Positions 1 through 64,000 of a stretch of DNA of 64,000 nt are shown here, piece by piece. This DNA is from an uncultured Acidobacteriota bacterium (GTDB lineage Bacteria > Acidobacteriota > Terriglobia > Terriglobales > Acidobacteriaceae). The translations under genes were made by a program, and so were the position numbers. The DNA lies in assembly GCA_963841655.1 (NCBI GenBank), contig CAWJDR010000003.1, positions 74,854 through 138,853 on the forward strand, written 5' to 3'. How positions within the stretch are numbered: the first letter of the stretch is position 1; the number at the start of each line of letters is the position of its first letter. A model generated the notes under the pieces. That model had not been told where the DNA came from. It was given only the letters and a program-made list of their open reading frames with translations, and made no database searches.

Positions 1-1
1 G

Positions 2-1228
2 GTGGTTGTCACTTCACGCCGGGACCTCCGCAACTTCAATCGAGACGAAGATCAGGGCGGACCCGCGCCTGCCGAAAGCCCGGCGCTCGATGAACCCTCG
101 CGGCAAAAGATCGAAAAGCTTTCCAACGTCACAGAAGCCTATCCAGACTTACGTTTCATCACGTCCTTTACCTATGAGACCAAACCTCACCTGACAATGG
201 TAGCCGGTGTACCAGAATCGTATCGAACCAATGATGCGTTCGAGGGTATGCAGGGCAAGTTCTTTTCCTCGGAATCTTCCGCCGAGGCAATCCTGCAAAA
301 GAGTTTCGCAGCTGAATTGCTAGGGAAAACGGCGAAGCCGGGATCCGACGATGTGCCGGTGGCGGAGTTAGCCAAGCCGCTTCTCGGCAAAGAAATGACC
401 ATGCGCTACGCGGAGCGGACGCCTTCAGGTACTACGGAGTCGGCTCCAAAGGCGAGACTTGTGCCTGAAAGCGACCGCCTTCCGGACGCGACGACGTATT
501 CAATTGCTTCGCGGGAGCTCAAGCTCAAGATCGTTGGCGTTACAGACCTGGATCCCGACAGCATGCGCGGTCCAGTACGGGCTCGTGTGTTGCTCCCCCT
601 GAAACTTGTCGAGAGCCTGCACGTGGTTCAGCCCAATGCACTTCGTGATACCACCCAGGCGTCAAGTAAGGTGCCGACGTACTCGACTGTAAGCGTTCGC
701 GTGAAGGATCCCGGTAAGATTCAGGCGGTCGAAGACGCCATCAAGAAAATGGGCTTCAACACGTTCTCCATGCTGGACGCTACGCGCAGCTTGCGACGGT
801 TCTTTGCTGTGCTGGATCTCTTTCTGGGGATCTTCGGAAGCCTCGCATTGGCCGTGGCTTCGATCGGTATCGTGAATACGTTGGTGATGGCGATTCTGGA
901 ACGGCGTCGGGAGATCGGCATCATGAAGGCCATTGGCGCTTCCGATGTCGATGTGAAGAAGCTTTTCTTCGCCGAGGCTGGTGTGATGGGAGCACTGGGT
1001 GGGGCACTGGGCGTCGCTTTGGGATGGACGATCGGCCGATTGATCAATATTGGGACGAATATTTACCTAAAGCGTCAGGATCTCGCGCCTGAACAGATCT
1101 GGTTTGTGCCGTGGTGGTTGGTCGGAAGCGCCATCGCTTTCGCAGTGATTGTCAGCCTTGTTTCCGGCCTCTATCCTGCTGCCCGCGCCGCCCGGTTGGA
1201 CCCGGTGCAGGCACTCCGCTACGAATAA
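2..1228 (+). CDS. ABC transporter permease, MacB/FtsX-like (5' partial)
   Basis: ORF open to the window edge. C-terminal FtsX-type block (ILERRREIGIMKAIGASDVDVKKLFFAEAG ... GLYPAARAARLDPVQALRYE) follows a large soluble domain. The N-terminal TM helix must lie upstream of the window. Confidence 0.8.
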   Translation: MVVTSRRDLRNFNRDEDQGGPAPAESPALDEPSRQKIEKLSNVTEAYPDLRFITSFTYETKPHLTMVAGVPESYRTNDAFEGMQGKFFSSESSAEAILQKSFAAELLGKTAKPGSDDVPVAELAKPLLGKEMTMRYAERTPSGTTESAPKARLVPESDRLPDATTYSIASRELKLKIVGVTDLDPDSMRGPVRARVLLPLKLVESLHVVQPNALRDTTQASSKVPTYSTVSVRVKDPGKIQAVEDAIKKMGFNTFSMLDATRSLRRFFAVLDLFLGIFGSLALAVASIGIVNTLVMAILERRREIGIMKAIGASDVDVKKLFFAEAGVMGALGGALGVALGWTIGRLINIGTNIYLKRQDLAPEQIWFVPWWLVGSAIAFAVIVSLVSGLYPAARAARLDPVQALRYE

Positions 1229-1282
1229 CTGCTGACGTAGAAGCCAAGATGCCCGGCAAAGTCCCGCGACGCTGGTATGCCC

Positions 1283-1846
1283 TCATACCGAGTACGACAC
1301 GTCATCATCGGCCGCCACCTGCGCCAAACTGCTTACGGCTGCGGCAACCGGTGTGGACTTGCTCCCTCGACGCATAGCCACGATCCCTGTGCGCACCATC
1401 TCCAGGACTCCATAAGGACGAAGCACTTCCAGCAAGCCGTCGATCTTGTCTTCGGCGCCAGTGATTTCGATCGTCAACGATTCGGGAGCCACATCGACCA
1501 CGCGGGCGCGAAACACGCTGGCCAACTCGAGCACATGAGAACGCGCCTCATGAGTTGCAGCTACCTTGATCATAGCCAGATCGCGGACGATCGCAGGCTG
1601 ATTGGTAATATTTTCGACCAGCAAGACGTTGACGAGTTTGTAGAGGTTGGCCTCGATGCGGCGCGCCTGGTCATGGTCAGCGTCGACCGTGATGGTCATG
1701 CGTGAGACCTCGGGCTTCTCGGTTCGTCCCACGGTCAACGAGTCGATGTTAAAGGCACGTCGGCGGAACAGGGAAGCCACGCGGGTGAGGACACCCGGCT
1801 TATTCTCCACGTACACCACAAAAGTGTTCATCATGTGAGAGTTCAT
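1283..1846 (-). CDS. ilvN: acetolactate synthase small (regulatory) subunit
   Basis: 187 aa. ACT-type N-terminus NTFVVYVENKPGVLTRVASLFRRRAFNIDSLTVGRTE. 4-nt overlap with the ilvB stop. Confidence 0.93.
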   Translation of the reverse strand: MNSHMMNTFVVYVENKPGVLTRVASLFRRRAFNIDSLTVGRTEKPEVSRMTITVDADHDQARRIEANLYKLVNVLLVENITNQPAIVRDLAMIKVAATHEARSHVLELASVFRARVVDVAPESLTIEITGAEDKIDGLLEVLRPYGVLEMVRTGIVAMRRGSKSTPVAAAVSSLAQVAADDDVSYSV

Positions 1847-3564
1847 TCGTCGGTGGCCGTCTCCACAATTGGACTGGGACGTCGAATCATATCGTGCAAA
1901 GAAGCGCCCGCGGCGACCATGGGATACACGGTATCTTCCTGCTCGACTTTAAAATCGATCAACACGGGGCCGTCATGCCTGCGGGCTGCCTGGACAGCCG
2001 GGACGACTTCGGACCGTCGCGAAACCGCCATACTCCGGATGCCGTAGGCTTCGGCGAGTTTCACAAAATTCGGATTCAGTAGGGGCGTTGCCTGGTAGTT
2101 GCGCTCATAGAAGAATTCCTGCCACTGGCGCACCATCCCCAGATAACCGTTGTTAATGATGGCGATGTTTACTTTCAAGTTCTCCTGAACGACGGTGGCC
2201 AGCTCCGCCATCGTCATCTGGAACCCGCCGTCTCCCACGACTACCCAGACTTCCGATTGCGGACGGGCAACCTTGACACCGATCGCTGCAGGAAGGGCAA
2301 ATCCCATCGTGCCCAGCCCACCGGAAGTGATGAGGGAACGCGGACGCTCGTGCTTGTAGTATTGTGCCTCCCACATCTGGTGCTGCCCGACGTCAGTCAC
2401 TACGATCGAATCAGCGTCCCGCGTTTCCCGCCACAAGTCGTTGATCACGTGAGCTGCGTAGAGATGACCGTTGTCCGGGAGATTCTGAATGTCGCGAACG
2501 GCGGCGTCACCTTTCAGTCGGTCAATGTAGTCCAGCCAATCGCTGCGGTCGACCGAGCCAACGTGGGGCAATAGTTCGTGAAGAACCTCGCGCAGGTCCC
2601 CGACCAGGGCAACATCAACTTTTACGTTCTTGTTGATTTCCGCAAGATCGATTTCTACGTGGATCTTTTTCGCATTGGGCGCGTAGGTCTTGAGATTGCC
2701 CGTGACCCGGTCGTCGAAGCGCATACCGAATGCGAGCAGCAGGTCAGCCTCCTGAATGGTGTGGTTGACCCAGGCTTCGCCGTGCATGCCCATCATGCCG
2801 AGGTTCATGGGATGGGAGGCAGGGAAGGCGCCGAGCCCGAGGAGGGTGAGCGCGACTGGAATACCGGTGCGCTCCGCGAAGTCGCGAACCTCTTTCATTG
2901 CGCCGGAAATGATGATCCCGTGGCCCGCCAGAATCACGGGCCGTTTAGCATTCTTGATCAGCTCAAGCGCCTGCTCATATTCCTTCGCGTCTGGAGAAAG
3001 ATCGGGGCGGTAACCGGGCAACTGCGGCCGCGCCGCTTCCCAATCAAATTCACAAGAACTCTGTTGCGCGTCTTTGGTGATATCGACCAGTACGGGCCCG
3101 GGACGACCGGAACGCGCTACGTAGAATGCTTCTCTCATGGTGCGAGCCAACTCGCTGGCATGCGTGACCAGGTAGTTGTGCTTTGTGATGGGCAGCGTGA
3201 CTCCGGTGATGTCGGTCTCCTGAAATGCATCAGAGCCGATCAACTTGCTGCCGACCTGCCCAGTGATGCATACGATTGGAGAGGAATCCAGCATCGCGGT
3301 GGCAATGCCGGTGACCATGTTGGTAGCCCCGGGACCGGAGGTGGCTATTGCGACGCCTACGTCACCGCTTGCGCGTGCGTACCCATCCGCCATATGCGTT
3401 GCACCTTGCTCGTGACGGACGAGTACGTGATGAACCTTGCTGTGCTTCAACGCGTCATAGGCGGGAAGAATCGCTCCGCCCGGATATCCAAACGCGTGAG
3501 TTACGTTCTCGCGCTCCAAACATTCCCAAAGGATTTCCGCACCGGTCTTGGTCATTGCTGTCAC
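1843..3564 (-). CDS. ilvB: acetolactate synthase large (catalytic) subunit
   Basis: 573 aa. ThDP-enzyme motifs (FGYPGGAILP, GLGTMGFALPAAIG, GDGGFQMT). Immediately followed by ilvN. Confidence 0.95.
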   Translation of the reverse strand: MTAMTKTGAEILWECLERENVTHAFGYPGGAILPAYDALKHSKVHHVLVRHEQGATHMADGYARASGDVGVAIATSGPGATNMVTGIATAMLDSSPIVCITGQVGSKLIGSDAFQETDITGVTLPITKHNYLVTHASELARTMREAFYVARSGRPGPVLVDITKDAQQSSCEFDWEAARPQLPGYRPDLSPDAKEYEQALELIKNAKRPVILAGHGIIISGAMKEVRDFAERTGIPVALTLLGLGAFPASHPMNLGMMGMHGEAWVNHTIQEADLLLAFGMRFDDRVTGNLKTYAPNAKKIHVEIDLAEINKNVKVDVALVGDLREVLHELLPHVGSVDRSDWLDYIDRLKGDAAVRDIQNLPDNGHLYAAHVINDLWRETRDADSIVVTDVGQHQMWEAQYYKHERPRSLITSGGLGTMGFALPAAIGVKVARPQSEVWVVVGDGGFQMTMAELATVVQENLKVNIAIINNGYLGMVRQWQEFFYERNYQATPLLNPNFVKLAEAYGIRSMAVSRRSEVVPAVQAARRHDGPVLIDFKVEQEDTVYPMVAAGASLHDMIRRPSPIVETATDE

Positions 3565-3640
3565 GTCCTCTTCCTTCTGGCTTCGCCACTCTTCGCAAGG
3601 CTTTGTAGCTTAGGCGGGATACGAAGCTCGTCCGAAACGC

Positions 3641-3677
3641 GAACGGGCCATCATCTATCTTGGATGATGGCCCGTTC
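3641..3677 (-). terminator. attenuator/terminator hairpin of the ilvBN leader
   Basis: Perfect 15-bp stem GAACGGGCCATCATC / GATGATGGCCCGTTC with a 7-nt loop. On the minus strand it is followed by GCGTTTCGG, a weak U-tract. It lies between the leader ORF stop (3700) and the ilvB start (3564). Confidence 0.55.
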
Positions 3678-3699
3678 AGAAGCTTGGCTGAGCGTCACA

Positions 3700-3810
3700 T
3701 CATCCGCTGCAGTGGATTCCTACCGATACTCGTACGACTACGCTGAAAACAATAGCGGGGAACCGCTGGTCCTGTCTAAGTCGCTTCGAGTTGGCGGTAA
3801 AGGTAAGCAT
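3700..3810 (-). CDS. candidate ilvBN leader peptide (36 aa, MLTFTANSKRLRQDQRFPAIVFSVVVRVSVGIHCSG)
   Basis: Internal ATG at 3810 of track ORF 3700..3948. 8 of 14 residues in AIVFSVVVRVSVGI are Val or Ile. The stop codon lies inside GGATGATG (3705-3698), which can pair with CATCATCC of the terminator 5' arm. Confidence 0.5.
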   Translation of the reverse strand: MLTFTANSKRLRQDQRFPAIVFSVVVRVSVGIHCSG

Positions 3811-3832
3811 TTTCGCCAGATCTATTGCACAT

Positions 3833-3861
3833 TTTGTAATCGTTCCGCTCGGCCGAGTCAA
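3833..3861 (-). promoter_or_regulatory. candidate sigma70-type promoter of the ilvBN leader
   Basis: Minus strand TTGACT (3861-3856), 17 nt, TACAAA (3838-3833), just downstream of the hom stop. The extended -35 region TTGACTCGGCCGAGCG is nearly identical to that of the his promoter. Confidence 0.4.
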
Positions 3862-3901
3862 GGATAATCTGGTAACACTCTGGTTCTGGAAGGCTGGTTG
3901 G

Positions 3902-5191
3902 TCAGTCTTCAATGCGCAACAAGAGGACCGGTTCCACCATGAAGTCAAAGGAGTTAATGGTCTCGATCGCCCGCCGAATGACGGGCTCGGAGACTGGCTC
4001 GACGGTGATTACGAACGAGACACGATCCTTGGGCAGGTGTGGCTCTTGCTCGAGAGAGTCGATATTGATCGCATGTTGCGCGATGACCTCGGCCACGCGG
4101 GCAACGATGCCGCGTTGATCTTTCACGGTAAGGCGCAGGTACCAGGCGACCGGGCGAGGATTGGTGCAAAGTTCGAGTTCCCGTGAGTTCAAGAAGCCGG
4201 AGATGTTCTTGGCGTTTAGTTGTCCAGCAGCGAGATCGCGGGAGATTTCGATCAGGTCCGAGACCACGGCCGACCCTGTCGCGTCACCGCCTGCTCCGCG
4301 TCCGTAGAACATCTGGGTCCCGATCTTGTCACCCACCAGAAACACTGCGTTGTTGACCCCTTCGACTTTGGCTAGCATCGAGCGACGACTTACCAGCCAG
4401 GGCCGGACCGAGACTTCCAATCCGTTTTCCGTGTGCTCCGCTGACCCGACCAGGCGGATCGTACTGTCGAGGCGATTCGCCGAGTGAATGTCGATGGCAC
4501 GCACGTGCCGGATGCCGTAAGTCGGAATGCGAGAAACACTCAGGCGTCCTTCAAACGCCATGCGGGCCAGAATGCAAAGCTTGTCGCGAGCGTCCTGACC
4601 ATCAATATCAAAAGATGGGTCTGCCTCGGCGAAGCCCGCATGCTGTGCCTCCTGGAGCGCCTCATCGAACTCGATGCCGCGTCCCTCCATCTCGGTCAGG
4701 ATGTAGTTCGCAGTCCCGTTGAGTATGCCGTGCACTGAGCGCAAGCGATCGCCGGCGGTGGATTCGTGAATCACACGGAGAATCGGAATGCCGCCGGCAA
4801 CGCTGGCTTCAAAGCCGATGGGCAGATTGTGCGTGGCGGCCAGTGCGAAGAGTTCGTCGCCGTGCTCAGCGAGCAGATTCTTGTTGGCGGTCACAACCGG
4901 CTTGCCCTGAGTCAGTGCGGCGCGCAGCAATTGGAGGGACTCGCCGGTGCCGCCCATGGTTTCGACGACTACGTCGACGTTGGGGTCCTGAAGCAGTTGC
5001 TTCCAATCGGAAACCGCCGATGCGCCTTTCGGAGTGTCCTTGGGCTGAATACCCGAGCGGCGACAGACCGCGGTTACATCCAACCGGATGCCACTGCGTT
5101 GTTCGATCAGACCGGCGTGTTTGGAGACGATGTCGGCCGTTGCACGGCCAACCGTTCCAAAGCCCACGATGCCAACCCGTACTCTTTTCAT
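3902..5191 (-). CDS. hom: homoserine dehydrogenase
   Basis: 429 aa. N-terminal Rossmann fold VRVGIVGFGTVGR, central catalytic domain, C-terminal ACT-like domain. 18 nt downstream of lysC. Confidence 0.92.
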   Translation of the reverse strand: MKRVRVGIVGFGTVGRATADIVSKHAGLIEQRSGIRLDVTAVCRRSGIQPKDTPKGASAVSDWKQLLQDPNVDVVVETMGGTGESLQLLRAALTQGKPVVTANKNLLAEHGDELFALAATHNLPIGFEASVAGGIPILRVIHESTAGDRLRSVHGILNGTANYILTEMEGRGIEFDEALQEAQHAGFAEADPSFDIDGQDARDKLCILARMAFEGRLSVSRIPTYGIRHVRAIDIHSANRLDSTIRLVGSAEHTENGLEVSVRPWLVSRRSMLAKVEGVNNAVFLVGDKIGTQMFYGRGAGGDATGSAVVSDLIEISRDLAAGQLNAKNISGFLNSRELELCTNPRPVAWYLRLTVKDQRGIVARVAEVIAQHAINIDSLEQEPHLPKDRVSFVITVEPVSEPVIRRAIETINSFDFMVEPVLLLRIED

Positions 5192-5209
5192 AATCGGCTG
5201 AAGAATCGA

Positions 5210-6625
5210 TCAGTTTGCAGATCCCGGACTCAGGAATTCCTGGTGAACGGCGCGCACTACGTCGTCCACCCGCGAGGCGGTCACCGCGAAGCAAATATTC
5301 AATTCGCTCGCCCCCTGGGCAACGGCAATCACGCTCACGTTGTTGCGGGCCACCACGGAAAACAATCTGCCTAGAATGCCGCAGGTGCCTTTCATGTCGG
5401 AACCGAGCACGGCGATCACGGCGATGTCCCGGTGAACGGTGATGGGATTTAGGACTTCGTGCTTCAGTTCCGTTCGAAACAGACGTTGAATCGCATGTAC
5501 GACTCGATCGGCATCGGGTTCGCGCAATACCAGACCCAACGAATCTTCGGAAGAGGATTGTGTTGAGAACAAGACATCGACGCGCTCGTGACCAAGGCGA
5601 AGAAACAAGCGTCCGAAAATCTCGGCAAAATACACGTCGCGCCGTGTCGTCAAAGTGATGAGTGCAGCCTGCGTCACGGCAGTCACGGCTTTCACAGGGC
5701 GATTGCTGGGAGGCAGGGATTGCACGATCCGGGTACCGGGAACCTCCGGCTTGAACGAATTCTTGATCCAGACAGGAATTCCACGCTCCATCGCCGGCCA
5801 GATGGCCTTTCGGTGAATGACCTTGGCGCCGTAGTACGACAATTCGATCGCTTCGGCGAAAGTGATTTCTGGAAGCGTAACTGCGTCGGGACAGACGCGG
5901 GGATCCGCAGTCAGGACGCCATCGACGTCCGTCCAGATCCAGACTTCATTTGCATCCATGGCCGCGCCTACAATCGTTCCGGAATAATCGGAGCCCCCGC
6001 GGCCGAGAGTCGAGACCTGGCCGGTCTGGGTTGCGCCACTGTAGCCCATGACCACTGGAATCTGACCCTGTTGAAGGAGCGGATGGATAACGTCACGGCA
6101 CTGACGACGAGTAGCTTCCATGTCGGGAGTCGCATCGCCAAATTTATCGTCTGTGGCTACAACGCGGGCTGAGTCCACGAACGCGCCCTTAGCGCCTAAC
6201 TCAGTTAGACAGGCAACGAAAAGGTGCGCCGACATCTGTTCGCCCAGCGGCAGCACCATGTCCATTACCTGGGGAGTTGCGGAGCCCAGCAACAACAGCG
6301 CGGAACAAAATTCCTCGAGTCTTTGCAACGTCGTCTCGACTTCTGCGGAGACGGATTTCTGATTTTCCCCGTGACACAATTCCGAAAGAACCTGCTCATG
6401 TCGACTTCGCAGCTGTTGCAGGCCCTCCTCCATTTCCTTCCCTTTGCCAAGCCGGGCAGAGTTAAGCACGCTCAGGATAAGGTCGGTCACTTTCGAAAGC
6501 GCGGAGACGACGACAACAACGTCATCGCCGCGCTGCGCGTGCTGCTGTGCGATGGTGGCCGCTTGGCGGATCCGTTCGGCACTGCCGACAGAAGTGCCTC
6601 CGAACTTCATGACAATAAGACTCAT
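5210..6625 (-). CDS. lysC: aspartate kinase
   Basis: 471 aa. N-terminus MSLIVMKFGGTSVGSAERI, GGSDYSG motif, C-terminal ACT repeats. Confidence 0.92.
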   Translation of the reverse strand: MSLIVMKFGGTSVGSAERIRQAATIAQQHAQRGDDVVVVVSALSKVTDLILSVLNSARLGKGKEMEEGLQQLRSRHEQVLSELCHGENQKSVSAEVETTLQRLEEFCSALLLLGSATPQVMDMVLPLGEQMSAHLFVACLTELGAKGAFVDSARVVATDDKFGDATPDMEATRRQCRDVIHPLLQQGQIPVVMGYSGATQTGQVSTLGRGGSDYSGTIVGAAMDANEVWIWTDVDGVLTADPRVCPDAVTLPEITFAEAIELSYYGAKVIHRKAIWPAMERGIPVWIKNSFKPEVPGTRIVQSLPPSNRPVKAVTAVTQAALITLTTRRDVYFAEIFGRLFLRLGHERVDVLFSTQSSSEDSLGLVLREPDADRVVHAIQRLFRTELKHEVLNPITVHRDIAVIAVLGSDMKGTCGILGRLFSVVARNNVSVIAVAQGASELNICFAVTASRVDDVVRAVHQEFLSPGSAN

Positions 6626-6765
6626 GGGGACCCTTGGTAGGACGGACTCGTAACCTAGTAGTACAGCATGCGAACGCGAAAACCGGCAAGAGCAAATGCC
6701 TGTTCGCTTGGGTCGGCCGGATCTGCAACAAATTGATCGGAGGATTTATTGGAACAGACTTGTGC

Positions 6766-8305
6766 TTACTCGGTTGGATTGCGCGGAAACTTCAAATACG
6801 GCAGCCGCACGCTTTGGATGACAACTTGGTCGGCGCGGATTGCTGTCGGTGCTTGAAAGTTCAGGGCGCCTGCGTTTGTGACGTAATCATCCTGATCGAC
6901 GCCGTCACCGCTCACCCCCAATCCTCCCACCAGAACGCCATTCTTGTAGAGGGGCAAGCTACCTGGGAAAAACACGATGCCATTCTGGTTAGCGTTGGCC
7001 GGTTGCGATCCTTGCGTGCAGGGATTTGCCAGGTCCGAAATAAACAGGGCAAAGAACGGGCCCGAGCCTGAGCTATCGATGCCCGGAGGAAACAACGGTT
7101 GCGCGGCGAAGCCGATCGTGCGATTCGTAATCGCAGTGCTGCTGGGCATGCCTGGCAAGTCGCCAGAGCCTGACGGACCGCTAAAATAGATCACATTCCT
7201 GGCTTTCGCGACCGCGACATCAATGCTGAACACGGTTGCGTCGGGCATCCGATGCAGACCAAGAATTGTGCCATCCAAGTCGGCCACCGCGATCGTCATG
7301 CGGGTGCGCGACCCTGAAGGTAGGCGAATCACGGCACGAGTAGTCTGTGCCGTTGCAACGGCTTGATCGATAATTGCCGAAACGTCAGATTGGGTGAGGC
7401 CGCCAGTTCCGACTAATGGTCCGACCAAGTCACCTTCGGGAGGCAGACTGCCTGCAACAGGTCCGATCAGAAAACTCCCCGTGAAGCTGCCCGGTTCCAA
7501 CTCCGGAGGGCACCGTCGTTTGGTTCACGAACGGTAGGGCAATTCCACCAATGATGACGACGCCGGGTGGCGGCAGTTGCGCAGTCGTAGGCAGAAACCC
7601 TGAGGCAGATGCGCCCGAGAAAGCAGCAAACTCAGCGACCTCGGGTGAGGTGCTCACCACGCCGATCCCACCGACCGCGTGACCATCCTTGAAGAGCGGG
7701 ACGCCTCCTGGATTCACTGCGAATGGATCGCTATCCGTTTCGTCTATTTTCCCAGTGATGATTCCCGGTCCCAGACTTAGTCCATCGATGGATCGCGACG
7801 GATTGACTGCTTTCCCTGGGTTGAAGCTCGCATTGAGGGCACAGCCCCGATTGGTGTTTTCAATGCCATATAAGTCGGCGTTGGGTGCCAGGGACACTCC
7901 CGGGGGAAAGTGAATGCCACTGATAAAACGCACCGTCCGGCTGGAAAGAGGAGCCTGGTCGTTGCTAAACAGAGCGGCCGTTCGCGCAAGGGCGGCAGCA
8001 AGTTCGTTACTGTCGACAGAGACACTGAAGTTGCCGATGGACGTCGTCGGTGCTCCGGGAGTTCGGAACACGGCGAGGATGTTTCCTATTCGATCCGATA
8101 CGGCCACGACAACGGGCACATCCACAGATTGCACAGCGTTCTGAACCACAATTTGTACGTCAGCGACACTGAGCGGTGCCCCTGAGGAAGGGGAAGGCGG
8201 TGTGACTGAGGCATGGTCACCCGTACAGGACATGAAGCTCCCCAGCCCGAGGAGTAGCGCTGTACTGGCCGTGAGCATGTACTGTCTGTTGTAAGGGCGA
8301 TTCAT
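6766..8305 (-). pseudogene. secreted or lipoprotein with two tandem GlcG/HbpS-like (DUF336) domains; one frameshift as assembled
   Basis: Track ORFs 7430..8305 and 6766..7500 overlap by 71 nt in different frames. Each carries a DUF336-like core (VVVAVSDRIGNILAVFRTPGA; TIAVADLDGTILGLHRMPDA). The frames join at about 7495-7505 (..VPSG / EPGSFTG..). The N-terminus has a signal peptide with Cys (LGSFMSC). Confidence 0.6.
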
Positions 8306-8490
8306 CTGGCGGTCGAGAGTTGTGTGCTGAAACGGTGAAACAGCAATCTACCGCACTGAGAAATGTAATACGGTCCTCATGCAGGAACGATAGTGCTACG
8401 TCGTCCGTGTAACCACAGAGGTCACTCCCGAGGCTTGGTAACGTTGACATTCCCCGTCGGTCTGGCAGAATTCGCTACAGTCCCTCGACT

Positions 8491-9339
8491 TTGTCTTGGA
8501 AACACGGGAGAACTCACTTGAATTCATTCAATCGGCTGATTGCGGGCGTCCTATGCATACTCCTGTCACCGTTGCCGGCACTATGTGAACCGGCGGCAGG
8601 TGACTATGCCGGTCAGATCAATGCGCTTATCCCGGCAGCCACGCGCAATGCCAGGCCGACCAAGGTGAAGGATGATCTGCAATGGAACGACTTGTTGAAG
8701 ACGGAGAAGTCGGGCCGACTGAGAGCAGGACTCGCGGACGGATCGATTCTGAGTCTCGGGTCCAATAGTGAACTGAAGGTCGTCCAACACGATGCCACTT
8801 CCCAGCAAACATCTCTGGAGATGAATTTCGGGAAGGTTCGCAGCAAGGTAGTGAAGATTACGCAGCCCAATGGCAAGTTCGAAATGAAGACGCCTAACGC
8901 CGTGATTGGCGTTGTGGGCACTGATTTCTACGTGGGCTACGAACCCAATAGAACTACCGTGATCTGCTACACCGGTCAGGTCATGGTCACGCCGGCGGGC
9001 AATGCCAAGATCGTTCGGAACTCCGGGCAAAACAATGCGGACAATTCGATTGCCGTCAGCGCAGGTCAAATGGTGATTATCAGCACCGAGATTCCGCCGG
9101 CGGGTTTCCAATCGGATGCGACGCCCTCTGACGTCCTGAAATCGAGCATGATCGATACCGAAGTGCCGGATGGTCCGCCACCAGCTCTCCATCCGCACCT
9201 GGTGCGCAACCTGATTCTTGGGATTGGAGTCGCCGCGACAGGATGGGCCGTCGGCATTACGCAGCTGAATCAGCATGGTGGCGCGCCTGCAGCGCGGCCA
9301 ACCTGCCAGATCAATCCGCAGACCGGGAAATGCGGCTAA
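8491..9339 (+). CDS. FecR-domain protein (signal peptide, C-terminal TM)
   Basis: 282 aa. FecR-like beta-sandwich signature (GSILSLGSNSELKV ... VIGVVGTDFYV) and a C-terminal hydrophobic helix. Directly upstream of the CHASE2 cyclase. Confidence 0.7.
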   Translation: MSWKHGRTHLNSFNRLIAGVLCILLSPLPALCEPAAGDYAGQINALIPAATRNARPTKVKDDLQWNDLLKTEKSGRLRAGLADGSILSLGSNSELKVVQHDATSQQTSLEMNFGKVRSKVVKITQPNGKFEMKTPNAVIGVVGTDFYVGYEPNRTTVICYTGQVMVTPAGNAKIVRNSGQNNADNSIAVSAGQMVIISTEIPPAGFQSDATPSDVLKSSMIDTEVPDGPPPALHPHLVRNLILGIGVAATGWAVGITQLNQHGGAPAARPTCQINPQTGKCG

Positions 9340-9416
9340 ATATGCGGGCCGGAGATTCTTCAGCACTTCCACCGCAGCGTGGAGCGTTCGGTCTGCCTGA
9401 TGCACTCTCTGCCGTC

Positions 9417-11776
9417 ATGACTCAACATACCCAGCGGTGGTCGCAGCGGCTGAGCCGCCTATCAAGCCGCCAGGTCGATATTGCTCTTGCCATCATGGTG
9501 ACCGCGGCGGGTCTTCTGCTGTTTGCATTTGCGGGCATTGGTGGAAGCCGGCGCGCCGGTTTCCTTTTTCTCCAGAACGTCGAGCAACGCTTGCTCGACA
9601 TGCGATTCGGACTGCGCGGCCAACGGGCCGCATGATGACCGGATCGTGATCGTCGGTATTGACGAGAGGACACTCCAGAAGATTGGATCGTTCCCACTCC
9701 CTCGCAGCACCTACGCAACGCTCGTGCAACGACTGAGTGCAGGCGGAGCGCGAGTCGTTGCCTTCGATGCAACCTTCCCAACTCCCGAGAGCAACTCCGC
9801 AGCCAAGCCCTACAGAAGTTGCAAGCAGAATTGGGTGCGTCAGCGTCTCCCGCTGTTACGCATGACAATTCGGCAGCTTCAGGCGGCGAGTGATCAGGAT
9901 GCCTTGCTGGCCCACACATTGAAGGAATCGGGGAACGTGGTGCTCGGTCATCTGTTTCTCGATGCGGAGCGCGCCAAAGGCGCGGATCCAAAGCTGGAAG
10001 AAGAATATTTCAATATCGTGTGGGCCAAGGCCTTTCCGCAGGTACTCAAGGTCAAATCCAAAGACGGTCGCGACTTCGACCTAGGGAAGGCCTGGATCGA
10101 CAACGGCGGTACGGTGGCTGCCGGAGCGGAAGCCAACATCACTAAACTTGCCGAGGCGGCCGCATCATACGGGTTCATCGACATCAATCCCGATGCGGAC
10201 GGGACCCTGCGGCACGCGTTGCTGATCATGCGCTACCGGGACCAGGATTTTTTCCCTTCGCTGGCACTGCAAATCCTGCGCGAGTACGAACAGATTCCCG
10301 ATCAGCAAATTGCGGCGTACATCTCGGAAGACGGGCTCGAGCGAGTTCAGTTCGGAGGACATGAGCTCCATGCTTCCAGAGATGGCACCGCCATCATCAA
10401 CTACGTCGGTCCTTACGAGACTTATTCGCATTACTCGATGTGGGACGTCATGCGCGGCTCCGTTCCACCGGAGACGTTTAAGGACAAGATCGTCCTGGTG
10501 GGGGCCACTGCGAAGGCGATCGGAGATCTGCGCAACACGCCCTTCCAGGGTCGCGAAGCCTACATGGGCGTCGAGGTACACGCCAACATCCTCGACAACT
10601 TGCTTCACAGCGGAGAAAAGGGACGAGGCTTCTTGACCCGTGGAGCCCGTGAAGAGATGACGGATATCGGGTTCATCCTCTTATTTGGAATTGGTCTGGC
10701 TTGGTGGTTCGGCCGGGTCCGGCCGCTTTATTCGACTCTGTCGGTAGTGCTCTTGCTAGGCGGGTTCGGGTGGTTCGTATACTTCAGCTTTGCGCAGTGG
10801 GGGAGTTGGCTCAGTTTCACGATTCCGGCGGGTACGCTGGTGGCGAACTACGCGACGATTACCAGCTTCCGCATGATTTTCGAAGAACGCGAAAAACGGA
10901 AGATCCGAAAGACGTTCTCACAATACTTGTCGCCCGGCGTCATCGCACTGATTGAGAAAGATCCGCAGAAATACATCCGGCCAGGTGGTGAGACGAAAGA
11001 TCTGACCGTTATGTTCAGTGATATCCGTGATTTCACGACCTTGTCCGAAGGCCTGACCGCCGATGAACTCGTGCACCTGCTGAACGAATACCTGGGTGAG
11101 ATGACGGACGCGCTTTTCCGAAACCTTGGCACGCTCGACAAATACATCGGCGACGCCATCATGGCATTTTGGGGATCGCCTTATCCGCAAGACGATCACG
11201 CGCTGCGCGCTTGCGCATGTGCGCTGGAAATGGTTCGCTGCCTCGATATTTTGAATGCCAAATGGGAGGCAGAAGGGCGAAAACGCATTTCCATCGGGAT
11301 CGGGTTGAACACGGGTCCTGTGAATGTGGGCAACATGGGATCGTCGAAGCGGCTGGCTTGGACCGTCATGGGCGACAACGTGAACCTCGCCTCGCGACTG
11401 GAAGGCATGACCAAGCAATACCGCACCAGAATCATCATCAGCGAGGCCACGTATCGGCAGGTCGCCGACCATTTCGTTTGCCGCGATCTCGATAACATCC
11501 GCGTAAAGGGAAAGCTGCAGCCGGTGGGAATCTACGAAGTACTGGGCCCTGTGGAAGACCAGCTCAAAATATGAACCACTGCTGCAAGGTTTCAACGACG
11601 CAATGAGCGCATACCGCAGTCAGCGGTGGCAGGAGGCAGCAGGTAAATTTGGAGTTCTCCTGACCTCGTACCCCGACGACGGACCGACCCAGATTTTTCT
11701 GCAGCGAGCTCTGGATTTCATGGAAAAAGCGCCCGACCCCGATTGGGACGGCGTCTACGTGATGAAGACCAAGTAG
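9417..11776 (+). pseudogene. CHASE2-sensor class III adenylate/guanylate cyclase; two frameshifts as assembled
   Basis: The N-terminal TM plus LQNVEQRLLDMRFGLRGQR lies in the frame of ORF 9243..9635 (ATG 9417). The CHASE2 body, 3 TM helices and the cyclase domain (VMFSDIRDFTTLSE ... GDAIMAFWG ... GLNTGPVNVGNMGS) lie in ORF 9523..11574. The conserved tail YEPLLQGFNDAMSAYRSQRWQEAA...DWDGVYVMKTK continues in a third frame to the TAG at 11774-76. The shifts fall at GGG 9625-27 and AAAA 11566-69. Confidence 0.85.
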
Positions 11777-11783
11777 CCCCGAT

Positions 11784-13322
11784 TTACTTCTCGAAATTTC
11801 TCCAGTGGCGGCCGTCGTGTTCCAACAATGCGTCGGCTTCCTTGGGACCCCATGTGCCAGCGGCATAGTTCGGAAAGCTGCGTGGGGGCAGAGCCTTCCA
11901 GATATCCAGCATGGGGCTAACGATGCTCCACCCTGCCTCGACCATATCGGCGCGCTGAAACAAGGTAGCGTCACCCACCATGCAGTCGTGCAGGAGTCGT
12001 TCGTACCCGTGCTGGGCTGCTTTGCCGAAGTAGTCTGCGTATTCAAAATCCATGTCGACCGTTCCCAGCCGCATCACCGGCCCCGGAGTCTTCGCCGCGA
12101 AACGCAAAGAAATGCCCTCTTCTGGTTGGATATGGAGCACCAGTTGGTTTGGCATCAGATTCTCGACGCTGGTGTCGCGGAAAAGAACAAACGGTGCCTG
12201 CCGGAACTGAATAACAATGTGGGTGTTGCGTGCCGGGAAGCGCTTGCCAGTGCGGAGATAGAAGGGAACTCCAGCCCAGCGCCAATTGTCGATCTGCAAC
12301 TTCATAGCGACATAGGTTTCGGTGCGCGAGTCGGGAGGCACGCCTGGCTCGGACCGGTAGGCTGGGACGTGCTGCCCGAGGAATTCTCCTTCGCCATATT
12401 GCCCACGCACGGTACGGCTCAGGACTTCTTCCGAAGTCAGGGGCTGGATCGCGTGCAGGATCTTCGCCTGCTCGTCACGAACCGCGTCCGCCTGAAACGA
12501 TATGGGTGGCTCCATGGCGGTGAGGCTGATCAATTGCATGATGTGATTCGGGACCATGTCGCGGAGCGCTCCGGCATGGTCGTAGTATCCGCCACGCTGC
12601 TCGACGCCGACCGTTTCCGCTACTGAGATCTGGATGTGGTCGATGTAGCGACGATTCCAGATCGGTTCGAAGATCCCATTGGCAAAGCGGAAGGCCATGA
12701 TGTTCTGCACCGTCTCTTTGCCCAGGTAGTGATCAATCCGATAGATCTGCTGCTCATCGACGACCTTGAGCAGTTGTTTATTCAGAGCGCGCGCCGACTC
12801 GAGGTCACGGCCGAAAGGCTTTTCGACTATCACACGCCGCCAGTGATGGTTCTCCTCCGTCATCAGGCCAACGGCGTGCAGTTGTTCCACGACCGGGCCA
12901 AAGAAATCAGGTGCGATCGCAAGATAGTAGAAATAGTTGCCGTGCGTAGCGTGAGCGTCGTCCAGTTTCTGGAGCAGATCCTTTAATTGCAAGAAGGTGC
13001 GTTGATCCCCGAACTCACCGGTCAGGTAGTACATGCGGCGTTCGAACCACTCCTGTAGATCGGCGTCCAGTTCGACATCCGCAAACTGCTGCAGGTCCTG
13101 TTTGAGCTTGACTCGGAACTCCTCAGTCGTCATTGCGTCGTGTGCCACCCCTACGACAGCAAACTCACGGGATAGTAGATGGTGTTTTCCCAGGTTGTAG
13201 AGCGCAGGAATCAATTTCCGTCGGGTCAGATCCCCGGAAGCACCAAAGATCACCATAACGCAGGGATCTCCTGGACGGCCGATCCGTTCACCGTCCCCGT
13301 TAGCAGCGGCAGTTTGAGCCAT
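11784..13322 (-). CDS. zwf: glucose-6-phosphate dehydrogenase
   Basis: 512 aa. [20 protein letters not shown] and EKPFG motifs. Confidence 0.95.
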
Positions 13323-13491
13323 GAGTCACTTTCCTTGAGGAGTTCCGAAAAGTTTACCAAGCGCTCATCGGTGCTTTGTTTCATTTGTGGGTACCGGTAA
13401 CGAACCGAAGTCCCAAGCTGCAGTTATCTTGCGCCCCGTGTGTCGCTGTGGTACCTAGAGGAACATCTCTGAAAACGGATGAGGTTCACGG

Positions 13492-15684
13492 GTGCGGATT
13501 AGCCGGGGTGTGTCCCGATGGCGTCTCGCGCGAATTCCGGGCTGGGTGCAATGGTTGCCCGCATCCCTGTGCCTATTCGCGTCGGCAGTATCTGCGCAGG
13601 CGCCGGTGAGTACCCAAGGTTCACCTGAACGCCGGATTCCCGAACGAAGTGCCATAAGCACAGCCGCGCTCCAGGGCAAGGTTCGTGATCAGTGGGGACG
13701 GGCCGTGCCGGCTGTGGCGATAGAACTTCGCGGCAAATTGCAAACCTACACCGCCGTCACCAATGCTGAAGGAATCTTCCGCTTGCGAGACATCCGCCTT
13801 GGGGAATACGAACTTCAACTTGCACACGAGGGCTTCGAGTCTCGCGTTATGAAGGACCTAAAGGTCGAAAGAGCGGGCCTGATCGTGCTGGAGATCGACC
13901 TGCAATCATTGACCAACAGCTCTCCCGAGAGCGAAAGTCTCTCGGGCGTTCCTGGGTCGCCGCGAACCCTTCCCCAGCCAATCGTTTCGACTTCCCCGTA
14001 TCCCGGTATACGTAACCCTGTCACCGGCACCATCGCGGCCGAGGCTGCGAACGAAGCCGTTCCTGCCGCGTCGGATACCTTTGCATCTGCTTTTGATCGC
14101 TGGGAAATCGCGATACCGGAATGGAAGCGTTACGAGACTCAACCCGATGCTCCCTATGTAAAAGGGCACTGGTACGACCCGTTCAACCGGAACAAGCTCA
14201 AAGGAGACTATCCCGTCTTCGGACAGCGCTGGTTCTTTAATTTCACAGGCAGAAGCGAAACTCATTTTGGTGCCCGCCGCTTGCCGCTACCCAGTGGCCT
14301 TGACTCGGCCAATCCCGGCAGTAGCGCATTCTTTGGTCGGGGAGAGCAAGCGCTGGCGGCGGAAGACTTGCGTTTTTCGTTTGATCTGTTTCGCGGCGAT
14401 ACCGCCTTCCGCCCAGCAGATATACGATTCCGCTTCACGCCCGAGGTGAACCTGAATTTTCTGCAGGCTCGCGAGCGCGGCATCGTGAACATCGATCCGC
14501 GCAAGGGCACAGAGCGATTCGATACGCACGCAGGCGTGCAGGAAGCGTTCGTCGAGGCGAAGCTCCACGATCTTAGTCCCAACTACGATTTCGTCTCGAT
14601 TCGGGCTGGAATTCAGCAGTTCACCAGCGATTTCCGCGGGTTCCTCTTCTCGGAAGAGCAACCCGGAGTGCGGGTTTTCGGGAATTTAGGCTCTAACCGT
14701 TTCGCGTACAACCTGGCTTGGTTCTACTTCCTGGAGAAGAACACAAACAGCGGATTGAACACGTTTCAAAATCGTGGACAGCAAGTCTATGTGGCCAACG
14801 TTTATGTGCAGGACTTTCTGGCCAAGGGGTACACCACGGAGTTCAGTTTCCACCACAACCGCGATCACGGTGGTGTTCACTTCGACGACAATGGGTTTCT
14901 TGTGCGCCCGGCGCCGATTGGAGGCGTAGTCAACAGCACAATCAAAACTCACAACATTGAGGCCTACTACCTCGGGTGGGCGAGCAACGGCCACATTGGA
15001 CGTCTTAATGTGAGTCACGCCTTCTATCAAGCATTGGGACATGATGACTTCAACGCGATTGCGGGCCGGCGTGTCGACATCAACGCCCGCATGGCTGCGC
15101 TTGAGCTTTCTGTCGATAAGGACTGGGCGCGCTATCGAGCGTCAGTCTTCTACTCGTCGGGAGACTCGAGCAACCGTTCAGGAACATCCCGAACCGACGG
15201 CACAGCGCACGGATTCGACTCCATCGTAGACGATACACATTTTGCAGGAAGTGCTTTCAGTTTCTGGAACAGCGAGGGATTGCGGCTCACCGGAACTGGT
15301 ATTGCGCTGGTCAGTCCGGCGAGTCTTTTGCCGAGTCTGCGGGCGAATAAAGAGGAAGGCCAAGCCAATTTTGTAAATCCTGGTCTCATGCTGTTTAACA
15401 TCGGCGCGGACTTCAATCTCACTCCCAAACTGCGCACATTCGTCAACACGAACTATCTGCGATTTGACCGTACGGAGCCGCTGGAGTTGCTGCTGTTTCA
15501 GCGGCCAATTGACCACGGCATCGGCACAGATTTCGGAGCTGGTGCCGAGTACCGGCCTCCGCTGAGTGAAAACATTGTGATTCGCGGAGGAGCTTCCGCT
15601 TTGGTGCCCGGCCAGGGACTCAAGCAGATTTACAGTGGCCAGACTCTGTTTTCGTTGTTCGGCAACATTCGATTTCAGTTCTAG
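13492..15684 (+). CDS. outer-membrane beta-barrel protein with N-terminal carboxypeptidase-regulatory-like domain
   Basis: 730 aa. Signal peptide (..[10 protein letters not shown]), a CarboxypepD_reg-like stretch ([20 protein letters not shown]...[18 protein letters not shown]), a long alternating-strand region, and a C-terminal OMP signal ..FGNIRFQF. 20 nt upstream of the large cytochrome gene. Confidence 0.6.
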
Positions 15685-15704
15685 ACGACAGTTCGACCCT
15701 TGGC

Positions 15705-18700
15705 ATGAAGATTGCACACGCAAGGATAGCTTTGGTCCTGTTGACGGCGATCGTGGCCTCGCCGACATATCTGCGCGCGCAATCTGACGCAGCCGAGCCG
15801 AATGCACTTCTCTTGCAGTCGCAAGCCGATACCGATGAAAAGTCAGGCGGATGCCTAACCTGTCATACCGCTACTGACAGTCCAACGATGCACACGACCG
15901 GAACCGTGCGACTTGGCTGCACCGATTGTCACGGCGGCAACAGCGAAATTCGGGGGACCGGCAGTCCGAAGTCCCCGGAATACCTGCAAGCAAAAAAGCG
16001 AGCTCACCCCGAGGCGAGCATTTTGCGTTCGGACGAATCAGCGAATCCAGTGCGTGTCTCTACCGGCTGGTTGCGTGAGGACTGGAACTATGTTCGTTTT
16101 GTGAATCCAGGCGATCTTCGAGTGGCAGAAAGGACCTGCGGAGCTTCAGGGTGTCACATTGCCGAGGTTAGAAAAGTTCAAACCAGCATGATGACGCACG
16201 GTGCCATGCTCTGGGGCGCCGCCCTGTACAACAATGGTGCATTCCCCTTGAAGGATCCGCATTTCGGTGAAAGCTATGGTCCTGATGGCGTGCCGCAGCA
16301 GCTTATGACATTTCCAACTCCGACTGGAGAGGAGATCGAAAAGAAAGGCGTTCTGCCGCAGCTTGAGCCTTTGCAGCGGTGGGAAATTTCGCAACCTGGA
16401 AATGTGCTGCGAGTTTTCGAACGTGGAGGTCGAAAGCGTTCCGAGATAGGCAATCCCGATCCAGAAGAAGACCCCGGCAAGCCCGAGATCAAGCTGAGCG
16501 AACGGGGATTCGGAACCGAGTTGCGCACCGATCCTGTTTTTCTCGGCCTGCAGAAGACTCGCCTTCTCGATCCGCTCTTGTCGTTTCCAGGCACGAACGA
16601 TCAGGCCGGCGACTATCGTGCGAGCGGCTGTAGTGCCTGTCACGTTATATATGCAAATGACCGGTCCGCGGAGCATTCCGGCACCTCTGCGATGAACGGC
16701 AACCGCGGGCAAAGTGCATCCGAGGATCCAACCATTCCTCGTGACCAATCCGGGCATCCGATTCGCCACGAGTTCACGCGCTCGATTCCATCGAGTCAAT
16801 GCATTGTCTGCCACATCCACCCGGGCACCAACATGGTGGCTACTTATTTCGGGTACACCTGGTGGGATAACGAAATGGATGGCCAGCACATGTGGCCACC
16901 TCAGCAGCGTCGGGCGACCAGCGCTGAACAGAGTCAAGTGCAGGCCCGCAATCCGGAGCGCTCTGCCATTCGTGGCTTGTGGTCCGACGTTAAGTTTCTT
17001 GAAACGACGGGCACGCCCGAGTTTAACCGGCAACTCAACGATACCCAGTTTGCCGATTTTCACAGCCATGGCTGGATCTTCCGCGCAGTTTTTAAACACG
17101 ATCGCAAAGGCACGCTGCTGGACGCCCAAGATCGGCCTGTATCCCATGAGGATCCTGAGAAATTCGGCAGGGCAGTCCACCTCAAGGACATTCACCTCGA
17201 AAAGGGCATGCACTGCATCGATTGCCATTTCGAGCAGGACAATCATGGCAATGGGAAACTGTACGGAGAGACTCGCAATGCGATTGAGATCGATTGCGTC
17301 GATTGTCACGGCACGATCGAGCAACGAGCCACGCTGAGTACCTCGGGTCCAGCGGCCCCTACAGGTGGCACGAAACTGGCCGCACTTCGTACCCCGTGGA
17401 GAGAACGCCGTTTCTATTGGAGCGAAGGTCGTTTGTATCAGCGATCGATGCTCGACAAGGACAAGAAGTGGGAAGTCGTGCAAGTGCTGGACACGATCAC
17501 TCCGGGTAACGAGCACTACAGTGAAAAGTCACGACTGGCGAAGACAGTTCAGCAAGACGGTCAAACGTGGGGCGCGGCAGTCGATGAATCCAGATTGGCG
17601 CACCAAAACAGCCGAATGACCTGCTACGCCTGCCACTCGTCGTGGGCCCCTACCTGTTACGGATGCCATCTTTCGATGACTGCCAACCAGCGTACGCCGA
17701 TGCTGCACAACGAGGGCACGACGACGCGCAATTGGACTTCCTACAATTTCCAGATCCTTCGGGACGATATCTACACTCTCGGCATCGATGGAACCGTGAC
17801 TGGACATCGAGTGGCGCCTGTGCGATCGGCTTGTGCCGTACTCGTCAGTTCGCAGAACAATGATCGCGATTGGCTCTACTATCAGCAACAGACGATCTCG
17901 GCGGAAGGCTTCAGCGGGCAGGCGTTCTCGACGTTTGTGCCGCACACCGTGCGTGCCAAGGAAACCAAAGGATGCACGGATTGCCACGTGTCACGCGCGA
18001 ACGATAACAATGCGTGGATGGCGCAGTTGCTGTTGCAGGGTACCAACTTCATGAACTTCATGGGGCGTTACGTGTTTGTCGCGGACGGTAAAAGCGGGTT
18101 TGAGGCGGTAGCTGTTACCGAACACGACGAACCGCCGGTCGTGTTCGGCAGCGACTTCCAGAAGATCGCCTTTCCAGAAGACTTTAAGGCCCACGTTGAA
18201 CGCCGTCGCGAATTGAAACAGGCGTACGGTCATTCCGGTGCTGAAGTCCTCGATCTCCAGGCGCGCGGCGAGTATCTGTACGCAGCTACTGGAACAGGAG
18301 GATTGCGCATCTTCGATATCGCCAACATCGACAACAAAGATATTTCGGAACGCCTGGTGACCGCCCCCGTCTCACGGCTCGGCCAGCGCTTCTACCTTCC
18401 CACCAAGTACGCGACCGCCGTAGCAACACCAACGACTCTAGGGGTCGACCCATTGCGGACCCATCGCAAGGAGAACGAAGAGCAAGCCGTCCATCTGATG
18501 TACGGTTTTCTTTACGTTGCTGACAAGTACGAAGGTCTCGTGATCGTCGGAGATCCTAATCTGAAGAGCAAGAGTCCCGGAGTGGGCACTCTCCTTGACG
18601 GGAATCCTGCGAACAATTTTCTAAAGCGGGCGTTGGCGTTCAACCCTGAGGGGAAGTTAAACGGAGCACGCCGGATCACGATCGCAGGCACGTACGCGTA

Positions 18701-19442
18701 TGTGCTGTGCGATGTCGGTCTGGTGGTTGTTGACCTCGAAAACCCGCTCCAGCCCAAAATCACGTCCGAAATCGGAAATCCAGTACTGAATGCTCCGCGC
18801 GGGATCGCGGTGCAGTTTCGGTATGCGTTCGTGGTAGATCGCGAAGGCCTGAAGGTTCTCGATGTAACTCGTCTGGACCAACCACGAGTTGTATCCGGTG
18901 CAACTGTGCCTGTGGACGACGCTCGCAACATTTATGTTGCGCGTACGTACGCATATGTCGCGGCCGGGAAGGATGGCGTGGCGATCGTCGATGTAGAGCG
19001 GCCGGAGAATCCCAAGCTTGACCAGGTGTTCAATGCGGATGGCCAGGTGAACGACGCCTATGATGTCAAGCTGGGCATGGTCAGTTCGAGCCTCTTCGCT
19101 TATGTCGCAGATGGAAAGCATGGTCTGCGGGTTGTGCAATTGTTCTCGCCCGTCGACAACCCGGCCTTTAGTGGTTTTAGTCCCAGGCCAACTCCGAAGT
19201 TGATTGCCAGCTACCGCACGCGCGGCCCTGCCCTTGCAGTTTCGAAGGGCATCGATCGGGATCGCGCCGTGGACGAAAGCGGGAATCAGCTAGCGGTTTT
19301 CGGGCGCCGTGGAGCTCGTCCGTTCAATCGGCAGGAAATGGAACGCATGTTCCTTCGGGATAGTGAGTTGTATACGGTGACTGACGATCCGCCGAATGCG
19401 CCAGTTGCTGATGCTAAGCCGACCTCTGCGAATTCTCACTGA
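15705..19442 (+). CDS. multihaem c-type cytochrome fused to a C-terminal LVIVD-repeat beta-propeller
   Basis: 1245 aa with a signal peptide. 9 CxxCH motifs (CLTCH, CTDCH, CSACH, CIVCH, CIDCH, CVDCH, CYACH, CYGCH, CTDCH) plus one CGASGCH. About 6 LVIVD-type repeats ([74 protein letters not shown]) lie roughly at nt 18270-19160. Confidence 0.8.
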
Positions 19443-19457
19443 GCAGGGGGGCCGGCG

Positions 19458-20814
19458 TCACTGTGGGCCAAGGTGCGCTATGCCGCGAAGTTCAGGAATA
19501 CTGAAGTGCCCTTTCGTCCGCTTCGCCTGGCTCCAATCATGATATTGGTGGCACTCGAAGCACCGGCCTTCGGCAACTTCTCTTGATGAACTGGCTTCCC
19601 GATGGCACTGGCGGCAGGTCTCGATCCCAGGCAGCAGAATGTCGGATGTATCGTGGCTTTCCATGGTGCGAACGTGGCAGGCGGTACAGGACATCATGCG
19701 ATGGGCGCGATGATCAAATTCGGCATGTCGTAGCCACCGGGGCGCGATGTTCGCCGGTGCGACCTCCGGAAGAGTCCCAGCGACGGAATCGAGAACGTGG
19801 CACTGCCGGCAGGTCTTGGTCCATAGCAACCATTCCGCATCCTCGGTGCGAAACTGCACCCACTCTGTGGCGTTCCGGGCGACGCGCGGGGCGCGTGCGT
19901 CCTCAGGTAATTGCCGGTTAGGCGGTTCTGCCTCATGAATCACCGCCGGATGAGCCGCTAGATATTCCTCAAATCGCTTCTTCAAAAACAGGTGGACCAC
20001 TTGGGGCTTATCATGTGGCACCTGCTCGCTGCCGAAATGCCTGTCGAATTGCAGCAAATGGCACGCTGCACAGTGGCTTGTGAAGCGAATGGGGACCATG
20101 TACGCCCCGACCTGCACTTTGTTGTCCCGCTCACTACTCTGCGTGAGCGGGTCCGTACGAACCGTGGCCGCATATGGCCAGGTGCCGGAGTCCTCTGACC
20201 GATGGCAATCGTCGCAAGACAACTGCACCCGCGTATGGTCAGGACCGATGAGGTTCGGTTGCAGGTGCAGGTAGTGGTTCAGCCGGATCTTGCCGTGGTC
20301 GATCTGTGCCTCCAATCAGCGCCGAGAATTCCGGATGACTGCGGTCGAAGCTGGAGATTGCAGACGCAAAATGCGGTTGTCCATCCCGAGTCTGCAGATG
20401 CGAATGGCATTGCGTACAACTAGCCACGCTAGCCGCCGACAAGCGCACGTCACCTCGATGCTCCGTGTGGCAGGAGGAGCAATGAGGCGTGAAACGCTGA
20501 TTGGCACGGTGTACCGGGCCGTCGTGACAGGTGAGACACGCCTCGTCGCTTACTTCCTTGAAGAACGTTCCGGTCCGAGTCAGATGGCAGAGGCCGCACT
20601 GCTGCGTAAAGACAGCGTGAGCTTGGGCGAGGGGGCCGCTTGAGTATGCCTTCTGACCTCCTTGGACTTGTTGGGTTAGCAGCCACCCGAGGGCAAGAAC
20701 GGGGACTGTCAACGACAACCAGAAACGCCAGCGGCGAAATGGGTGCGGACGCGCGAAGTACTGCAGGTCAATGCGTCGAGCGAGCTTTTTGGTAGTGCGC
20801 GTCCTTCGCAGCAT
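19458..20814 (-). pseudogene. membrane-anchored multihaem cytochrome c (about 10 CxxCH; c3/NapC-like style); one frameshift as assembled, or two overlapping genes
   Basis: ORF 20239..20814 has an N-terminal TM (WRFWLSLTVPVLALGWLL) and 4 CxxCH. ORF 19458..20315 has 6 CxxCH and starts on TTG. The two overlap by 77 nt. The text reads through as ..SHPEFSAL / LEAQIDHGKIRLNH.. at about 20300-20320. Confidence 0.7.
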
Positions 20815-20823
20815 CGCTTTGTC

Positions 20824-21744
20824 TCAGAACCTCAGGGCCACCACTGCATGCCACACGCCCAGGACTAGCACGGCGTAAGACAGGGGAATGTGTACCAGCA
20901 GCCAGCCGTGTAGCAATTTGTGAAGGCGATTCTGTTTGTCCAGTTGGCGTTTTTCGTCACAGATGTTTTCCAGATCGTCGATACTGGCATGCAATGCTGG
21001 TGGGAACAGAACCCGCAATTGCCGGAACATCGCCCGCGCCAAGGAAGGATTGCCCAGCCTCGCTCTGCTTGGGCCTGTCTTACCAAGGTAGGGTTGAACT
21101 TCGACCAGCAGGAATCGCCGCAACTCGCTACTCGCTTGCTCGTCCGCCTGAAGGCCGGAGGCAACCGTTACGTCCCAATTTGCTCCTGCGGATGCAGCCA
21201 TGGCTCGCTGTTGAGCACTCGCACCCGAAACTTCTCCTTCCAGCGCCGCGCAGGATTCTTCCACCAGTCGTGAGGCTTCTTCCGCCAGTTGGCTCCGCAC
21301 CCGATCGATCTGCTCGTAGATTGTCTCCATCGGAAGCTGGGCGGTTTGCAATCGCGGCATGAAATGCTGCAGGGCGGCGCCAAGGAGTCCGCTGAAAAAT
21401 ACAAAGATGAACAGCCACATCAGGACTCGAGTCAGTGAGCCACCAAAGTGAAATCCGCCATGCAACAGGATCAGGGGAAAGCTCACCAATCCGAGCCAGA
21501 GGTGGGCGCGCATCCACGTCTGTGCGCGCCCCACACGCCAGACAGGAAATTTCTTGCGAAGACCCAGCAGGCCGGCGAAGAGCATGAATGCGAAGCCGAC
21601 GCTGCCGTAGACAAGCCCGAGCGCGCTACCTCCGCGTGCACCCTGTGGGGACTGGAAGGTATAAGGGACATAGGCTGCCGTCGCAATCGCCAGCCCAACC
21701 GCGGTCCCGACAAACCATTTGCGATGGGTGTGATCGATCAGCAA
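20824..21744 (-). CDS. 5-TM membrane protein with paired His (candidate di-haem b-type transmembrane electron carrier)
   Basis: 306 aa. Four N-terminal TM helices, a cytoplasmic helical region of about 150 aa, and one C-terminal TM helix. His81/His95 and His285/His299 are each 14 residues apart within predicted helices. I recognise no named family. Confidence 0.5.
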   Translation of the reverse strand: MLIDHTHRKWFVGTAVGLAIATAAYVPYTFQSPQGARGGSALGLVYGSVGFAFMLFAGLLGLRKKFPVWRVGRAQTWMRAHLWLGLVSFPLILLHGGFHFGGSLTRVLMWLFIFVFFSGLLGAALQHFMPRLQTAQLPMETIYEQIDRVRSQLAEEASRLVEESCAALEGEVSGASAQQRAMAASAGANWDVTVASGLQADEQASSELRRFLLVEVQPYLGKTGPSRARLGNPSLARAMFRQLRVLFPPALHASIDDLENICDEKRQLDKQNRLHKLLHGWLLVHIPLSYAVLVLGVWHAVVALRF

Positions 21745-21749
21745 TGGAT

Positions 21750-23912
21750 CTATCCCTCGAGTGGGCCGGACTGCTTGAGTAGTCCGGCGAAAAATTCGGG
21801 CGGATTCACTCGATGCGCGGCATCATGTGGACAGGCATAGACGCAGCTGGGCTCGGCATGGTCATGACACAAATCACAAGAGGTAGCTTTGACGCGCACG
21901 CTGGCTACTTTCCGGCCCGGATGGGCTGGATCGTCTAGTTCGACAGGAAACGGGTGCAGGTTAATATTGCCGTAAGGACAGTTGTTGGCGCACAGGCCGC
22001 AGCCGATACACCAGTCCTCGATGATGACTTCGAGGGAATTCCGGCGGCGGATAGAACCGACCGGACATCCAACCATGCACAGCGGATCGCGACACTGCCG
22101 GCAGGAGGTGGCTACCAGGTATTTGTCGAAGCGAAGTCCCTCGCGCACCAGTCGGCTGACACCATCATGCGCGTCGGCACAGGCTCGAACACACTGATCA
22201 CAACGGGTACACCGTTCCAGATCGAGGACCAGCAGGCTTTGCGCCTCCATCAGGCCGTTCGCTAGAAACTGGTCGACCGGCAGGTTTTGCACCTGAGTTA
22301 CGCGACGCCGGTTCTCTTCCAAACGCTCCCGGGCGATGGCTTCCAAACGACTACGAATATCCGGAAAGCGCTCCAGCATGAGTCCGAAGTCTTCGCGGGA
22401 AATGCGGACAGCCTCGACGTGATCGAGAGCCGTACAAGTTGCGGTGCGCGGGCTGCCACTGAGGAGGGCAATCTCTCCGAAGTAGCCGCCCCGCGCGAGA
22501 TAAGCCAGGACAAGTTCGCCGCCAGGACGCTCCTCGGACACCTTCACGAAGCCAATCCGCACCAGGTAGAAGCTGTCGGCCGCCTCTCCTTGGCGACAAA
22601 TCACCTGGCCGGGGTTGAAGCGCAGCAACTCCACCCGGTCACGGAGGTGATCAATGAAGTCCTTCGTGAGAGAGGAGAAGATGGGCACGCTGCGCAGATG
22701 CGAGTCGAGAGCGCGTGTGCGGTAGTTACGCTCCAGTTGGGCGCGGAAGGTTTTGTTGCGCTGAAGGATATCGAGGACGTTGCGGAGCATTTCAAGCATC
22801 ACGCAATCGGTCCGTGCGCGCACCGTCGCGGAGCGCGGGTAGTAGCTCATGCAGGTCATTTCGCCGAACAACTCGCCCGGCCCCAGTTCAGCGATCGGAT
22901 TGTCATAGGGCAAGTCGACCGTCGCGTCGATTGGAATGAACGGCCGATCGCCTTCCTCATGGCGCTGGTGCCGCTCTCGCGGGCTGAGGATGCTTTTCAG
23001 CCTCTTGAAAAAGCCTTTGCTGCTGCCCTCAGTTCTGACGTGCGCCATCGGGCTGGAGAGAAAGACCTCTGCTTTTCCCTCGAGGATGTAAAACGCAGTC
23101 GAACCAAACTCGCCCTCACGGCAAATCATCTCGCCCGCACGGTAGTGCCGTTTCACCACTGCTTTTTGATTCAGTTCCAGAAATGTGCCGGAAACGTTCT
23201 GGAAGATAGGCAGGTGCAATAATTCAGAGGGATCGAGAACATCTCCGATTCCCAATTCTGTCCCCACTACGCGCTTGTTCGTCAGAGCTCCCGTCGGACA
23301 GGAAACCATACACTCACCGCAGGAGACGCAGGACGACTCTCCCATGGGCAGATTTGTGTCGAAGGCCACACCCGCCTGGTATCCCTTGCCGCGGCGTGCC
23401 AACACCCAGTTGTTCCGAATGTCATCACAGCCCCGGATACAGCGATCGCACAGAATGCAGGATTCGTGGTCGACCGCGATGACAGCCGAAGAATCGTCTT
23501 TTCCGCGTGGGGTCATGCGGCGCGGGAAGCGTGGCTGATCAATGCGGGCGGCAGTTGCCAGGCGTTCCAGTTCGCAGTCTCCGGAATGCTGTTGACGCGC
23601 GCACGGGGCAGGGTGATCGGACATCAACAGTTCGATCAGCGTGTGGCGCGCTGCCTGGACCTGTTCGGTCGAGGTCTTCACGGTCATGCCTGGTTCCACT
23701 TGCCGAATACACGACGCTGCATACACGCGCTGGCCGACATCGACGACACAAACGCGGCAGACGCCCACCGGGTTTTCATTCTGCTGGTGGCAAAGCGTAG
23801 GGATCGCGATGCCATGGGTGCGAGCAGCATCGAAAATCGTCGTGCCGGCAGGAACCGACACGGGTGTTTCATCGATGGTCAATTGGACCGTGGGCGGCGG
23901 TGCGGAACTCAT
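21750..23912 (-). CDS. Fe-S protein: NuoG/HoxU-like N-terminus + 2 cyclic-nucleotide-binding domains + DmsB/NrfC-like 4x[4Fe-4S] C-terminus
   Basis: 720 aa with no signal peptide. 2Fe-2S fold (CHQQNENPVGVCRVCVVDV), CILCDRCIRGC and CVSCGECMVSCP clusters. Two CNB domains with phosphate-binding cassettes (LFGEMTCMSYYPRSATVRA; YFGEIALLSGSPRTATCTA). The C-terminus has CTRCDQCVRAC, CRQCRDPLCMVGCP, CIGCGLCANNCP and CDLCHDHAEPSCVYACP. 4-nt overlap with nuoEF. Confidence 0.8.
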   Translation of the reverse strand: MSSAPPPTVQLTIDETPVSVPAGTTIFDAARTHGIAIPTLCHQQNENPVGVCRVCVVDVGQRVYAASCIRQVEPGMTVKTSTEQVQAARHTLIELLMSDHPAPCARQQHSGDCELERLATAARIDQPRFPRRMTPRGKDDSSAVIAVDHESCILCDRCIRGCDDIRNNWVLARRGKGYQAGVAFDTNLPMGESSCVSCGECMVSCPTGALTNKRVVGTELGIGDVLDPSELLHLPIFQNVSGTFLELNQKAVVKRHYRAGEMICREGEFGSTAFYILEGKAEVFLSSPMAHVRTEGSSKGFFKRLKSILSPRERHQRHEEGDRPFIPIDATVDLPYDNPIAELGPGELFGEMTCMSYYPRSATVRARTDCVMLEMLRNVLDILQRNKTFRAQLERNYRTRALDSHLRSVPIFSSLTKDFIDHLRDRVELLRFNPGQVICRQGEAADSFYLVRIGFVKVSEERPGGELVLAYLARGGYFGEIALLSGSPRTATCTALDHVEAVRISREDFGLMLERFPDIRSRLEAIARERLEENRRRVTQVQNLPVDQFLANGLMEAQSLLVLDLERCTRCDQCVRACADAHDGVSRLVREGLRFDKYLVATSCRQCRDPLCMVGCPVGSIRRRNSLEVIIEDWCIGCGLCANNCPYGNINLHPFPVELDDPAHPGRKVASVRVKATSCDLCHDHAEPSCVYACPHDAAHRVNPPEFFAGLLKQSGPLEG

Positions 23913-25582
23913 GCCGTCCCTCTATTGGAGAAGCAGACTCCCGCCGAGCAGTGGTGACGAGATAGATGTTCCTCTACGACGTCGGGGAAGTGCTTTAGCA
24001 CGGAAGCAATCGGCACTGGAACCACTTGTCCGAGCCCGCAAATGGAAGTTAACTTCATAGCCGAGGAAAGCTCGTCGAGAAGCTGACGATCGGTTTGCGA
24101 AGATCGACCTTCCGTCCATCCCGTCAACATTTCGACCATTTTTTGCGAACCCATGCGACAGGGGACACATTTCCCGCAAGATTCGTTCCGGTAGAAGCGC
24201 ACAGCGTTGAGCGCCATGTCGAGCATGCACCGGCCTTCGGCAACAACCACGATCGCGCCCGAGCCCACCATGGAACCGGCGGCGGCTACAGCATTCCAGT
24301 CGAGCGCAAGATCCGCCATCGAAGCAGGGAGATATCCGGACGAGGGGCCAGAGGGTGCATAAGCCAGAAGCCTTCGATTGTCCAAAACCCCACCGGCAAG
24401 CTCGTAGATGAGTTCGGAGTACTTGGTTCCCATGGGGACTTCGAAGACGCCAGGCGAGTTCACATCCCCACTGACCCCCACGAACTTCATGCCAACTGAG
24501 CCGTTTTTGCCTTGCGCCTTGAACCAGTCGGCACCTCGCGCGAGGATCGCTGTGGCAAACGTGAATGTTTCGACGTTATTGATTGCGGTCGGCTGATTCC
24601 ATAGGCCATTCGTGCCCGGGAACGGAGGCTTGTTGCGGGGTTCGGCTCGCTTGCCTTCAATTGCTTCCAGCAGCGCACTCTCTTCGCCGCAAATGTAACC
24701 TCCCGGGCTGACGAAGATCTCTAGATCAAACGACAAGTCACTCCCGAGGATGCGTTTGCCAAGCAGTCCCGACTCGTAGCAATGCTCGATTTCCTTCTGC
24801 AAAACCTTCTTGGGTTCTTCGTACTCGTGTCGGATATATAGAATTCCTTGCTGCGCTCCGGTGACGAGCCCAGCAGTGATCATGCCCTCGATCACCAGGT
24901 GAGGGACTGTCTCCATGATGAAGCGATCCTTGATGGTGCCCGGTTCACTCTCGTCTGCATTGCAGACGATGTACTTCGCCTTACCCGGCGCGTTGCGGAC
25001 GATTTCCCACTTGTTGCCGGTCGGAAACCCGGCGCCTCCCATACCTCGCAAACCGCTTGCCTTGAGAGTCGCGATGATCCCGCTCCAATCCCGCGTTTCC
25101 ACGAACCGGCGGACGACAGAGTAGTTCGACGATCCGTTGTAGGGATCCGAACTGACCCGCGCCTGCGGGTTGTCCAGCGGCGCCAGAGGGAGTGGGCGAC
25201 GAGAGAGAGCATCACGAACCAGTCTGATCGCATTGGACCTATCCAAATTGCAGAAGATGCGGTCGTTCACAGAAAGCGCGGGCGCCTGATCGCAGCGACC
25301 GAGGCAGGAGACGTCTCGGATCGACGCGTCTTCGGAGCCCTCTCCCCGGAAAGCCTGCTTGAGCTCTGCTTTGAGTTCGGGACCACCGCGCAGGTGACAG
25401 CTCATGTCCGCACAGACCTTCACTTCAGCCGCGGGAGGTGGCGTTAAGTGAAAATGCGGATAGAAGCTGGCTACCGTGTGGATCTGACTGACGGGAACGT
25501 TGATTTGCGCAGCGAGCTGCTGCAACTGTTCGGCCGGCAAATAACCAAACTGCTGCTGGATCGCCCTGAGTTGGTCAAACAA
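23909..25582 (-). CDS. NuoE-NuoF fusion flavoprotein (NAD(P)H-binding, FMN, 2Fe-2S + 4Fe-4S)
   Basis: 557 aa. NuoE-like N-terminus (FGYLPAEQLQQLAAQINVPVSQIHTVASFY, CADMSCHLRG, CLGRCDQAP). NuoF core (GLRGMGGAGFPTGNKW, ADESEPGT, ESCGKCVPCRMG). Confidence 0.9.
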   Translation of the reverse strand: MFDQLRAIQQQFGYLPAEQLQQLAAQINVPVSQIHTVASFYPHFHLTPPPAAEVKVCADMSCHLRGGPELKAELKQAFRGEGSEDASIRDVSCLGRCDQAPALSVNDRIFCNLDRSNAIRLVRDALSRRPLPLAPLDNPQARVSSDPYNGSSNYSVVRRFVETRDWSGIIATLKASGLRGMGGAGFPTGNKWEIVRNAPGKAKYIVCNADESEPGTIKDRFIMETVPHLVIEGMITAGLVTGAQQGILYIRHEYEEPKKVLQKEIEHCYESGLLGKRILGSDLSFDLEIFVSPGGYICGEESALLEAIEGKRAEPRNKPPFPGTNGLWNQPTAINNVETFTFATAILARGADWFKAQGKNGSVGMKFVGVSGDVNSPGVFEVPMGTKYSELIYELAGGVLDNRRLLAYAPSGPSSGYLPASMADLALDWNAVAAAGSMVGSGAIVVVAEGRCMLDMALNAVRFYRNESCGKCVPCRMGSQKMVEMLTGWTEGRSSQTDRQLLDELSSAMKLTSICGLGQVVPVPIASVLKHFPDVVEEHLSRHHCSAGVCFSNRGTA

Positions 25583-25814
25583 GGCGCTAGAGTCCCCTTA
25601 GGTTCGGATGAGTCGTATTGGAGATTTGAGGGAATCTTACCGTCCCCTGTTTGCTCAGGGGAATACCGATCTTGGGACACGCGCACTGACGATCGGACCT
25701 GTACTGACGTGCTTGCCCCGTACCAAACTGTCAATTGATTCCGCCCTCCAGAATGAGTATAAGCAAGGCCAATCCGCAACGATCACGCGCGGAATTCTTT
25801 CATCACCAAGAGCC

Positions 25815-27147
25815 ATGGGCAAGACACCGAACCCGGCGTGGCAAGTAGTGGTGTGCCTCGCTTTTGCGACGGTGGTCGCTGCCCAAAACAGTTCGGCGGG
25901 CAAGTACAACGGTCCGGGCGGATGCGCCAGTAGCAGTTGTCACGGGAGCATCCAGCCCAAGCAGATCACGCGCGTTGCGCAGAACGAATACAGCATCTGG
26001 GCCGGGCAAGATAAGCATGCGCGTGCCTACCAGGTGCTCTCCAATCCGGTCTCCATACGGATCGGCAAGATTCTCAACATCGGCCGGCCTGATCAAGCGC
26101 AGAAATGTCTTGCCTGCCACGCACTATCGGTCCCCGCCGAGCAACGCGCCGAATCGTTCGAACTGATTGACGGCGTGAGTTGTGAGAGCTGCCACGGGCC
26201 CGCCTCAGGATGGCTCGGTCCGCACACAACCCGTGATTGGCCGCACGAGAAGTCTGTTCAGCTGGGAATGTACGATACCCGCGACCTGATCAAGCGCAGC
26301 GAGCGCTGCTTGAGTTGCCATCTAGGTACGGCGGAAAAGTTTGTCGATCACCAAATGATTGCCGCCGGACACCCCGACCTGACCTTCGAACTCAATCTCT
26401 TCAGTGCGGTGATGCCTCGTCATTGGAAGCAACCTCCAGATGACGCCTGGCGCGGGGTGCAGGAGTGGGGAATCGGCGAGGCGGTGCAACTGCAGAAGGG
26501 GTTGGAGCGTTTAGCGCGGCGGGCCAGCAGTTCGACGTGGCCGGAATACGGCGAACTCGATTGTTTTGCCTGCCATCACAGTCTGACGAAGCCGGAAGAT
26601 AGCTGGCGACAAGAACTCGGCTACTCGGGACGCAAGCCCGGCGTGCCTGCTTGGAATGGGTCCCGCTATGTGGTATTTCGTCATCTGGTGCAGAAAGATA
26701 AATGCTGATGTGGCGATCCAGTTGGACGCCGACATGGTGAAGCTTGCCAGCCTGCTCGGCCAGCCGAACGCGAACCCGCAGGATATTGCCGCTACTGCGA
26801 CCCGAGGGGCAGGATTCGCCGGCCAGATTTCGCGGCAACTCAGTGCGAAGACCTATGACCAGTCATTCACACTTGGCTTAATGCGGGCTATTGTGCAGGA
26901 TGGCGAATCTATTTCGGGGCAGGGACAACGCGCTGCCGAGCAAGCTGCAATGTCTCTGGACTCCCTCTTCGTGGCCTACAAGCAAAATGCGAAGGCAGAG
27001 AACGAATCTGAAATTCGGGAATCGATTAACGGGCTCTTCCAGCAACTGGACAACCCTTCCGCGTACAACGCTCCCCGTTTCGCCGCACAGATGCAGAAGG
27101 TGAGCTCTGTTTTGTCACGCGTCGGCCGGGAGAAGGCGAGCCAGTGA
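25815..27147 (+). pseudogene. periplasmic multihaem cytochrome c (c554-like style, 4 CxxCH + 1 CX4CH) with helical C-terminal domain; one frameshift as assembled
   Basis: Start taken at MGKTPNPAWQVVVCLAFATVVAAQ (signal peptide) inside ORF 25608..26708. Motifs CASSSCH, CLACH, CESCH, CLSCH, CFACH. The reading continues ..RHLVQK / INADVAIQLD.. into ORF 26656..27147, with the shift at AAA 26694-96. Confidence 0.7.
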
Positions 27148-29845
27148 GCACGAGTGCATCCTCCGCTCCGCCTCTTAGTAAGGAACACGAGCGTCTGCGC
27201 GAACCATACACGGGCGTCGTGTCGCGCCCTGGCGGAAATGGGGGCCTTACGTCAGCGAGCGCTCCTGGGGGAGCGTGCGCGAGGACTACAGTCCAGACGG
27301 TTGCGCGTGGGAATTCCTGACCCACGATATGGCGCGCAGCAAGGCATACCGCTGGGGCGAGGACGGAATTGCTGGCATTTGCGACCGCTATCAACTGCTG
27401 GTGTTTGCCCTGGCTTTCTGGAACGGCAAGGATCCCATCCTGAAAGAACGCATGTTTGGACTTTCAGGGAATGAAGGCAACCACGGAGAAGACGCCAAAG
27501 AATACTGGTTCTATCTCGACAACACTCCCACCCACAGTTACCAGAAGATGCTCTATAAGTACCCGCAGCGAGAATTTCCGTATGAGCAACTATTGGAGGA
27601 AAATCGGCGCCGTTGGGGGCAGGTGGGGGAGCCTGAATACGAACTCCTGGACACGGGCGTATTTGATGATGACCGGTATTTCGATATTTTCGTCGAGTAT
27701 GCGAAGGCCGGTCCTGAAGACATTTGTATTCGGATCGAGGCAATCAACCGCGGTCCGGAACCGGCTCATCTGGATCTGCTTCCGCACCTGTGGTTTCGAA
27801 ATACCTGGTCGTGGTCGGAGCCGCGAGGCAGTGAGCCGCAGATACGACTCGCGCCATCCATGGAAAATGGCCTGACTCTCGTTGCCGACGATTTCCATGT
27901 GACGCGCCTCCGCAACCTTCAGTTTCCATATGCACTTGGACCGCGGTATCTGTACGCTCCTGCGGACGGTGACGCCTTATTCACCGATAATGAGAGCAAT
28001 GCAGTGCGCCTTTATGGATGTGCTTCCAACTGCAAATCTTTCGTAAAGGATGCTTTTCATCGCCGCATTGTGCACGGAGAACACTGCACGAACCCGGCCA
28101 AGACTGGCACGAAAGCATGTGCCCGCTACAGCTACCAAGTACCAGCGGGCGAGTCAGTGGTTCTCCGCCTTCGCCTGACTCCGGACAAACTCAGGGCTCC
28201 GCTAGCCGAAGTCGACCGAATCGTCACGCAGAGAAAGATCGAAGCCGACGAATTCTATGCGGCCGTGCAACCCGCCAGCGCAACGCCGGATGAGAAGACC
28301 ATCCAGCGCCAGGCTCTCTCGGGAATGCTCTGGAGCAAGCAGATTTACCTGTGGGATGTGAATCTGTGGCTCGAAGGAGACAACCCTAAGCTGCCGCCGC
28401 CGGAATCGCGCAAGCGCATGCGCAATGTTCACTGGCGTCACCTGAATTCCATGCGGGTGATGTCGATGCCGGATAAGTGGGAGTTTCCGTGGTTTGCAGC
28501 CTGGGACTTGGCGTTCCAGTGCATCACGCTGGCACTGGTCGATCCTGAATTTGCCAAAGAAAATCTTTGGATACTCTTGTTCGAGCAGTTCCAGCATCCC
28601 AACGGCCAGATCCCCGCATATGAGTGGGAATTCTCCGACATGAATCCGCCAGTTCATGCGTGGGCGTGTTGGCGCGTTTACCAACTAGAGAAGCAACGCA
28701 CCGGGAATGGCGACGTCTCCTTCCTGGAGAAATGCCTGCATAAGCTCCTGATGAACTTCGCCTGGTGGGTCAATCGTGTCGATAGCCAGGGAAACAACGT
28801 GTTCGAGGGCGGCTTTCTTGGTCTGGACAACATTGCAGTCGTGGATCGTGGAGAAAAGTTTCCCAATGGCGCGATTCTTGAACAATCCGACGCAACCGGG
28901 TGGATGGGATTCTTCTGCTTGTACCTGATGCGTATTGCACTCGAGTTGGCCAAGCAGAATCCTGTGTATGAGGGTGTGGCCACCAAGTTTTTCGAGCACT
29001 TCATCTACATCGGCGCGGCCATGAAGAAAATGGGTGGCCGCAACTATCAATTGTGGGACGAAACCGACGGGTTTTTCTACGACGTCCTGCGCTACCCCAA
29101 CGGTGAGTTTCACAAGTTTCGCTTGCGCTCGCTGGTAGGACTGATTCCTCTATACGCCATAGAGGTGCTGGAGGAGGAAGAACTTCAGTCGCATCCCAAT
29201 TTTCTCCGCGACGTCGAATGGTTCATCAAGAACCGGCCCGATCTGGTGGGCGATGCTTGTTACACGATTGGCACCGGTAAGAAGCGCTATGTCCTCTCCA
29301 TTGCGGATCCGAACCAGTTCAAGCGACTTCTGGAACGCATCTGGGACCCCGATGAATTCCTGTCAGCCCACGGGATTCGAAGCCTCTCGAAATATCACGG
29401 ACAACATCCGTTCACGTTTGGCGACCGCTCACTCGGGTATGAACCGGGCGAAGCGGAAGTGAAGCTGAAAGGAGGGAACTCCAACTGGCGAGGCCCTATC
29501 TGGTTTCCAACGTCTTACCTTCTTATTCATTCTCTTCTGCGTTTTGACCATGCGCTCGGTTCGTCATCGGCAGTGCGTGCTCGGGGAAGCAACGATCACC
29601 CGATCACACCCAGCACCATGGCTGAAGAAGCCGCCAACCGAATGATCGGGATCTTCAAGCGTGATGCCACCGGACGGCGACCCTGCTTTGGACGATACGC
29701 GAAATTTCAGAATGACCCCCACTGGCGCGATTGCCTGCTATTCAATGAGTACTACCACGGCGACAGCGGAATGGGCCTGGGTGCGAGTCATCAAACCGGG
29801 TGGAGCGGACTGGTCGCCAACCTGATCGACGAATGGCGACGGTGA
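27144..29845 (+). pseudogene. GH63-like glycoside hydrolase (MGH1/glucosidase family); one frameshift as assembled
   Basis: The main ORF 27275..29845 has an (alpha/alpha)6 GH63-style body ([44 protein letters not shown]). The conserved N-terminus SKEHERLRE...[21 protein letters not shown] lies upstream, partly in another frame starting at GTG 27144 (GTGA overlap with the previous stop). The shift is at CCC 27227-29. Confidence 0.75.
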
Positions 29846-29849
29846 GACC

Positions 29850-30888
29850 ATGGCCCTGCGAAAACGACTGCTGTTCGCGTTAGTCCTGCTGGTGATCTTG
29901 ATTGCCGTCAGCATGACGGGGTATCGCGTGCTTGGCGGTGACTCCGTTACGTTTCTGCAGGCGTTGTATATGGCGGTGATCACACTGGCGGGAGTCGGAT
30001 ACGGCGAAATCGTGGACACCAGCCACAATCCCGCCTTGCGCATTTTCAATATCGGGATCGTGCTGTTCGGAGTCGCAGTGACGGTCTACGTGTTTTCGGT
30101 TGTGGCCGCCTTCCTCGTCGAGGTGGAGGTCACGAATCCTCTCTGGAGGCGCAGAATGCAAAGACACATCAACGAACTGACGGATCATTTCATTGTTTGC
30201 GGACTGGGTGATACAGGCAGGTACGCCGTAGCCGAACTCCAGAAGACCGAGACACCCTATGTGGTTGTCGACCTCTCAGAGGACAGCCTCAAGAAATCGC
30301 GCGATCTGCACTCTGAGAAGTTGAATGTTCTGTATGTCATCGGTGATGCGACCGAAGAAGACGTCCTTGAAAAAGCTGGCTTGGACCGGGCCCGGGGGTT
30401 AATTGCTGCCCTTCCAAACGACAAGGACAATCTGGTGATCACTGTGATCGTGCGCCAACGTTTTCCAAAAATGCGTATCGTGGTCGCGATCGGCGGACAA
30501 GAAGTTCGCTGACCGCATGATGCGTGCGGGTGCAAATTCCACGGTGTCGCCCAGCCAGATTGGCGGGTTGCGCCTCGCCAGTGAGATCATCCGGCCACAC
30601 GTGGTTCGCTTTTTAGACCAGATGCTGAAAGAACAGGGCGGGACGTTGCGTGTCGAGGAGATCGAAGTAGACGCTACTTCCAAGTGGGCTGGCATGGCCC
30701 TGCATGACCTGAATCTAAAAGGGCAGTACAACCTGCTCATATTGGGAATGAAGAAACCTGGACCTAGCAACGTTTCCGACCTGGTAATCAACCCACCCGA
30801 CAATGCCCTCGTGCCCGCGCAGGGAGTAATCATCGCCATGGGCGAAGTTAAGGATATTCAGCGAGCTCGTCACGACGCTCGAACATAG
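29850..30888 (+). pseudogene. potassium channel with RCK (TrkA-N/TrkA-C) domains; one frameshift as assembled
   Basis: ORF 29850..30512 has 2 TM helices, a pore with TLAGVGYGE and a Rossmann motif IVCGLGDTGRY. ORF 30517..30888 carries the rest (..RAGANSTVSPSQIGG.. and a TrkA-C-like LRVEEIEVD...). The frames join at about 30485-30495. Confidence 0.8.
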
Positions 30889-30921
30889 ACGTGATCTGAT
30901 TCCTGCAGGTCGGGCGGCTAC

Positions 30922-30948
30922 AAAAGAAAAGGGGAGCTTTCGCCCCCC
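30922..30948 (-). terminator. rho-independent terminator downstream of the aldehyde dehydrogenase gene
   Basis: Minus strand GGGGGCGAAAGCTCCCC hairpin with a GAAA loop, followed by TTTTCTTTT. Lies 24 nt after the stop at 30972. Confidence 0.6.
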
Positions 30949-30971
30949 TGCTTGTTCTATTGATGCGTTGA

Positions 30972-32471
30972 TCAAAGTGCCGCGCACACCGCTTTGACTT
31001 CGGTGTACATCTCCAGGGCGTCGTGACCCATCTCGCGTCCCCAGCCTGACTGCTTGTAACCACCAAAGGGAAGGGCAGCGTCGAAGATGTTGTAGCAATT
31101 GATCCACACTGTCCCGGCGCGCAGCTGCGAGGCCAGACGATGCGCCTTCTGAATATCCCGCGTCCAGATGCCGGCGGCCAGTCCGTAGACCGTATCATTG
31201 GCTTGTGCAACCAGATCTGACGGGTCTTTGAACGGGATCGCAGTCACCACGGGCCCGAAGATCTCTTCTTGCACGACCTTCATTTTTTCATTGGTGTTTA
31301 CCAGCACAGTCGGTTTGACAAAGTATCCTTTGTCACCCTGCCGACTGCCGCCCACTACGGCCTTCGCGCCCTCGGAGAATCCTGATTCAAGGTAATTGCA
31401 GACACGAGTCAGCTGTTCCTGCGAGACCAAGGGCCCCATGTCGGTCGAGGACTCGAGACCCGAGCCCACGCGGATCTTCTCGGCCTTCGCGGAGACTCCT
31501 TCCACCACCTTGTCGAAAATTTCCTTCTCGACATAAAGTCTCGAACCAGCGCAGCAGCACTGTCCATGATTGAAGAAGATTGCACTGGCTGAGCCTGCGA
31601 TGGCCTTGTCCAGATCGACGTCCCCGAAGACCACATTCGGCGACTTGCCACCCAGTTCCAAGGAGACTTTTTTCAGATTGCCCGCAGCGGCTTGCAGAAT
31701 CAGCTTGCCGACTTCTGTGGAACCCGTGAAGGCGACTTTGTCCACGTCGGGATGCGCAGCCAGCGCGGCCCCTGCCGTTTCCCCATATCCCGGTACTATG
31801 TTCACGACACCGTCCGGAATTCCTGCTTCTTGAATCAACTCACCGAGAAGCAAGCAGGACAGCGGCGTTTGCTCCGCTGGCTTGAGGACGACCGTGCACC
31901 CAGTCGCTAAAGCTGGTCCGAGTTTCCATGCCGCCATCAGCAAGGGGAAATTCCAGGGGATAATTTGTCCGACCACGCCGACTGGTTCGCGCAACGTGTA
32001 CGCGAGATATTTCGCGCCGGGCGTGTACGGGACCGAGATGGGGATCGTGTTCCCCTCGATCTTCGTTGACCAGCCCGCCATGTACCGGAACATGTCGACG
32101 GCGAGTGGGACATCTGCTGCGCGTGCGACCTTGAGAGGCTTTCCGTTGTCAAGCGTCTCGAGTTCGGCAAATTCTTCCAGATGCTGCTCGATCAAGTCAG
32201 CAAGTTTCCAGATGAGGCGCCCACGCTCGGAAGCCGTCAGTCTTGACCACGGGCCGACTTCAAAGGCAGTCCGGGCGGCCTTGACCGCACGATCGATGTC
32301 CTCGCGGTCGCCTTCCGCGACGCGAGCCAGCACTTCGCCGGTGGCCGGGTTGTAGGTCGGGAAAGTCTTTCCTGAAGCGGATTCGACCCATTTCCCGTTG
32401 ATGAGCATCTTGCGAGGTTTGGAAATAAAGTCCGTTACTTTATCTTCGAGCTGGATTGTGGCCGTTGCCAT
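30972..32471 (-). CDS. NAD(P)+-dependent aldehyde dehydrogenase
   Basis: 499 aa. ALDH motifs (FTGSTEVGK, ELGGKSP, catalytic GQCCCAGSR, PFGGYKQSG). Confidence 0.93.
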   Translation of the reverse strand: MATATIQLEDKVTDFISKPRKMLINGKWVESASGKTFPTYNPATGEVLARVAEGDREDIDRAVKAARTAFEVGPWSRLTASERGRLIWKLADLIEQHLEEFAELETLDNGKPLKVARAADVPLAVDMFRYMAGWSTKIEGNTIPISVPYTPGAKYLAYTLREPVGVVGQIIPWNFPLLMAAWKLGPALATGCTVVLKPAEQTPLSCLLLGELIQEAGIPDGVVNIVPGYGETAGAALAAHPDVDKVAFTGSTEVGKLILQAAAGNLKKVSLELGGKSPNVVFGDVDLDKAIAGSASAIFFNHGQCCCAGSRLYVEKEIFDKVVEGVSAKAEKIRVGSGLESSTDMGPLVSQEQLTRVCNYLESGFSEGAKAVVGGSRQGDKGYFVKPTVLVNTNEKMKVVQEEIFGPVVTAIPFKDPSDLVAQANDTVYGLAAGIWTRDIQKAHRLASQLRAGTVWINCYNIFDAALPFGGYKQSGWGREMGHDALEMYTEVKAVCAAL

Positions 32472-32775
32472 AGAGTTCCTCCTGTCGTGTTGACGTGCCT
32501 TGCCGCGGCTCTGTGTCGTTTCGGAAAGTGAGGCTGGGGAGATCGGCCCGCGACCATCGGGTCAGCGGAGAGTTCGGGCACCCCTCGATTACCATCCTGA
32601 AATAGCGATTGGCATTTTAGCTCATTTTGACGGTCCCCGGCGCGCAGTTTCCGTCCGAATTTGTTGCACTGGAATCGGTGCAACCGCTCATGCCGCGTCG
32701 ACACACTTTTTGTTCGTGATGTAGACCTCGAACCTTTAGAATCGCCCGGTTTAAGTAATCCTCCGTCTGATTGCT

Positions 32776-34212
32776 ATGAAATCACGCCTGCTGTGGTTCA
32801 CTGTCGGAGCGTTGACGCTGAGCGCTGTACTTAGCGTCCTGAGCCACTATGGAGCGCCGCTACCAGCCACCCTCCTGATGGTCGCCCGCTGGATCGCGAT
32901 TTTGCTGTTTGCCCTGTACGGTGTTTTCCGGCGATCTCTAACTACATGGATTCTGGTCGCGATGTTGACGGGCGCCGCGTTAGGTCACGACTGGCCGCCG
33001 GTTGCGGTCAATCTTCGTGTGATCAGCATGATTTTTCTGCGACTGATCAAGACCATCATTGCTCCCCTCATCTTCGCAACATTGGTCAGCGGGATCGCCG
33101 CTCATTCCGACTTGCGAAAGGTCGGGCGCATGGGCATCAAGGCCATCGTTTACTTTGAACTGGTGACGACGCTAGCACTGGTAATTGGTTTACTTGCCAT
33201 CAACATCAGCCACGCCGGCGTAGGCGCCAAGATGCCTCCCGCGATCGGGGAATCACTGCAGCCTCAGAGGTTGAGCGCGATCGACACGATCCTGCACATT
33301 TTTCCAGAAAACTTTGCCAAATCCGTCGCGGAAGGGCAGGTTCTGCAGGTCGTCGTGTTCAGCATCTTGTTTGGAATTGCGCTGGCCATGGTTCGCAAGG
33401 ATCGCCGGGAGCCGATGCTGCATTTCACAGAGAGCCTTGCCGAGACGATGTTCAAGTTCACCAACCTCGTCATGTACTTCGCCCCGTTCGGTGTGGGCGC
33501 CGCCATCGCGTATACGGTAGGCAGCACAGGAATGGGAATCCTGCTTAACCTCGCGAGGTTGCTAGTTACTCTCTACGTCGCGCTGCTTGTATTTATCTTC
33601 GGAGTACTGTTGCCAGTTGCCCTGCTGGTCCGTGTGCCCTTGAAGAAATTTATCGCGGCTGTCGCGGAGCCTGTTTCCATTGCGTTTGGAACGGCGAGCT
33701 CTGAAGCCGCTCTACCGAGAGCGATGGAGGCCATCGAGGGGATCGGTGTACCCCGCGAGATCGTGGCTTTCGTCATGCCGACGGGCTATAGCTTTAACCT
33801 CGACGGCAGCACGCTGTACCTGTCCCTCGCTTCAATTTTCGTTGCGCAGGCGGCCGGGATCCATCTCAGCGTGGGACAGCAACTGCTCATGATGCTTACT
33901 CTGATGCTGACCAGCAAAGGAGTAGCGGGTGTGTCGCGCGCCGCAATCGTGATCCTTCTGGGAACGGTGGGGTCTTTTGGCTTGCCAGTCGAGCCCGTGT
34001 TCATCCTTCTGGGAATTGATCAACTCATGGACATGGGAAGAACGGCGGTCAACGTTCTGGGTAACTGCTTGGCAACCGTTGTTGTGGCTCGCTGGGAAGG
34101 GGATTTTGATGAAAAGAGTGCGCTGACGATTCGCGTGGCAACGGCCGCCGGGTGCCTCACCTTCCGAGTGAATCATTCAATCTTAGAGTGTCATTGTGAA
34201 AAGCCCTCATGA
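32776..34212 (+). CDS. dicarboxylate/amino acid:cation symporter (DAACS, GltP/DctA family)
   Basis: 478 aa. Polytopic, with DAACS signatures (IIAPLIFATLVSGIA, AFGTASSEAALP, MPTGYSFNLDGS, LDMGRTAVNVLGN). The C-terminal tail overlaps the gluQ start. Confidence 0.88.
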   Translation: MKSRLLWFTVGALTLSAVLSVLSHYGAPLPATLLMVARWIAILLFALYGVFRRSLTTWILVAMLTGAALGHDWPPVAVNLRVISMIFLRLIKTIIAPLIFATLVSGIAAHSDLRKVGRMGIKAIVYFELVTTLALVIGLLAINISHAGVGAKMPPAIGESLQPQRLSAIDTILHIFPENFAKSVAEGQVLQVVVFSILFGIALAMVRKDRREPMLHFTESLAETMFKFTNLVMYFAPFGVGAAIAYTVGSTGMGILLNLARLLVTLYVALLVFIFGVLLPVALLVRVPLKKFIAAVAEPVSIAFGTASSEAALPRAMEAIEGIGVPREIVAFVMPTGYSFNLDGSTLYLSLASIFVAQAAGIHLSVGQQLLMMLTLMLTSKGVAGVSRAAIVILLGTVGSFGLPVEPVFILLGIDQLMDMGRTAVNVLGNCLATVVVARWEGDFDEKSALTIRVATAAGCLTFRVNHSILECHCEKPS

Positions 34213-35057
34213 AGGCCACTATCGCGGTCGTTTAGCTCCATCGCCCACGGGTCTGCTGCACGTTGGACATGCCCGTACATTCTGGATCGCTGCGCAACGT
34301 GCTCGAGACCATGCAGGAACCCTCATTCTGCGAAATGAAGATCTTGATCCTCAGCGGTGCCGCGACTGAATTCGTCGATGCCATGTTTGAAGATTTGCAT
34401 TGGCTGGGTATCGAGTGGACCGAGGGCCCGGATCGTGGTGGGCCGTATGCGCCATACTCGCAGAGCGAACGTCGATCGCAATATCTCCAGGCATGGCGGA
34501 AACTTCGGGATGAAGGCTGGATTTATCCGTGCAGTTGCTCGCGGAAGGATTTGGCGCTCGCGGCCATTGCTCCGAATGACGTCGACGATGAGCCTATCTA
34601 TCCGGGAAGGTGCCGGGCGCGTACCGATGCAAAACACTTTGATACTCCAGCAGGCGTGAACTGGCGATTTCGAGTTCCCGATGAAGAGACAATTACCTTC
34701 GACGACGTCCACTTGGGATCTCAGAGATTCATCGCAGGAAGGGATTTTGGAGACTTCGTCGTATGGCGGCGAGATGACGTCCCTGCATATCAGCTGGCGG
34801 TCGTCGTTGATGATGCTCAGATGAGGATCACGGAAGTGGTTCGGGGATCTGATCTGCTCAAATCCACGGCGCGACAAATACTAATATTTCGAGCTCTTGG
34901 GTTTCCTGTTCCCGCCTACTACCACTGCGATCTCGTGCGCGATGAAAGTGGACAGCGCATGGCGAAGCGGCACGATGACGCCAGCATTCGACGGCTTCGC
35001 GAGAGCGGCGCGACGCCCCAGCAGGTGTTGCAGAACGCAGAAACGTTTGTGAAATAG
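34196..35057 (+). pseudogene. gluQ: tRNA glutamyl-Q(34) synthetase; one frameshift as assembled
   Basis: From GTG 34196 the reading is VKSPHEGHYRGRLAPSPTGLLHVGHARTFW...LRNEDLDPQRCR, which includes the class I HIGH-type motif. It then stops. The rest (..EFVDAMFEDLHWLGIEWTEGPD.., YQLAVVVDD, MAKRHDD) is ORF 34263..35057. The shift is at about 34345-34365. Confidence 0.85.
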
Positions 35058-35091
35058 ACAGCACAGGCCACGCGTCACATACAAAAGCAAA

Positions 35092-35115
35092 GGCGCTCCG
35101 GTTCAGCGGAGCGCC
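35092..35115 (-). terminator. rho-independent terminator downstream of the HpcH-family aldolase gene
   Basis: 9-bp stem GGCGCTCCG / CGGAGCGCC with a 6-nt loop. On the minus strand it is followed by TTTGCTTTTGT. Confidence 0.6.
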
Positions 35116-35138
35116 AGCGTGTGTCGAAACGGGCGCTT

Positions 35139-36011
35139 CTAGAGAAGCGCCGTTGGTCGGCGAGTCCAGTCCTTGCCCTTCTCCTTGGCGATTCCTTCCA
35201 TGTCTTTCACGTACGCACCAGCTTGCGTCAACACGTGGTGCAAGTCGTTACCAATACTGATGAACGTGAAGCCTTTCTCCAGAAATTCACCCACACGCGC
35301 CGTACCGAAGAGAAAGAGTCCCAGGATGACATTGTTCTTACGGGCGTTCTCGATCAGTTTCTGGGTGGCCGCTCCCAGTTCCGGAGACGTGTACATGTGC
35401 GGAAACTCGTACTTCTCATACAGCCCCATCGACATGCACAGATCGTTCTGACCCAGGAACAGAATATCCACGCCTGGGACGGCCGCGATCTCAGCCATGT
35501 TGTCGATGCAGGATGCCGTTTCTACCTGAAGGGCCACGATGCCGTTATTGTTGTAGTTTCCGGCGTATCCGAGCAAGCCGGCCTTGTTCATGCTGCGCTG
35601 CGGAAAATATACCGAGCGGGTTCCGGTGCGAGGATACTTCGTGCAACTCACCGCCTGGCGCGCTTCTTCGGCAGTATTGATGTAAGGAACTAGAACTCCG
35701 TCTGCACCAAGATCCAGCGCCTGCTGAATGCCCGGGCGATCATCGTAGCCGCCCACGCGCACCATGGACTTGGCTCCGCCGTTGGCAATTGCTGTGAGCA
35801 TGGCTGAGAGCTTCTCGTAGCCCATCGGCCCATGCTGGGTGTCGACCAGCAACCAGTCGTAGCCGCTGTGCGCCAGTTGCTCGGCAACCGTCGGGCTGTG
35901 CGCGTTCAGGAACAAGCCCATCTTTGGCTTGCCTTCGCGCAACTGTTTCTTGAATTCGGCGCCACTGAGCGTGGCTTCGGACATAGCAGAATCCTCCTGA
36001 GTGGTTGTCAA
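35139..36011 (-). CDS. HpcH/HpaI-family 2-keto-3-deoxy-acid aldolase
   Basis: 290 aa. TIM-barrel aldolase signature (WLLVDTQHGP, VRVGGYDDRPGIQQALDLGADGVLVP, ILFLGQNDL). Confidence 0.8.
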   Translation of the reverse strand: MTTTQEDSAMSEATLSGAEFKKQLREGKPKMGLFLNAHSPTVAEQLAHSGYDWLLVDTQHGPMGYEKLSAMLTAIANGGAKSMVRVGGYDDRPGIQQALDLGADGVLVPYINTAEEARQAVSCTKYPRTGTRSVYFPQRSMNKAGLLGYAGNYNNNGIVALQVETASCIDNMAEIAAVPGVDILFLGQNDLCMSMGLYEKYEFPHMYTSPELGAATQKLIENARKNNVILGLFLFGTARVGEFLEKGFTFISIGNDLHHVLTQAGAYVKDMEGIAKEKGKDWTRRPTALL

Positions 36012-36090
36012 AGTTGTCTAGTGTACCGCAGGAGTTCCGCTTGAAAAGTTGCAGGTCGCGTTAATTTCGTGTCAACAGTGTGTCCCGAAG

Positions 36091-36315
36091 TCATGCCATG
36101 TCGACTTCATTGTGTCCCAACAGTTCTGAGGCGCGGCAGAGGTGCTTCGTCGGGAAGGCTCCGCCCAGCGGCCAGATCGATCTACGCTCTTCCCAAAGAT
36201 CAAGCCCTTCATCTATCTCATTGATAAAGAGCCGGTTGAATTGGTTCGTAGCGAGTCGCTGCTGGTCTCGAAGGGCGGCCCGACTAGTGCTTGATCCACC
36301 GTGATACAGCGGCAT
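36091..36315 (-). CDS. hypothetical small protein (74 aa)
   Basis: Internal ATG of track ORF 36091..36480, preceded by AGGAGA 7 nt upstream. Sequence MPLYHGGSSTSRAALRDQQRLATNQFNRLFINEIDEGLDLWEERRS... No family recognised. Divergent from the Zn-peptidase gene. Confidence 0.3.
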   Translation of the reverse strand: MPLYHGGSSTSRAALRDQQRLATNQFNRLFINEIDEGLDLWEERRSIWPLGGAFPTKHLCRASELLGHNEVDMA

Positions 36316-36406
36316 TGTTCGGTCTCCTCTTATACTGTGGTTCCTGTGGGCCGCTGCTCTGACCGCAGAGTGCATTACAGCAAGAAGTCTTTTTCTGTCG
36401 AATCCC

Positions 36407-37421
36407 ATGCAGACCATCGAACAATCTCGCGCGAACTTGCAGGAGATTCTTGGCAAGTCCATTCGTGATCTCGGACTCAAATTGGAAGGTTCTCCGGTCG
36501 AGCGCTTCGTTCATCAGTTGTACGAGGAATTGGGCCGCAAGGGTCTCAGCAAGTTTCGGCCGGCTTGCTATCTCACCGACGAGTGGGGATGTCCGTCGGG
36601 AGAGCCCATCATCGGAATCCCGTTTTACCTGGCGAATCCTGATCTCGCCTCCCTTGAAAAAGAAATGAACGATCTCGAGGACAAGCGCGAGATCATGATG
36701 TACTTGCGCCACGAAGCCGGGCACGCGTTCAACTACGCGTACAAGCTTCATCGAACGCCCGAATGGAAAACGCTCTTCGGTCCTTTTCGTCGGCGTTATC
36801 TCGACAACTACCGGCCGGTTCCATTCTCAAGAAATTATGTGCGTCATCTGGCGGGCTGGTACGCGCAGAAACATCCGGACGAGGATTTCGCGGAAACCTT
36901 TGCGGTGTGGCTCACTCCGCGCTCTGGATGGCGCAAGCGCTACCAGGGCTGGGGCGCGATGGCGAAACTCCGCTACATGGATCGCATTGCGCGTGAACTG
37001 GGTCAATGCCGATCCTGTGCGCCGCCGCGGCTATCCCGATGTTACGGTCGACGAGATGGAATCGACGGTGGCGGAGTTCTATCACCAGTCGATCGCCGAA
37101 GAGATCCCAGTTGTGGACTTGGCGCTGGACACCGATCTGTTAGATATTTTCAATGTATCGAAAAGGCGGAAGAAGACTGTCCGGCCAGCTCAGGAATTTC
37201 TGCACGAGCATCGCAAGGCATTGGTCGACAAAGTTGCGTACTGGACCGGAGTTCAGCGTCCGCTCATCAAGAAGCTGATTGAAGTGATCGAGAAGCGGAT
37301 CGGCGAGCTTGGTCTGCGCGCGGACACGAGAAGGGAGGCGGAGCATCTGGCGGAACTCACCGTCTACGCAACGACTCTGGCGACCAATTACATGACTCGC
37401 GGAAAATTTGTGCAGCCGTAG
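36407..37421 (+). pseudogene. putative zinc metallopeptidase (HExxH); one frameshift as assembled
   Basis: ORF 36407..37282 contains MMYLRHEAGHAFNY (HExxH at about 36710-36724) and DEDFAETFAVW. The text continues ..RIARELG / NADPVRRRGYPDVTVDEME.. into ORF 36837..37421. The shift is at about 36998-37005. Confidence 0.6.
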
Positions 37422-37481
37422 TGGCTCGTTAGAAAGCGATATGATGAAAGTTACACATCCAATCGCAGGGTCAATTCTGCA

Positions 37482-38530
37482 ATGAAAATTGCTGTTCTTT
37501 ATGACGTGTGGGAGGAAGAGGGTGCGGCTCCTGAGCCGCCGCCCGAGCCGAAGCCCCCCGCGCGTAAGAAAAAATCACGAAAGAAAGCCAAGCGCGAGAA
37601 GGAAGACCGCGAAGAGATTTTCGAAGCTCTCGAAAAACTTGGCCATGAGCCGTCCTATCAAGTACTGGATGGCACTCCGCAGTGTCTGTCCTCGCTGGCC
37701 AAGTGCGAAGCGGATCTCATTTTCAATCTCACCGAATCCTTTGCCGGCGACGACACGAAGGAAATGCACGTCGCGGCTTATCTCGACCTTCTGGGCAAGC
37801 CCTACACCGGTGCTGGACCGCATGCGAGTTTTCTTGCCCAGGACAAGGCCATCGCAAAAAAGATGTTCGCTTTTCACGGCATCCGCACGCCTTACTTTGC
37901 AACTTCCTACCGCGGCAGCATCGAGCACGCGCATGACATCGCCTTTCCTTTGATCGTCAAACCATTGTCGGAAGATGGCTCCATTGGAATCAACGCGGAT
38001 GCGGTCGTGACCAGCGTCAAGGAACTGATGGAGCGTGTGCAGGACATTCAGAACGAATTCGATTCACCGGCAATTATCGAGGAATACATCGAAGGAAGGG
38101 AGATCTACGCGGCCATTCTTGGCAACTATGAGTCTGCCCAAGCCCTGCCTCTCGTGGAACTCGATTTCTCGAAGCTCCCCAAGGGCACACCCAAGATCGC
38201 CAGTTACGACGTGAAGTTTGAGAAGGATGCCGATGCCTACAAGCTGACCAAGTCGGCCGATGGCTGAAGATCTCGACGAGGAGACGGTCACGCGCCTGAC
38301 AGACACCGCGCTTGCGGCTCACCGTGCAGTGAAATTACGCGACTACGGCCGCATCGATATGCGTCTATCCCCCAAAGGGCGATGTCTACGTGATTGAGGC
38401 GAATCCGAACCCGTGGCTGTCGAGCAAGCAGGAATTTGTGATGGCGGCAAAGGCCTCGGGCCGCTCTTATACGCAGTTGATTGGGGAGATCGTCGACTTG
38501 GCCATGGCCAGGTACCGTCCGCGCAATTAG
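37482..38530 (+). pseudogene. ATP-grasp enzyme of the D-alanine--D-alanine ligase family; two frameshifts as assembled
   Basis: ORF 37482..38267 has MKIAVLYDV.., a K/E-rich insert, and FPLIVKPLSEDGSIGI and IEEYIEGREI. Continuation AEDLDEETVTRLTDTALAAHRAVKLRDYGRIDMRLSPKG and then DVYVIEANPNPWLS...ARYRPRN lie in two other frames. The shifts are at about 38250-38262 and GGG 38377-79. The stop is TAG 38528-30. Confidence 0.8.
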
Positions 38531-38548
38531 CACTGCGAGTCGCGCAAC

Positions 38549-39240
38549 TCAGGCCGGACTCGCGTTCAGCTTCATGCGACCCGAATAAATCGCCATTCCT
38601 ACCACTGCATCCACGTCGGAGTTCATGCAGTTGGTCCACTTCTTCCTGGCTGGCAATGCCTCCGGCGACGATTAGCTGTCGCGAGGTGATTCCTCGCAAG
38701 GTCTCTTACGACATCCAGTGGAATTCCTTTCAGAAGGCCTTCTGTATCAATGTGGGTATAAAGGAAGGCGCTGCAGTACTGTTCCAGTGCCTGCACCATC
38801 GCGGCGGGAGTGATCGTAGTCATGGTGCGCCATCCCTTGATCGCGACCAGGCCGTTCTTCGAGTCGACCGCAAATGTCAGACGGTCGGCACCGAATTCTC
38901 CCGCGAACTGCTGAGCGGCGTCTACGTCGAGCCTATCGTTTCGAACCAATATTGATCCCAGAATGATCCGCCGGGCTCCCATCCGCAGAATTTCCTGCGC
39001 GCTCTCGATCGTTCGAATTCCGCCGCCCACCTGGCAGGGAAGGCGGCTAGTGAATTGCCGTAGCAGCGCACGGTTGTCACCGCTTCCGATGGCCGCATCG
39101 AGGTCAATCAGTTGCACCAGGGGATACTTGGAAAAACGGAGGATCCATTCTTCGAAATCGTCGAACTCCAGCGCCTTCTTCTCACCTTGCACCAGTTGGA
39201 CGATCTTTCCGCCCATGAGGTCGATCGAGGGGATCAGCAT
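38549..39240 (-). pseudogene. hisA: ProFAR isomerase (HisA); two frameshifts as assembled
   Basis: [20 protein letters not shown].., QVGGGIRT in ORF 38623..39435. RGITSRQLIVAGGIASQEEVDQLHEL in ORF 38343..38699. The tail DVDAVVGMAIYSGRMKLNASPA lies in a third frame and ends at TGA 38549-51. The shifts are at about 38690-38700 and 38617-38620. The ATG overlaps the hisF stop. Confidence 0.85.
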
Positions 39241-39998
39241 GGCCACCTCACCGGAATACCCGCCGCCGCAAGTTCTTGCTTGAGTTTGGCGAGTTCGGTC
39301 ACGCCATAGTGCAGGATTGAGGCTGCTAGAGCGGCGTCGGCGTGCCCTTCCTGAAAGACCTCGACAAAGTGTCTTGCCGATCCCGCTCCGCCCGATGCGA
39401 TCACCGGGATCCGAACGACATCGGAGATCGCGCATGTGAGCTCGCAGTCGAAACCCTTGCCCGTGCCGTCACGGTCCATGGAAGTAAGAAGAATCTCGCC
39501 CGCGCCTCTGGACTCTGCCTCGCGCGCCCAGGCAACGGCATCTCGTCCGGTGGGCGTTCTGCCGCCTCGAGCGAACGCTTCATAGGACCCGCCGTTGCTC
39601 TGCTTCGCGTCGATGGCCACAATCACTGCTTGCGAACCGAATCGCTCGGCAATGCAGGTGATCACGCCGGGGTCCGACAAGGCCGCGGAATTGATGCTTA
39701 CCTTGTCGGCGCCGGCATCGAACACCGCCGAGGCATCGTCCAATGTGCGCACACCACCGCCCACAGTGAACGGGATGAATAGCTCTCGCGCTGTTCGCCG
39801 CACCGTGTCGAGCAGAGTCTTCCGCTTTTCAGCGGTGGCCGAAATGTCCAGTAGCACGATCTCATCTGCTCCGGCCTTGCTGTGGGCAAATGCAAGTTCT
39901 GCTGGATCCCCGGCATCTCGCAGGTTCAGGAACTGCACACCCTTCACGACACGACCGCCGTCCACGTCCAGGCAAGCGATGATCCGTTTCGTCAGCAT
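39234..39998 (-). CDS. hisF: imidazole glycerol phosphate synthase, cyclase subunit
   Basis: 254 aa. [47 protein letters not shown]. Confidence 0.95.
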
Positions 39999-40592
39999 TT
40001 CAGCTCGCAGAAGTTCCGGAGTAGTTTCATGCCGATCGGACCGGATTTTTCCGGATGGAACTGGACTCCGAAAAGACGATCGCGCTCAACGACGGCCGAA
40101 AACACTCCCACCGTACTCGCAGGTCGCCACTGTTTCCTGGACAGGAGGAACGCGATAAGAATGCGTAAAGTAAACGAAGGTTTCGCTGGGAAGGTCGCGC
40201 AGCAGTCGGGATTTGCCCGCAAGCTGAAGCTGATTCCAGCCCACGTGCGGCGATTTTACGTCCGCAGGGAAGTGGACGCACTCACCAGGAAAAACGCCCA
40301 AGCCTGCGACGTCGGGCGCTTCGGTGCTGGAAGCAAACATCCATTGCATGCCAAGGCAGATCCCTAGAAATGGTATTTCCCGACTGATCGCCGTCTCGAT
40401 TGCGTCCTTCAGTCCATTGTGGTCAGAGCTTCTCGTGGCAGCGAAGTGACCGACCCCTGGCACAATCACCTTCTCAGCTCGTGCCACCTCTCCAGCGTCA
40501 GCGGTGACGATGGAATCCTGGCCGAGCCAATCCAATGCCTTCTTCACGGAAGTCAGATTCCCCGCCCCGTAGTCCACGATCGCGATCGTCAC
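39992..40592 (-). pseudogene. hisH: imidazole glycerol phosphate synthase, glutamine amidotransferase subunit; one frameshift as assembled
   Basis: ORF 40086..40592 (MTIAIVDYGAGNLTSV, GICLGMQ) runs on as ..EYGGSVF / [19 protein letters not shown].. into ORF 39992..40222. The shift is at about 40095-40102, next to an A/T run. Confidence 0.88.
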
Positions 40593-41176
40593 AGGACCCC
40601 CTTCGTGCTAGGGATAAAGCGAGCCATACGGCGATCGCGCCAGCAGGCCGCTCGCACGGCGCGCGCAAAGGCCTTGAAGAGCGATTCGATCTTGTGATGA
40701 TTGGAGCGGCCGTACAAGACTCGCGTATGCACGTTAGCTCGCGCGCCGCGCGCGAATCCTTCAAAGAAGTCGTGGACGAGTTCTGCCTGCAGATCCCCGA
40801 CCAGTCTTACGCGCACCTTGGTATCCACCACGATTGAAGTCCTGCCGCAGAAGTCCACGGCGGCAAGACCCAAGGTTTCATCCATGGGCATCAGAGAAAT
40901 AACCGGCGCGCAGGATTCCCTTCTTGTTACCCAACGCTTTGTCAAACGCCTGACCAAGCACGATGCCCACATCTTCGACGGTGTGGTGTTGGTCGACTTC
41001 AAGGTCACCACGAGCCTTGAGGTCCAGATCGAATCCTCCGTGATGAGCAAACAGTTCGAGCATGTGGTCGAAGAAATTGATTCCAGTCGAGATCTTGTAC
41101 TGTCCATGACCGTCGATGTTCAGGACCGCCGGATATCGGTCTCCTTGGTGGGCCGATGAATGCGTGCCTTCCTCAT
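40589..41176 (-). pseudogene. hisB: imidazoleglycerol-phosphate dehydratase; two compensating frameshifts as assembled
   Basis: ATG 41176 gives [15 protein letters not shown]. Then [53 protein letters not shown] (ORF 40878..41384). Then [17 protein letters not shown]...[17 protein letters not shown] (ORF 40589..41107). The shifts are at about 41127-41133 and 40890-40897. Confidence 0.88.
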
Positions 41177-42253
41177 CCCTGCACCTGTTCACGTAGCGCG
41201 CCGATTTCCTGCAGCGTTTCTCGCAGTGCCGACAGCAGACGGTCCGTCTGCTCAGCCGAGCCCAGCGTGATACGAACACAGCCTTCGCAGTTGGGATCAC
41301 GAGAGCGGTCACGGACCAGTATCCCGCGTTCGCGCATGCGGCCGATGAAAGCAGAATTGAGGGAACCCAAGCGCAGCAGAACAAAATTTGCCCGACTCGG
41401 CCAGAAGGGAATGCCTCAGAGATTTCAGCTCGCGCTGCAAGAGCTCTCTCCCTTCGCAGGTTTGAGCGACGTAGTCACGCATGTACTCTGCGTCCGCCAA
41501 TGCCTCCGGCAAGCAAGCTAACGCAATCGAATTGACGTTGTAAGGGGAGGCGACACGACGGACGGCGCTCATCTGCTGTGCGTCACCCATCAGGAGGCCT
41601 GCGCGTAGGCCGGCGAGACCATAGGCTTTGGAAAAAGTGCGCGCCACAAAAACGTTTGGCTGCTCTCTCCATCTTCCCAGGAGAGTCTCCCCGTGAAATT
41701 CGAAGTACGCCTCATCAACGAGCAGCGCCGCATCCGGGGCAGCATCGGCGATCCGCAAAAGGTCATCAATGGGTGCCGCAGATCCCGTGGGATTGTTAGG
41801 ATTCGCAATCGCGATCAGACGAGTGGCCGGAGTCACCCTGCGTAAGACGTCGGCCGTCGGAAACGAGAAGTCACTTCCCGCTGGGATCTTGGTAATGCGC
41901 GCTGCAGTCGCTGCGGCGAAGATCTCATACATCGCGAAGGTCGGCACAACGAGCAGGGCTTCATCTCCAGGTTCCAGGTACGTTTCAGACAACAGGTGGA
42001 TCGCCTCGTCGACCCCGTTGGTCAGCAGCAGTTCGTCGGGGCTTGTTCCCAGGTGTCCTGCTACGACAGCCTCGACCGGTTCGCGTTCCGGATAACGTGC
42101 CAGTTCTTCGAAACCGATACTTCGCAAGCGCTCCAGAACCCGAGGAGAGCAGCCCACCGTATTTTCGTTGAAGTCGAGGCGCAGCCCGGTGCGGCCTCCG
42201 AGTGGTGGGTGGTAGGTGGGCAGGTTGCGCACGGCCTCGCGTGGGCTAAGCAT
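41173..42253 (-). pseudogene. hisC: histidinol-phosphate aminotransferase; one frameshift as assembled
   Basis: ORF 41309..42253 (LDFNENTVGCSP, ANPNNPTG, TFSKAYGLAGLRAG) continues ..ELKSL / [38 protein letters not shown].. into ORF 41173..41370. The shift is at about 41413-41420. Confidence 0.9.
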
Positions 42254-43484
42254 CCGGATATCTCACACGAATGGATTCTGAATGTGCGTGTAGCCCTTCT
42301 GTCTCGGCGAGATGGGTTACCGTTCTTCCGATTCTTTTGAGTCCTCGCTCGGAAAGTTCCTGCACCGTGATGATCTTTACGAAGTCCAACACCGAAAGCC
42401 CACCACGAAATCGCGCAACGCCCGCAGTCGGCAAAACGTGATTCGGGCCGGAGGCGTAGTCGCCGGCAGCTTGAGCGGAGAATTCGCCCACAAAAATCGA
42501 GCCCGCATTCTGAATGGAAGTAAGGTCGAACGGGTCTACCGTGAGGTGTTCCGGCGCAATCCGGTTCGCCCACTCGATGGCTTCGGCAGGAGAACTCGCC
42601 AGCAGAATGCAACCATTTCGGGTCATCGCCTGATTTGCAACCTCGTTGCGATCCGTGAGTTTCTTCACTGCGATAGCAGTCTTATTTGCCAATTGTTTTG
42701 AAGTTGTGATGAAGATCGGCAGAGCATCTGGATCGTGCTCGCCCTGCGCAACCAAGTCGGCTGCAATAAAGTCGGGGCGCCCTCGATGGCTGAGAACAAC
42801 GGTTTCCGTTGGTCCGGCGAGGAAATCGATGGAACAATCAAACGAAATCAGCTTCTTCGCAATTGTGACGTACTGGTTCCCGGGGCCGACAATTTTGTCG
42901 ACTCGAGGAATACTCCCGGTGCCGTAGGCCAGAGCTGCGATCGCGTGTGCTCCTCCTACCCGATAGAGTTCGCGAACACCGAGCATGTGCGCTGCCGCCA
43001 TGAGTTCGGGAGAAGGGTTAGGCGAGACAACACGAATTTCACGGACGCCTGCCACCTGGGCAGGAATCACAGTCATCAGAAGCGAGGAGACTAGGGGATG
43101 GCGGCCTCCAGGCACATAACAGCCCACGGATTGCAAAGGCCTCACGACCTGCCCGAGCGAAATACCGCCCAACTGGCGACGCCACTCTCGCGGCCGCTGC
43201 CATTTGCAGAAGCGGCGAATGTTCGCCGATGCCTGCCGGAGGGATGCGCGGAGTCGCGGGGTGGCGATCGCCCATGCTGCTTCTAGTTCGGCTGTCGGGA
43301 CTTTCAATTCACGGCCGGCGAGCCCATCCCACTTCGCCGCGTATTGGCGGAGAGCACTGTCACCATTGCGGCGTACGTGTTCCACAATCTTCCGCACCTG
43401 CGACTCCAACGCACCGGACTGGGCGCCACGCTTCGACAATTGATCGACGCGCTTCGACGCATCCGCGGCAGTGAGGATCCGCAT
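42246..43484 (-). CDS. hisD: histidinol dehydrogenase
   Basis: 412 aa. VPGGRHPLVSSLLM, GPGNQYV, QGEHDPDA, DYASGPNHVLPT motifs. Confidence 0.94.
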   Translation of the reverse strand: MRILTAADASKRVDQLSKRGAQSGALESQVRKIVEHVRRNGDSALRQYAAKWDGLAGRELKVPTAELEAAWAIATPRLRASLRQASANIRRFCKWQRPREWRRQLGGISLGQVVRPLQSVGCYVPGGRHPLVSSLLMTVIPAQVAGVREIRVVSPNPSPELMAAAHMLGVRELYRVGGAHAIAALAYGTGSIPRVDKIVGPGNQYVTIAKKLISFDCSIDFLAGPTETVVLSHRGRPDFIAADLVAQGEHDPDALPIFITTSKQLANKTAIAVKKLTDRNEVANQAMTRNGCILLASSPAEAIEWANRIAPEHLTVDPFDLTSIQNAGSIFVGEFSAQAAGDYASGPNHVLPTAGVARFRGGLSVLDFVKIITVQELSERGLKRIGRTVTHLAETEGLHAHSESIRVRYPDA

Positions 43485-44354
43485 TACATCACCACCTTAT
43501 TCAGCGGATATTCGACGATCCCTTGGGCTTGAGCGGCCTTCAGCCGGGGAATCACCTGCCACGCCTCCGACTCTTCGATCACCGTATTGACCGCAACCCA
43601 CTCGCCGTCGCTCAAGGTCGATATTGTCGGCTTCTTCAGAGCAGGCAAAACGGCGAGTACGCCGTCAAGGTTCTCCTTGCGGACATTCAACATCAGCCCC
43701 ACCCGATCCTGGGCTTCCATCGCGCCACGCAGCATTAGCGCCAGATTCTCGATCTTGCGTCGTTTCTCTGCGGTCGGCCCACGCCGACTTGTTTGCAATT
43801 AGCTGTGTGTTTGATTCGAGCACCGTTTCCAATATTCGTAGCCGATTCGCCTTCAGAGAACTGCCAGTCTCCGTCACCTCGACGATCGCGTCGGCCAACA
43901 TCGGCGGCTTCACTTCGGTGGCGCCCCAGGAAAACTCCACTTGCACATCAATACTTTTGCCACGAAAGTAGTTGCGCGTGACGTTCACAAGTTCGGTGGC
44001 GATGATCCGTCCGGAAAGATCTTCGGCGCGGCGGAACGGAGAATCCTCTGGTGCAGCCAGAACCCATCTCACTTTTCCACGACTGCGCTTCGCATAAATC
44101 AAGTCGGCGACGGCGACGACGTCCAGGCCGCTCTCAACCACCCAGTCCAGGCCGGTGAGACCGGCGTCCAGCGCGCCATGCTCGACGTAGCGAGCCATTT
44201 CCTGGGCACGGATCAGCATGCACTCGATTTCGGGATCGGCCGTCTCTGCGAAGTAGGATCGTGCGCTCGTATAAACTTCGAGACCCGCCCGTGCAAAAAG
44301 CTGAAGCGTCGCTTCCTGTAAGCTGCCTTTGGGGATCCCGATGCGTAGTTTCAT
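43484..44354 (-). pseudogene. hisG: ATP phosphoribosyltransferase, long form; one frameshift as assembled
   Basis: Start [17 protein letters not shown] at 44354 (ATGA overlap with hisI). The catalytic part lies in ORF 43665..44420. The C-terminal regulatory domain ([28 protein letters not shown]...) lies in ORF 43484..43798. The shift is at about 43768-43780. Confidence 0.88.
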
Positions 44355-44719
44355 CGTTGGACCTCCTGCGTACTTGCCGACGATGCTGCAGAGGAGAGCG
44401 GAATCTCTTCGGTGAAGCACGAGCGGGTTCCCAAGTGGCAGACCACCCCTGCTCCCTCTACTTGCACTCGCACGAGAAACGAATCACGATCGCAGTCCGT
44501 GCTTACCGAAATGACCCTCAACCGGTTGCCCGAGCTTTCCCCCTTGGTCCAGAGCTGGTTGCGAGTCCTGCTGAAGAAGGTGACATATCCCGAACTCAGC
44601 GTGTGCTGAAAGGCTTCCTCATTCATGAAGCCGAGCATCAGGATTTCGGCAGAGGCAGCGTCTTGCACAATGGCCGGTACCAAGCCCTGCATCTTCTCGA
44701 AGTCAATTTCCATATGCAC
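44351..44719 (-). CDS. hisI: phosphoribosyl-AMP cyclohydrolase (monofunctional HisI)
   Basis: 122 aa. [46 protein letters not shown] lies upstream. The start may be the ATG at 44713. Confidence 0.9.
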
Positions 44720-44747
44720 CCGTGCCTCCTGTTTCCGAAAAGTAAAA

Positions 44748-44778
44748 AGCCCGCTGACCTTGTTAGCGTCAGCGGGCT
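44748..44778 (-). terminator. his operon attenuator (rho-independent terminator between leader ORF and hisI)
   Basis: Perfect 11-bp stem AGCCCGCTGAC / GTCAGCGGGCT with a 9-nt loop. On the minus strand it is followed by TTTTTACTTTT. About 28 nt upstream of the hisI start. Confidence 0.8.
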
Positions 44779-44803
44779 GAATCTCGATGAGTGCTGGTCT
44801 ATC

Positions 44804-44872
44804 TCAGGAATGCACCCCCGCCGACGCGCTATGCGCGTGATGATGATGGCGGTGATGGCGATGAGACAACAT
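44804..44872 (-). CDS. his operon leader peptide (22 aa, MLSHRHHRHHHHAHSASAGVHS)
   Basis: ATG 44872-70, TGA 44806-04. 8 His codons fall within residues 4-14. GTCGGCGGG (44825-44817, codons SASAG) can pair, with one G-U, to CCCGCTGAC of the terminator 5' arm. Confidence 0.8.
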   Translation of the reverse strand: MLSHRHHRHHHHAHSASAGVHS

Positions 44873-44883
44873 CGGCAAGAGGG

Positions 44884-44912
44884 AGATTAGTAGAAGCGCT
44901 TGGCCGAGTCAA
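44884..44912 (-). promoter_or_regulatory. candidate sigma70-type promoter of the his leader/operon
   Basis: Minus strand TTGACT (44912-07), 17 nt, TAATCT (44889-84). Only 11 nt separate the -10 box from the leader ATG, and no Shine-Dalgarno sequence is present. Confidence 0.55.
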
Positions 44913-44991
44913 ACATTGAAAGTGGAGCGCAACCTCCAATATTTCGATTCCAGCCATCTGAATTTTGAATGCCGGGCCAGGCAGAACGATG

Positions 44992-45020
44992 TTGACAGGA
45001 TTTCCACAAGTCTCTAGTAT
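44992..45020 (+). promoter_or_regulatory. candidate sigma70-type promoter of the Cys leader / sulfite reductase operon
   Basis: TTGACA (44992-97), 17 nt, TAGTAT (45015-20). The leader ATG lies 9 nt after the -10 box, and no Shine-Dalgarno sequence is present. Confidence 0.6.
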
Positions 45021-45029
45021 CTGCAGATC

Positions 45030-45119
45030 ATGTTGGCTTGCTGCCAGATCTGCATCGCGTGTTGTTGTACTTGTTGTTGTACGCGTGCGTGTTCTGGCGC
45101 AGGGAGGCTGCTGACCTAA
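45030..45119 (+). CDS. cysteine-rich leader peptide (29 aa, MLACCQICIACCCTCCCTRACSGAGRLLT)
   Basis: ATG 45030, TAA 45117-19. 10 Cys codons, including two TGT-TGT-TGT runs. The ORF sits between a consensus-like promoter and a strong terminator abutting the sulfite reductase start. Confidence 0.75.
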   Translation: MLACCQICIACCCTCCCTRACSGAGRLLT

Positions 45120-45144
45120 TAAGTCCTTAAGAATCAGCAATTAT

Positions 45145-45188
45145 AGCCCACCGCCAGAGACATATCTGGCGGTGGGCTTTTTGTTTTT
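45145..45188 (+). terminator. attenuator (rho-independent terminator) immediately upstream of the sulfite reductase gene
   Basis: Perfect 14-bp stem AGCCCACCGCCAGA (45145-58) / TCTGGCGGTGGGCT (45165-78) with a 6-nt loop, then TTTTTGTTTTT ending at the ATG at 45189. 45093-45109 (TCTGGCGCAGGGAGGCT) mimics the 3' arm. Confidence 0.8.
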
Positions 45189-46892
45189 ATGACAATTCCA
45201 GCCAAAGAGACGAAGGCACAACGGGTCGAGCGACTCAAGCGGGAGAAGAACCCGTGGGAGGGGCTCGACGAGATTCGCCGGTTCGGGCGCGAGGGGTTTA
45301 GCTCGATTCCGCCCGAATGGATCGGAACGTACTTCCGCTGGTGGGGCGTCTATACCCAGGGGGACGGTGCCGGCGTCATTGGTGGTAAGGGCGGGGAAGG
45401 CAAGGCTCTGCCTTACTTCATGGTGCGAATCCGGATTCCGAATGGTTTGCTTGAAGCGCACCAGCTCCGCACGATTGCCGACGTTACGGCTCGTTACGCT
45501 CGTGGCGCGGCCGATCTTACCGTGCGACAGAATGTCCAGCTTCACTGGGTGACCATCGAAGCCCTCCCCGAAGTTCTCGATGCTCTCTGGCGGGCTGGAC
45601 TCACTACCAAGGGCTCCTGCGGCGACGATACCCGCAACATTACTGGATGCCCATTAGCGGGAGTGGACGCCGACGAAATCTTCGATGCGTCTGCGCTTGC
45701 CCTCGAAGCCAATCAATTCTTTGTCGGTAACGCCGAGTTCTACAACCTCCCCCGAAAATTCAAGATCTGCATCACGGGATGCCGGTCCTGGTGCGCCTAC
45801 CCCGAAATCAATGACGTGGGCCTGACCGCTGTAACGCGGCGCACACGCGGTGAGCAGGAAGTCGGGTTCTCTCTTCGTGTTGCTGGCGGCCTCTCGACCG
45901 ATCCCCATCTTGCCGCGCGACTCAACGCGTTCGTCAAACAGGAACAGGTTATTCCTGTTCTGAAGGGGATTGCCGAGATATTCCGTGACAGTGACGTACT
46001 TCGTGAAAACCGCGAGCGGGCTCGCCTGAAATTCCTCTTCCTGAAGCACGGTTGGACGTCCGAAACATTCCAAACGGAGCTCGAGCGCCGCATCGGATTT
46101 GAGCTCGATCCGGCGGCTGACGAGCACGTTCCCAATGACCTGTATCGCGATCACGTCGGAATTCACGCTCAGAAACAGCCAGGATATTTCTTTGTGGGGG
46201 CAGCCGTGTTGCGCGGGCGAATCACGGCCGACCAGATGCGGACCGCAGCCGATCTAGCCGACCGGTTTGCCGACGGGCACTTGCGCACCACGAACATGCA
46301 GAACCTCCTGATCGTCAACGTGCCGCGACAAAATGTGGACCCGCTAGTGAGAGAACTGGACGCAGTCGGCCTGCGGGTGAACGGCTCAGCCTTTTGGCGC
46401 GGTGCTGTCGCCTGCAGTGGCTCAGAGTTCTGCAAACTTGCGATCACTGAAACCAAGAGCTTCTCGCGCTGGCTCGTGGAGGAACTGGAAGAGAGATTGC
46501 CCGGCTTTGAGCAGCACCTGAAACTGCACGTCACCGGTTGCCCGAACAGCTGCGGTCAGCATTGGATCGCCGATTTGGGGATCGAGGGCAAGAAAATCAA
46601 GGTCGGCGATCGGATGGAGGATGCTTACTACTTTTGCGTGGGGGGAGCAGTAGGCTTGCACCAGTCTATCGCCCGTCCGGTTGGCTATCGATGCCTCGCA
46701 ACCGAGGTTCCGGATGCGATCGAGCGCCTGCTGAGGCGCTATCTTGACGATCGATATCCCAACGAAAACCTGCGACAGTTCTTCGCGCGGCACAACGACA
46801 TCGAACTGCGGGAATTTCTGGCCGGTGAACTGGTGGCAGCGGTTGCGCGCGATGCCTCCCCCGGACGAGTTCCGCACGGAGTGGAGGGATAG
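45189..46892 (+). CDS. sir: assimilatory sulfite reductase (ferredoxin-type NirA/Sir hemoprotein)
   Basis: 567 aa. Duplicated nitrite/sulfite reductase ferredoxin-like and 4Fe-4S/siroheme domains (GSCGDDTRNITGCP, ACSGSEFCKLA, VTGCPNSCGQH). Confidence 0.9.
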   Translation: MTIPAKETKAQRVERLKREKNPWEGLDEIRRFGREGFSSIPPEWIGTYFRWWGVYTQGDGAGVIGGKGGEGKALPYFMVRIRIPNGLLEAHQLRTIADVTARYARGAADLTVRQNVQLHWVTIEALPEVLDALWRAGLTTKGSCGDDTRNITGCPLAGVDADEIFDASALALEANQFFVGNAEFYNLPRKFKICITGCRSWCAYPEINDVGLTAVTRRTRGEQEVGFSLRVAGGLSTDPHLAARLNAFVKQEQVIPVLKGIAEIFRDSDVLRENRERARLKFLFLKHGWTSETFQTELERRIGFELDPAADEHVPNDLYRDHVGIHAQKQPGYFFVGAAVLRGRITADQMRTAADLADRFADGHLRTTNMQNLLIVNVPRQNVDPLVRELDAVGLRVNGSAFWRGAVACSGSEFCKLAITETKSFSRWLVEELEERLPGFEQHLKLHVTGCPNSCGQHWIADLGIEGKKIKVGDRMEDAYYFCVGGAVGLHQSIARPVGYRCLATEVPDAIERLLRRYLDDRYPNENLRQFFARHNDIELREFLAGELVAAVARDASPGRVPHGVEG

Positions 46893-46901
46893 GTCACGGC
46901 T

Positions 46902-47531
46902 ATGAGTCTATTTCCAATGTTCTTGAAACTCGAAGATCGGCATTGCCTGGTGGTGGGAGCGGGCAAGATCGGCGAATCCAAGATTCGCAGTCTGCTGGTG
47001 GCCCGTGCCAAGGTTCGGGTCATTGCGCCATGGGCTACGCCGACTGTGACCGCGTGGGCGCTTGCTGGCTTGTTGGATTGGGAAGCCCGCACTTTCCAAG
47101 CTGACGATCTGAACTCGATCTTTTTGGTCGTGGGCGCGACTTCCTCCATCGAAGTTAATGATGCAGTCTACCGTGAAGCACGGAGCCGCCAGATCCTTTG
47201 CAATATCGTGGACGATCCTGAGCGGTGCGATTTTTACTATCCCTCGGTTGTTCGGCGTGGTGATCTGCAGGTTGCCATCTCGACTGCCGGACAGAGTCCA
47301 GCTCTTGCACAACGGTTGCGTCGCGAGTTCGAAGCACAGTTGGCGCCTGTCTATGCGGGCTGGCTAGACGAACTCGGGAAGACCCGGAAAGACTTGTTTG
47401 CCAGCCCGATCGATCCAGAATCTCGGCGTTCACTGCTGCACACAGCGGCTAGCCGGCAGTCGTTCGATGCTCGCCAGGCCGCTCGCGAGTTGAACGAACA
47501 CGCTCGCGGCGAGGTCACCCATGAACGGTAA
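46902..47531 (+). CDS. precorrin-2 dehydrogenase / sirohydrochlorin ferrochelatase (CysG N-terminal-like)
   Basis: 209 aa. MSLFPMFLKLEDRHCLVVGAGKIGESK Rossmann fold and the motif ISTAGQSPALA. Confidence 0.85.
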   Translation: MSLFPMFLKLEDRHCLVVGAGKIGESKIRSLLVARAKVRVIAPWATPTVTAWALAGLLDWEARTFQADDLNSIFLVVGATSSIEVNDAVYREARSRQILCNIVDDPERCDFYYPSVVRRGDLQVAISTAGQSPALAQRLRREFEAQLAPVYAGWLDELGKTRKDLFASPIDPESRRSLLHTAASRQSFDARQAARELNEHARGEVTHER

Positions 47532-48318
47532 AGTCTTTTTGGTTGGCGCTGGTCCCGGCGATCCCGACTTGCTTACGGTCAAGGCCGTCCGGCTTCTGCA
47601 ATCGGCTGATGTTGTGCTGCATGACGATCTGATCAGCCCAGAGATTCTTGCATCGATCCCAAAAACCACCGAGGTTCGCAACGTTGGCAAGCGCTGCGGA
47701 CGAAAAAACATTCAGCAGGAAGAAATCAATGCTCTCCTCGTTACATTCGCATCGTTTGGGCTCAAAGTGGTCCGCTTGAAAGCAGGCGATCCTCTGATCT
47801 TTGGGCGTGCAGGCGAGGAGATGGAAGCGCTCCGTAAGGCGAACATCGATTTCGAAATCGTTCCGGGCGTGACTTCGGCGTTGGCATCAGCAGCGGCCGC
47901 ACGTGTTTCGTTGACCCACCGTGACTCTGCGTCAGCTGTTCTTTTCCTTACCGGTCATCATGCCAAGCCTGCGCGGGCAGTCGACTGGACAGCATACGTC
48001 GCGTCGGGAGCAACTCTTGCCATCTACATGCCTGGGTCGGACTATCAACACATCAGCGAACAGCTGATTGCCGCAGGACTCAAGGGTGAGACGGCCTGCG
48101 CGATCGTGTCGCGCGCTAGTTCGCATGCGGAACAGGTGCATCGCAGCACCATCAAGCAGCTGGCCAGCGCACCTCTATTGCCGGCGCCAACGCTGCTGCT
48201 GGTGGGCGATGCTCTCAATATGCCGGATGCCGTTCAATTCCAGGTGGAAGCCGCCGTCAATGTGCTGCCAACAGTGTCCGACAGCTTCACCAATAACCAG
48301 GTGTTTGTAGGTGACTAG
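47521..48318 (+). CDS. cobA: uroporphyrinogen-III C-methyltransferase
   Basis: 265 aa. VFLVGAGPGDPDLLTVKA, VVRLKAGDPLIFGRAGEE, VPGVTSA. Confidence 0.92.
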   Translation: MNGKVFLVGAGPGDPDLLTVKAVRLLQSADVVLHDDLISPEILASIPKTTEVRNVGKRCGRKNIQQEEINALLVTFASFGLKVVRLKAGDPLIFGRAGEEMEALRKANIDFEIVPGVTSALASAAAARVSLTHRDSASAVLFLTGHHAKPARAVDWTAYVASGATLAIYMPGSDYQHISEQLIAAGLKGETACAIVSRASSHAEQVHRSTIKQLASAPLLPAPTLLLVGDALNMPDAVQFQVEAAVNVLPTVSDSFTNNQVFVGD

Positions 48319-48327
48319 GAGCCAAGT

Positions 48328-49065
48328 GTGAACGAGATCGTGGAAAGAACGCAGGCGCTAGCCGAGAGTTGGAGTGTCCAGGAGTTGTTGCAATGGTCTT
48401 TCAAGACCTTCGGCAATGGTGTCGAGATGGCATCGGGCTTTGGCGTAGAAGGTATGGTTCTGATTGATATCGCGACACGGGTCAATCCCAAGCTTCGCGT
48501 CTTCACAATCGATACAGACTTCCTCTTCCCGGAAACGTACGAACTCATTGAAAGAACCGAACGACGCTATGGTCTCAAGATTGAAAGACTGCGCTCCCTG
48601 ACCCCGGAAGATCAGGCGGAAATCTATGGGCCGGCACTGTGGCGCTCCAATCCGGATCAGTGCTGCGGGTTGCGCAAAGTGGCGCCCTTGGCTGAAAAAT
48701 TGTCTGGCCTGCGCGCCTGGATCACAGCCATCCGGCGCGCCCAGACTTCGGCTCGAGCTAAGGCACGCAAGGTGGAGTGGGACGAAAAATTCCAATTGGT
48801 GAAGATCAATCCCATCGTCGACTGGAGCAGTGAGCAGGTGTGGAATTACGTCCATTCGCACGATGTGCCCTACAACCCCCTGCATGATTCTGACTACCCC
48901 AGTATAGGCTGCACACATTGCACGCGTGCGATTCGCCCCGGCGAAGATGCTCGCGCGGGACGCTGGGCGGGGTCTCAGAAAACCGAGTGCGGCCTGCACT
49001 TGCCCGATCCGCCGGTCATGCCCTCCCCCCTTGTTCAGTTGGGTGATGGCGGATCTCAAGGTTAG
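48328..49065 (+). CDS. cysH: adenylyl-sulfate/phosphoadenylyl-sulfate reductase (thioredoxin-dependent; Fe-S type Cys pattern)
   Basis: 245 aa. PAPS_reduct fold, CC..RKV plus GCTHCT cysteine pairs (pattern of the APS-reductase subclass), and C-terminal ECGLH. Confidence 0.9.
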   Translation: MNEIVERTQALAESWSVQELLQWSFKTFGNGVEMASGFGVEGMVLIDIATRVNPKLRVFTIDTDFLFPETYELIERTERRYGLKIERLRSLTPEDQAEIYGPALWRSNPDQCCGLRKVAPLAEKLSGLRAWITAIRRAQTSARAKARKVEWDEKFQLVKINPIVDWSSEQVWNYVHSHDVPYNPLHDSDYPSIGCTHCTRAIRPGEDARAGRWAGSQKTECGLHLPDPPVMPSPLVQLGDGGSQG

Positions 49066-49258
49066 GAGACCGGTGTGAACAGTCGCACGAAGGCGACTTC
49101 CGCAAGTCATCATTGGTGTTTTTGTTATTTGTGTTTTTCAATCGACGTGTCCCCCGTCTGACGCCTTCCCGCGTTGCTCACCTAAACAGTTAAGTTCGAG
49201 TGCCGCCCCAAAAGAGACCAGCCCGCATCGCCTATGGCACACTGATGCTGGAGGCGGA

Positions 49259-50095
49259 ATGAACATTCTGGAGTTCACCATGCTGGTGGGGCTCGGGTCT
49301 TTCCTTGCCGGATTTCTGGGGGCGCTAACTGGCCTTGGCGGCGGAGTTGTGCTCGTGCCCCTACTCACCTTGCTATTTAAGGTCGACATCCGGTACGCGG
49401 TGGGAGCTTCGCTCGTATCGGTCATCGCAACTTCCTCCGGAGCCGCCGCCGCCTACTTGAAGGATGGATTTTCCAACATCCGCATCGGAATGTTTTTGGA
49501 AATCGCCACGACACTAGGCGCACTTTTCGGGGCCTTCCTGGCCGCAAGTGTCTCGACTACCGCGATTGGTGTTGTGTTCGGTCTAGTGCTGCTCTATTCC
49601 GGCTATCTTTCCAGCCGGACCCCAGCTGAGTCTCCGGGTGACGATTTTCCTGACCCGTTAGCTACTCGTCTCGGGATGAACGGCACCTACCCTTCCTTGA
49701 GCGGCCCCAGGCAATACTATGTCCACCGCGTGCCGCTTGGTTTCAGCTTGATGTTCGGGGCCGGGACTCTCTCGGGCCTATTGGGGATCGGTTCAGGGGC
49801 TGTCAAAGTTCTGGCCATGGACCAGGCGATGGGGGTTCCTTTCAAGGTTTCGACCACGACCAGCAACTTCATGATTGGAGTGACTGCCGCGGCGAGCGCA
49901 GGAGTGTATCTCAGCCGAGGCTACATTGATCCCGGACTGTCGATGCCCGTGATGCTCGGTGTTCTGGCCGGCTCGCTGGTGGGCGCCCGAGTCCTGGCGC
50001 GGACGAAGACACAGCAATTGCGGCTGGTGTTCGCTGTGGTAATCGCCGCGCTTGGCGTCGAAATGATCTATGGTGCGTTCAGCGGAAAATTCTAA
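49259..50095 (+). CDS. TauE/SafE (TSUP) family sulfite/sulfo-anion transporter
   Basis: 278 aa. Polytopic, with duplicated GxGGG-containing halves (GALTGLGGGVVLVP; GLLGIGSGAV). Confidence 0.8.
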   Translation: MNILEFTMLVGLGSFLAGFLGALTGLGGGVVLVPLLTLLFKVDIRYAVGASLVSVIATSSGAAAAYLKDGFSNIRIGMFLEIATTLGALFGAFLAASVSTTAIGVVFGLVLLYSGYLSSRTPAESPGDDFPDPLATRLGMNGTYPSLSGPRQYYVHRVPLGFSLMFGAGTLSGLLGIGSGAVKVLAMDQAMGVPFKVSTTTSNFMIGVTAAASAGVYLSRGYIDPGLSMPVMLGVLAGSLVGARVLARTKTQQLRLVFAVVIAALGVEMIYGAFSGKF

Positions 50096-50097
50096 TC

Positions 50098-50484
50098 ATG
50101 TTGCGCAAAGCTGACTGGACGGATCAGAAAGTCGAAGTTATCATCGCGAACCTGTTGCGTGCCGGTGTGACTCTGTCTGCAGCCGTCGTGCTTGCTGGGG
50201 GCGTGGTGTTCTTAGTCCGCCATGGACTTGCCCGCGCGAGCTACCAGGTGTTCGTTGGGGAAGCAACCGACCTGCGGCATTGGATGGGTATTGCGCGCGC
50301 CGCATTTGCCCTGCGCGGTCGCGGAATTATCCAGTTGGGCTTGTTGTTCTTGATTGCAACTCCGGTCGCGCGCGTAGCTTTTGCTGCCTTTGCATTCGCC
50401 ATGGAGCGAGACTGGCGATACGTGGGCATCTCCACCTTTGTGCTTCTCGTGCTCCTGTATAGCCTGCTTGGACCTGGGGTTTGA
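50098..50484 (+). CDS. DUF1634-like small membrane protein
   Basis: 128 aa with 3-4 TM helices. 2 nt after the TauE gene, a pairing I recall as common. Assigned by context and architecture only. Confidence 0.5.
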   Translation: MLRKADWTDQKVEVIIANLLRAGVTLSAAVVLAGGVVFLVRHGLARASYQVFVGEATDLRHWMGIARAAFALRGRGIIQLGLLFLIATPVARVAFAAFAFAMERDWRYVGISTFVLLVLLYSLLGPGV

Positions 50485-50679
50485 CCTGAAAGCTCCCATT
50501 CGGGTCCCGTGCGCGTGGCCAAGCCCCGTTCACTCGTCAACGAGGCCGTACAAGTGAGACGAATCCAAACTTCGTTTCCGATCATCCAACCTTTCGACCC
50601 CATTGGTAATCCTTAAGTCCGGACACAATTTCCTGATTCTGACTGCAACCTATCCCGATTCCATGGTGAGGAAACAACA

Positions 50680-51294
50680 ATGGCAAAAAAAGAAGCAGCG
50701 TCTGCAAATCACCGAGTGAGTGCACAACCCCGACTACACCAGAGAGCACGCGAACTCCAAGCCTATGGCACGGTCTCGGCTCTCTTACCTCTGGAACTGG
50801 AAGAACCAGTACGGCTGGAAATGACCGAGCAGCTCAACCAGCTGCTAGCCGATACGATTACGCTTCGCGATCTGTACAAGAAGTCTCATTGGCAGGTCGC
50901 TGGCCCCACCTTCTATCAACTCCATCTCCTTTATGACAAGCACTACGAGGAACAGAATGAACTGGTGGACAGCATCGCCGAGCGGATCCAGCTTCTGGGT
51001 GGCATCAGCCTGGCGATGGCTCACGACATAGCGGAAACCACGCAGATCGAGCGTCCGCCGCGCGGCAGGGAAGAAGCTCCGGTGCAGATTTCGCGTCTGC
51101 TGGACGCGCACCAGGTGATCATTCGGCACGTTCGAAAGCTGGCAAGCCGCGCATCGACCATTGGAGATGATGGCACCAACGATCTGGTCGTCAGCGACGT
51201 GCTGCGCACCAATGAGTTGCAGGTGTGGTTTTTGAGCGAGCACCTCGTAAACGTGCCATTGGTGATCGCGGAAGAGCCGGGAGCCGCCGCCTAA
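50680..51294 (+). CDS. dps: Dps-family ferritin-like DNA-protection protein
   Basis: 204 aa. LNQLLADTITLRDLYKKSHWQVAGPTFYQLHLLYDKHYEEQNELVDSIAERI (ferroxidase-site H/D/E pattern). The N-terminal tail is long. Confidence 0.88.
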   Translation: MAKKEAASANHRVSAQPRLHQRARELQAYGTVSALLPLELEEPVRLEMTEQLNQLLADTITLRDLYKKSHWQVAGPTFYQLHLLYDKHYEEQNELVDSIAERIQLLGGISLAMAHDIAETTQIERPPRGREEAPVQISRLLDAHQVIIRHVRKLASRASTIGDDGTNDLVVSDVLRTNELQVWFLSEHLVNVPLVIAEEPGAAA

Positions 51295-51340
51295 GAAGTC
51301 TATCGGTCGGGTGGACTAGACGAACATCTGCACAAATAAT

Positions 51341-51371
51341 GTAGGCCCGTTTGCGAGAGAAACGGGCCTAC
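51341..51371. terminator. 12-bp hairpin between convergent dps and BHMT-like genes (likely shared terminator)
   Basis: GTAGGCCCGTTT / AAACGGGCCTAC with a 7-nt loop. U-rich only on the minus-strand side (ATTATTTGTG). Confidence 0.5.
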
Positions 51372-51393
51372 GCGCCGCCTCCAGTAGCCGTGC

Positions 51394-52389
51394 CTACTTC
51401 CGCATGGTTTCTTTGTCGTGGTCGTAGTATTCGAAAGCCGACATGGGCTTGGCACCGTCCGTCTTCCATATGCGGTTATCAGGCGGCAATTTGCCGAGTG
51501 CCTTCGCCATCTCGCGCACGTGTGATGCGACGGATCCACAACACGAACCAATGTAGTTGATCCCGATCTCACGCGCCTGCACGGCGTAGTCTCCCATTTC
51601 CTTGCGCGTAAGCTGGAGCGGGTCTAATGCATAAGGAAACTCCGGCAGGCTCGTAAAGTCGGGCTTTTCTTTGGGAGTCCGATAACCGACCGGCTGACAC
51701 GCCAGATACCCAGATACCGCCTTGCGCATTTCTTCCATCGGTCCCAGCATGTGTTGCGGTGGACGAAGACAATTCATGCCGACAATGTCAGCACCCGCAT
51801 CGAACAAGGCTTTAGCTGTGTCGGCAGCGTTCGTGCCTTCCATGGTGGCGTCTTTATTTTCGAAACAAATCGTGACCATGACTGGCAGACTAGTTTTCCG
51901 CGCTCGTTCGACGGCGAGCAAGGCTTCCCCCAACCAGGAAAAAGTCTCTCCCACGATGAAGTCGACGCCTTCCTCAACCTGCACTCGCAGTTGCTCGTCG
52001 AATGTCTGGCGCACGCGATCGGCCGCGGAAGGACTGTTAGGTTCGTACATCCAGGTAAGGCTCAGATTGCCCGCGACCAGACAGTCATTGCCCGCCACCT
52101 CCTTGGCGATGCGCACTGCGGAGCGATTGATGTCCTCCACTCGATCTTCGAGTCCGACGGTGGCTAATTTATCCCTGCTGGCATAGAAGGTCAGCGCCTG
52201 CAGGACTTCGGCGCCAGCTTCTCGAAACTCAACGTGCAATTCGCGAAGAGCCTCGGGATAGACGATTGCCACCTCGGGCGTAAACGGGCCGGGACGCACC
52301 CACCCACGCTTCTCCAGTTCCAACAGGTAGCCGCCATCGCCCAGCACCGGTCCTTCTTTGAGCCGATCGAGAATGCCTTTCTTTTTCAT
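51394..52389 (-). CDS. homocysteine S-methyltransferase family protein (betaine-homocysteine methyltransferase-like)
   Basis: 331 aa. GPVLGDGGYLLELEKRG, LTFYASRDKL, and Zn-site cysteines near the C-terminus (GSCCGS). Confidence 0.8.
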   Translation of the reverse strand: MKKKGILDRLKEGPVLGDGGYLLELEKRGWVRPGPFTPEVAIVYPEALRELHVEFREAGAEVLQALTFYASRDKLATVGLEDRVEDINRSAVRIAKEVAGNDCLVAGNLSLTWMYEPNSPSAADRVRQTFDEQLRVQVEEGVDFIVGETFSWLGEALLAVERARKTSLPVMVTICFENKDATMEGTNAADTAKALFDAGADIVGMNCLRPPQHMLGPMEEMRKAVSGYLACQPVGYRTPKEKPDFTSLPEFPYALDPLQLTRKEMGDYAVQAREIGINYIGSCCGSVASHVREMAKALGKLPPDNRIWKTDGAKPMSAFEYYDHDKETMRK

Positions 52390-52401
52390 GCTTGCTCCTT
52401 A

Positions 52402-53580
52402 CTAGTCGTCGACATACTCATACTCCGCTTTGATCGGTTTCCCTTCGGCGAATCGCTGTGGACGAAATGCATTGATGTCCACGGTCTTAGCAACTCCATC
52501 CAGAATCAATTCGGACATCGCCAGCCCAATCGCCGGCGAGATCTTGAAACCCATGCCAGAAAAACCCGCACACACGTATAGTCCAGCAATTCCGGGAATC
52601 TCCCCCAGCAGCGGTCGGGAGTCAGGGGTCATGTCGTACACACCGGTAACTCCATGCATCACTTCGGCCTTTTCGAGCTTGGGTATGCGTCGGCAGGCAC
52701 GCTCAAGCACTTCTTCGAGAGACTCGTCCGAAGCGCGTTGCGAAAAATTGTCCGGATCAACCGGCCGCTTACCATAGAAGTCGCCGACGAGGAATTTGTC
52801 CTGCCCATCAGGGCGGAAATAGGTTTGCGTACCTGAATCGATACACGCGCAACCACCGCCCTTCATATCAGGCGAATTCTTGAGAATGGCAACCTGGTGA
52901 AACTCGGTTTCGATCGGTAGGTCGTATCCAACCTTCTGGAACAGCGGGCGGGTCCAGGGTCCTGTGGCAGCGATTACTGTCGGGGCATCGATAGGTCCTT
53001 GATCCGTAGCGACACCGCGAACGCGGCCACCCACCCCTCGAATGGCGGTTGTTTGTGTTCGCGGGAAATAGCACGCACCTTGATCCCGAGCTCTGGCCAG
53101 AAAATCGTTTGCAACCGCTGCTCCGTCTCCAAAACCCGAGTCCGGTTCGTAGGCCGCGAGTTCCACCTCATCTACGATCCAGTCCGGTTCAAGCTTCTGG
53201 AGATCCTGCCCGGAGATCAGACTAACGTTAACGCCCAGCTTCCGCTGCATGTCCACATTGAGCTTGAGCCGTTCCATCTCATTCGGGTGCACGATGCGGA
53301 CGAATCCGGTTTTCCGGAAAAGCGTTGCTTCCCCAAGCAGTTCTCCCCAGTGCTCGAACATCCTCAGGCTCACCAGCGCGAGCTGGACCTCAGCCGGAAA
53401 ACTGTAGTGCATGCGAATGAGAGCGGATGACCGTCCACTTCCGCCGCGGCCGACATGGTCTTTATCAACGACCAGAATCCGTCCCGCCTTGCGCTGAGAT
53501 AAATGGAATGCGATGGACGCACCCATCACTCCTGCGCCAATGATCACGATATCGGCGGTTCTGGTCCCGTTTGTGGTCAC
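52402..53580 (-). CDS. FAD-dependent oxidoreductase (DAO family; sarcosine/dimethylglycine oxidase-like)
   Basis: Start taken at GTG 53580 (GTGA overlap with the upstream stop) rather than the track start at 53691. DIVIIGAGVMGASIAFHL dinucleotide fold. DAO-type C-terminus. Confidence 0.8.
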   Translation of the reverse strand: MTTNGTRTADIVIIGAGVMGASIAFHLSQRKAGRILVVDKDHVGRGGSGRSSALIRMHYSFPAEVQLALVSLRMFEHWGELLGEATLFRKTGFVRIVHPNEMERLKLNVDMQRKLGVNVSLISGQDLQKLEPDWIVDEVELAAYEPDSGFGDGAAVANDFLARARDQGACYFPRTQTTAIRGVGGRVRGVATDQGPIDAPTVIAATGPWTRPLFQKVGYDLPIETEFHQVAILKNSPDMKGGGCACIDSGTQTYFRPDGQDKFLVGDFYGKRPVDPDNFSQRASDESLEEVLERACRRIPKLEKAEVMHGVTGVYDMTPDSRPLLGEIPGIAGLYVCAGFSGMGFKISPAIGLAMSELILDGVAKTVDINAFRPQRFAEGKPIKAEYEYVDD

Positions 53581-55196
53581 GCTGCGCTTTCCTTGAAGCG
53601 GCCTTTCTTCCAGTCGCGCAGAGCTTGCTGCGCGGCATTGTGCCCGGGAGCCCCGGTCACTCCGCCGCCGGGATGCGCGCCCGCTCCGCACAGGTAGAGT
53701 CCATCGATCGGAGTGCGATACTGCGACCAGCCCGCTACTGGCCGCATGAAGAACAACTGCTCCAGCGTCAAATCGCCGTGAAAAATATTTCCCTCTGTGA
53801 GGCCGTAGGTCCGCTCCAGATCCAAAGGTGTCAGCACTTGGCGGGCGATGATGGATCCGGGAACGTTGGAGGCATACTCGCCAATCTTGCGAATAACGCG
53901 ATCTCCCAAGATTTTCCGGTTTTCATCCCACGTCCCCTTGCGCAGATGGTAGGGAACGTATTGCACAAAGCAGGTCATGATGTGGGTGCCCGCAGGGGCC
54001 AGGGAAGCATCGGCATTCGACGCAATTACGCAATCGACCCAGAGCTCCTCAGGAATCTCCCCAAACTTGGAAATGTCATAGCAGCGCTCGGCAAATTCGA
54101 GCGAAGGCACCAACGTATAGAACGTTCGCTCCATCGCCGTGTGGCTCGGGGGAGTTCCGGTGAACCGTGGTTCTTCTGAGAGCGCCAGGTTGACCTTGGC
54201 GCATGGACCCGCCATTTTGATTCCACGCACGGCATGCACAAACTCCGAAGGCAACTCGCTTTCCGGAACCATCTTCAGGAAAGTTCGCTTCGGGTCGGCA
54301 TTGGAGAGAACGATCCGCCCACGAATTTCGGTGCCGTCTTCCAATACAACTCCGAGCGCTCGTCCGCTTTTTGTGCGGATCTGAGCCACAGAAGCCGAAG
54401 TCCGAATCTCTACTCCAAGCTTCTGCCCGGCGGCTGCGAGTGCTTGCGTGATTGCTCCCATCCCGCCCATCACGTGTCCGTAGAAGCCCTGCAGTTCATG
54501 GTCCCCGCCGCTCAGCAAATGGAACAGCAGTCCAATCGCGGTGCCCGGCTGATACGGCCCACCGTGCTTGCCGTAAACATTGTTGGCGAGGAACATCGTC
54601 TTGATGGTCTCGGACTCGTAATTCCGATCCAAAAACTCGCCCAGGCTACCCGTCAGGAACGACACCAGCTGAGCAATTTCATTGCTGGAAATATTTCGGA
54701 ACCTCTTGCCTACCCGAAACAGATCACTCCACCCCGCCATGCTCCTGGCGTCCACTTCGGGAGGAGGCTCCAGAAAAAACGGCTGCAGATAACGCGCCAG
54801 TTTTTTGAGTTGGTCATCTATTCGTACGAAGGTGTCCGCGTCTTTGGGAGAGTGCTTGCGAAATTCCGCGACCGCACGATCCCGATCGGCCCACCAGGGA
54901 ACTACTCGACCGTCCGGAAATGCTACCTGGATTGCCGGGTCGCACGGCACCATGCGTAGCCCGTGCTCGGCCAGATTCAGATCACTGATTACTTCAGGAC
55001 GAAGCATGCTGGCAATGTAGGACGTTGTGGACGCGCGACATCCCGGAGCAATTTCTTCGGTCACGCAACACCCGCCTACGATGTCTCGGCGTTCGAGCAC
55101 CAGTGTGCTCAGTCCCCCGCGCGCTAGATACGCCGCGGCCGTGAGCCCATTGTGTCCGCCTCCCACTACGATTGCGTCGTACTTTCTACTTAGCAT
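53577..55196 (-). CDS. NAD(P)/FAD-dependent oxidoreductase, phytoene desaturase (CrtI)-like family
   Basis: 539 aa. YDAIVVGGGHNGLTAAAYLARGG, C-terminal GLYLCGAGAHPGGGVTGAPG. Confidence 0.8.
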   Translation of the reverse strand: MLSRKYDAIVVGGGHNGLTAAAYLARGGLSTLVLERRDIVGGCCVTEEIAPGCRASTTSYIASMLRPEVISDLNLAEHGLRMVPCDPAIQVAFPDGRVVPWWADRDRAVAEFRKHSPKDADTFVRIDDQLKKLARYLQPFFLEPPPEVDARSMAGWSDLFRVGKRFRNISSNEIAQLVSFLTGSLGEFLDRNYESETIKTMFLANNVYGKHGGPYQPGTAIGLLFHLLSGGDHELQGFYGHVMGGMGAITQALAAAGQKLGVEIRTSASVAQIRTKSGRALGVVLEDGTEIRGRIVLSNADPKRTFLKMVPESELPSEFVHAVRGIKMAGPCAKVNLALSEEPRFTGTPPSHTAMERTFYTLVPSLEFAERCYDISKFGEIPEELWVDCVIASNADASLAPAGTHIMTCFVQYVPYHLRKGTWDENRKILGDRVIRKIGEYASNVPGSIIARQVLTPLDLERTYGLTEGNIFHGDLTLEQLFFMRPVAGWSQYRTPIDGLYLCGAGAHPGGGVTGAPGHNAAQQALRDWKKGRFKESAA

Positions 55197-55208
55197 GACC
55201 GAGGGCGA

Positions 55209-55221
55209 TGACTTATGGTCA
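55209..55221. promoter_or_regulatory. candidate TetR operator 1 (TGACTTATGGTCA)
   Basis: Palindromic TGAC-N5-GTCA 13 nt from the start of the CrtI-like gene. Matches the site at 55310-55322 at 11 of 13 positions, or 12 of 14 including the flanking A. Confidence 0.45.
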
Positions 55222-55309
55222 AAACATCATAGATATTGGGTTCAATACATTACCGCACGCCACTGAAAGAATGGAATTGAAATCCGAACTATTTTTCTGT
55301 ATCGTTTCC

Positions 55310-55322
55310 TGACTTGAGGTCA
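55310..55322. promoter_or_regulatory. candidate TetR operator 2 (TGACTTGAGGTCA)
   Basis: Same motif, 6 nt upstream of the tetR ATG at 55328. Confidence 0.45.
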
Positions 55323-55327
55323 ATATT

Positions 55328-56044
55328 ATGAGCGGCATCGCTTCTAGTCTGGCCAGTCCTCCCCGTTATCGCACTCAGGTTCCTCCCCGACCCCGATCCG
55401 AGGCCAAGCGGACTCGAATTATCGATGCCGCCATGCGGCACTTCGCAGAACAGGGCTACCATGCCGCCCGGGTCGGCGACATCGCAGCGCAACTGGGCAT
55501 CGCCAAGGGCTCCGTATTCCAACATTTCGGCAGTAAGGATGGTCTCTTCTTTGAGGTGTACAAAAAGGCAGTAAGGGCATTTCCCGCATACCTCGATGCT
55601 CCTGCCGACATTCAGGCAGGAGGTTTTTTCGAGGTCCTCCGCTATTGGCTCGTGCGGACGGAGCACATGCTGCATGAGGACTGGATCCCCTACCGAGTGT
55701 CGCTTCTTGGAAACTATGGAACTGACCTTACCTTGAAGCGGGAAATCAATCGCTTCCTGATGACGGAAGATCCGTATGGCACAGTTGCTTTTGTTCGGTT
55801 CGGTATCCAGCGTGGCGAATTGCGCAAAGACCTCGACTTGGAGATGATCGTGTCGATCCTCGATTGGATGATGGAGCGCTTTCAGGATGCGTTGCTCACC
55901 GAGGAACTCGATCCTGGCCTGTTCCGTCGTCAGGGAGAAATTGGTGAGCGTAAGGAAGCTCGCATCAATCAATTTCTCGACATCTTGCAACGCGCCATCG
56001 GGTCTGACATGACCATGGCCACTGTTCAGAGGACAAACGAATGA
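55328..56044 (+). CDS. TetR/AcrR-family transcriptional regulator
   Basis: 238 aa. N-terminal HTH (RIIDAAMRHFAEQGYHAARVGDIAAQLGIAKGSVFQHFGSKDGLF). Confidence 0.88.
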   Translation: MSGIASSLASPPRYRTQVPPRPRSEAKRTRIIDAAMRHFAEQGYHAARVGDIAAQLGIAKGSVFQHFGSKDGLFFEVYKKAVRAFPAYLDAPADIQAGGFFEVLRYWLVRTEHMLHEDWIPYRVSLLGNYGTDLTLKREINRFLMTEDPYGTVAFVRFGIQRGELRKDLDLEMIVSILDWMMERFQDALLTEELDPGLFRRQGEIGERKEARINQFLDILQRAIGSDMTMATVQRTNE

Positions 56045-57174
56045 TCAGGCGGGTCTCGGTCGAAGAGATTCTTACAAGCTACAATGATAAGGTACCCCTC
56101 TCCGAAGCCTCGACCATTCCCGCGCCATGGTACGTTGACCCGCGTATCGCGGAATTGGAAGCTTTTACCGTCTTCAGCAAGACCTGGCAAGTGATTGGTC
56201 GCGCCGACCAGGTGCAACAACCGGGCCAGTTCATCACCGCCTCCCTCGCAGGCGAGCCGATCGTTGCCGTGAGAGGAACGGACGGGCAACTCCGCGCTTT
56301 TTACAACGTTTGCCGTCACCATGCAGCGAAAGTGGTTACAGAGCCATGCGGCATCGCGTCAATTCTCCATTGCCCCTATCACGGGTGGAACTACGGCCTC
56401 GACGGCGCGCTCAAAGGAATGCCCGAGTTCGATGGAGTCAGGAATTTTGACCGCCATGATAACGGATTAGTTCCCGTGAAGGCGGAAACCTGGGAAGCGT
56501 TTGTCTTCGTGAATCTCGACCCACAGGCCGAACCGCTAACCGACTTTCTAGGCGGCTTGGTGAAGCGCTGCGAACCTCTCGGACTCGGCAAACTCCACTT
56601 CTTCGATCGCAAGATTTACGACATCGCCTGCAACTGGAAGGTTTTCATAGATAACTATCTCGACGGCGGCTACCACGTCCCGCACCTGCACAAGGCCCTC
56701 AGCAGCGTTCTTGACTACAAGCAATACACGATCGAAAACGAAGACCGCTATTGCCTGCAATCGAGCCCAATGGTGATTTCTGACGAGGATGCCGCCACGG
56801 GCGCGACCCGTAAGGGCGATCGCGCGTGGTATTTCTGGCAATACCCGAACTTCATGATCAATTGCTATGAAGGCTACATGGACACGAACCTCGTGCTCCC
56901 GCTGGACGTCGACCGTTGCCGAGTCATCTTTGACTTTTACTTCAGCGACGTGAGCGAGTCGCGCCGGGAGTACAACACGCAGAGTATTGCCGTTGGGGAC
57001 CGCGTGCAGGACGAGGATTTGGGAATCTGTGAGGATGTGCAGCGAGGACTGAAGTCGCGTGCATACGGCGCCGGGCGTCTCTCGGTTCGCCGCGAGGCGG
57101 GTGAGCAATTGTTCCATCGTTTGTTGGCGGCCGACTTAAAGAGCGGCATCAGTCAGGCAATCGCCGCAGACTAA
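56041..57174 (+). CDS. Rieske [2Fe-2S] non-haem-iron oxygenase alpha subunit (choline-monooxygenase-like subgroup)
   Basis: 377 aa. CRHHAAKV...CPYHGWNY Rieske motif and a mononuclear-iron region (YLDGGYHVPHLH). ATGA overlap with tetR. Confidence 0.82.
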   Translation: MIRRVSVEEILTSYNDKVPLSEASTIPAPWYVDPRIAELEAFTVFSKTWQVIGRADQVQQPGQFITASLAGEPIVAVRGTDGQLRAFYNVCRHHAAKVVTEPCGIASILHCPYHGWNYGLDGALKGMPEFDGVRNFDRHDNGLVPVKAETWEAFVFVNLDPQAEPLTDFLGGLVKRCEPLGLGKLHFFDRKIYDIACNWKVFIDNYLDGGYHVPHLHKALSSVLDYKQYTIENEDRYCLQSSPMVISDEDAATGATRKGDRAWYFWQYPNFMINCYEGYMDTNLVLPLDVDRCRVIFDFYFSDVSESRREYNTQSIAVGDRVQDEDLGICEDVQRGLKSRAYGAGRLSVRREAGEQLFHRLLAADLKSGISQAIAAD

Positions 57175-57216
57175 CACCAGGCCAAGTGCAAGAAACGCAA
57201 CTCTTCAGGAGGGCAT

Positions 57217-58555
57217 TTGCCCTCCTTCTTCATGTACAGGGGGAGCCCAGTGAAAGCGAATCTCTTGGTCGTACTCTTCTGTCTGTGCTGCGTGGATGCG
57301 GCCTCCGCCCAAGTTACAGCAATCAAGGCGGGAAGACTGGTGGACCCGGATGCGGGCACGGTCCTCAACGACCAGATCATTCTGATTCGTGAGAACAAGA
57401 TCGAAGCAGTCGGCAAAGGCCTGTCGATTCCGAATGAAGCGACAGTCATCGATCTCACGCAAATGACGGTTTTGCCAGGCCTCATCGATTGCCACACCCA
57501 CGTCGCAGACGGCCACAACGACGGCGAACCTTTCAACGTTCTCAAAAAGACAGCGTCCCAAATCGTGCTCGAATCGGTAACGAACGCGAAGAAAATGCTC
57601 GAGTCCGGATTTACGACCGTGCGGGATGTCGGCACCTATCGCGCTCTGAATGATGTGGCTTTGCGTGACGCAATCGCACGCGGATACGTGCCCGGCCCGC
57701 GCATGTACGTGGCGGGCGCCTACATCACGATCACAGGCGGTGCCGGCGCCATGACCGGTCAGGCTCCCGACATTCAGTTGCCCTGGGATCTTCACTACGG
57801 CGAAGCGAACAGTCCCTGGGAGGTCCGCCAGCGTATCCGCCAACTTGCCCACGATGGCGTGGACCTCATCAAAGTCCTTTCTACCGGGGCTGTCCTAACA
57901 CACGGCAGCAATCCCAATTCGCTGGAATTCACGCCTGAAGAACTCAACGCCGCGGTCGATGAAGCCAGCCACTTCGGGTTGAGGGTGGCGGTGCACGCGC
58001 ACGCCGCGCAGGGAATCAAAAACGCGATTCTCGCAGGCGCTGCTTCGATCGAGCATGCGGAAATCGTCGACGATGAAGGCATCGCGTTGGCGATCAAGCA
58101 TGGAACTTACTTTGACATGGACATCTACGACGAAGAGTGCATCCAGGAGGGCGGGAAGAAGGGAACTACACCCAAAGACTTTCTGGAGCATGACGCCGAA
58201 CTTGGACAATTGCAGCGGGAAAACTTTCGCAAGGCTGTGAAAGCTGGTGTCAAGATGGCTTTTGGAACGGACGCAGGCGTGTGCCCGTACGGCACCAGCG
58301 CCAAGCAGTTTGCTTTCATGGTGAAGTATGGCATGACGCCCGATGCAAGCCATCCAGGCAGCGACGACGAACGCCGCCGATCTCCTTGGGCATTCCAAAG
58401 AAGTTGGGTCAATCAAGCCGGGCAAGTACGCGGATCTCATCGCAGTTTCGGGTGATCCGCTACGAGATGTGAGCGTACTGGAGCAAGTCGATTTCGTCAT
58501 GAAAGACGGGGCCGTTTACAGGCGGCCAAAATCGGACGCATGCGCAACAAAATAG
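57217..58555 (+). pseudogene. secreted metal-dependent amidohydrolase; one frameshift as assembled
   Basis: Signal peptide. The likelier start is GTG 57250, after GGGGAG. LPGLIDCHTHV, VAVHAHA. Text continues ..VKYGMTP / MQAIQAATTNAADLLG...GKYADLIAVSGDPL into ORF 58343..58555. The shift is at CCC 58339-41. Confidence 0.82.
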
Positions 58556-58618
58556 CGCTGTTTGCCGCTGAGTATACAGGATGGCGCACGCCTCGAGGCT
58601 CTCGGCGCGTAGGTATGG

Positions 58619-60662
58619 CTACTGCAAGTCCCTGGGAATCATCTCCTCCCAAGTCTTGGTCTTGATCAGACTCCCGTCTTTCCGCAGTTCGCGGGTGTAC
58701 TTGTAGAAGTAGTTCTTCGCATCGCTGGTAAACGACAGGTGTCCGCTCCATACCAGCACGCGATCCTTGAGTTCGAGTGTCGTTTCGGCTTCGCCGTGAA
58801 TCACATTCACATCGGGATGAGCATCCTCGATCTCGTAGGTGAGTTTCTCCAGGTCGGTTTCTTTGCCCCAGGGATATTCGCCGCCCATCTTGCCTTTCCA
58901 GAGCACGGTCGTCTTCTGGTGTCCTTCATCGCGGGTCACCAGCCACTCCCCGGGCCAGGGAAATCCGAGAGACTTCAAATCTGTGCGCTCCTCGGCTGGT
59001 TGCGGTGGGGAAATGCTTGCGGCGGCGCCCTTGACCGGCACAACCGGCAGGGTTACCCGTGAACCTCCAGCGCCTCCGAGTTCAAGCGCAGTGGTCATGT
59101 TGTAGGGAGTTGAGAGAACCATGGGCCACAACGCATTTGAGACCGACAGTCGGATTCGGTGTCCCTTTGGAAAAACCCAGGTGGTCAAATGCATTTCCAC
59201 ATCGAGGTCATAAACCTTGCCGGGCTCAAGCGGTTTCGGATCGCTCATCGAATCGCGCTGTGCGCCGCTCTTTCCGGCGCCGGTGATCTGGGTGACCGTT
59301 CCATCGGGAGCAACATCCGAGAGACGCGCGAACCAGTTGGCAAGAGGCGCATCCGCGGAGCCTCTTAGCAATGCGTGCGGTCGTCCCATAAGCGCCAACT
59401 CTTCCGGCAACGGCTCAGAATCATAGACCAGGCTAAACGCGTCCACCGGACGCTGATCGGACAAGCAATTCGCCCCACCAGAAGCCCGCTTCCACACCGA
59501 TCGACGGTATGTATTTCAGACTGTGAGTGTCCGGTCGAGAGACCGCACTTGCGAGCGTGTGATTGCTCTGCAGATAGAGAGTCGAGCTCTTCGCGTCCCG
59601 TGGTGGCCAGGTGTTCTCCGCCCGCCACTCTCCCGGAACGGTTTCCAGGTTCGGATCAGGAGGGAACCAGTGGCGCATAAATATGACGAGCTTGGGATCC
59701 TGCAGCACGCCCGTGTCACGGCCCTTGAGCCAATAGTCCCACCAGCGTACGGCGTCCTCGCGCCACTCGATACGCGGTCCAAAGTCAGCGTCATTGGGAT
59801 TCGAATGGTTCCACGGCCCGATCAGCGCCCGGATCGGTGCTTTCACTTGCTCGAGCATACGCGGAATACTGTCGCGGTAGCCATCTACTAAACCGCCAAT
59901 CAGGAAGCATGGAACCTTGATCTCACTCAGCGGCCGAACGGGACTTCGCCAGAAGGTTCCATCCCGCTGATGCTTGAAATACAGAAGGGACCAAGGTGCC
60001 GCGTCGAAGCGCGGACCGAGAACGCTCTCATCCAGCGTGTAATCGGGCGCGCCCGTCATTCCCGGTGCCATATCCATGTTCAACTCAAATTCATCGACGT
60101 GCATCATGCCATCGATGTAGTGGATATCGTCGTGGAATAGTTCCTCGGTGGCATCCGTCGCAATAATTGCCTTTAACTCCGGCGGATTCCGCATCGCCAT
60201 CTGCAAAGCGTTGAACCCACCCCACGAAATGCCGTACATCCCGACTCTTCCATTTGACCAGGGTTGCGTCGCGAGCCAGTGAATCACTTGTTCGCCGTCA
60301 ATCTGCTCCTGCTCCGAATACTCGCGATCAGTCGGTCTCCCCTCGCTGGCGCCGAATCCCCGGATATCGACGCGCGCGCCCACATAGCCTCTTCGAGCAA
60401 AATAAGCGTTCTTCGGATAGTCGCCCGCTGCGGTGCTGTCGTCTTTCCGGTAGGGCAGGTAATCGAGCACCGCAGGGAATTTCTCCCCTGGCTTCGCGCC
60501 GTCGGGCATATAGAGCGTCGCAGCTAGTCGCACGCCGTCTTTCATCGGAATCCACACTCGTTCCATGCGAACTCCGTAAGTAGGCGGAGACGGGGGTTCG
60601 ACGGCGAATGCTGTCGCGACTCGACAGAGCACGAAGCTAAGCAAAAGCGCTATTCGAAGCAA
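58619..60662 (-). pseudogene. CocE/NonD-family (S15 X-Pro dipeptidyl-peptidase-like) hydrolase; one frameshift as assembled
   Basis: ORF 59433..60662 has a signal peptide, an alpha/beta-hydrolase part and GISWGGFNA. Continuation ..GFWWG / NCLSDQRPVDAFSLVYDSEPL.. leads into ORF 58619..59497, the C-terminal beta-sandwich. The shift is at CCCC 59473-76. Confidence 0.8.
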
Positions 60663-60701
60663 CCTTCCTCCTGCGAACTAAATTGTCACGGATTCGGAAG
60701 A

Positions 60702-62093
60702 TCAGCTGTGCGAGGGATCCTGTTCTTTGCGGACGCTGCGAAGATCGATCCCCAACTGCTCGGCTTTCTTATACAGATGGCTGCGCTCCAGATGCAACGC
60801 CCTGGCGGCGCTTGTAACGTTGTACTGGCTGCGTTTCAGTTCGGCTAGAATGACCTCACGTTCGAATGTCTGGACGCGCTCGGCCAATGAGCCAGCACTT
60901 GGAATCCCCGCCGCTGACCCAGTGCCTGATTGCGGCATTGCAGTGCGAACGGTCGCGAAATCAACTTCGCCGTCGGGAGCCAGAAGCATTAGGCGTTCCA
61001 CCATGTTCCGCAATTCGCGAACATTTCCTGGCCACGAATGCGCCTGCAGCGCCTCGATCGCTTCCGCGCTGAAGGGAATCGGCTTCCATCCATTCTGAGC
61101 CGTCACCTGCGCAGCAAAGTGCTCGACCAGTGCTGGGATATCTTCCTTCCGTTCGCGCAGCGGAGGAAGAGCAAGTGGGAATACGTAAATTCTGTGAAAG
61201 AGATCCTGCCGAAACTTATGTTCCTTCACCTGGGCATCGAGATCACGATGAGTTGCGACTAGCACTCGCACGTCTACCCGTATGGGCTTTTCTCCGCCGA
61301 TGCGCTCGACTTCATTCTCCTCCAGGACGCGCAAGAGCTTGGCTTGCATATGCAGCGGCATATCGCCGATCTCGTCAAGAAAGATGGTGCCATGTTCGGC
61401 CTGCTCGAACTTGCCCACATGTCGCCCCGCCGCGCCCGTGAACGAGCCCTTCTCATGGCCGAACAGTTCTGACTCGATTAGTTCAGCGGGCACCGCGGCA
61501 CAATTCAGAGTGATAAACGGACCCGTAGCTCTCGGGCTACGCTCGTGCAGCGTTCGTGCCACCAATTCCTTACCAGTTCCGGTTTCGCCCAAAATGCACA
61601 CACGTGTTTCGCTGGCTGCCACCCGCTCCACCTGTGCCATAACCCGGCGCATCGCCTCGCCCTGCCAGACAATCTCGTGCTTTCCCAACCGTTGGCGAAG
61701 TTGCCGGTTTTCGCTTTCCAGACGCTGCAACCTTAAGGCGTTGTCGACCGTGAGAAGCAGTTTCTCGGTCGAGATCGGTTTCTCAAGGAAATCCAGCGCT
61801 CCCAATCGGGTTGCGCGCACGGCCATCTCGATGTGCGCCTGGCCCGACATCATCACCACGGGCGAGGTGACACCCTGCGCCTTAAGATCCTCCAGGAGCG
61901 AGAGCCCATCCTTGCCCGGCATGACCACGTCGGAGAGGATCAGATCGAAAGTCTGTGCTTTCGCGAGATCAAGCGCCTTGGCCGCGTTGTCGCACACGAC
62001 TGCTTCGTGGCCTGCGAGACGAAACGCTCGCGACAGAGAAGCCAGTGTGTTGGCTTCGTCATCCACGATCAGAAGGTGTGCTCTCTGCGGCAA
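60702..62093 (-). CDS. sigma-54-dependent response regulator (NtrC family)
   Basis: 463 aa. REC domain (ILSDVVMPGKDG), AAA+ domain with GETGTGKE and GAFTGA-like EKGSFTGA, C-terminal Fis-type HTH. Confidence 0.93.
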   Translation of the reverse strand: MPQRAHLLIVDDEANTLASLSRAFRLAGHEAVVCDNAAKALDLAKAQTFDLILSDVVMPGKDGLSLLEDLKAQGVTSPVVMMSGQAHIEMAVRATRLGALDFLEKPISTEKLLLTVDNALRLQRLESENRQLRQRLGKHEIVWQGEAMRRVMAQVERVAASETRVCILGETGTGKELVARTLHERSPRATGPFITLNCAAVPAELIESELFGHEKGSFTGAAGRHVGKFEQAEHGTIFLDEIGDMPLHMQAKLLRVLEENEVERIGGEKPIRVDVRVLVATHRDLDAQVKEHKFRQDLFHRIYVFPLALPPLRERKEDIPALVEHFAAQVTAQNGWKPIPFSAEAIEALQAHSWPGNVRELRNMVERLMLLAPDGEVDFATVRTAMPQSGTGSAAGIPSAGSLAERVQTFEREVILAELKRSQYNVTSAARALHLERSHLYKKAEQLGIDLRSVRKEQDPSHS

Positions 62094-62104
62094 TCCAGTC
62101 TCCT

Positions 62105-63940
62105 TTACTGACTTCGAGTCACGGCCGCGGAATTGCGTTGCACCGGCGCGTGCAGTTTATCCAGATTCATCGGTAGCTCGATCAGAAATGTGGTGCCTCG
62201 ACCCGGCTGGCTCTGCACACTGATCCTGCCTCCATGGTCGCTGACCACCGACTGCACGATGGCCAACCCAAGTCCCGTTCCATGCTGCTTGTTGGTGTAG
62301 TAGGGGGTGAACAGTCGTTGGCACTCTTCACCCGTGAGTCCGCCTCCGGTGTCACCCACACGGATGTGCACGCGATCAAGATCGCGCCGCGTACTGAGAC
62401 TCAAAGTTCCTCCCTGCGGCATGGCGTCCATCGCGTTCAGTACGAGATTGGAGATCGCACGATGCAGCAACTCCGGATCGGCGGCGATCGGATCCAGATC
62501 CTCCGTCAACTCCAGTCGGCATTCTATGGCCGCACCATTACGCGACTCCAGTTGCGCCTGAAATAGACGCGCCACACCCCGCACCAAATCATTTATCTGC
62601 ACGCGCTGAAATTGTGGCTGCGGCATCTTGGAGAACTCGCTGAAGCGCGCAATGATCTGCTTCAAGTTGCTGATTTCCGCCAGCAAGGTCGCCGAACTTT
62701 CGCGGAAGATTTCCTCAAACATCTGCGGACTTTGGTCGCGTGCCCGAATCAGATTCTCCACTGTTAATTGCAGCGGGAACAATGGGTTCTTCAACTCGTG
62801 CGCCAGGCGTCGCGCGAGTTCGCGCCAGGCCGCCACTCGCTCGGTCTGGACCAGTTGTTCCTTTTGCTCCAGCAATTCCCGCGTCATGCGGTTAAATGCT
62901 TCAGCCAGGTCTCCCACTTCGTCGTGCGAGCTGACCTCAACCTCCGTATTCAAATTTCCCGCAGCGACCTCGCGGACTGCCGTTGCTAGCCTTTCCACGG
63001 GGCGTGTGACGCGTGCCGCCGCCCAACTGCTGAGCAGTATCGCCAGCAGAATCCCGGCACCGCCTACCAGCATGGCGGCAGACTGGATGTGCCGCTTCAC
63101 CTCCACGTAAGGTCGGCGGGAACTGCCGATTAACAGAATGCCCAGCGTCTTGTCGTCGGGTCCGCTCAGAGGAATCGCGTGGATGGTTTCGTCTTCCGCC
63201 GGATCGGACGACCAGTGCATGAGTTGGGTCATCTCGCGTCCCTGCTTCTGAACTGCTTCAATCAACGATGCGAGCGCCTCGGGATGTTTCGCGTCGCCCG
63301 ACGCATCGATCAGCATCTGCGGTGTGAATCCGGTGCCCGAGACCCGGTACAGCATGACCCTCATTCCGGCCGGCAGTTCCAACGCTGCGAGAGCATTTTT
63401 GTCCAGCCGCCTCCCGCCGACAACGTAGAGAGCCTTGTCCCCTACCGTTGCAGGTCGTACTGCGAACAAGCCAAGCGTTGCACCTTCGGTCAGATCCTCC
63501 TGCTTTAGAAAAGCAGGCTTGCTAACCAGTTGCTGCAAATTCACAAGCGAGGTCTCAGGGTATCCGAACTTTGCGGGTGATTGCGCCGAAGACACAATAA
63601 TGCCCCGAGCGTCAACGAACTCGAGAAAGTCGAGCTGATGACTTTCGGCAACCGGACCCGCTTCGTTAAGATATCCGCCCTGCTGGGACGGCGAACGAGT
63701 CAACGCCAACGCCATTCGAGTTGTCGCCTCACTTGCGGCGATTGCTTCCACTCGTTGAACCACGTCATCGGAGCCCCGCCGGAATTCCCGCTGGAATTGT
63801 GCGACTAACGCAGCTGTTCGCTCTTCATTTGATCGCTCAAATGCGCGTCGCGTGACAAGCGAGACCAGCCACGCGACTGCTGCGACCGACAGAAAAACTG
63901 TCAGTGCGAATACCAACAGCAGCTTGCGGCGAAAGCTCAC
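62105..63940 (-). CDS. sensor histidine kinase (periplasmic sensor, HAMP, HisKA, HATPase_c)
   Basis: 611 aa. Two TM helices flank a sensor domain of about 250 aa. HAMP domain. H-box LAHELKNPL. N/G boxes (NLVLNAMDA, DTGGGL, GTGLGLAIV). GTGA overlap with an upstream ORF. Confidence 0.92.
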   Translation of the reverse strand: MSFRRKLLLVFALTVFLSVAAVAWLVSLVTRRAFERSNEERTAALVAQFQREFRRGSDDVVQRVEAIAASEATTRMALALTRSPSQQGGYLNEAGPVAESHQLDFLEFVDARGIIVSSAQSPAKFGYPETSLVNLQQLVSKPAFLKQEDLTEGATLGLFAVRPATVGDKALYVVGGRRLDKNALAALELPAGMRVMLYRVSGTGFTPQMLIDASGDAKHPEALASLIEAVQKQGREMTQLMHWSSDPAEDETIHAIPLSGPDDKTLGILLIGSSRRPYVEVKRHIQSAAMLVGGAGILLAILLSSWAAARVTRPVERLATAVREVAAGNLNTEVEVSSHDEVGDLAEAFNRMTRELLEQKEQLVQTERVAAWRELARRLAHELKNPLFPLQLTVENLIRARDQSPQMFEEIFRESSATLLAEISNLKQIIARFSEFSKMPQPQFQRVQINDLVRGVARLFQAQLESRNGAAIECRLELTEDLDPIAADPELLHRAISNLVLNAMDAMPQGGTLSLSTRRDLDRVHIRVGDTGGGLTGEECQRLFTPYYTNKQHGTGLGLAIVQSVVSDHGGRISVQSQPGRGTTFLIELPMNLDKLHAPVQRNSAAVTRSQ

Positions 63941-64000
63941 GGGCGACTACTCCCCAGCCACACGTCTTCCAGGTGCCAGCTGCCGTCACGATCTTGGTCC
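63937..64000 (-). CDS. 3' end of an unidentified gene (21 codons in window)
   Basis: Open frame ..DQDRDGSWHLEDVWLGSSRP with a stop that overlaps the kinase GTG. Too short to assign. Confidence 0.25.
   Translation of the reverse strand, partial: DQDRDGSWHLEDVWLGSSRP

Follow-up and report, generated by a model that had tools for sequence, protein, structure and literature searches.

A conserved, uncharacterised outer-membrane barrel and decahaem cytochrome-LVIVD propeller pair in soil Acidobacteria

Introduction

In the MtrCAB, PioAB and MtoAB systems (Shewanella, Rhodopseudomonas and Sideroxydans), a barrel gene sits beside a gene for a decahaem c-type cytochrome, the products are tied to further periplasmic and inner-membrane cytochromes, and a role in moving electrons across the envelope is proposed. 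Of these, PioAB and MtoAB function as oxidases. The Geobacter ext cluster (ExtHIJKL-MNOPQS) encodes the 45-kDa porin ExtI and ExtM, a 12-haem, 68-kDa protein without an established function. Propellers also recur in such settings, and the Tenderiales uet cluster places separate beta-propeller proteins next to porins and outer cytochromes. NHL-propeller cytochrome clusters are also present in Desulfovibrio ferrophilus. The Terriglobales EET1 porin-NHL-CytC cluster, for which extracellular electron transfer is proposed (Fiorito et al. 2026, bioRxiv 10.64898/2026.05.27.727921), carries a separate six-bladed NHL/DUF5128 propeller gene between its MtrB-like porin and its cytochrome genes, and those cytochromes are haem-dense.

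Here, we describe a locus within a 64,000-nucleotide stretch of acidobacterial DNA, called the window below. With MtrCAB, PioAB and MtoAB, it shares the barrel gene beside a decahaem cytochrome gene, the ties to further cytochromes and the proposed trans-envelope role. As in the ext cluster, several multihaem cytochromes are found together with a porin-like outer-membrane protein and with FeS and b-type membrane subunits. With EET1, it shares the bacterial order and the gathering of barrel, beta-propeller and multihaem cytochrome in one syntenic cluster. The cytochrome is fused to an LVIVD propeller, and no description of such a decahaem-LVIVD fusion was found in the literature.

Results

The barrel and cytochrome genes form a conserved pair

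The features of the locus are collected in Table 1. The barrel gene stop codon (TAG, 15682-15684) and the cytochrome gene ATG at 15705 leave an intergenic gap of exactly 20 nt, and each product has an export signal. The cytochrome occurs in 580 or more species genomes. Among acidobacterial loci whose upstream flank is complete, 75 of 75 have the barrel gene immediately upstream of the cytochrome gene. Three more distant loci, including one from phylum KSB1, show the same adjacency. In most of 77 loci, the gap measures ~18-120 nt. The two genes form a real pair, always together in the loci compared. The short, conserved gap suggests that they are co-transcribed. Soil metatranscriptome contigs match the cytochrome gene and the neighbouring NuoEF-cytochrome operon, and none was found among them that spans the barrel/cytochrome junction.

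Table 1. Coordinates of the barrel-cytochrome pair and its neighbours in the window
Feature	Position	Strand	Details
Tandem HbpS-like/GlcG-like secreted protein	6766..8305	-	frame-split in the window
FecR-domain protein and CHASE2 adenylate/guanylate cyclase	8491..11574	+	candidate regulators
Outer-membrane barrel gene	13492-15684	+	GTG start, 730 aa
CarboxypepD_reg (Ig-like) domain of barrel protein	13669-13902		aa 60-137; Pfam E 7.5e-11, above cutoff
Barrel region of barrel protein	~14089-15681	+	~530 aa; preceded by signal peptide, CarboxypepD_reg and Pro-rich linker
Decahaem cytochrome-LVIVD propeller gene	15705-19442	+	ATG start, 1245 aa
Signal peptide of cytochrome-propeller protein	15705-15779	+	aa 1-25
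Haem domain of cytochrome-propeller protein	15780-18074	+	aa ~26-790
LVIVD propeller of cytochrome-propeller protein	18075-19244	+	aa ~790-1180
Membrane-anchored decahaem cytochrome c	19458..20814	-	4+6 CXXCH; split, ORFs 20239-20814 and 19458-20315
Integral membrane protein	20824..21744	-	306 aa; no family match
Cytoplasmic FeS protein	21750..23912	-	720 aa; HoxU/NuoG-N-like, three cNMP-binding domains, poly-4Fe-4S
NuoE-NuoF fusion	23909..25582	-	557 aa; NADH-oxidising FMN/FeS input; TIGR01959 E 1e-131
Cytochrome c554-like pentahaem protein	25608..26708	+	true start probably near M70 (gives signal peptide)

The barrel matches no known family

The barrel protein begins with a signal peptide and ends in GNIRFQF; 25 orthologues retain the aromatic beta-signal (...F-x-x-h-K/R-F-Q/T-F) at the C-terminus. 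CarboxypepD_reg was the only Pfam domain found in these 25 orthologues. Neither Plug (PF07715) nor TonB_dep_Rec (PF00593) was detected in any of them, which rules out a TonB-dependent receptor (Plug plus 22-strand barrel), a counter-case that the original prediction had itself raised. Residues 200-730 gave no match in NCBIfam or PDB sequence searches. Alginate_exp (PF13372) reached 13-17 bits against a gathering score of 25.2 (E >= 0.003) over 45-80 residues in three of the 25 orthologues, and a profile search of the PDB with the barrel found no AlgE chain. The AF2 model is of low confidence (pLDDT 39), two crude measures put the barrel at ~16-20 amphipathic strands, and the protein has no haem motif. 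Judged from its sequence, the barrel appears to be of an undescribed family.

The cytochrome carries ten haem motifs and a propeller

Ten haem motifs lie within the first 761 residues of the partner protein, nine of them CXXCH (residues 50, 72, 309, 366, 504, 531, 640, 651 and 757) and one CX4CH (CGASGCH at 145). Relatives with as little as 40% identity still have all ten, together with 11 non-motif histidines. The conserved histidines are numerous enough to ligate each haem in bis-His fashion, so the protein resembles an electron-transfer protein. Haem density is ~0.8 motifs per 100 aa overall. Within the haem domain, which AF2 models with pLDDT below 50, there is ~1 motif every 76 aa. The C-terminal region matches Pfam LVIVD (PF08309; E 6e-20, 70.7 bits versus a cutoff of 20.2), with six G-h-x-h-h-D/Q-h units starting at 866, 944, 1005, 1048, 1091 and 1140, of which the unit at 944 was assigned by eye. 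AF2 models the region as a confident propeller of ~7 blades (pLDDT mostly 75-96), Foldseek matches it best to 7-bladed propellers, and NCBIfam adds a choice-of-anchor-B match (TIGR04312).

In the window, the protein has a plain Sec signal with no lipobox or C-terminal sorting signal, and several distant orthologues are lipoproteins by signal. Sequence conservation is very high, with many invariant charged residues; in Acidoferrales it is 66-68% for the cytochrome versus 50% for the barrel and 44% for the small cytochromes. The original prediction had been of a 730-residue outer-membrane protein with a signal peptide, a CarboxypepD_reg-like domain and a terminal IRFQF, encoded 20 nt before a secreted 1245-residue protein with 9-10 haem motifs in its first ~800 residues and about six LVIVD repeats in its last ~450. 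Domain HMM searches, ORF reading, the gene coordinates and the propeller model agree with it on each of these points, and the two genes also proved to be neighbours in other genomes.

The pair falls outside described porin-cytochrome families

MtrB/PioB (PF11854; ~26 strands) had no Pfam match at E <= 1 in the window barrel or 24 orthologues, MtrA/DmsE (TIGR03508) had none in the 1245-aa cytochrome, and MtrC/OmcA (TIGR03507, PF22113) had none in the window cytochrome. In five orthologues scanned with PF22113, two scored 29.2 bits and a third 24.7, under a cutoff of 30. The cytochrome here is long, sparse in haems and fused to a propeller, and is unlikely to thread a barrel as a wire; unlike MtrB, the barrel here has a region of only ~530 aa behind an N-terminal Ig-like domain; and in place of a CymA-type quinol dehydrogenase, the inner-membrane feed here would be a NAD(P)H/FeS/di-haem-b module. 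Membership in MtrAB/MtrCAB or Geobacter Pcc was rejected on the missing family matches and on the sparseness and size of the cytochrome. Of the porin-cytochrome-like pair originally proposed, the conserved barrel/multihaem pairing stands, whereas MtrAB/Pcc kinship fails and threading is implausible.

ExtM (NF040943) aligns with residues 494-764 of the cytochrome (model positions 258-504 of 599; E 3e-23). At 82 bits against an equivalog cutoff of 800, and over a partial alignment of ~250 residues, ExtM membership was rejected; ExtM also lacks a propeller, and ExtI has no detected similarity to the barrel. No NHL or DUF5128 match was found in the cytochrome-propeller protein. Membership in EET1 was rejected because the propeller is of the LVIVD type and fused, here with ~7 blades and a haem-sparse decahaem partner, and the barrel is of another family. 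As the EET1 study (10.64898/2026.05.27.727921) ranks by haem density, this cytochrome would rank low in it. A PDB search gave weak profile similarity to octahaem nitrite reductase (ONR) and NrfA at the first two haems and at the haem pair in residues 496-572. Membership there was also rejected: the cytochrome has no CXXCK motif, only two short stretches align (E 2e-5), and its overall length and propeller fusion are unlike those enzymes.

A conserved neighbourhood includes a NuoEF-cytochrome operon

The 19.4-25.6 kb operon lies on the minus strand. The membrane-anchored decahaem cytochrome c is a single ORF of 460-524 aa in relatives, with a frame change near 20290-20312 in the window. The 306-aa membrane protein has hydrophobic segments and conserved histidines in two pairs 14 residues apart (H81/H95 and H285/H299), a pattern that matches that of a di-haem-b transmembrane electron carrier and makes it a candidate for one. 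The HoxU/NuoG-N-like module of the FeS protein is N-terminal and comprises 2Fe-2S and 4Fe-4S; the poly-4Fe-4S module is C-terminal. The c554-like protein has a weak DmsE match (27 bits versus a cutoff of 192).

The operon lies within 10 kb of the pair in ~66 of 80 loci, the co-occurrence that the original prediction had proposed checking. The cytochrome stop at 19442 and the neighbouring ORF end at 19458 are convergent, so no transcript is shared with the pair. The suggested link to this operon thus holds as a conserved neighbourhood, with its core and the pair sharing a strand in KSB1, and does not hold as co-transcription in the window.

The genes accompanying the pair across phyla are those for the di-haem-b-like membrane protein, the decahaem c, the cNMP-binding FeS protein and the c554-like cytochrome, which make up the operon's core, and for the HbpS-like secreted protein. 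KSB1 and a second distant locus, L082, hold a same-strand cluster of HbpS-like, barrel, cytochrome-propeller, c554-like and cNMP-Fer4 genes, with the c554-like homologue directly downstream of the cytochrome-propeller gene and the cNMP and Fer4 part of the FeS protein conserved; the KSB1 cluster additionally holds the membrane-protein homologue and the decahaem c. NuoEF is absent from both loci, so the electron-input module varies, and it is in Terriglobales that NuoEF is attached to the pair's cluster. The HbpS-like/GlcG-like protein, ~590 aa in relatives, is a divergent neighbour of the barrel gene in most lineages, and 68 of 83 loci have it within 10 kb. The CHASE2 cyclase, present in 28 of 80 loci, and the FecR protein are candidate regulators; the cyclase could supply the cyclic nucleotide sensed by the FeS protein. 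Locus L083 has a GAF-cyclase and a class II phosphodiesterase in the corresponding position. NADPH-generating genes are nearby (G6PD, and in L083 also 6PGD).

Discussion

We lean, with about even confidence, towards the pair being a conserved cassette that forms the envelope-distal end of a larger module for electron export, with a terminal reductase beside the barrel. Electrons from NAD(P)H would enter the FeS proteins, cross the inner membrane via the two b haems of the 306-aa protein, and reach the 1245-aa decahaem-propeller protein, the putative terminal reductase, by way of c-type cytochromes in the periplasm. Being haem-sparse and bulky, this protein would work next to the barrel rather than thread it as MtrA threads MtrB. 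The three cNMP-binding domains suggest that the chain is switched by cyclic-nucleotide signalling. Set against such a module are the lack of NuoEF at KSB1 and L082 and the frameshifts in the decahaem and HbpS-like genes of the window.

Our leaning is to place the cytochrome-propeller on the periplasmic face of the outer membrane, where an acceptor or shuttle, soluble or colloidal, would enter or leave through the barrel and the propeller would be a substrate- or partner-binding face; in a variant of the same module, the cytochrome would be exported and dock on the barrel as MtrC does. For the periplasm speak the plain Sec signal, the stronger conservation of the cytochrome than of the barrel or the small cytochromes, and its closest sequence relatives, ExtM, NrfA and ONR, which are periplasmic or envelope proteins. 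For the surface speak the propeller type, the lipoprotein orthologues and the sub-threshold MtrC/MtrF matches in three orthologues.

A surface-exposed module for extracellular electron transfer, as in the original prediction, is a possible but doubtful account; in it, the cytochrome-propeller would be exported and dock like MtrC on MtrB. A smaller cytochrome (c554-like or decahaem c) would bridge the outer membrane, and the propeller would bind minerals or organic matter, whether humic or particulate. Propellers of the LVIVD and choice-of-anchor-B types are typically found in surface proteins, the uet and EET1 clusters set separate propellers beside porins or outer cytochromes, and the cytochrome sits in a tight putative operon with the barrel; the lipoprotein signals of distant orthologues recall MtrC and OmcA, and the best MtrC/MtrF domain II/IV scores fall just short of the cutoff. 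The window clade, however, has neither lipobox nor sorting signal, its cytochrome is unusually conserved for a surface protein, and its barrel has no haem motif, only ~530 aa and a crudely estimated 16-20 strands, and is unmatched to MtrB/PioB. Compared with surface exposure, a terminal reductase in the periplasm, fed via the barrel, is at least as good a fit.

It is improbable that the protein is instead a periplasmic multihaem enzyme with a distant NrfA/ONR/ExtM-type haem domain whose particular small-molecule substrate, for instance a metal chelate or an oxyanion of N, S or Se, comes in via the barrel, with the propeller shaping the active site or holding a partner. The haem spacing is within the range of multihaem enzymes, the conservation and invariant charges would suit one, and the best NCBIfam match is ExtM, from a selenite/tellurite-linked cluster with a porin. 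Yet the octahaem nitrite reductase and NrfA matches (residues 54-94 and 496-572) are weak and confined to short haem-motif stretches, ExtM itself has no established activity, no CXXCK or other atypical catalytic haem motif is present, and conserved histidines are enough for a sixth ligand on all ten haems. Reverse flow, in which the pair would draw electrons inward from a partner, Fe(II) or reduced humics, is very improbable: multihaem chains are reversible in principle and PioAB and MtoAB set a precedent, but the conserved cytoplasmic partner is a NAD(P)H-type dehydrogenase/FeS module without visible energy coupling for uphill flow, and the genes nearby generate NADPH.

Returning to the export module, this uncharacterised pair, conserved in soil Acidobacteria, resembles the outermost part of a chain along which electrons from NAD(P)H leave the cytoplasm.

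Conserved pairing of an outer-membrane barrel gene and a cytochrome-propeller gene

A predicted outer-membrane barrel protein and a multihaem cytochrome fused to a β-propeller are encoded side by side in the window (G+C ∼57%), and this pair of genes was always found together, with export signals on both products. The two plus-strand open reading frames lie where the original prediction had placed them and are separated by exactly 20 nt. The closest relatives of the window proteins all come from Acidobacteriota of the class Terriglobia. Metagenomes contain at least 8000 protein clusters related to the cytochrome; the best 120 of these are 74–90% identical to it and are, every one, annotated as 'hypothetical'. 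At least 580 species-representative genomes encode a relative. The neighborhood of the pair was surveyed by tblastn with the window proteins against 80 fetched loci. The proposal of a functional pair depended on the two genes being neighbors elsewhere, and wherever the upstream flank was complete (75 loci) the barrel gene was located directly upstream of the cytochrome gene on the same strand; its 3′ end is visible at the contig edge in two further loci. Across the surveyed loci, the barrel stop codon and the extrapolated cytochrome start are mostly ∼18–120 nt apart. The pairing is kept in three more distant loci, one from candidate division KSB1 (52% identity to the window for the cytochrome and 50% for the barrel) and two others, L082 (53%) and L083 (61%). 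At the distance of the Acidoferrales, the cytochrome is 66–68% identical, whereas the barrel is ∼50% and the small cytochromes ∼44% identical.

Features of the pair and its surroundings in the window
Feature	Position	Strand	Remarks
HbpS-like/GlcG-like tandem-domain secreted protein	6766–8305	-	One ORF of ∼590 aa in relatives
FecR-domain protein and CHASE2 adenylate/guanylate cyclase	8491–11574	+	Upstream of the pair
Glucose-6-phosphate dehydrogenase (G6PD)	11784–13322	-	Divergent; adjoins barrel gene
Barrel gene	13492–15684	+	730 aa; GTG start
Cytochrome-propeller gene	15705–19442	+	1245 aa; ATG start
NuoEF-cytochrome operon	∼19.4–25.6 kb	-	Converges on cytochrome gene
Tetrahaem ORF and hexahaem ORF	19458–20814	-	In operon
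Membrane protein	20824–21744	-	306 aa; no Pfam or NCBIfam match
FeS protein	21750–23912	-	720 aa; HoxU/NuoG-N-like module, three cNMP-binding domains, poly-4Fe-4S module
NuoE-NuoF fusion	In operon	-	From domain matches
c554-like pentahaem gene	25608–26708	+	Past operon

The barrel protein has a β-signal and no Pfam Plug domain

The barrel protein opens with a signal peptide (…ASAVSA/QAP) and continues with a CarboxypepD_reg domain (residues 60–137, the single Pfam domain above threshold), a proline-rich linker and a region of ∼530 residues. This last region matched no NCBIfam model and, in either single-sequence or profile searches, no PDB sequence, and Pfam returned sub-threshold hints only. 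When 25 diverse orthologues were compared with Pfam and NCBIfam, the sole family hint was a set of sub-threshold Alginate_exp matches in three of them. An ordinary TonB-dependent receptor would be expected to carry a plug, but Plug or TonB_dep_Rec domains were found in 0 of the 25, and this identity was dropped. The protein ends in …GNIRFQF, and the same form, a hydrophobic alternation with a final phenylalanine, is shared by 24 orthologues with identities as low as 49%; to judge from sequence, it is the usual outer-membrane β-signal.

An AlphaFold2 model of the barrel protein, built with 57 homologues (67–100% identity), had a mean pLDDT of 39 and was confident only for CarboxypepD_reg. The secondary structure of this low-confidence model, together with an alternation score on a 25-sequence alignment, gives a crude count of ∼16–20 amphipathic strands, and residues 560–660 form a conserved segment of ∼100 residues that has no predicted strands and may be a lumen loop or a plug. 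The orthologues from KSB1 (L081 8150–9991, 613 aa) and L082 (6585–8303, 572 aa) lack CarboxypepD_reg and keep ∼50% identity over the barrel region, indicating that the Ig-like domain is a lineage-specific accessory of Terriglobia.

The cytochrome combines ten haem motifs with an LVIVD propeller

The composition proposed for the cytochrome, nine to ten haem motifs followed by about six LVIVD repeats, was borne out. CXXCH occurs nine times (residues 50, 72, 309, 366, 504, 531, 640, 651 and 757) and is joined by CGASGCH at residue 145, and a strong Pfam match to LVIVD covers six recognizable units (residues 866, 944, 1005, 1048, 1091 and 1140). The window cytochrome contains no CXXCK motif. All ten haem motifs are kept across relatives of 40–58% identity, and the haem domain and propeller stay fused in full-length relatives down to 40–42% identity. 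Eleven additional histidines are conserved (H63, H101, H355, H372, H492, H497, H503, H514, H633, H668 and H747), making a sixth ligand possible for every haem, and this set would fit an electron-transfer protein while also being compatible with a catalytic site. The signal peptide is of the plain Sec type (…TYLRA/QS) and has no lipobox. Export signals vary among orthologues, with Sec/SPI in the window clade and clear lipoboxes in several more distant proteins.

The best family match of the haem domain is NCBIfam ExtM (residues 494–764, E = 3e-23), far under the equivalog cutoff. Single-sequence and profile searches of PDB sequences with the haem domain yielded nothing beyond short stretches of marginal similarity to octahaem nitrite reductase and NrfA, and three cytochrome orthologues gave just-sub-threshold matches to the MtrC/MtrF domain II/IV model. 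In an AlphaFold2 model of residues 30–1229 (43 homologues, 54–91% identity), the propeller was confident and the haem domain unusable. Foldseek against the PDB matched the propeller to generic 7-bladed propellers only (WD40, AztD, BamB), which offers no functional clue. MtrA has about 3 haem motifs per 100 aa, as compared to 0.8 for the whole cytochrome, so the protein is unlikely to be a wire able to sit inside a barrel; MtrA-like threading was set aside on size and haem density.

The redox partners of the pair are conserved across phyla

The module formed by the pair had been suggested to be the outer terminus of the adjacent NuoEF-cytochrome operon, and pair and operon indeed travel together, with the operon located within 10 kb of the pair in ∼66 of 80 loci. 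A transcript shared by the pair and the operon is impossible, as they lie on opposite strands. The key neighborhood result comes from KSB1, where homologues of the membrane protein, decahaem c, barrel, cytochrome-propeller, c554-like and cNMP-Fer4 proteins are all encoded on one strand in a single cluster. L082 has the same order as KSB1 from the HbpS-like gene through cNMP-Fer4. NuoEF was not seen in the KSB1 or L082 loci, and Pyr_redox_2 flavoproteins are encoded near the pair in place of NuoEF in L082 and in the Acidoferrales locus L059; the input module thus varies while the rest is constant. The redox partner set is conserved across phyla. In the Acidoferrales, the pair is separated from the operon by unrelated genes and an IS110 transposase that have inserted there. 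Within L059, an IS110-family transposase gene (19007–20080) and several housekeeping genes separate the pair from the cytochrome operon, and these insertions explain the ∼6–8 kb gap between them in Acidoferrales-like loci.

Within the operon, the membrane protein has two histidine pairs (H81/H95 and H285/H299), each spaced 14 residues apart in a hydrophobic segment and at least 95% conserved among 66 sequences. This arrangement is typical of the haem ligands in di-haem-b transmembrane electron carriers, and the protein looks like an undescribed carrier of this kind that would connect the periplasmic cytochromes with the FeS protein in the cytoplasm. The tetrahaem and hexahaem ORFs correspond to a single decahaem gene of 460–524 aa in eight relatives. 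In the window this gene occupies two reading frames that change near 20290–20312, as a result either of a genuine frameshift or of an indel in the assembly. The c554-like ORF likely has its true start ∼70 codons inside the listed ORF (MGKTPNPAWQVVVCLAFATVVAA...), and this downstream start would give a periplasmic pentahaem protein with a signal peptide.

The HbpS-like protein is a further constant partner, its gene being no more than 10 kb from the pair in 68 of 83 loci, mostly as the divergent neighbor of the barrel gene. In the window it is broken up into two ORFs that overlap in different frames, with an apparent frameshift at ∼7430–7526, and in the window clade it is displaced by genes for a FecR-domain protein, a CHASE2 adenylate/guanylate cyclase and G6PD. 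L083 has an FHA-GAF cyclase and a class II cNMP phosphodiesterase (2846–5312) in the place equivalent to the FecR and CHASE2 genes. The cNMP domains on the FeS protein, together with the cyclase and phosphodiesterase genes near the pair, suggest that the electron chain may be under cyclic-nucleotide control. In L083 the pair is followed by TAL-PGI, 6PGD, G6PD and OpcA genes (17559–23903), and NADPH-generating oxidative pentose phosphate pathway genes are a recurring association of the pair in the window and L083.

DNA of the locus is present in many soil metagenomes, and the module may be transcribed in soil. One soil metatranscriptome (run X25), in which DNA carry-over is possible, contains contigs at 95–99% identity that fall within 18670–24087 and map to four genes: the cytochrome gene (18670–19178), the membrane protein gene, the FeS protein gene and NuoEF. 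The X25 contigs are short and none crosses the barrel/cytochrome junction. A sigma-70 promoter scan gave no match, and a terminator scan gave matches no more frequent than chance.

Relation to known systems and possible roles

The original prediction likened the pair to porin-cytochrome complexes (MtrAB-type, Geobacter Pcc). The likeness to such a system holds in outline, but none of the sequence-family membership tests for MtrCAB recognized the pair. The haem domain is likewise only a partial relative of ExtM, a 12-haem protein of the Geobacter ext cluster whose role is not established; that cluster also holds the porin-like ExtI and bc-type subunits. Other cytochrome-porin clusters have been described in Terriglobia (Fiorito et al. 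2026, bioRxiv 10.64898/2026.05.27.727921), among them EET1, a 'porin-NHL-CytC' cluster from the same bacterial order as the window and the nearest published analogue. Unlike the pair, EET1 has its NHL propeller on a protein of its own, together with an MtrB-like porin and cytochromes dense in haem, and identity of the two was dropped on the grounds of propeller type and gene architecture. A full-text literature search turned up no description of either an LVIVD-multihaem fusion or this cassette. The cassette is widespread, conserved and uncharacterized.

In the mechanism that we infer for the cassette and its partners, electrons would be taken from NAD(P)H, pass through FeS clusters gated by cNMP, traverse the inner membrane by way of two b haems and, via periplasmic c-type cytochromes, arrive at the decahaem-propeller protein at the outer membrane. 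The cytochrome-propeller is judged to be the terminal reductase, sitting beside the barrel and not inside it. Where this protein sits, its substrate and which way electrons flow are all inferences, and on location we lean slightly toward a periplasmic cytochrome, with the barrel letting a soluble acceptor or shuttle through; the plain signal peptide, high conservation and periplasmic-type sequence relatives point this way. Nearly as likely is a surface-exposed cytochrome in an MtrC-like arrangement with the barrel, as favored by the LVIVD type of propeller, by the orthologues that are lipoproteins and by the propeller proteins that recur in other cytochrome-porin clusters. A dedicated multihaem enzyme is less likely, as is electron flow in the reverse direction.

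The reading with the widest reach appears doubtful to us as a whole. It would have most soil and peat Terriglobia export electrons across the whole envelope by an undescribed pathway that avoids quinones and is under a cyclic-nucleotide switch. Electrons would pass from an NAD(P)H dehydrogenase module to a polyferredoxin gated by cNMP, then to a di-haem-b membrane protein of a new kind and on through periplasmic multihaem cytochromes, ending at the decahaem-propeller protein and a barrel of a new family. In anoxic microsites, these nominally aerobic heterotrophs could then use Fe(III), humic or particulate organic matter as a sink for reducing equivalents.

Terriglobia rank among the most abundant bacteria of soil and peat, and how they handle electrons without oxygen bears on carbon turnover and methane suppression. 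Cytochrome screens ranked by haem density would place the cytochrome-propeller low. If the cassette is an electron-export terminus, it would contribute a barrel family and a cytochrome-propeller architecture that are both new, a route by which electrons of NAD(P)H enter the periplasm without the quinone pool, and a regulatory handle through cNMP. If the cytochrome is instead an enzyme of the periplasm served by a channel of its own, it would still represent a large family of high conservation to which no function has been assigned. The cassette bears on electron disposal by dominant soil bacteria.

Follow-up and report, generated by a model that had tools for sequence, protein, structure and literature searches.

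The operon and its surroundings

Four co-directional genes were found on the minus strand between positions 19458 and 25582 of the window, i.e. the whole stretch of 64,000 nucleotides that was analysed, and three further genes on the plus strand lie beside them. The features are given below along with the evidence used for each.

25582-23909, minus strand: NuoE-NuoF fusion of 557 aa, predicted NAD(P)H/FMN entry module (Pfam and NCBIfam)
23912-21750, minus strand: Fe-S protein of 720 aa, comprising the next three features
23268-23891, minus strand: its HoxU/NuoG-like N-terminal domain, aa 8-215 (NCBIfam, PDB relatives)
22308-23225, minus strand: its two cyclic-nucleotide-binding (cNMP) domains, about aa 230-535 (Pfam, PDB matches)
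21798-22235, minus strand: its C-terminal domain with four Cys groups, aa 560-705 (NCBIfam, Cys pattern)
21744-20824, minus strand: membrane protein of 306 aa, PtdF-like and PCC3/4-IMP-like (AF2, conserved His)
20814-19458, minus strand: membrane-anchored decahaem cytochrome c, PtdG-like, with 10 CxxCH once an inserted base is removed (translation and repair)
15705-19442, plus strand: secreted LVIVD multihaem protein of 1245 aa, convergent with the operon (Pfam, NCBIfam)
13492-15684, plus strand: secreted 730-aa protein with CarboxypepD_reg (Pfam, 7.5e-11), probable beta-barrel
25815-27147, plus strand: c554-like periplasmic cytochrome, divergent from the operon (Pfam, PDB, repair)

The sequence-only reading of this DNA had described four genes separated by overlaps or gaps of 10 nt or less, and the coordinates agree with it: the first two genes overlap by 4 nt, and the next two junctions are gaps of 5 and 9 nt. 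Translation of the four genes is coupled, and a search for an internal promoter or terminator within the operon gave nothing convincing. The genes were also found together in other genomes: among the related loci long enough to show the four-gene order, it is identical in 80 of 80 acidobacterial species loci and is kept in about 45 further soil metagenome contigs, while across the species loci with conserved order the identity of the membrane protein falls as low as 47%. Judging from gene order, the arrangement is far beyond chance. The NuoE-NuoF fusion is found in every related locus with enough upstream DNA, and the operon bearing it is common among soil and peat Acidobacteriota. Moreover, genes for a hydrogenase, a formate dehydrogenase, molybdopterin or NuoH/L/M/N, which had been reported missing, were found neither among the scanned non-overlapping window ORFs of at least 220 aa (the main ORF left out being the end-truncated ORF 2-1228) nor in the gene tables of the relatives out to 10 kb. 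The literature searched contained no biochemical, expression or genetic work on the four-gene system.

Six distant lineages keep the cNMP/Fe-S protein, the membrane protein and the decahaem cytochrome as a trio but have no NuoEF. Since the trio persists there without it, NuoEF and the HoxU-like domain can be regarded as an added input module of Rosetta-stone-like character; and as the core of the distant relatives is free of both, the acidobacterial operon is a new variant in which an NADH-diaphorase has been attached to that core.

Both of the flanking multihaem genes claimed earlier are present, but the divergent one is split by a 1-nt insertion near 26690. Removal of this base gives a protein of 443 aa with a signal peptide, four CxxCH and one CxxxxCH motif, which matches Cytochrome_C554 in Pfam (3e-12) and cytochrome c554 in the PDB (6e-5) and whose homologue is present in most loci, distant ones included. 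The LVIVD multihaem protein carries nine CxxCH and one CxxxxCH motif followed by C-terminal LVIVD beta-propeller repeats (Pfam LVIVD, 6e-20; NCBIfam ExtM-like, 3e-23, below the cutoff). Its gene stays beside the operon in most loci from Acidobacteriota as well as in L088/L089, and the protein is a candidate for the outer component. The gene of the 730-aa protein is co-located with the LVIVD gene in many loci, which makes its product a candidate outer-membrane partner of the LVIVD cytochrome. The proposal of an outer-membrane barrel gene is weakly supported: a signal peptide, a terminal Phe (...RFQF) and long beta strands in the AF2 model are consistent with it, but the pLDDT is only 40. A CHASE2 cyclase gene was observed near the operon in the window, and in locus L086 a gene for a cNMP-binding kinase adjoins the module.

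Domains and conserved residues of the four proteins

The NuoE-NuoF fusion consists of a NuoE-like [2Fe-2S] domain (aa 4-123) and a NuoF-like part with the FMN/NADH site and an N3-type [4Fe-4S] motif (aa 142-544). Pfam (2Fe-2S_thioredx 1e-27, Complex1_51K 1e-40, SLBB, NADH_4Fe-4S 4e-27) and NCBIfam (nuoF_fam 1e-131) both agree with the earlier assignment, and the closest PDB relatives are HydB, HoxF and FoDH1-beta. The alignment to HydB 7q4v_B stops at residue 538 of 599; hence the extra C-terminal ferredoxin domain of the HydB type is missing. As had been stated, neither the fusion nor the 720-aa protein carries a signal peptide.

The description of the 720-aa protein as a poly-Fe-S protein was correct for its HoxU/NuoG-like N-terminus and its many 4Fe-4S motifs, but had overlooked two cNMP-binding domains. 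The N-terminal domain carries [2Fe-2S] and 4Fe-4S motifs and matches HoxU (5e-50) and the FeFe hydrogenase A6 N-terminus (2e-61) in NCBIfam, with the N-termini of FdsA, HydA and NuoG as PDB relatives; the resemblance to HydA, FdsA and NuoG is confined to the N-terminal 215 aa. The His-ligated cluster motif of this domain is without its middle Cys, and the pattern HPxPC-x8-C is conserved among the orthologues. This domain is missing from the distant PtdE-like homologues. It is followed by the cNMP domains (Pfam cNMP_binding, E = 2.3e-40, 3 stretches), which have the regulatory domains of PKA and PKG among their PDB matches and canonical phosphate-binding cassettes at aa 349 (FGE..RSA) and aa 478 (FGE..RTA). 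Two canonical cassettes were found in 63 of the 81 orthologues, and the cNMP domains are conserved in all distant homologues sampled. They are placed between the HoxU/NuoG-like N-terminus and a C-terminus with Cys groups at aa 568, 604, 635 and 679, which resembles four-cluster ferredoxins of the HydN/DmsB type (NCBIfam HydN 1e-16, DmsB 1e-13, FDH3-beta 1e-11) and may serve as the docking and electron-delivery module for the membrane protein. The identity to whole minimal homologues of 540-559 aa is 42-50%.

In the AF2 model (pLDDT 92.8) the 306-aa membrane protein has five TM helices and a cytoplasmic helical bundle of about 140 aa. The earlier claim of a 5-TM protein with two His pairs spaced by 14 residues was borne out, the spacing being 14 for H81-H95 and 14 for H285-H299. 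W77, H81, H95, G119, G122, W281 and H285 are invariant in 46 of 46 diverse homologues and H299 is present in 45, the remaining sequence stopping short of this position. These residues form the signature WX3HX13H on TM3 and TM5 (W77-H81-H95 and W281-H285-H299) and SGXXG on TM4 (S/T118-G119-x-x-G122). Candidate bis-His ligands for two b haems are H81/H285 towards the cytoplasm and H95/H299 towards the periplasm, haem binding being predicted from the motif. The K+R content per loop (2.2 / 0.4 / 5.2 / 0.7) indicates an N-in topology, so that each face of the membrane would have one His pair close by and the helical domain would lie in the cytoplasm.

Neither Pfam nor NCBIfam gave a match to the membrane protein above threshold. 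Ferric_reduct (PF01794) scored 18.8 bits against a gathering threshold of 28 and spans TM2-TM3 only; it reached E < 0.01 in 11 of the 46 homologues (best 3.6e-4). DUF4405 and Ni_hydr_CYTB gave weak matches to the protein or its homologues. No structural relative was found in the PDB, where Foldseek returned no NOX or STEAP match, and no membership in a known quinol-dehydrogenase family emerged from Pfam, NCBIfam or the PDB. A close homologue is labelled by NCBI as 'ferric reductase-like transmembrane domain-containing protein'. Close homologues of the membrane subunit number more than 3100, and 2442 clusters (50% identity) match it at E <= 0.001.

The decahaem cytochrome has a basic cytoplasmic N-tail, one TM helix acting as signal anchor and 10 CxxCH. 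The anchor and the motif number stated earlier are recovered after repair, but in the window the gene appears as two ORFs of 191 aa and 285 aa in different frames owing to a 1-nt insertion at 20307, deletion of which gives a 451-aa protein. The insertion is found neither in locus L002 (98.6% identical) nor in L003. As the gene is a single ORF with exactly 10 CxxCH in 77 of 83 orthologues, the insertion is probably an assembly error; if real, this copy could be non-functional. Distant orthologues show the same architecture with 9-10 CxxCH, and by Pfam the protein is not of the NapC/NirT/CymA type.

Proposed electron route and alternative explanations

From the gene content, the domains, the conserved ligands, the predicted topology and the co-occurrence, the operon can be proposed to encode a four-subunit inner-membrane complex which moves electrons outward from the NAD(P)H pool to the membrane-anchored decahaem, with two b haems in between; we consider this probable, though only just. 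NAD(P)H would give up its electrons to the FMN of the NuoE-NuoF fusion; from this module they would pass through the HoxU-like clusters to the four-cluster ferredoxin domain of the 720-aa protein, which would dock onto the cytoplasmic helical bundle of the 306-aa protein. The two bis-His b haems, H81/H285 and then H95/H299, would carry them across the membrane to the decahaem, from where they may move onward to the c554-like cytochrome, the LVIVD multihaem protein and the putative outer-membrane barrel. The net flow would most likely be outward, to Fe(III), humics or other extracytoplasmic acceptors as an electron sink, and should be thermodynamically favoured in this direction. Exporting electrons runs down the membrane potential, so that any benefit to the cell is presumed. 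Two further points weigh against this route: the Fe-S chain would have to bridge the intervening cNMP domains, and one Cys is missing from the His-ligated cluster motif. The central claim of the sequence-only reading, a NuoEF module connected through a membrane protein with two haems to a multihaem cytochrome outside the cytoplasm, is nevertheless consistent with the domains, the topology, the His pairs and the co-occurrence, along with the lack of any other catalytic partner in the scanned ORFs and flanks. Outcomes which that reading had named as refuting it did not appear: the genes keep together in other genomes, the His ligands are conserved, and the membrane protein falls into no known quinol-dehydrogenase family by Pfam, NCBIfam or the PDB.

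The location of the cNMP domains between two Fe-S modules suggests a second-messenger control of the flow. It can be speculated that binding of cAMP or cGMP shifts the Fe-S module on the NADH side against the ferredoxin on the membrane side and thereby turns on an electron current from NAD(P)H to extracytoplasmic haem that needs no quinone, which in this specific form is unlikely. If true, this would be the first transmembrane respiratory conduit under direct allosteric control by a nucleotide, and the wire would be a major unrecognised electron-dumping route of soil Acidobacteriota onto iron or humics.

Quinone independence was weighed against a doubtful alternative, in which the membrane protein works as a dihaem cytochrome b that reacts with quinone, like NarI, FdnI or the hydrogenase cytochrome b, and electrons have to pass through the quinone pool. 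In that case the NuoEF module together with the Fe-S protein would act as a non-pumping NADH:quinone oxidoreductase, and quinol would reduce the decahaem at the same subunit. A four-cluster ferredoxin beside a dihaem b protein is indeed the NarHI/FdnHI design, Ni_hydr_CYTB is weakly matched by 4 of the 46 homologues, and a quinone activity or site was suggested by He et al. (PMC5566968) for the inner-membrane proteins (IMPs) of the PCC3/PCC4 porin-cytochrome clusters, which share the signature. However, the membrane protein has no significant similarity to quinone-reactive cytochrome b families or structures, the decahaem differs from the NapC/NirT/CymA type, and the trio is always together with the cytochrome gene immediately downstream.

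Inward flow, in which periplasmic or extracellular donors such as Fe(II), reduced humics or H2- or formate-reduced cytochromes would drive reduction of cytoplasmic NAD(P)+, as in Hmc/Tmc of sulfate reducers or the 'uphill' branch of iron oxidisers, is improbable. Diaphorases of the HoxFU/FdsB type run in both directions in the NAD-reducing hydrogenases and formate dehydrogenases, enzymes that are found among the nearest PDB relatives; the signature of the membrane protein was originally reported from Fe(II) oxidisers, and relatives occur in lineages named Acidoferrum and Acidiferrales. On the other hand, from established bioenergetics the electrons would have to move against the membrane potential and the potential of NAD+ (-320 mV) would be much lower than that of Fe(II) or humic donors; the neighbourhood encodes no periplasmic hydrogenase or formate dehydrogenase, and the NuoF part is without bifurcation-type extra clusters. 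A signalling role, in which the haem/Fe-S chain reports the outside redox state or integrates it with cNMP levels instead of carrying bulk current, would suit the cNMP domains of the invariant core, the kinase gene of L086 and the CHASE2 cyclase, but is the least probable, as no output domain (kinase, DNA-binding, cyclase) is found on any of the four proteins and a full FMN/NADH site, about 7 to 9 Fe-S clusters and 12 haems would make a costly sensor.

To our knowledge, the bacterial routes to extracellular acceptors that have been studied well (CymA, ImcH, CbcL, Ndh2/EetAB) all draw on the quinone pool where they leave the inner membrane. A direct complex from NAD(P)H to a multihaem cytochrome, if true, would be a different entry point and a modular bacterial counterpart of NOX/ferric reductases. 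The module is widespread, and Acidobacteriota are abundant with a poorly understood anaerobic redox metabolism.

Comparison with known systems

The system had not been recognised as a characterised one, and uncharacterised it is; but its core trio has already been named ptdEFG and the signature of its membrane protein has been described for the PCC3/PCC4 IMPs. The ptdABCDEFG genes were named in a 2023 preprint by Elbon, Stewart and Glass, who called their function 'completely unknown': PtdE is a cNMP-binding 4Fe-4S protein, PtdF a ferric-reductase-like protein of the cytoplasmic membrane and PtdG a decahaem, and this trio is accompanied by more multihaem cytochromes, a porin and a cytoplasmic NAD(P)-binding oxidoreductase, namely PtdA (pentahaem with beta-sandwich, NrfA COG), PtdB (porin), PtdC (FAD/NAD(P) flavoprotein) and PtdD (periplasmic tetrahaem) (bioRxiv 10.1101/2023.11.21.568154). 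The trio and its order are shared with the operon, a likeness judged by architecture. The 720-aa protein resembles PtdE in cNMP_binding (2.3e-40) and four C-terminal Cys groups, the 5-TM protein resembles PtdF in its weak Ferric_reduct matches and its place next to the cNMP/Fe-S gene, and the repaired decahaem with its 10 CxxCH resembles PtdG. In place of PtdC, the operon uses the NuoE-NuoF fusion and the HoxU-like domain, with no PtdC-type gene within 10 kb on either side. Further, no tetrahaem PtdD gene was seen at the operon, its five-motif neighbour is c554-like whereas PtdA is of the NrfA family, its candidate for a PtdB-like barrel is poorly modelled (pLDDT 40), and it has the LVIVD multihaem protein in addition. 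The operon comes from soil and peat, whereas the ptd examples in the gene-neighbourhood figure of that paper are all saline.

The PCC3/PCC4 IMPs are proteins of about 300 aa with five TM helices, WX3HX13H on TM3 and TM5 and SGXXG on TM4, proposed as a dihaem b relay across the inner membrane beside multihaem cytochromes and a porin in Fe(II) oxidisers (He et al. 2017, PMC5566968). The same paper proposed that these clusters couple to quinone and oxidise Fe(II) (PMC5566968). Compared by motif, the operon protein agrees in size, helix number and both signatures. The PCC3/4 clusters are without a cytoplasmic Fe-S, cNMP or NuoEF partner, whereas the operon has all three, and their giant periplasmic or extracellular cytochromes have 21-85 haems (PCC3 medians 21 and 34) against the 5 and 10 haem motifs of the operon's neighbours.

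In NOX/FRE/STEAP and MsrQ-Fre, electrons pass from NAD(P)H through flavin and two bis-His b haems to an extracytoplasmic acceptor without quinone. The proposed electron logic of the operon is the same, with His pairs on TM3/TM5 and a spacing of 13-14. Its dehydrogenase, however, is a multi-cluster NuoEF/HoxU/ferredoxin chain in place of an FNR-like FAD domain, its membrane protein has 5 TM helices instead of 6 and stays below the Ferric_reduct threshold (18.8 bits < 28), and its predicted acceptor is a multihaem cytochrome c.

HoxFU, FdsBG with the FdsA N-terminus and the N-module of complex I (NuoEFG) are clear homologues of the NuoE-NuoF fusion and the HoxU-like domain. Unlike them, the operon is without hydrogenase, formate dehydrogenase, Q-module or antiporter-like subunits, and its output would go to the ferredoxin domain and the dihaem membrane protein. 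Respiratory complex I itself was rejected, as NuoBCDI and NuoAHJKLMN are not in the scanned window ORFs or the flanks of the relatives; an NAD-linked hydrogenase or formate dehydrogenase (Hox, Fds, HydABC) was rejected for want of a catalytic subunit and of the extra C-terminal 2x[4Fe-4S] domain of HydB.

In Hmc/Tmc and NarGHI/FdnGHI, Fe-S proteins of the cytoplasm are joined by a membrane cytochrome b to a quinone site or a cytochrome c in the periplasm, and a four-cluster ferredoxin docks on a dihaem b subunit. The operon differs in having no HdrD-like CCG domain, NrfD-like subunit or NarI similarity, in its NAD(P)H redox partner and in the presence of cNMP domains.

Taken by its sequence, the operon is an acidobacterial variant of the uncharacterised ptdEFG-type core plus an NADH diaphorase of the HoxFU/NuoEFG type. 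The acidobacterial fusion gives the first clue, drawn from sequence, to the redox partner that ptdEFG and PCC3-IMP-type modules have in the cytoplasm, and because of this hint their function becomes directly testable.

Operon layout and the broken cytochrome frame

The operon is composed of four closely packed genes on the minus strand, arranged as follows.

25582-23909, minus strand, NuoE-NuoF fusion, 557 aa
23912-21750, minus strand, Fe-S/cNMP protein, 720 aa, overlapping the NuoE-NuoF gene by 4 nt
21744-20824, minus strand, membrane protein, 306 aa, 5-nt gap after the 720-aa gene
20814-19458, minus strand, cytochrome region, 9-nt gap after the membrane-protein gene

The sequence-only reading had described four packed, co-directional genes ending in a decahaem cytochrome. 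This gene set was found to be correct but the cytochrome is not a single ORF in the window, where it is present as two ORFs of 191 aa and 285 aa in different frames. Alignment with the 98.6%-identical metagenomic relative L002 and the related loci L001 and L003 located one surplus base at 20307, and with this base taken out the gene encodes a protein of 451 aa having a basic N-terminal tail, one transmembrane (TM) helix and ten CxxCH motifs. The possibility of two separate genes was rejected, as the second ORF is without any export signal and the orthologues are single ORFs. A NapC/NirT-type quinol dehydrogenase was also rejected since the cytochrome shows no such domain.

One-nucleotide insertions unique to the window also break the c554-like gene (near 26690) and the gene of a TrkA-type K+ channel (30486), and a single intact cytochrome ORF with exactly 10 CxxCH is found in 77 of the 83 orthologous loci. 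These two factors together suggest that the window insertions are errors of assembly rather than signs of pseudogenes or decay. Three of the insertions (20307, 26690 and 30486) fall in otherwise conserved genes, a further one at 27223 comprises 2 nt, and the insertions are missing from the 98.6%-identical relative as well as from a more distant one. Scans of the divergent intergenic region and the operon interior showed no promoter, terminator or inverted repeat above background.

Conservation and origin of the NADH module

More than 3100 close homologues of the membrane protein were found, and 2442 clusters at 50% identity were matched. A species-level scan taking one genome per species gave 80 loci, all of them from MAGs of Acidobacteriota (Terriglobales, Acidoferrales and related lineages). 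The gene order of NuoEF, Fe-S/cNMP protein, membrane protein and decahaem is kept in all 80 as far as the contigs extend, while the identity of the membrane protein falls to 47%. The same four genes are present on about 45 further soil and peat contigs in a metagenome scan, which recovered mostly the same NuoEF-bearing clade, and no match was obtained by tblastn against plasmids. The divergent c554-like, convergent LVIVD multihaem and barrel-like genes are also retained in most loci. As the sequence-only reading had stated, genes for a hydrogenase, a formate dehydrogenase, molybdopterin proteins or the Nuo membrane arm (NuoH/L/M/N-type) are absent from the scanned ORFs of the 64-kb window.

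The rest of the window is of housekeeping nature. It includes an assimilatory sulfate-reduction cluster (45189-50095; sulfite reductase haemoprotein, uroporphyrin methylase, PAPS reductase and TauE exporter) and, elsewhere, genes of histidine and threonine biosynthesis. The NADPH-producing glucose-6-phosphate dehydrogenase is encoded between the barrel gene and a cyclase gene (11784-13322, minus strand); this synteny is probably inherited rather than functional because it is confined to closer relatives (17 loci). At 6766-8305 on the minus strand are two HbpS-like (PF03928) ORFs, which could be parts of a single frameshifted gene; the first carries a lipoprotein-like signal. Genes of the HbpS-like type are also found close to the operon, in varying places, in about 20 other loci besides the window and the related locus L105. 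In the L105 variant, a 957-aa protein (6115-8988) ending in an HbpS-like domain is encoded directly upstream of the membrane protein, instead of the cNMP/Fe-S protein.

Six more distant lineages (L084-L091), having membrane proteins 35-40% identical, were sampled. All six possess a three-gene core of a cNMP-binding four-cluster Fe-S protein (540-1165 aa), a membrane protein carrying the same motifs and a TM-anchored cytochrome with 9-10 haems, often with c554-like and LVIVD cytochromes beside it. NuoEF was not found with the core in these six lineages, and the minimal Fe-S proteins (540-559 aa) align to residues 213-720 of the window protein, with 42-50% identity. On these comparisons, the HoxU-like domain and NuoEF are best read as an input module which was added in the acidobacterial clade. 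This fusion, taken as a Rosetta stone, suggests that NAD(P)H is the cytoplasmic partner of the core.

Protein architecture and the putative electron path

The 557-aa protein contains a thioredoxin-like [2Fe-2S] domain, the 51-kDa FMN/NADH domain, an SLBB domain and the N3 [4Fe-4S] domain, which identifies it by sequence as a NuoE-NuoF fusion. Among solved structures it is closest to HydB, HoxF and the beta subunit of a tungsten formate dehydrogenase, and it stops short of the extra ferredoxin domain found in bifurcating HydB. Assignment to complex I or to a Hox, Fds or bifurcating HydABC enzyme was rejected, as catalytic and membrane partners are absent and the NuoF part is without extra clusters. 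No export signal was detected on the fusion or on the 720-aa protein.

The N-terminal 215 aa of the 720-aa protein show homology with HoxU as well as with the N-terminal parts of NuoG, FdsA and HydA. Its His-ligated cluster motif (aa 89-117, window 23560-23650) reads H-x3-C-x8-C, whereas NuoG/HoxU have H-x3-C-x2-C-x5-C; no acidobacterial orthologue matching the pattern retains the middle Cys, which is substituted (ARQ), and this cluster may be lost or ligated otherwise. The C-terminal domain has four Cys groups of the HydN/DmsB type. The earlier account of a "poly-Fe-S protein" was incomplete, having missed two cyclic-nucleotide-binding domains whose FGE...R[ST]A cassettes are canonical. These are invariably placed between the two Fe-S modules, which suggests allosteric control of electron flow. 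In one distant lineage (L089, 265-2601), a 548-aa cNMP part and a 173-aa ferredoxin part are encoded by genes of their own, and in another a gene for a cNMP-binding Ser/Thr kinase adjoins the module (L086, 551-2200). Some 8 kb away from the operon is a gene for a CHASE2 sensor joined to an adenylate/guanylate cyclase (9523-11574, plus strand), with a FecR-domain gene ahead of it (8491-9339, plus strand); this cyclase could supply the cNMP ligand. A homologue was seen in only 7 of the 171 loci, whose short flanks restrict the view, and the linkage is not conserved beyond close relatives.

The 306-aa membrane protein matched no Pfam or NCBIfam family above threshold. Its weak matches, Ferric_reduct (18.8 bits), DUF4405 and, in some homologues, Ni_hydr_CYTB, are haem-b membrane families. 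An AF2 model built from 46 diverse homologues (35-60% identical) was confident (pLDDT 92.8) and showed five TM helices with a helical bundle of ~140 residues between TM4 and TM5. W77, H81, H95, G119, G122, Q126, P130, Q271, W281 and H285 are invariant in the 46 sequences, and H299 is present in 45. The Lys+Arg counts per loop (2.2, 0.4, 5.2 and 0.7) predict an N-in topology with the bundle in the cytoplasm, which would bring H81/H285 close to the cytoplasmic side of the membrane and H95/H299 close to its periplasmic side. One His pair near each membrane face is the classic layout for two stacked bis-His b haems, and the protein probably binds two such haems. A profile search of the PDB gave no solved relative, and Foldseek returned no significant PDB hit to the model, the best being the helical bundle of the TorS sensor (E = 0.077). 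Many homologues (P0146, P0153, P0217 and others) reach 500-880 aa because extra sequence follows residue 170, within the helical region on the cytoplasmic side; a Pfam scan of ten members with inserts of 200-500 aa found no fused domain.

In the proposed path, FMN in the NuoF part would be reduced by NAD(P)H, and electrons would be handed to the HoxU-like clusters and from these to the four-cluster ferredoxin at the C-terminus. The two b haems would follow, the one on the cytoplasmic side before the one on the periplasmic side, and then the decahaem. From here the electrons could go on to the c554-like cytochrome and to the LVIVD cytochrome with its barrel partner. This outer-membrane part is put forward tentatively because the AF2 model of the putative barrel was poor (pLDDT 40) and unusable for fold search. 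The four proteins are presumed to form a complex, and its cofactor content, the direction of flow and the cNMP gating are likewise inferred. Outward flow is favoured on established bioenergetics, since NADH has strong reducing power and electron export is helped by the inside-negative membrane potential. Such export dissipates the membrane potential, so the likely role would be a regulated electron sink under acceptor limitation and not a coupling site.

Comparison with known systems

The inner-membrane proteins of the PCC3/PCC4 porin-cytochrome clusters of Fe(II) oxidisers are of ~300 aa with 5 TM helices, carrying WX3HX13H on TM3 and TM5 and SGXXG on TM4, and were proposed to be dihaem b, quinone-active electron relays (He et al. 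2017, PMC5566968). Exactly the same signature is present in the window membrane protein, the comparison being one of architecture and motifs alone. A quinone site on this protein is a possible but less favoured alternative. Inward flow from Fe(II) or humic donors to NAD+ is less likely, being doubly uphill, and a signalling role is also less likely. Transfer from NAD(P)H to the decahaem is considered a plausible and partly supported interpretation. The operon of the sequence-only reading is real and strongly conserved, but the frameshift and the missed cNMP domains need correction. The operon is at present of considerable, though not top-tier, interest.

The marine ptdABCDEFG operon was named by Elbon et al. 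(bioRxiv 10.1101/2023.11.21.568154), who called its function 'completely unknown'. Carriers of ptd clusters include Sulfidibacter corallicola, Tistlia consotensis and Roseibium aggregatum. PtdE is cNMP-binding with 4Fe-4S clusters, PtdF is a ferric-reductase-like membrane protein, PtdG is a decahaem and PtdC is a cytoplasmic FAD/NAD(P) oxidoreductase. The window trio matches PtdE, PtdF and PtdG by architecture and motifs alone. The marine clusters took a different NAD(P)-binding flavoprotein beside the same trio, and this gives independent support for the NAD(P)H link. Full-text literature searches found no paper on the NuoEF-bearing version, nor any functional test. The operon is a newly found form, equipped with NuoEF/HoxU, of an uncharacterised module of the ptdEFG and PCC3 inner-membrane-protein type that had been noticed earlier.

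Follow-up and report, generated by a model that had tools for sequence, protein, structure and literature searches.

A predicted histidine leader-peptide attenuator conserved upstream of the his operon in Terriglobales (Acidobacteriota)

Described histidine leaders and the Terriglobales locus

In enterobacteria the histidine leader hisL (Rfam RF00514, His_leader; Pfam peptide family His_leader) combines an ORF bearing a run of His codons with alternative 1:2, 2:3 and 3:4 pairings and a terminator that lies directly before the first his gene, which there is hisG. A stalled ribosome leads to the antiterminator, while full or absent translation leads to the terminator. Histidine T-boxes, found in Firmicutes and Actinobacteria, likewise sense the charging of His-tRNA and give a terminator/antiterminator output, but T-boxes bind uncharged tRNA directly and involve no translated ORF. 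A first-pass annotation of the locus described here had opposed the leader peptides of enterobacteria to the T-boxes of Firmicutes. That division is too simple, because predicted His-leader attenuators also exist in Firmicutes, in several lineages that include the Bacillus cereus group, Peptostreptococcaceae/Lutispora and Erysipelotrichales (PMC9413887), along with a predicted hisS/hisZ leader in bacilli (PMC2965389). The Firmicutes examples show that His-leader elements arose or diversified repeatedly. No His leader of Acidobacteria is reported in the papers that we searched.

A second group of related systems consists of leader peptides whose mRNAs are leaderless. According to the main text of PMC4007540, Deinococcus deserti has 14 predicted leaderless leader peptides with mapped transcription starts; the word "histidine" occurs 0 times in that main text. 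In mycobacteria, the accessible portion of 10.1101/834739 describes polycysteine leaderless sORFs that act by unmasking a ribosome-binding site, and notes no leaderless His leader.

We analyzed a 64-kb stretch of DNA (the window) from a soil member of the Terriglobales, in the phylum Acidobacteriota. Terriglobales Acidobacteria are among the most abundant soil bacteria and, to our knowledge, almost nothing is known of their gene regulation. A His-rich ORF and a hairpin directly precede a complete eight-gene his operon in the window, and we consider it probable (roughly 85%) that together they form a ribosome-mediated transcription attenuator that senses His-tRNA charging and controls hisIGDCBHFA. 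The features of the locus are as follows.

44912-44884, minus strand: predicted promoter of the leader transcript, read from the sequence (-35 box TTGACT at 44912-44907, 17-nt spacer, -10 box TAATCT at 44889-44884)
44872-44804, minus strand: leader ORF of 22 codons plus stop (ATG 44872-44870, stop 44806-44804)
44863-44831, minus strand: putative regulatory His codons, 8 CAY in 11 codons, interrupted by two CGC (Arg) and one GCG (Ala)
44857-44848, minus strand: segment 1, the 5' strand of the predicted anti-antiterminator, CAUC.ACCGCC, lying within the His run and paired in the MFE fold without a ribosome
44838-44824, minus strand: apical hairpin ACGCGC-AUA-GCGCGU, the tip of the 1:2 structure, encoding H-A-H-S-A
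44827-44817, minus strand: segment 2, the 5' strand of the predicted antiterminator, GCGUCGGCGGG, inside the ORF and ending 10 nt before the stop
44778-44738, minus strand: predicted intrinsic terminator (segments 3 and 4), with an 11-bp stem, a 9-nt loop and a U-run
44730-44711, minus strand: Shine-Dalgarno sequence AGGAGG (44730-44725) and start of hisI (GTG 44719 or ATG 44713)
44719-38623, minus strand: operon hisI-hisG-hisD-hisC-hisB-hisH-hisF-hisA, from an NCBIfam match for each gene and the ORF map

The codons of the leader ORF are ATG TTG TCT CAT CGC CAT CAC CGC CAT CAT CAT CAC GCG CAT AGC GCG TCG GCG GGG GTG CAT TCC TGA. They specify the peptide MLSHRHHRHHHHAHSASAGVHS, in which 8 His fall among residues 4-14 and 9 His are present in total. 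The first-pass annotation had placed the promoter, the ATG, the His-rich ORF and its stop at these same minus-strand positions. Reading of the sequence also bears out its perfect 11-bp hairpin at 44778-44748, followed by AGGAGG and hisI, and NCBIfam confirms its gene order hisIGDCBHFA, several genes of which are frameshifted in the window.

Database searches assign the leader to no established family. With gathering scores applied to the whole window, Rfam detected no family, T-box included. A permissive Rfam search of 44600-45200 (E up to 10) gave 13 weak matches, among which there was no RF00514, as the first-pass annotation had anticipated might be the case, and no T-box or other riboswitch; a T-box reading was rejected for want of any Rfam match. 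The only leader family among the weak matches was Thr_leader, which scored 15.2 bits (E = 3.8) where its gathering score is 55, and we regard this match as noise. The anti-hemB, Atu_C7 and Thr_leader matches align to the terminator hairpin.

Conservation of the leader ORF and its promoter

The His-run mini-ORF and the terminator were found 5' of hisI in 78/78 Terriglobales genome loci, these being the genomes with enough upstream sequence, whose HisI is 65-84% identical to that of the window. In a set of 120 soil and peat metagenome contigs, chosen solely by an RNA-core pattern, the His-run ORF was present in 116/119, and hisI lay within 700 nt in 115/118. The first-pass annotation had proposed that regions upstream of hisI be compared among related genomes, with loss of the ORF counting against its reading; the ORF is instead conserved throughout the genomes and nearly all of the contigs. 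Its suggestion of a His-leader attenuator in a lineage that did not look proteobacterial is thus supported by comparative analysis, the lineage being the Terriglobales.

Detailed statistics were taken from an alignment of 77 sequences. Leader ORFs of the relatives have 19-28 codons (median 21), of which 5-10 (median 7) encode His. ATG is the start codon of 75/77, and the frame and the position of the stop are also kept. At the His codons, positions 1 and 2 are conserved at 87-100%, while position 3 switches from C to T and back (T48/C26, C45/T32 and C50/T27 are examples). This synonymous CAU/CAC variation shows that selection acts on the encoded His and not on the RNA sequence. Taken with the kept frame, ATG and stop, it argues that the leader ORF is translated.

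A different pattern is found in segment 2, where the third codon positions are G in 77/77, 71/77, 77/77, 65/77 and 73/77 sequences. For comparison, the median at 28 four-fold hisI sites of these genomes is 0.58, with 0.84 as the highest value. Synonymous sites that are 84-100% G argue that segment 2 is under constraint at the RNA level.

A TTGAC box and a TAnnnT box at a spacing of 17-18 nt precede the ORF in 75/77 aligned relatives. A generic promoter/terminator scanner called neither the His promoter nor the His terminator. The promoter was missed because its -10 box, TAATCT, matches TATAAT at just 3/6 positions, keeping T1, A2 and T6, and is weak against the E. coli consensus; the terminator was missed because its 9-nt loop is longer than the 8 nt that the scanner allows.

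No Shine-Dalgarno sequence precedes the leader ORF, whose ATG in the window stands 11 nt past the -10 box. In 75 relatives the -10 box and the ATG are 6-13 nt apart, most often 7, and an SD-like tetramer occurs in just 6/77 sequences. A start so soon after the -10 box, and with no Shine-Dalgarno sequence, suggests that the leader ORF is probably leaderless. From the promoter spacing, the 5' UTR of the window mRNA is predicted at roughly 0-5 nt. Given its 11-nt gap, this mRNA may carry a leader of 3-5 nt and would then not be leaderless in the strict sense. Each of the three Acidobacteria genomes analyzed in PMC3160421 was predicted to have leaderless genes, which makes leaderless starts plausible in this lineage.

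Alternative RNA helices and the proposed mechanism

The terminator stem consists of AGCCCGCTGAC (44778-44768) and GTCAGCGGGCT (44758-44748), which form 11 perfect pairs around the loop GCTAACAAG; the U-run TTTTACTTTT (44747-44738) follows directly 3' of the stem. In relatives the stem is 91.6% paired, with a median hairpin energy of -23.2 kcal/mol. Its covariation exceeds that of all 500 shuffles, with double changes from G-C to C-G and from C-G to U-A. The hairpin was also considered as a terminator of an upstream gene, a reading that was rejected because the neighbor upstream of the leader is divergent.

The first-pass annotation had described a 9-bp antiterminator with one G-U pair, formed by GTCGGCGGG (44825-44817) and CCCGCTGAC (44776-44768). 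This pairing stands as the core of a longer helix: GCGUCGGCGGG pairs with CCCGCUGACGC (44776-44766) over 11 bp, and an additional GGUGC:GCACU helix is gained beyond these. Of the antiterminator cells in the 77 sequences, 90% are paired, whereas slid controls reach 26-52%. Compensatory double changes are all but absent (1 cell in 692), because both strands are nearly invariant, and the helix does not outscore column shuffles. Support for the predicted antiterminator is thus conserved complementarity, not covariation.

Segment 2 is also complementary to the His-codon region. CAUC.ACCGCC of segment 1 pairs with GGCGG.GGUG (44822-44813), a helix that is 87% paired across the 77 sequences. Pairing in the apical hairpin of relatives reaches 85%, and at one of its pairs 9 sequences show CG to UA double changes. 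The structure expected with no ribosome is, as a whole, 76.8% paired, and it covaries more strongly than any of the 500 shuffles or any slid control. The compact two-hairpin design envisaged in the first-pass annotation is therefore not what we find, since the His-codon region (CAUC/CCGCC) pairs with the antiterminator 5' strand around the apical hairpin. The three pairings are consistent with the classical 1:2 / 2:3 / 3:4 arrangement. The 156-nt leader has a fold energy of z = -3.5 relative to dinucleotide shuffles. RNAalifold, applied to the full alignment, recovered just the terminator and a 3-bp stub; the alternative helices (antiterminator and anti-antiterminator) were specified by hand for the alignment tests.

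The spacing of these elements is also kept among relatives. From the middle His codon to the start of segment 2 the median distance is 18 nt (15-24), and from the end of segment 2 to the stop it is 10 nt (4-25); the leader stop and the terminator arm are 23-45 nt apart. Folding was constrained by ribosome footprints placed at fixed offsets. Without a ribosome the antiterminator formed in 15/77 sequences, and when a ribosome occupied the stop codon it formed in 0-3/77; with a ribosome on the His run it formed in 74/77, a result that is weakly discriminating on its own, since in a spacer-shuffle control the C-rich terminator arm still paired with a stretch upstream of it in 62% of cases.

The data above show the sequence elements, how they are conserved, the patterns of selection on codons and on RNA, and that the alternative pairings are compatible. 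Where transcription starts, that translation is leaderless, that the terminator works and that the operon responds to histidine are inferences, and they enter the following model in that sense. Transcription would begin at, or a few nt before, the AUG of the 22-codon ORF, and a ribosome would load without a Shine-Dalgarno sequence and trail RNA polymerase. When histidine is plentiful, the ribosome would pass the His codons and reach the UGA, where its footprint would cover segment 2. The 5' arm of the terminator would then be free, the 11-bp hairpin and U-run would form, and transcription would halt about 30 nt before hisI. When charged His-tRNA is scarce, the ribosome would stall in the CAY run, masking segment 1 and leaving segment 2, some 18 nt beyond the middle His codon, exposed. 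Segment 2 would pair with the terminator 5' arm once this is transcribed (11 bp plus GGUGC:GCACU), thereby blocking the terminator and allowing polymerase to continue into hisIGDCBHFA. If no ribosome has loaded, segment 1 would pair with segment 2, and termination would follow (super-attenuation).

It is improbable that the leader regulates the operon in some other mode, such as Rho-dependent termination, control of hisI translation, or binding of a protein or tRNA, with the His codons being incidental. Precedents for such modes are the Cys-rich leaderless sORFs of mycobacteria, which in the accessible text of 10.1101/834739 act by unmasking a ribosome-binding site and not through a terminator, and the actinobacterial cys leaders, which lack terminators (PMC1262725). 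Here, however, a GC-rich hairpin (about -23 kcal/mol) with an immediate U-run is present at 78/78 loci, and the Shine-Dalgarno sequence of hisI lies outside that hairpin. The Rfam search at E up to 10 offers no T-box or riboswitch as the sensor, and the synonymous variation of the His codons indicates selection for their identity as codons, not for a pairing sequence.

The ORF might instead encode a functional His-rich micropeptide, for example a metal-binding one, with the hairpin serving as its terminator, while the his operon would have expression of its own or depend on constitutive read-through. Ni and Zn are metals that His-rich peptides can bind, and the peptide outline M..H.HHRHHHHAH.A.AGV is conserved across the 78 genomes. 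We nevertheless consider a micropeptide very unlikely. Outside the His run the peptide differs by clade (AHSASAGVHS, VHNVLAGVC, AANVSAGITG). Conservation of the C-terminal half lies at the nucleotide level, four-fold sites included, and the nucleotides concerned are complementary to the terminator arm. Two variants of the leader peptide matched zero Pfam families at E up to 10, and the leader peptide matched zero NCBIfam families at E up to 0.01. Furthermore, the ORF is always directly upstream of hisI, and the approximately 30 nt from the U-run to hisI hold the Shine-Dalgarno sequence but are too short to fit another promoter. That a His-codon run and a hairpin came together by chance or without function, in favor of which the lack of covariation in the antiterminator might be counted, is effectively refuted by conservation in 78/78 genomes and 116/119 metagenome contigs. 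The covariation of the terminator and anti-antiterminator also speaks against it, as does a His-codon density (at least 6 in 11 codons) that occurs at this sole site in six frames of the 64-kb window and never rose above 6 in 50 shuffles of it, short of the 8 seen here.

The adjacent cysteine leader and comparison with known systems

In the same intergenic region, on the opposite strand (44992-45188, plus strand), a mirror-image leader rich in Cys codons and with its own terminator lies before a divergent sulfate-assimilation operon. The His and Cys leaders thus stand back to back in a divergent control region of roughly 470 bp (44720-45188). Both the promoter and the terminator of the Cys leader were called by the generic scanner. 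The Cys leader has a terminator; actinobacterial cys leaders have none (PMC1262725), and the mycobacterial polycysteine sORFs unmask a ribosome-binding site in the part of 10.1101/834739 that is accessible. The parallel suggests that this lineage may use the leader-peptide mechanism more generally. We see about even odds that in Terriglobales several amino-acid pathways are controlled by intrinsic terminators under leaderless leader peptides, together forming a "ribulon" as Canestrari et al. use the term. Its Cys member would act as a terminator-type cysteine attenuator of the classical kind before sulfite reductase, sirohaem and PAPS reductase genes.

The His leader leaves the understanding of the attenuation mechanism itself unchanged. 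What it offers is a clear, order-wide and testable cis-regulatory RNA for a core pathway, together with a data point for leader-peptide attenuation having been repeatedly invented or remodeled, in this case with initiation that dispenses with a Shine-Dalgarno sequence. The alignment, with about 77 genome sequences and more than 100 from metagenomes, could seed an Rfam-style family. It also provides an annotation rule for an ORF of 19-28 codons that gene callers miss.

We found no description of an acidobacterial His leader in the literature searched, which lay mostly outside subscription journals. The leader combines a short His-enriched ORF, an intrinsic terminator, a mutually exclusive antiterminator and the stall/stop geometry of its mechanistic class. 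It apparently represents an independent and undescribed family, a new member of the leader-peptide attenuators.

Among known systems, T-boxes share with the Terriglobales leader the signal and output predicted for it, but here an ORF appears to be translated and Rfam finds no T-box. The leaderless leaders of Deinococcus and mycobacteria, so far as the accessible parts of their descriptions go, resemble it in lacking a Shine-Dalgarno sequence and in having codons cognate to the pathway, and they start at or near the transcription start, as is predicted for it; the mycobacterial sORFs, however, act on translation and not by way of an intrinsic terminator, and the leaderless start proposed here comes from promoter spacing. 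The Firmicutes His leaders are similar in being lineage-specific peptides rich in His codons, with terminator and antiterminator hairpins, no match to RF00514 and a discovery through comparative genomics. They belong to another phylum, their sequences are unrelated, they carry 3-5 consecutive His codons and they are not reported to be leaderless. With enterobacterial hisL the Terriglobales leader has in common the His-run ORF, the three pairings, the terminator directly before the first his gene and the predicted logic of stalling and termination. It differs from hisL in having no detectable homology of sequence or structure, in preceding hisI rather than hisG, in a His run broken up by Arg and Ala codons, which provide pairing bases, in an antiterminator 5' strand placed inside the ORF, and in a leader ORF that is without a Shine-Dalgarno sequence and probably leaderless.

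Anatomy and conservation of the histidine leader

The minus strand of the window carries the genes hisI, hisG, hisD, hisC, hisB, hisH, hisF and hisA (NCBIfam assignment), preceded by a promoter, a His-rich mini-ORF and a hairpin. The first-pass annotation had proposed a hisL-type attenuator here, and every element that it listed was found in place when 44500-45200 was read on this strand.

Elements of the histidine leader (minus strand)
44912-44907 and 44889-44884: leader promoter, -35 TTGACT, 17 nt, -10 TAATCT (read from 44500-45200)
44872 (ATG) to 44806-44804 (TGA): leader ORF of 22 codons, MLSHRHHRHHHHAHSASAGVHS (sequence reading)
44778-44748: perfect 11-bp hairpin, AGCCCGCTGAC / GTCAGCGGGCT, with a 9-nt loop (sequence reading)
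3' of the hairpin: TTTTACTTTT, then AGGAGG (44730-44725), then the hisI start (GTG 44719 or ATG 44713)

No other site in the six frames of the window has at least 6 CAY codons in 11, and 7 or 8 CAY codons in 11 were reached in none of 50 window shuffles. The leader also folds more stably than its own shuffles (z = -3.5). A generic promoter and terminator consensus scanner called neither the His promoter nor the His terminator, a consequence of its thresholds: the -10 box shares only 3 of its 6 bases with TATAAT, and the 9-nt loop exceeds the scanner limit of 8.

A scan with the HisI protein, using one genome per GTDB species, yielded 80 loci (HisI identity 65-84%), all from Terriglobales, Terriglobia, Acidobacteriaceae, Candidatus Sulfotelmatobacter or otherwise unclassified Acidobacteriota MAGs. 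The lineage, previously described as non-proteobacterial-looking, is indeed non-proteobacterial and can now be specified from these relatives as Acidobacteriota, order Terriglobales; the G+C content of the window is 57%. Upstream sequence was long enough at 78 of the loci. Every one of these has a mini-ORF ahead of hisI in which a stretch of 10 residues holds 5 or more His (consensus M..H.HHRHHHHAH(S/N)A.AGV), and every one has a hairpin whose core, GCCCGCUGA / UCAGCGGGC, is nearly invariant and precedes a U-run. Scanning JGI metagenome contigs by bases of the RNA core alone (GGCGG...TG, CCCGCTGA, CAGCGGGCTTTT) provided an independent check on the ORF. At least 120 contigs matched; among the matches listed, the His-run ORF was present in 116 of the 119 with enough flank, and hisI lay at most 700 nt downstream in 115/118, with 59-94% identity to the window. 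The first-pass annotation had made its reading depend on conservation of this ORF in relatives, and it is clearly conserved there. At several related loci (L019, L069, L078, L027, L043, L059 and others) extra sequence separates the attenuator from hisI, the distance from terminator to gene being 100-220 nt versus the usual ~30 nt.

Of the eight his genes, five are split between reading frames (38623-44420, minus strand) and give truncated family matches.

Broken his genes (minus strand; ORF map and family matches)
43484-44420: hisG
about 41173-42253: hisC
40589-41384: hisB
about 39992-40592: hisH
38623-39435: hisA

Alignment places one extra base in the window hisG; hisG and hisD are intact in related loci such as L001, and the same kind of breaks occur in some related MAGs (L006). 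The breaks are likely to be indel errors of long-read metagenome assembly, which fit better than pseudogenes. The leader ORF of the window agrees with those of its relatives.

Translation and alternative structures of the leader

Seventy-seven leaders were aligned (alignment A1). TTGAC and TAnnnT at a spacing of 17-18 nt were found in 75/77, and the leader start codon, ATG in 75/77, follows the -10 box by 6-13 nt (mode 7; 11 nt in the window), with an SD-like tetramer in just 6 sequences. This spacing and the near-absence of Shine-Dalgarno sequences predict that the leader ORF is translated from an mRNA with little or no 5' leader, its start being placed by the spacing. Such a start is plausible: Zheng et al. 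predicted leaderless genes in each of the three Acidobacteria genomes that they analysed (9.7-19.4% of genes; PMC3160421). Leaderless leader peptides have precedents in Deinococcus deserti (PMC4007540) and in mycobacteria (10.1101/834739).

At the His codons, C and A are kept at positions 1 and 2 in 87-100% of sequences while position 3 switches between C and T (e.g. T48/C26, C45/T32, C50/T27), a pattern of selection on amino-acid meaning, which indicates that the ORF is read as codons. The stretch GCG UCG GCG GGG GUG, the exact complement region of the terminator 5' arm, instead has G at its third positions in 77/77, 71/77, 77/77, 65/77 and 73/77 sequences. Across 28 conserved four-fold degenerate sites in the hisI genes of these genomes, the frequency of the commonest base is 0.58 in the median and 0.84 at most, and no site attains 0.95. 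Comparison of these sites indicates that part of the leader ORF is constrained as RNA.

Alternative pairings of the leader transcript (minus strand)
44778-44768 with 44758-44748: terminator (segments 3 and 4)
44827-44817 with 44776-44766: antiterminator, GCGUCGGCGGG with CCCGCUGACGC, 11 bp (folding model and alignment)
44857-44848 with 44822-44813: no-ribosome pairing of segment 1, in the His run (CAUC, CCGCC), with segment 2, the antiterminator 5' strand (GGCGG, GGUG) (fold)
44838-44824: apical hairpin ACGCGC-AUA-GCGCGU inside the segment 1:2 pairing (fold)

The terminator, which is the RNAalifold consensus structure, is 91.6% paired across the 77 sequences and shows double changes (G-C to C-G, C-G to U-A); it surpasses each of the 500 column shuffles and every slid register both in covariation score and in percentage paired. 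The 9-bp antiterminator proposed earlier is real and extends to 11 bp, and the folding model adds an inner GGUGC:GCACU helix. Its cells are paired in 90% versus 26-52% in slid registers, the core six pairs in 94-100% of sequences. Variation here is one-sided only (G-U, A-U, G-C; C-G, U-G), with neither compensatory double changes nor an excess over shuffles among the 77 sequences; support for this helix thus comes from conserved complementarity and the synonymous-site freeze, not from covariation. In the no-ribosome structure the His-codon helix is 87% and the apical hairpin 85% paired, with double changes such as CG to UA in 9 sequences, and the covariation score of the whole structure, 0.211, exceeds all 500 shuffles as well as the slid controls (maximum 0.115). 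This third pairing, between the His-codon region and segment 2, was missed in the "compact two-hairpin design" of the first-pass annotation, and makes the arrangement the classical 1:2 / 2:3 / 3:4.

The 77 leaders are 19-28 codons long (median 21), of which 5-10 (median 7) encode His. Segment 2 starts a median of 18 nt (range 15-24) downstream of the middle His codon, just past the footprint of a stalled ribosome. Its end lies within the footprint of a terminating ribosome, at a median distance of 10 nt (range 4-25) upstream of the stop codon; 23-45 nt beyond that codon the terminator arm starts. Each transcript was folded up to the terminator loop with ribosome-covered bases forced unpaired, and an antiterminator was scored when at least 5/7 core bases of the terminator arm paired with segment 2. 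It formed in 74/77 with the ribosome on the His run, in 15/77 without a ribosome and in 0-3/77 when the ribosome was placed at the stop codon; terminator energies have a median of -23.2 kcal/mol. When spacers were shuffled, the C-rich terminator arm still gained some upstream partner in 62% of trials, so the weight lies on the three-state contrast and not on the stalled state alone.

Two further blocks are conserved between the leader stop and the terminator (44791-44808, minus strand; A1 columns 176-217). CUGAGAUAG, with UGA and UAG in two frames, is able to pair with the ORF 5' end UUGUCUCA, in 58% of cells only across relatives, and AGCACUCA pairs with GGUGC in the antiterminator model (79%). 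They may act as a helix extension, a pause site or a fail-safe stop.

A divergent candidate cysteine leader

A mirror image of the His leader lies on the opposite strand of the same intergenic region.

Elements of the cysteine leader (plus strand)
44992-44997 and 45015-45020: promoter, TTGACA, 17 nt, TAGTAT (sequence; called by the generic scanner)
45030 (ATG, 9 nt past the -10) to 45117-45119 (stop): leader ORF, MLACCQICIACCCTCCCTRACSGAGRLLT, 10 Cys in 29 residues
45145-45178: terminator, perfect 14-bp hairpin, with U-run TTTTTGTTTTT at 45179-45188 (called by the generic scanner)

The U-run leads directly into the start codon (ATG 45189) of the sulfate-assimilation operon's sulfite/nitrite-reductase-family gene, followed by sirohaem synthase, uroporphyrinogen methyltransferase and PAPS reductase (read from ORF sequences alone). 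The leader is kept in the 9 closest relatives (L001-L009), the only ones with this synteny. In constrained folding with the ribosome stalled on the Cys run, the terminator arm CGCCAGA is paired with UCUGGCG, which lies just past the last Cys codons; otherwise UCUGGCG is sequestered by UGCUGCCAGA, the same three-state logic as in the His leader. The element thus resembles a leader-peptide attenuator that responds to cysteine and uses an intrinsic terminator.

ATG 45189 abuts the U-run with no Shine-Dalgarno sequence (45179-45191, plus strand), as in L001-L009. Either this gene has an SD-less start on an A/U-rich unstructured stretch, or its true start lies downstream. Intrinsic terminators by a strict definition (7 bp or more of perfect stem, at least 5 G/C in the stem arm, at least 6 T in the next 9 bases) are rare, with only 5 sites in the 64 kb, both strands; two of these are the His and Cys leader terminators, in 5' regulatory position and not at gene ends.

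Rival readings and known systems

Taken together, the sequence comparisons suggest that the element is a His-responsive, ribosome-mediated transcription attenuator, with a probability of roughly 0.85. A different output, through Rho, translational control or a bound factor, is unlikely: the hairpin and U-run are conserved, the hisI Shine-Dalgarno sequence lies outside the hairpin, and Rfam gives no riboswitch or T-box match at the leader. The idea that the ORF encodes a functional His-rich micropeptide and that the terminator belongs to it is contradicted by conservation of the C-terminal half at the nucleotide level, by the invariable position of the ORF before hisI and by the fact that a separate his promoter would not fit. 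Chance juxtaposition is excluded by conservation. The attenuator reading of the first-pass annotation is thus supported, with corrections as to lineage, the three pairings, the 11-bp antiterminator, the Firmicutes and the probably leaderless start.

Full-text searches, which covered few subscription-journal papers, turned up no acidobacterial His leader; an earlier mention, for example in the Gelfand and Lyubetsky groups' comparative surveys, is possible. No Rfam family reached threshold across the window, RF00514 was not among the matches in the leader region even at E up to 10, and Pfam and NCBIfam do not recognise the leader peptide. The earlier statement that Firmicutes use T-boxes is partly right, but lineage-specific His-leader attenuators without an RF00514 match are also predicted in several Firmicutes (PMC9413887; PMC2965389), which makes independent His leaders an established phenomenon. 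The mechanism predicted for the Terriglobales leader is that of textbook hisL, but the leader falls outside the described families. Its novelty is in lineage and sequence family, not in mechanism, and the leaderless start and the pairing of His and Cys leaders are possibly novel as well.

Follow-up and report, generated by a model that had tools for sequence, protein, structure and literature searches.

A predicted cysteine-sensing transcription attenuator in front of the sir operon of Terriglobales

How the genes of the sir operon are controlled is a question raised by a small open reading frame (ORF), rich in cysteine codons, that is located between a promoter and a hairpin directly upstream of sir in the stretch of 64,000 nucleotides analysed here (the window). 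The source organism is a soil acidobacterium of the order Terriglobales. The genes concerned, as assigned from Pfam matches and the list of ORFs (Pfam only for the last line), are the following:

45189-49065, + strand, the tightly packed genes proposed to be regulated, sir through cysH
45189-46892, + strand, sir (NIR_SIR)
46902-47531, + strand, sirC-like siroheme gene
47521-48318, + strand, uroporphyrinogen methyltransferase gene
48328-49065, + strand, cysH (PAPS_reduct)
49259-50484, + strand, genes of a TauE/SafE-family membrane protein and of a DUF1634 protein

The genes of the sir operon make sulfide for cysteine synthesis, so the Cys codons of the leader match the end product of this pathway. 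The TauE/SafE and DUF1634 genes may belong to the same transcript; no clear terminator was found in the 193-nt gap downstream of cysH. On its other side the leader adjoins a divergent his operon, which is encoded by the other strand.

On the comparative and folding evidence, the leader probably acts (we put the probability at about 0.85) by classical ribosome-mediated transcription attenuation, with cysteine, or more strictly Cys-tRNA(Cys), as the signal; the sir operon is most likely switched on by a shortage of cysteine-charged tRNA. The elements of this putative attenuator are:

44992-44997, + strand, -35 hexamer TTGACA of the leader promoter (read from the sequence, promoter scan)
45015-45020, + strand, -10 hexamer TAGTAT of the leader promoter (read from the sequence, promoter scan)
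45030-45119, + strand, leader ORF MLACCQICIACCCTCCCTRACSGAGRLLT, 29 codons with 10 Cys (sequence, ORF list)
45037-45061, + strand, region 1, predicted partner of region 2 and of the 5' flank of region 2 in the absence of a ribosome (anti-antiterminator; minimum free energy, MFE, structures)
45060-45080, + strand, proposed stall site with the regulatory codons TGT TGT TGT ACT TGT TGT TGT (sequence)
45093-45104, + strand, region 2, consisting of TCTGGCG (45093-99) and GGG (45102-04) in leader codons 22-25, complementary to the 5' arm of the terminator
45109-45139, + strand, inner hairpin (45109-14 with 45134-39) with the stop codon in its loop, stacked within the predicted antiterminator (folding)
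45145-45158, + strand, region 3, terminator 5' arm AGCCCACCGCCAGA (sequence, hairpin scan)
45165-45178, + strand, region 4, terminator 3' arm TCTGGCGGTGGGCT (sequence, hairpin scan)
45179-45188, + strand, U-tract TTTTGTTTTT, downstream of the paired T at 45178 and up to the sir ATG (sequence)

All the leader features listed by the first-pass annotation were recovered at the same coordinates when the sequence was read and scanned for promoters and hairpins. Its interpretation, a stalling attenuator of the trp/his/leu type that reads Cys-tRNA and controls the sir, siroheme and cysH genes, is supported, with a function that we infer, by the conserved ORF, promoter, antiterminator and terminator, as well as by conservation at the RNA level and by sister leaders whose codons match the downstream gene.

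The leader promoter (TTGACA, a 17-nt spacer and TAGTAT) scored 10/12 in the promoter scan. Its -10 hexamer ends 9 nt upstream of the leader ATG, so the predicted 5' untranslated region is only 0-4 nt long and carries no Shine-Dalgarno (SD) sequence, and the leader transcript is predicted to be leaderless or nearly so. The locus was compared with those of 80 other species-level Terriglobales genomes, whose Sir proteins are 72-90% identical, and promoters and folds were counted over 79 orthologous sequences. A -35 element TTGAC(A/G/C) is present at 73 of these 79 loci, and a promoter of the form TTGAC-N17/18-TAnnnT abuts the leader ATG without an SD, again at 73/79; an SD-like tetramer precedes the ATG at just three of the 79. 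The distance from the -10 element to the ATG is 9-10 nt in 54 of the 73 loci; a strictly leaderless mRNA would be expected to have 6-7 nt there, as found in 10 loci, and the longer spacing counts against the attenuator reading.

The leader ORF starts with the ATG at 45030 and stops with TAA (45117-19), followed by a second in-frame TAA (45120-22), and contains two TGT-TGT-TGT runs (45060-68 and 45072-80). It is the richest in Cys among the 954 short ORFs of the window, and no other stretch of the 64 kb, in any of the six frames, has at least 6 Cys per 12 codons. Base composition gives a probability of about 6e-9 for at least 10 Cys in 28 codons. The orthologue search that had been suggested by the first-pass annotation found a Cys-run short ORF upstream of sir in 78 of the 80 related genomes (median 8 Cys per 30 codons), with the regulatory codons TTGTTGTTGT almost invariant in alignment A1, and a G+C-rich stem of 12-17 bp with a T-run directly downstream in essentially all loci. 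In the flanks (±3 kb) of the 80 genome loci no second copy of the hairpin and no other Cys-run ORF were found, with the exception of a second Cys sORF in L063. These data bear on the trivial explanation that a chance ORF happens to lie beside the terminator of a neighbouring gene. The only point in its favour is that short ORFs are common in general (954 were listed in the window), and its probability is practically nil: it is refuted by the Cys content, by the retention of the ORF in relatives and by the gene order, since the divergent his operon lies next to the leader on the upstream side and no gene of the + strand ends at the leader.

The sequence elements, their conservation and their capacity for alternative pairings were computed here. 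The terminator hairpin is a perfect 14-bp helix (45145-58 with 45165-78) with 10 G-C pairs, a 6-nt loop and a free energy of -30.7 kcal/mol, and is trailed by TTTTTGTTTTT up to the sir ATG at 45189. The segment 45093-45109 (TCTGGCGCAGGGAGGCT) is similar to the 3' arm of the terminator, and region 2 within it, located 13-24 nt upstream of the stop codon, can pair with the 5' arm (45093-99 and 45102-04 with 45152-58 and 45147-49). A comparison of the two folds, which had also been proposed beforehand, set the terminator against an antiterminator of -20 to -25 kcal/mol. The pairing of region 1 with region 2 was seen in the MFE structure of the window, and the 169-nt leader as a whole folds with z = -5.2 relative to dinucleotide shuffles. 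Of the features that define a ribosome-mediated attenuator, three were found: a leader ORF with codons of the end product, a predicted intrinsic terminator upstream of the first gene and an antiterminator pairing that excludes the terminator. The position of this pairing is such that region 2 would stay free during a stall at the regulatory codons.

From the sequence we infer the start site, the translation of the leader, the stalling and the response in vivo as follows. Transcription would start a few nucleotides upstream of the leader ATG, and a ribosome would translate the 29-codon leader as RNA polymerase proceeds. When Cys-tRNA is plentiful, the ribosome would reach the stop codon, with region 2 either inside it or re-paired with region 1 behind it; the inner hairpin would be melted, regions 3 and 4 would form the 14-bp terminator, and transcription would stop at the U-tract before sir. 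When Cys-tRNA is scarce, the ribosome would stall at the two runs of TGT triplets (45060-45080), covering region 1 and leaving region 2 free; region 2 would then pair with region 3 ahead of the synthesis of region 4, no terminator would form, and the polymerase would read into sir, the siroheme genes and cysH. The first-pass annotation had assumed that a ribosome at the stop codon covers the antiterminator segment, and this holds in part: the GGG of region 2 would be covered and the inner hairpin melted, but TCTGGCG, left behind by the ribosome, would pair again with region 1. If a ribosome stalled at the last Cys codon (45090-92), region 2 would be covered and termination favoured, which counts against the attenuator reading.

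The pairings recur in the relatives. When each of the 79 sequences was folded separately, the terminator formed in 78, and region 2 paired upstream in 73; with the footprint of the stalled ribosome masked in the 5' part and region 4 not yet made, regions 2 and 3 paired in 77. By folding, the four-region pattern is thus found in 73-78 of the 79 sequences. Across the orthologues, 94.5% of the terminator helix is paired, with eight pairs changed on both sides (compensatory changes), as against 92% for the antiterminator over the 79 sequences and 86% for the inner hairpin, one pair of which occurs as U-A, U-G and C-G. The helix of regions 1 and 2 in the window's own register is only 58-65% paired across the sequences, and it was judged on the per-sequence folds because this register transfers poorly to other sequences; the leader part of the orthologues folds with a median z of only -1.6. 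Rare variants of region 3 are compensated in region 4 and are still wobble-compatible with region 2. Since the stems hardly vary, covariation is limited and most pairs are uninformative.

In region 2 and the inner hairpin the third codon positions are conserved as much as the first and second ones, and the sole variable site is an unpaired base of an internal loop. Judged from these comparisons, the constraint on the leader acts on RNA pairing and not on the peptide or on codon position. This has consequences for the idea that the ORF encodes a functional Cys-rich micropeptide (for example, metal- or redox-active) co-expressed with sir, while the hairpin would serve as a stabiliser or an ordinary terminator. 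In the peptide, the Cys residues and the C-terminal SGAGRLLT are indeed conserved, and functions in trans are known for some attenuator leader peptides (peTrpL); but synonymous sites are as conserved as non-synonymous ones in this C-terminal part, conservation follows the RNA pairing, and the N-terminal half of the peptide is variable. Moreover, the rare TGT makes up 60% of the Cys codons in the leaders, as against 9% of those in sir at these loci, an excess that fits selection for slow decoding. A terminator between the gene of a micropeptide and its co-expressed operon would be sensible only if it were regulated, and paralogous modules upstream of aspartokinase-like genes (see below) have ORFs that are rich in Thr rather than Cys. 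The micropeptide is therefore regarded as very unlikely.

Another possibility is translational attenuation of the mycobacterial kind, in which the hairpin 45145-45178 would mainly occlude the ribosome-binding region of sir, stalling at the Cys codons would open it, and termination would be of minor importance. The experimentally studied Cys sORF Ms5788A acts in this way. The hairpin of the window ends 10 nt upstream of the sir ATG, and at 19 of 70 orthologous loci this gap is at most 11 nt, which is within the footprint of a ribosome. The distance is, however, variable (5-85 nt, median 21), no conserved SD of sir was found in the stem at the orthologous loci, and the stem is followed by a T-run in essentially all loci, for which occlusion has no need. 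In addition, genes whose start regions are quite unlike each other share this hairpin and T-run. Occlusion of the ribosome-binding site as the sole mechanism was rejected because the U-tract is conserved and the spacing varies, and mainly translational control is considered improbable, if less so than the micropeptide; an added translational effect on sir may exist because of the short gap in the window and at those 19 loci.

The element resembles the enterobacterial trpL, hisL, leuL, thrL, ilvL and pheL in having a short leader ORF with clustered codons of the end product, four RNA regions, here predicted, whose mutually exclusive 1:2, 2:3 and 3:4 pairings depend on the position of the ribosome, and an intrinsic terminator with a U-tract directly upstream of the first structural gene. 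It differs from them in the amino acid sensed, which here would be cysteine. We know of no enterobacterial attenuator that senses cysteine; the enterobacterial cys genes are under the control of CysB. Unlike the enterobacterial leaders, to which it has no similarity in sequence or to their Rfam models, the acidobacterial leader lacks an SD, has its ATG a few nucleotides from the predicted start site, and carries region 2 inside its last codons, upstream of the stop; furthermore, attenuators of different acidobacterial operons have one terminator module in common. Other regulators of cysteine and sulfur genes include CysB in proteobacteria, CymR in Bacillus, and Cys T-box leaders and S-box/SAM riboswitches in Firmicutes, of which the T-box leaders read tRNA charging and act via a terminator/antiterminator switch. 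As in these systems, genes of sulfur assimilation would be expressed when cysteine or sulfur is short, but the proposed sensor is the translating ribosome, with no protein regulator and no tRNA- or ligand-binding RNA. Searches of Rfam with the window segment 43500-46500 at E up to 10 gave no match to leader (Thr_leader RF00506, His, Trp, Leu), T-box or SAM riboswitch families, and five related loci gave no match at the gathering score; the element is no homologue of any curated Rfam family.

The closest precedent is found in Mycobacterium smegmatis, whose polycysteine leaderless sORFs are cysteine-responsive attenuators by experiment (Canestrari et al. 2020, 10.1101/834739; Mol Microbiol 114:93), so that the earlier remark that Cys leaders had only been predicted computationally in Actinobacteria is outdated. 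In both groups a Cys-run sORF (at least two consecutive Cys codons) without an SD is the first cistron of a sulfur or cysteine operon, several such loci occur per genome as a ribosome-read 'Cys ribulon', and stalling at the Cys codons relieves repression (as proposed here for Terriglobales). The dissected mycobacterial locus is controlled translationally, by a very stable duplex that sequesters the downstream SD, and has no intrinsic terminator (10.1101/834739), whereas the acidobacterial element has a conserved hairpin with a U-tract, a separate antiterminator and no SD in the stem. The two belong to different phyla, Actinomycetota and Acidobacteriota, with no sequence relationship; judged from their sequences, they are alike in the sensing step and not in the output step. 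Cys leader peptides were also predicted upstream of cys/cbs operons of Mycobacterium, Propionibacterium and Bifidobacterium (Seliverstov et al. 2005, PMC1262725); like the leader described here, these precede cysteine genes and are short ORFs in which Cys codons form runs close to the stop, and beside them the acidobacterial element is predicted to have every component of a classical attenuator.

The logic of attenuation is that of textbooks, and it is the cysteine version with a true terminator, or such an attenuator in Acidobacteriota, for which no description was found: the full-text literature, with most subscription journals outside its coverage, yielded no acidobacterial or terminator-type Cys attenuator. 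To our knowledge, cysteine was for a long time the amino acid without a classical attenuator, and the only Cys sORFs studied so far, those of mycobacteria, act on translation. Acidobacteria are abundant in soil, yet very little is known of how their genes are regulated. If the attenuator reading is correct, the conserved terminator-type element would extend the ribosome-read 'Cys ribulon' beyond Actinobacteria and to a transcriptional output. It would provide a testable handle on the sulfur regulation of Terriglobales and a compact cysteine-responsive genetic part.

The terminator stem might also be a genome-wide repeat, or a terminator resembling an uptake sequence. For the window this was rejected: the 10-mer of the stem occurs exactly only in the two arms, its one-mismatch matches are at chance level (9 observed, 6.3 expected), and no inverted repeats similar to the stem were found in the window.

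A scan of metagenome sequences revealed that the module of region 2 and terminator recurs behind other leaders. It was found behind further Cys leaders upstream of cysH, rhodanese and sirC-like genes, as well as upstream of genes for an SsuA/NMT1-like (sulfonate) binding protein, a porin and a TonB-type outer-membrane receptor, and behind Thr/Ile/Ser-rich leaders upstream of aspartokinase-like AA_kinase genes. Across the sister modules the enriched leader codons track the function of the downstream gene. The Thr leaders (…KRITS…TTT…) presumably recall thrL of Escherichia coli.

The recurrence of the stem CCCACCGCCAG/CTGGCGGTGGG, unusually invariant and common to attenuators of different operons, could also mean that it binds a common factor, and that a protein, small RNA or ligand acting in trans on the hairpin and region 2 decides termination, the Cys ORF not being the sensor. 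Such invariance is also expected from the three-way constraint on region 3, which needs to match two partners, region 2 and region 4. A single factor would give no operon-specific signal, yet Cys codons in the leader give way to Thr/Ile codons exactly where the downstream pathway changes, and the Rfam searches gave no riboswitch or protein-binding leader. A trans-acting factor of this kind is given as little credence as the micropeptide.

With the attenuator reading, we lean towards regarding the sir attenuator as one member of a paralogous family of modular leader-peptide attenuators in Terriglobales, a proposal held with distinctly less assurance than the attenuator itself. A near-invariant cassette of region 2, terminator and U-tract would have been copied before many operons and re-specified by exchange of the regulatory codons: Cys for a sulfur regulon of several operons (sir and cysH, rhodanese and siroheme synthesis, as well as sulfonate binding protein, porin and TonB-type receptor) and Thr/Ile for two aspartokinase-like genes, with the sir leaders translated from leaderless or near-leaderless transcripts. 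If true, the family would include the first terminator-based cysteine attenuator and be the first instance in which attenuators of Acidobacteriota are assigned a function, as well as a rare visible case of attenuators with different specificities evolving from one another; the cassette common to Cys and Thr leaders would be unusually clear material for studying the spread of attenuators and their change of specificity. In the window, the divergent his operon is itself preceded by a His leader with its own terminator.

Direct reading of the window confirmed all the sequence features that the first-pass annotation had placed upstream of sir:

44992-44997, plus strand: -35 box TTGACA
45015-45020, plus strand: -10 box TAGTAT after a 17-nt spacer; the promoter scores 10/12 in a consensus scan
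45030-45119, plus strand: leader ORF MLACCQICIACCCTCCCTRACSGAGRLLT of 29 codons from the ATG at 45030, with ten Cys codons
45060-45068 and 45072-45080, plus strand: two TGT×3 runs inside the leader ORF
45117-45119, plus strand: leader stop codon TAA, followed by a second in-frame TAA
45145-45158 with 45165-45178, plus strand: perfect 14-bp terminator hairpin with 10 G-C pairs (-30.7 kcal/mol)
Between the hairpin and the sir ATG (45189), plus strand: T-tract TTTTTGTTTTT

Nowhere else in the six reading frames of the 64-kb window do 12 codons contain 6 or more Cys, and among its 954 short ORFs the leader has the highest Cys content. Base composition gives a probability of about 6e-9 for at least 10 Cys among 28 codons. 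The fold of the 169-nt leader scores z = -5.2 against shuffles.

The sir gene, 3' of the leader on the plus strand, encodes a ferredoxin-type sulfite reductase with NIR_SIR domains, and is closely followed on the same strand by genes of a sirC-like NAD-binding siroheme protein, a tetrapyrrole methylase and a PAPS/APS reductase (cysH). Genes of a TauE/SafE membrane protein and a DUF1634 protein, which might also be under the control of the attenuator, lie beyond a T-rich gap of 193 nt (49066-49258; …tcattggtgtttttgttatttgtgtttttcaatcg…), in which neither a clear hairpin terminator nor a promoter was seen. The hairpin cannot terminate a preceding plus-strand gene, because the upstream neighbour is the his operon (PRA-CH, HisG, histidinol dehydrogenase) on the other strand.

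The comparison covered the sir loci of 80 genomes, each representing a species, whose Sir is 72-90% identical. These loci and the best Sir homologues belong to Acidobacteriota, order Terriglobales, except for a few records titled Verrucomicrobiia, Eisenbacteria, Methylomirabilota and an unclassified bacterium. A Cys-run sORF (median 30 codons, 8 Cys) is located directly 5' of sir in 78 of the 80 genomes and is missing in one bin of Methylomirabilota and in one that is unclassified. These two loci carry instead a conserved 69-aa ORF 5' of sir (L056:2646-2855, L066:2650-2859) with two CxxC pairs (…GKCPNCKT…AKCPRCKIW…). A promoter TTGAC(A/G/C)-N17/18-TA(G/C)nAT adjoins the leader ATG in 73 of 79 sequences, the -10 box ending 9-10 nt before it in 54 loci and 6-7 nt in 10. 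An SD-like tetramer precedes the leader ATG in only 3/79, and the transcript is therefore predicted to be leaderless or nearly so.

The hairpin and T-run are present in all aligned loci. When the 79 sequences are aligned, pairing reaches 94.5% in the terminator, with 8 pairs changed on both sides, and 92% in the antiterminator; the helix between region 1 (about 45037-45061) and region 2 (45093-45104) is only 58-65% paired in a fixed register. Per-sequence folding is clearer: region 2 pairs upstream in 73/79, the terminator forms in 78/79 and, with a mask imitating the stalled ribosome, the antiterminator forms in 77/79. In regions 2, 3 and 4 (the latter two being the 5' and 3' arms of the terminator) the six core positions are jointly invariant in 69-76 of the 79 sequences. 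Four rare region-3 variants are accompanied by a compensating change in region 4 while region 2 stays wobble-compatible, as expected when one strand has to base-pair with two others.

At the conserved C-terminal end of the leader peptide (…SGAGRLLT) third codon positions are conserved equally with first and second ones, and the most variable of them, the final codon aside, is an unpaired internal-loop base. The N-terminal half of the peptide varies freely, and the core TTGTTGTTGT (in the window within 45060-45092; columns 69-78 of the leader alignment) is nearly invariant in nucleotides. TGT makes up 60% of the Cys codons in the leaders (360 TGT, 240 TGC) and 9% in the sir genes that they precede (85 TGT, 844 TGC). 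Such conservation and such codon usage are in keeping with selection for RNA structure and slow decoding, and favour a regulatory role of the leader over a functional Cys-rich peptide. As for the bias, either wobble decoding of these codons may make the stall sharper, or the run rich in U and G may have to remain unpaired.

In the MFE fold of the window leader, its 5' half (about 45037-45061) pairs with 45080-45108, a small hairpin (45109-45114 with 45134-45139) holds the stop codon within its loop, and the terminator is formed; this fold would correspond to a classical attenuator in its repressing form. Stalling of a ribosome within the TGT triplets was imitated by deleting the 5' part and withholding region 4 before folding. 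TCTGGCG (45093-45099) then pairs with CGCCAGA (45152-45158), and GGG (45102-45104) with CCC (45147-45149), giving an antiterminator of -20 to -25 kcal/mol that encloses the small stop-codon hairpin as its inner hairpin. A ribosome that has reached the stop codon would favour the terminator, as the first-pass annotation had proposed, with the slight difference that it would do so by covering GGG and melting the inner hairpin.

The gap between the hairpin and the sir start ranges from 5 to 85 nt (median 21); 19 of 70 loci and the window itself have a gap of 5-11 nt, the U-tract of the terminator running straight into the sir ATG. No conserved SD was found within the terminator stem of the sir loci compared. 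Because the gap is variable, the stem is without a conserved SD and the T-run is constant, termination is probably the conserved output, and an added translational effect is possible where the hairpin adjoins the ATG, as in the window. A Shine-Dalgarno sequence was not recognisable at the sir start (window 45171-45191, and the 80 related loci); one idea is that ribosomes bind to the U-rich unstructured leader or to the freed GGUGGG of region 4.

A scan of metagenome contigs for the stem CCACCGCCAG-N3-9-CTGGCGGTGG returned 120 loci, about half of them Cys leaders before sir. The stem, T-run and a homologous region 2 (…CGTGTCTTCTGG…GGGA…) were also found behind leaders of other genes (locus:position):

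L156:4390, L160:6489, L167:2020: Cys leader and same terminator before cysH
L129:2608: the same before a rhodanese gene
L162:746: the same before a sirC-like gene
L164:3310: the same before an NMT1/SsuA-like binding protein gene
L091:1066, L186:1644: the same before Porin_5 genes
L182:2643: the same before a CarboxypepD_reg/OMP β-barrel receptor gene
L099:2099, L107:7614, L108:10526, L113:1764, L122, L123:1758, L158:5619 and others: Thr/Ile/Ser leaders
L081:1158, L083:3442, L084, L090, L124, L142 and others: further set of Thr/Ile/Ser leaders

Second and third types of Cys leader (e.g. …QKTxQACLCCTCC…SSGAG… and MFSNQNPGAGCVCCC…) carry the same terminator before other sulfur-related or outer-membrane genes. 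This distribution implies a putative multi-operon cysteine regulon read by the ribosome, in which the porin and TonB-type receptor genes might serve the uptake of sulfur compounds. At one locus with a sir leader, a second Cys sORF, MIKIPSQCCCCTAPCAGCCRPLCI (L063:7079-7153, plus strand), follows TTGGCA-17-TATCAT-10-ATG; its downstream sequence differs, the shared terminator is not obvious in it, and about 250 nt further lies an ORF whose N-terminus (…ISGLATDATGGAIPQATVRIIDTEKGAVRTV…) by eye resembles the CarboxypepD_reg/TonB-type receptor of L182.

The Thr/Ile/Ser-rich leaders (e.g. MNTAIQKATRITSTGTGMSTRITCLLEDGIG and MLSIATKRITSKSSMSITSTTTKTTISASGAWRNS), with the same stem and homologous region 2, precede two kinds of AA_kinase (aspartokinase-like) genes; in four cases (L099, L107, L123, L158) they share a contig with a Cys leader of sir, about 5.5 kb apart. 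Full folds of the Thr members form the terminator in 31/32, and pairing of region 3 with the 3' terminal part of the leader ORF is seen in 32/32 once the 5' part is masked, so that in these models they show the same switch as the Cys attenuator. This likeness suggests that the attenuators form a family of paralogues in which regulatory codons were exchanged. The enriched codon matches the downstream pathway in every class, which is the strongest non-experimental argument for the leader ORFs as sensors. Folds, conservation and this match support the ribosome-stalling attenuation originally proposed as the likely mechanism.

Classical attenuators sense Trp, His, Leu, Thr, Ile/Val or Phe, and the element would work like those of the trp/his/thr type. 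Neither the classical attenuator models nor any other Rfam family matched the Cys leader in the window or related loci, and by sequence it is a member of none of the curated families. The textbook mechanism is known, and the idea of cysteine sensing has precedent. Cys leaders without terminators were predicted in Actinobacteria in 2005 (PMC1262725); the initial view that they had only been predicted there does not hold, since they were demonstrated experimentally in M. smegmatis in 2020 (10.1101/834739), where the dissected locus is translational, acting by SD sequestration, and the authors called uORF attenuation for cysteine previously undescribed. The element resembles these mycobacterial polycysteine sORFs at the sensing step but lacks their defining output feature, SD sequestration. 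In a 2010 survey, the attenuators predicted in Acidobacteria had no function assigned. No terminator-type Cys attenuator or characterised attenuator of Acidobacteria was found in the literature covered, which was incomplete and makes this suggestive only. New here would be a Cys attenuator that works through a terminator, its occurrence in this phylum and a leader design without an SD; most novel of all would be that one cassette of region 2, terminator and U-tract is shared by leaders of different codon specificity.

A second leader region (44935-44720, minus strand) diverges from the Cys leader:

44912-44907, minus strand: -35 box TTGACT
44889-44884, minus strand: -10 box TAATCT
44872-44804, minus strand: leader ORF MLSHRHHRHHHHAHSASAGVHS, with 9 His in 22 codons, starting 11 nt past the -10 box
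About 44778-44749, minus strand: G+C-rich hairpin, with a T-run at 44748-44744
44719, minus strand: start of hisI; the hairpin and T-run precede hisI, hisG and hisD

This region carries a separate promoter and a separate terminator, which differs from that of the Cys cassette, and the Rfam leader families gave no match to the region. It is predicted to be a histidine leader-peptide attenuator, and comparable His leaders are found in six related loci (L001-L003, L031, L040, L044).
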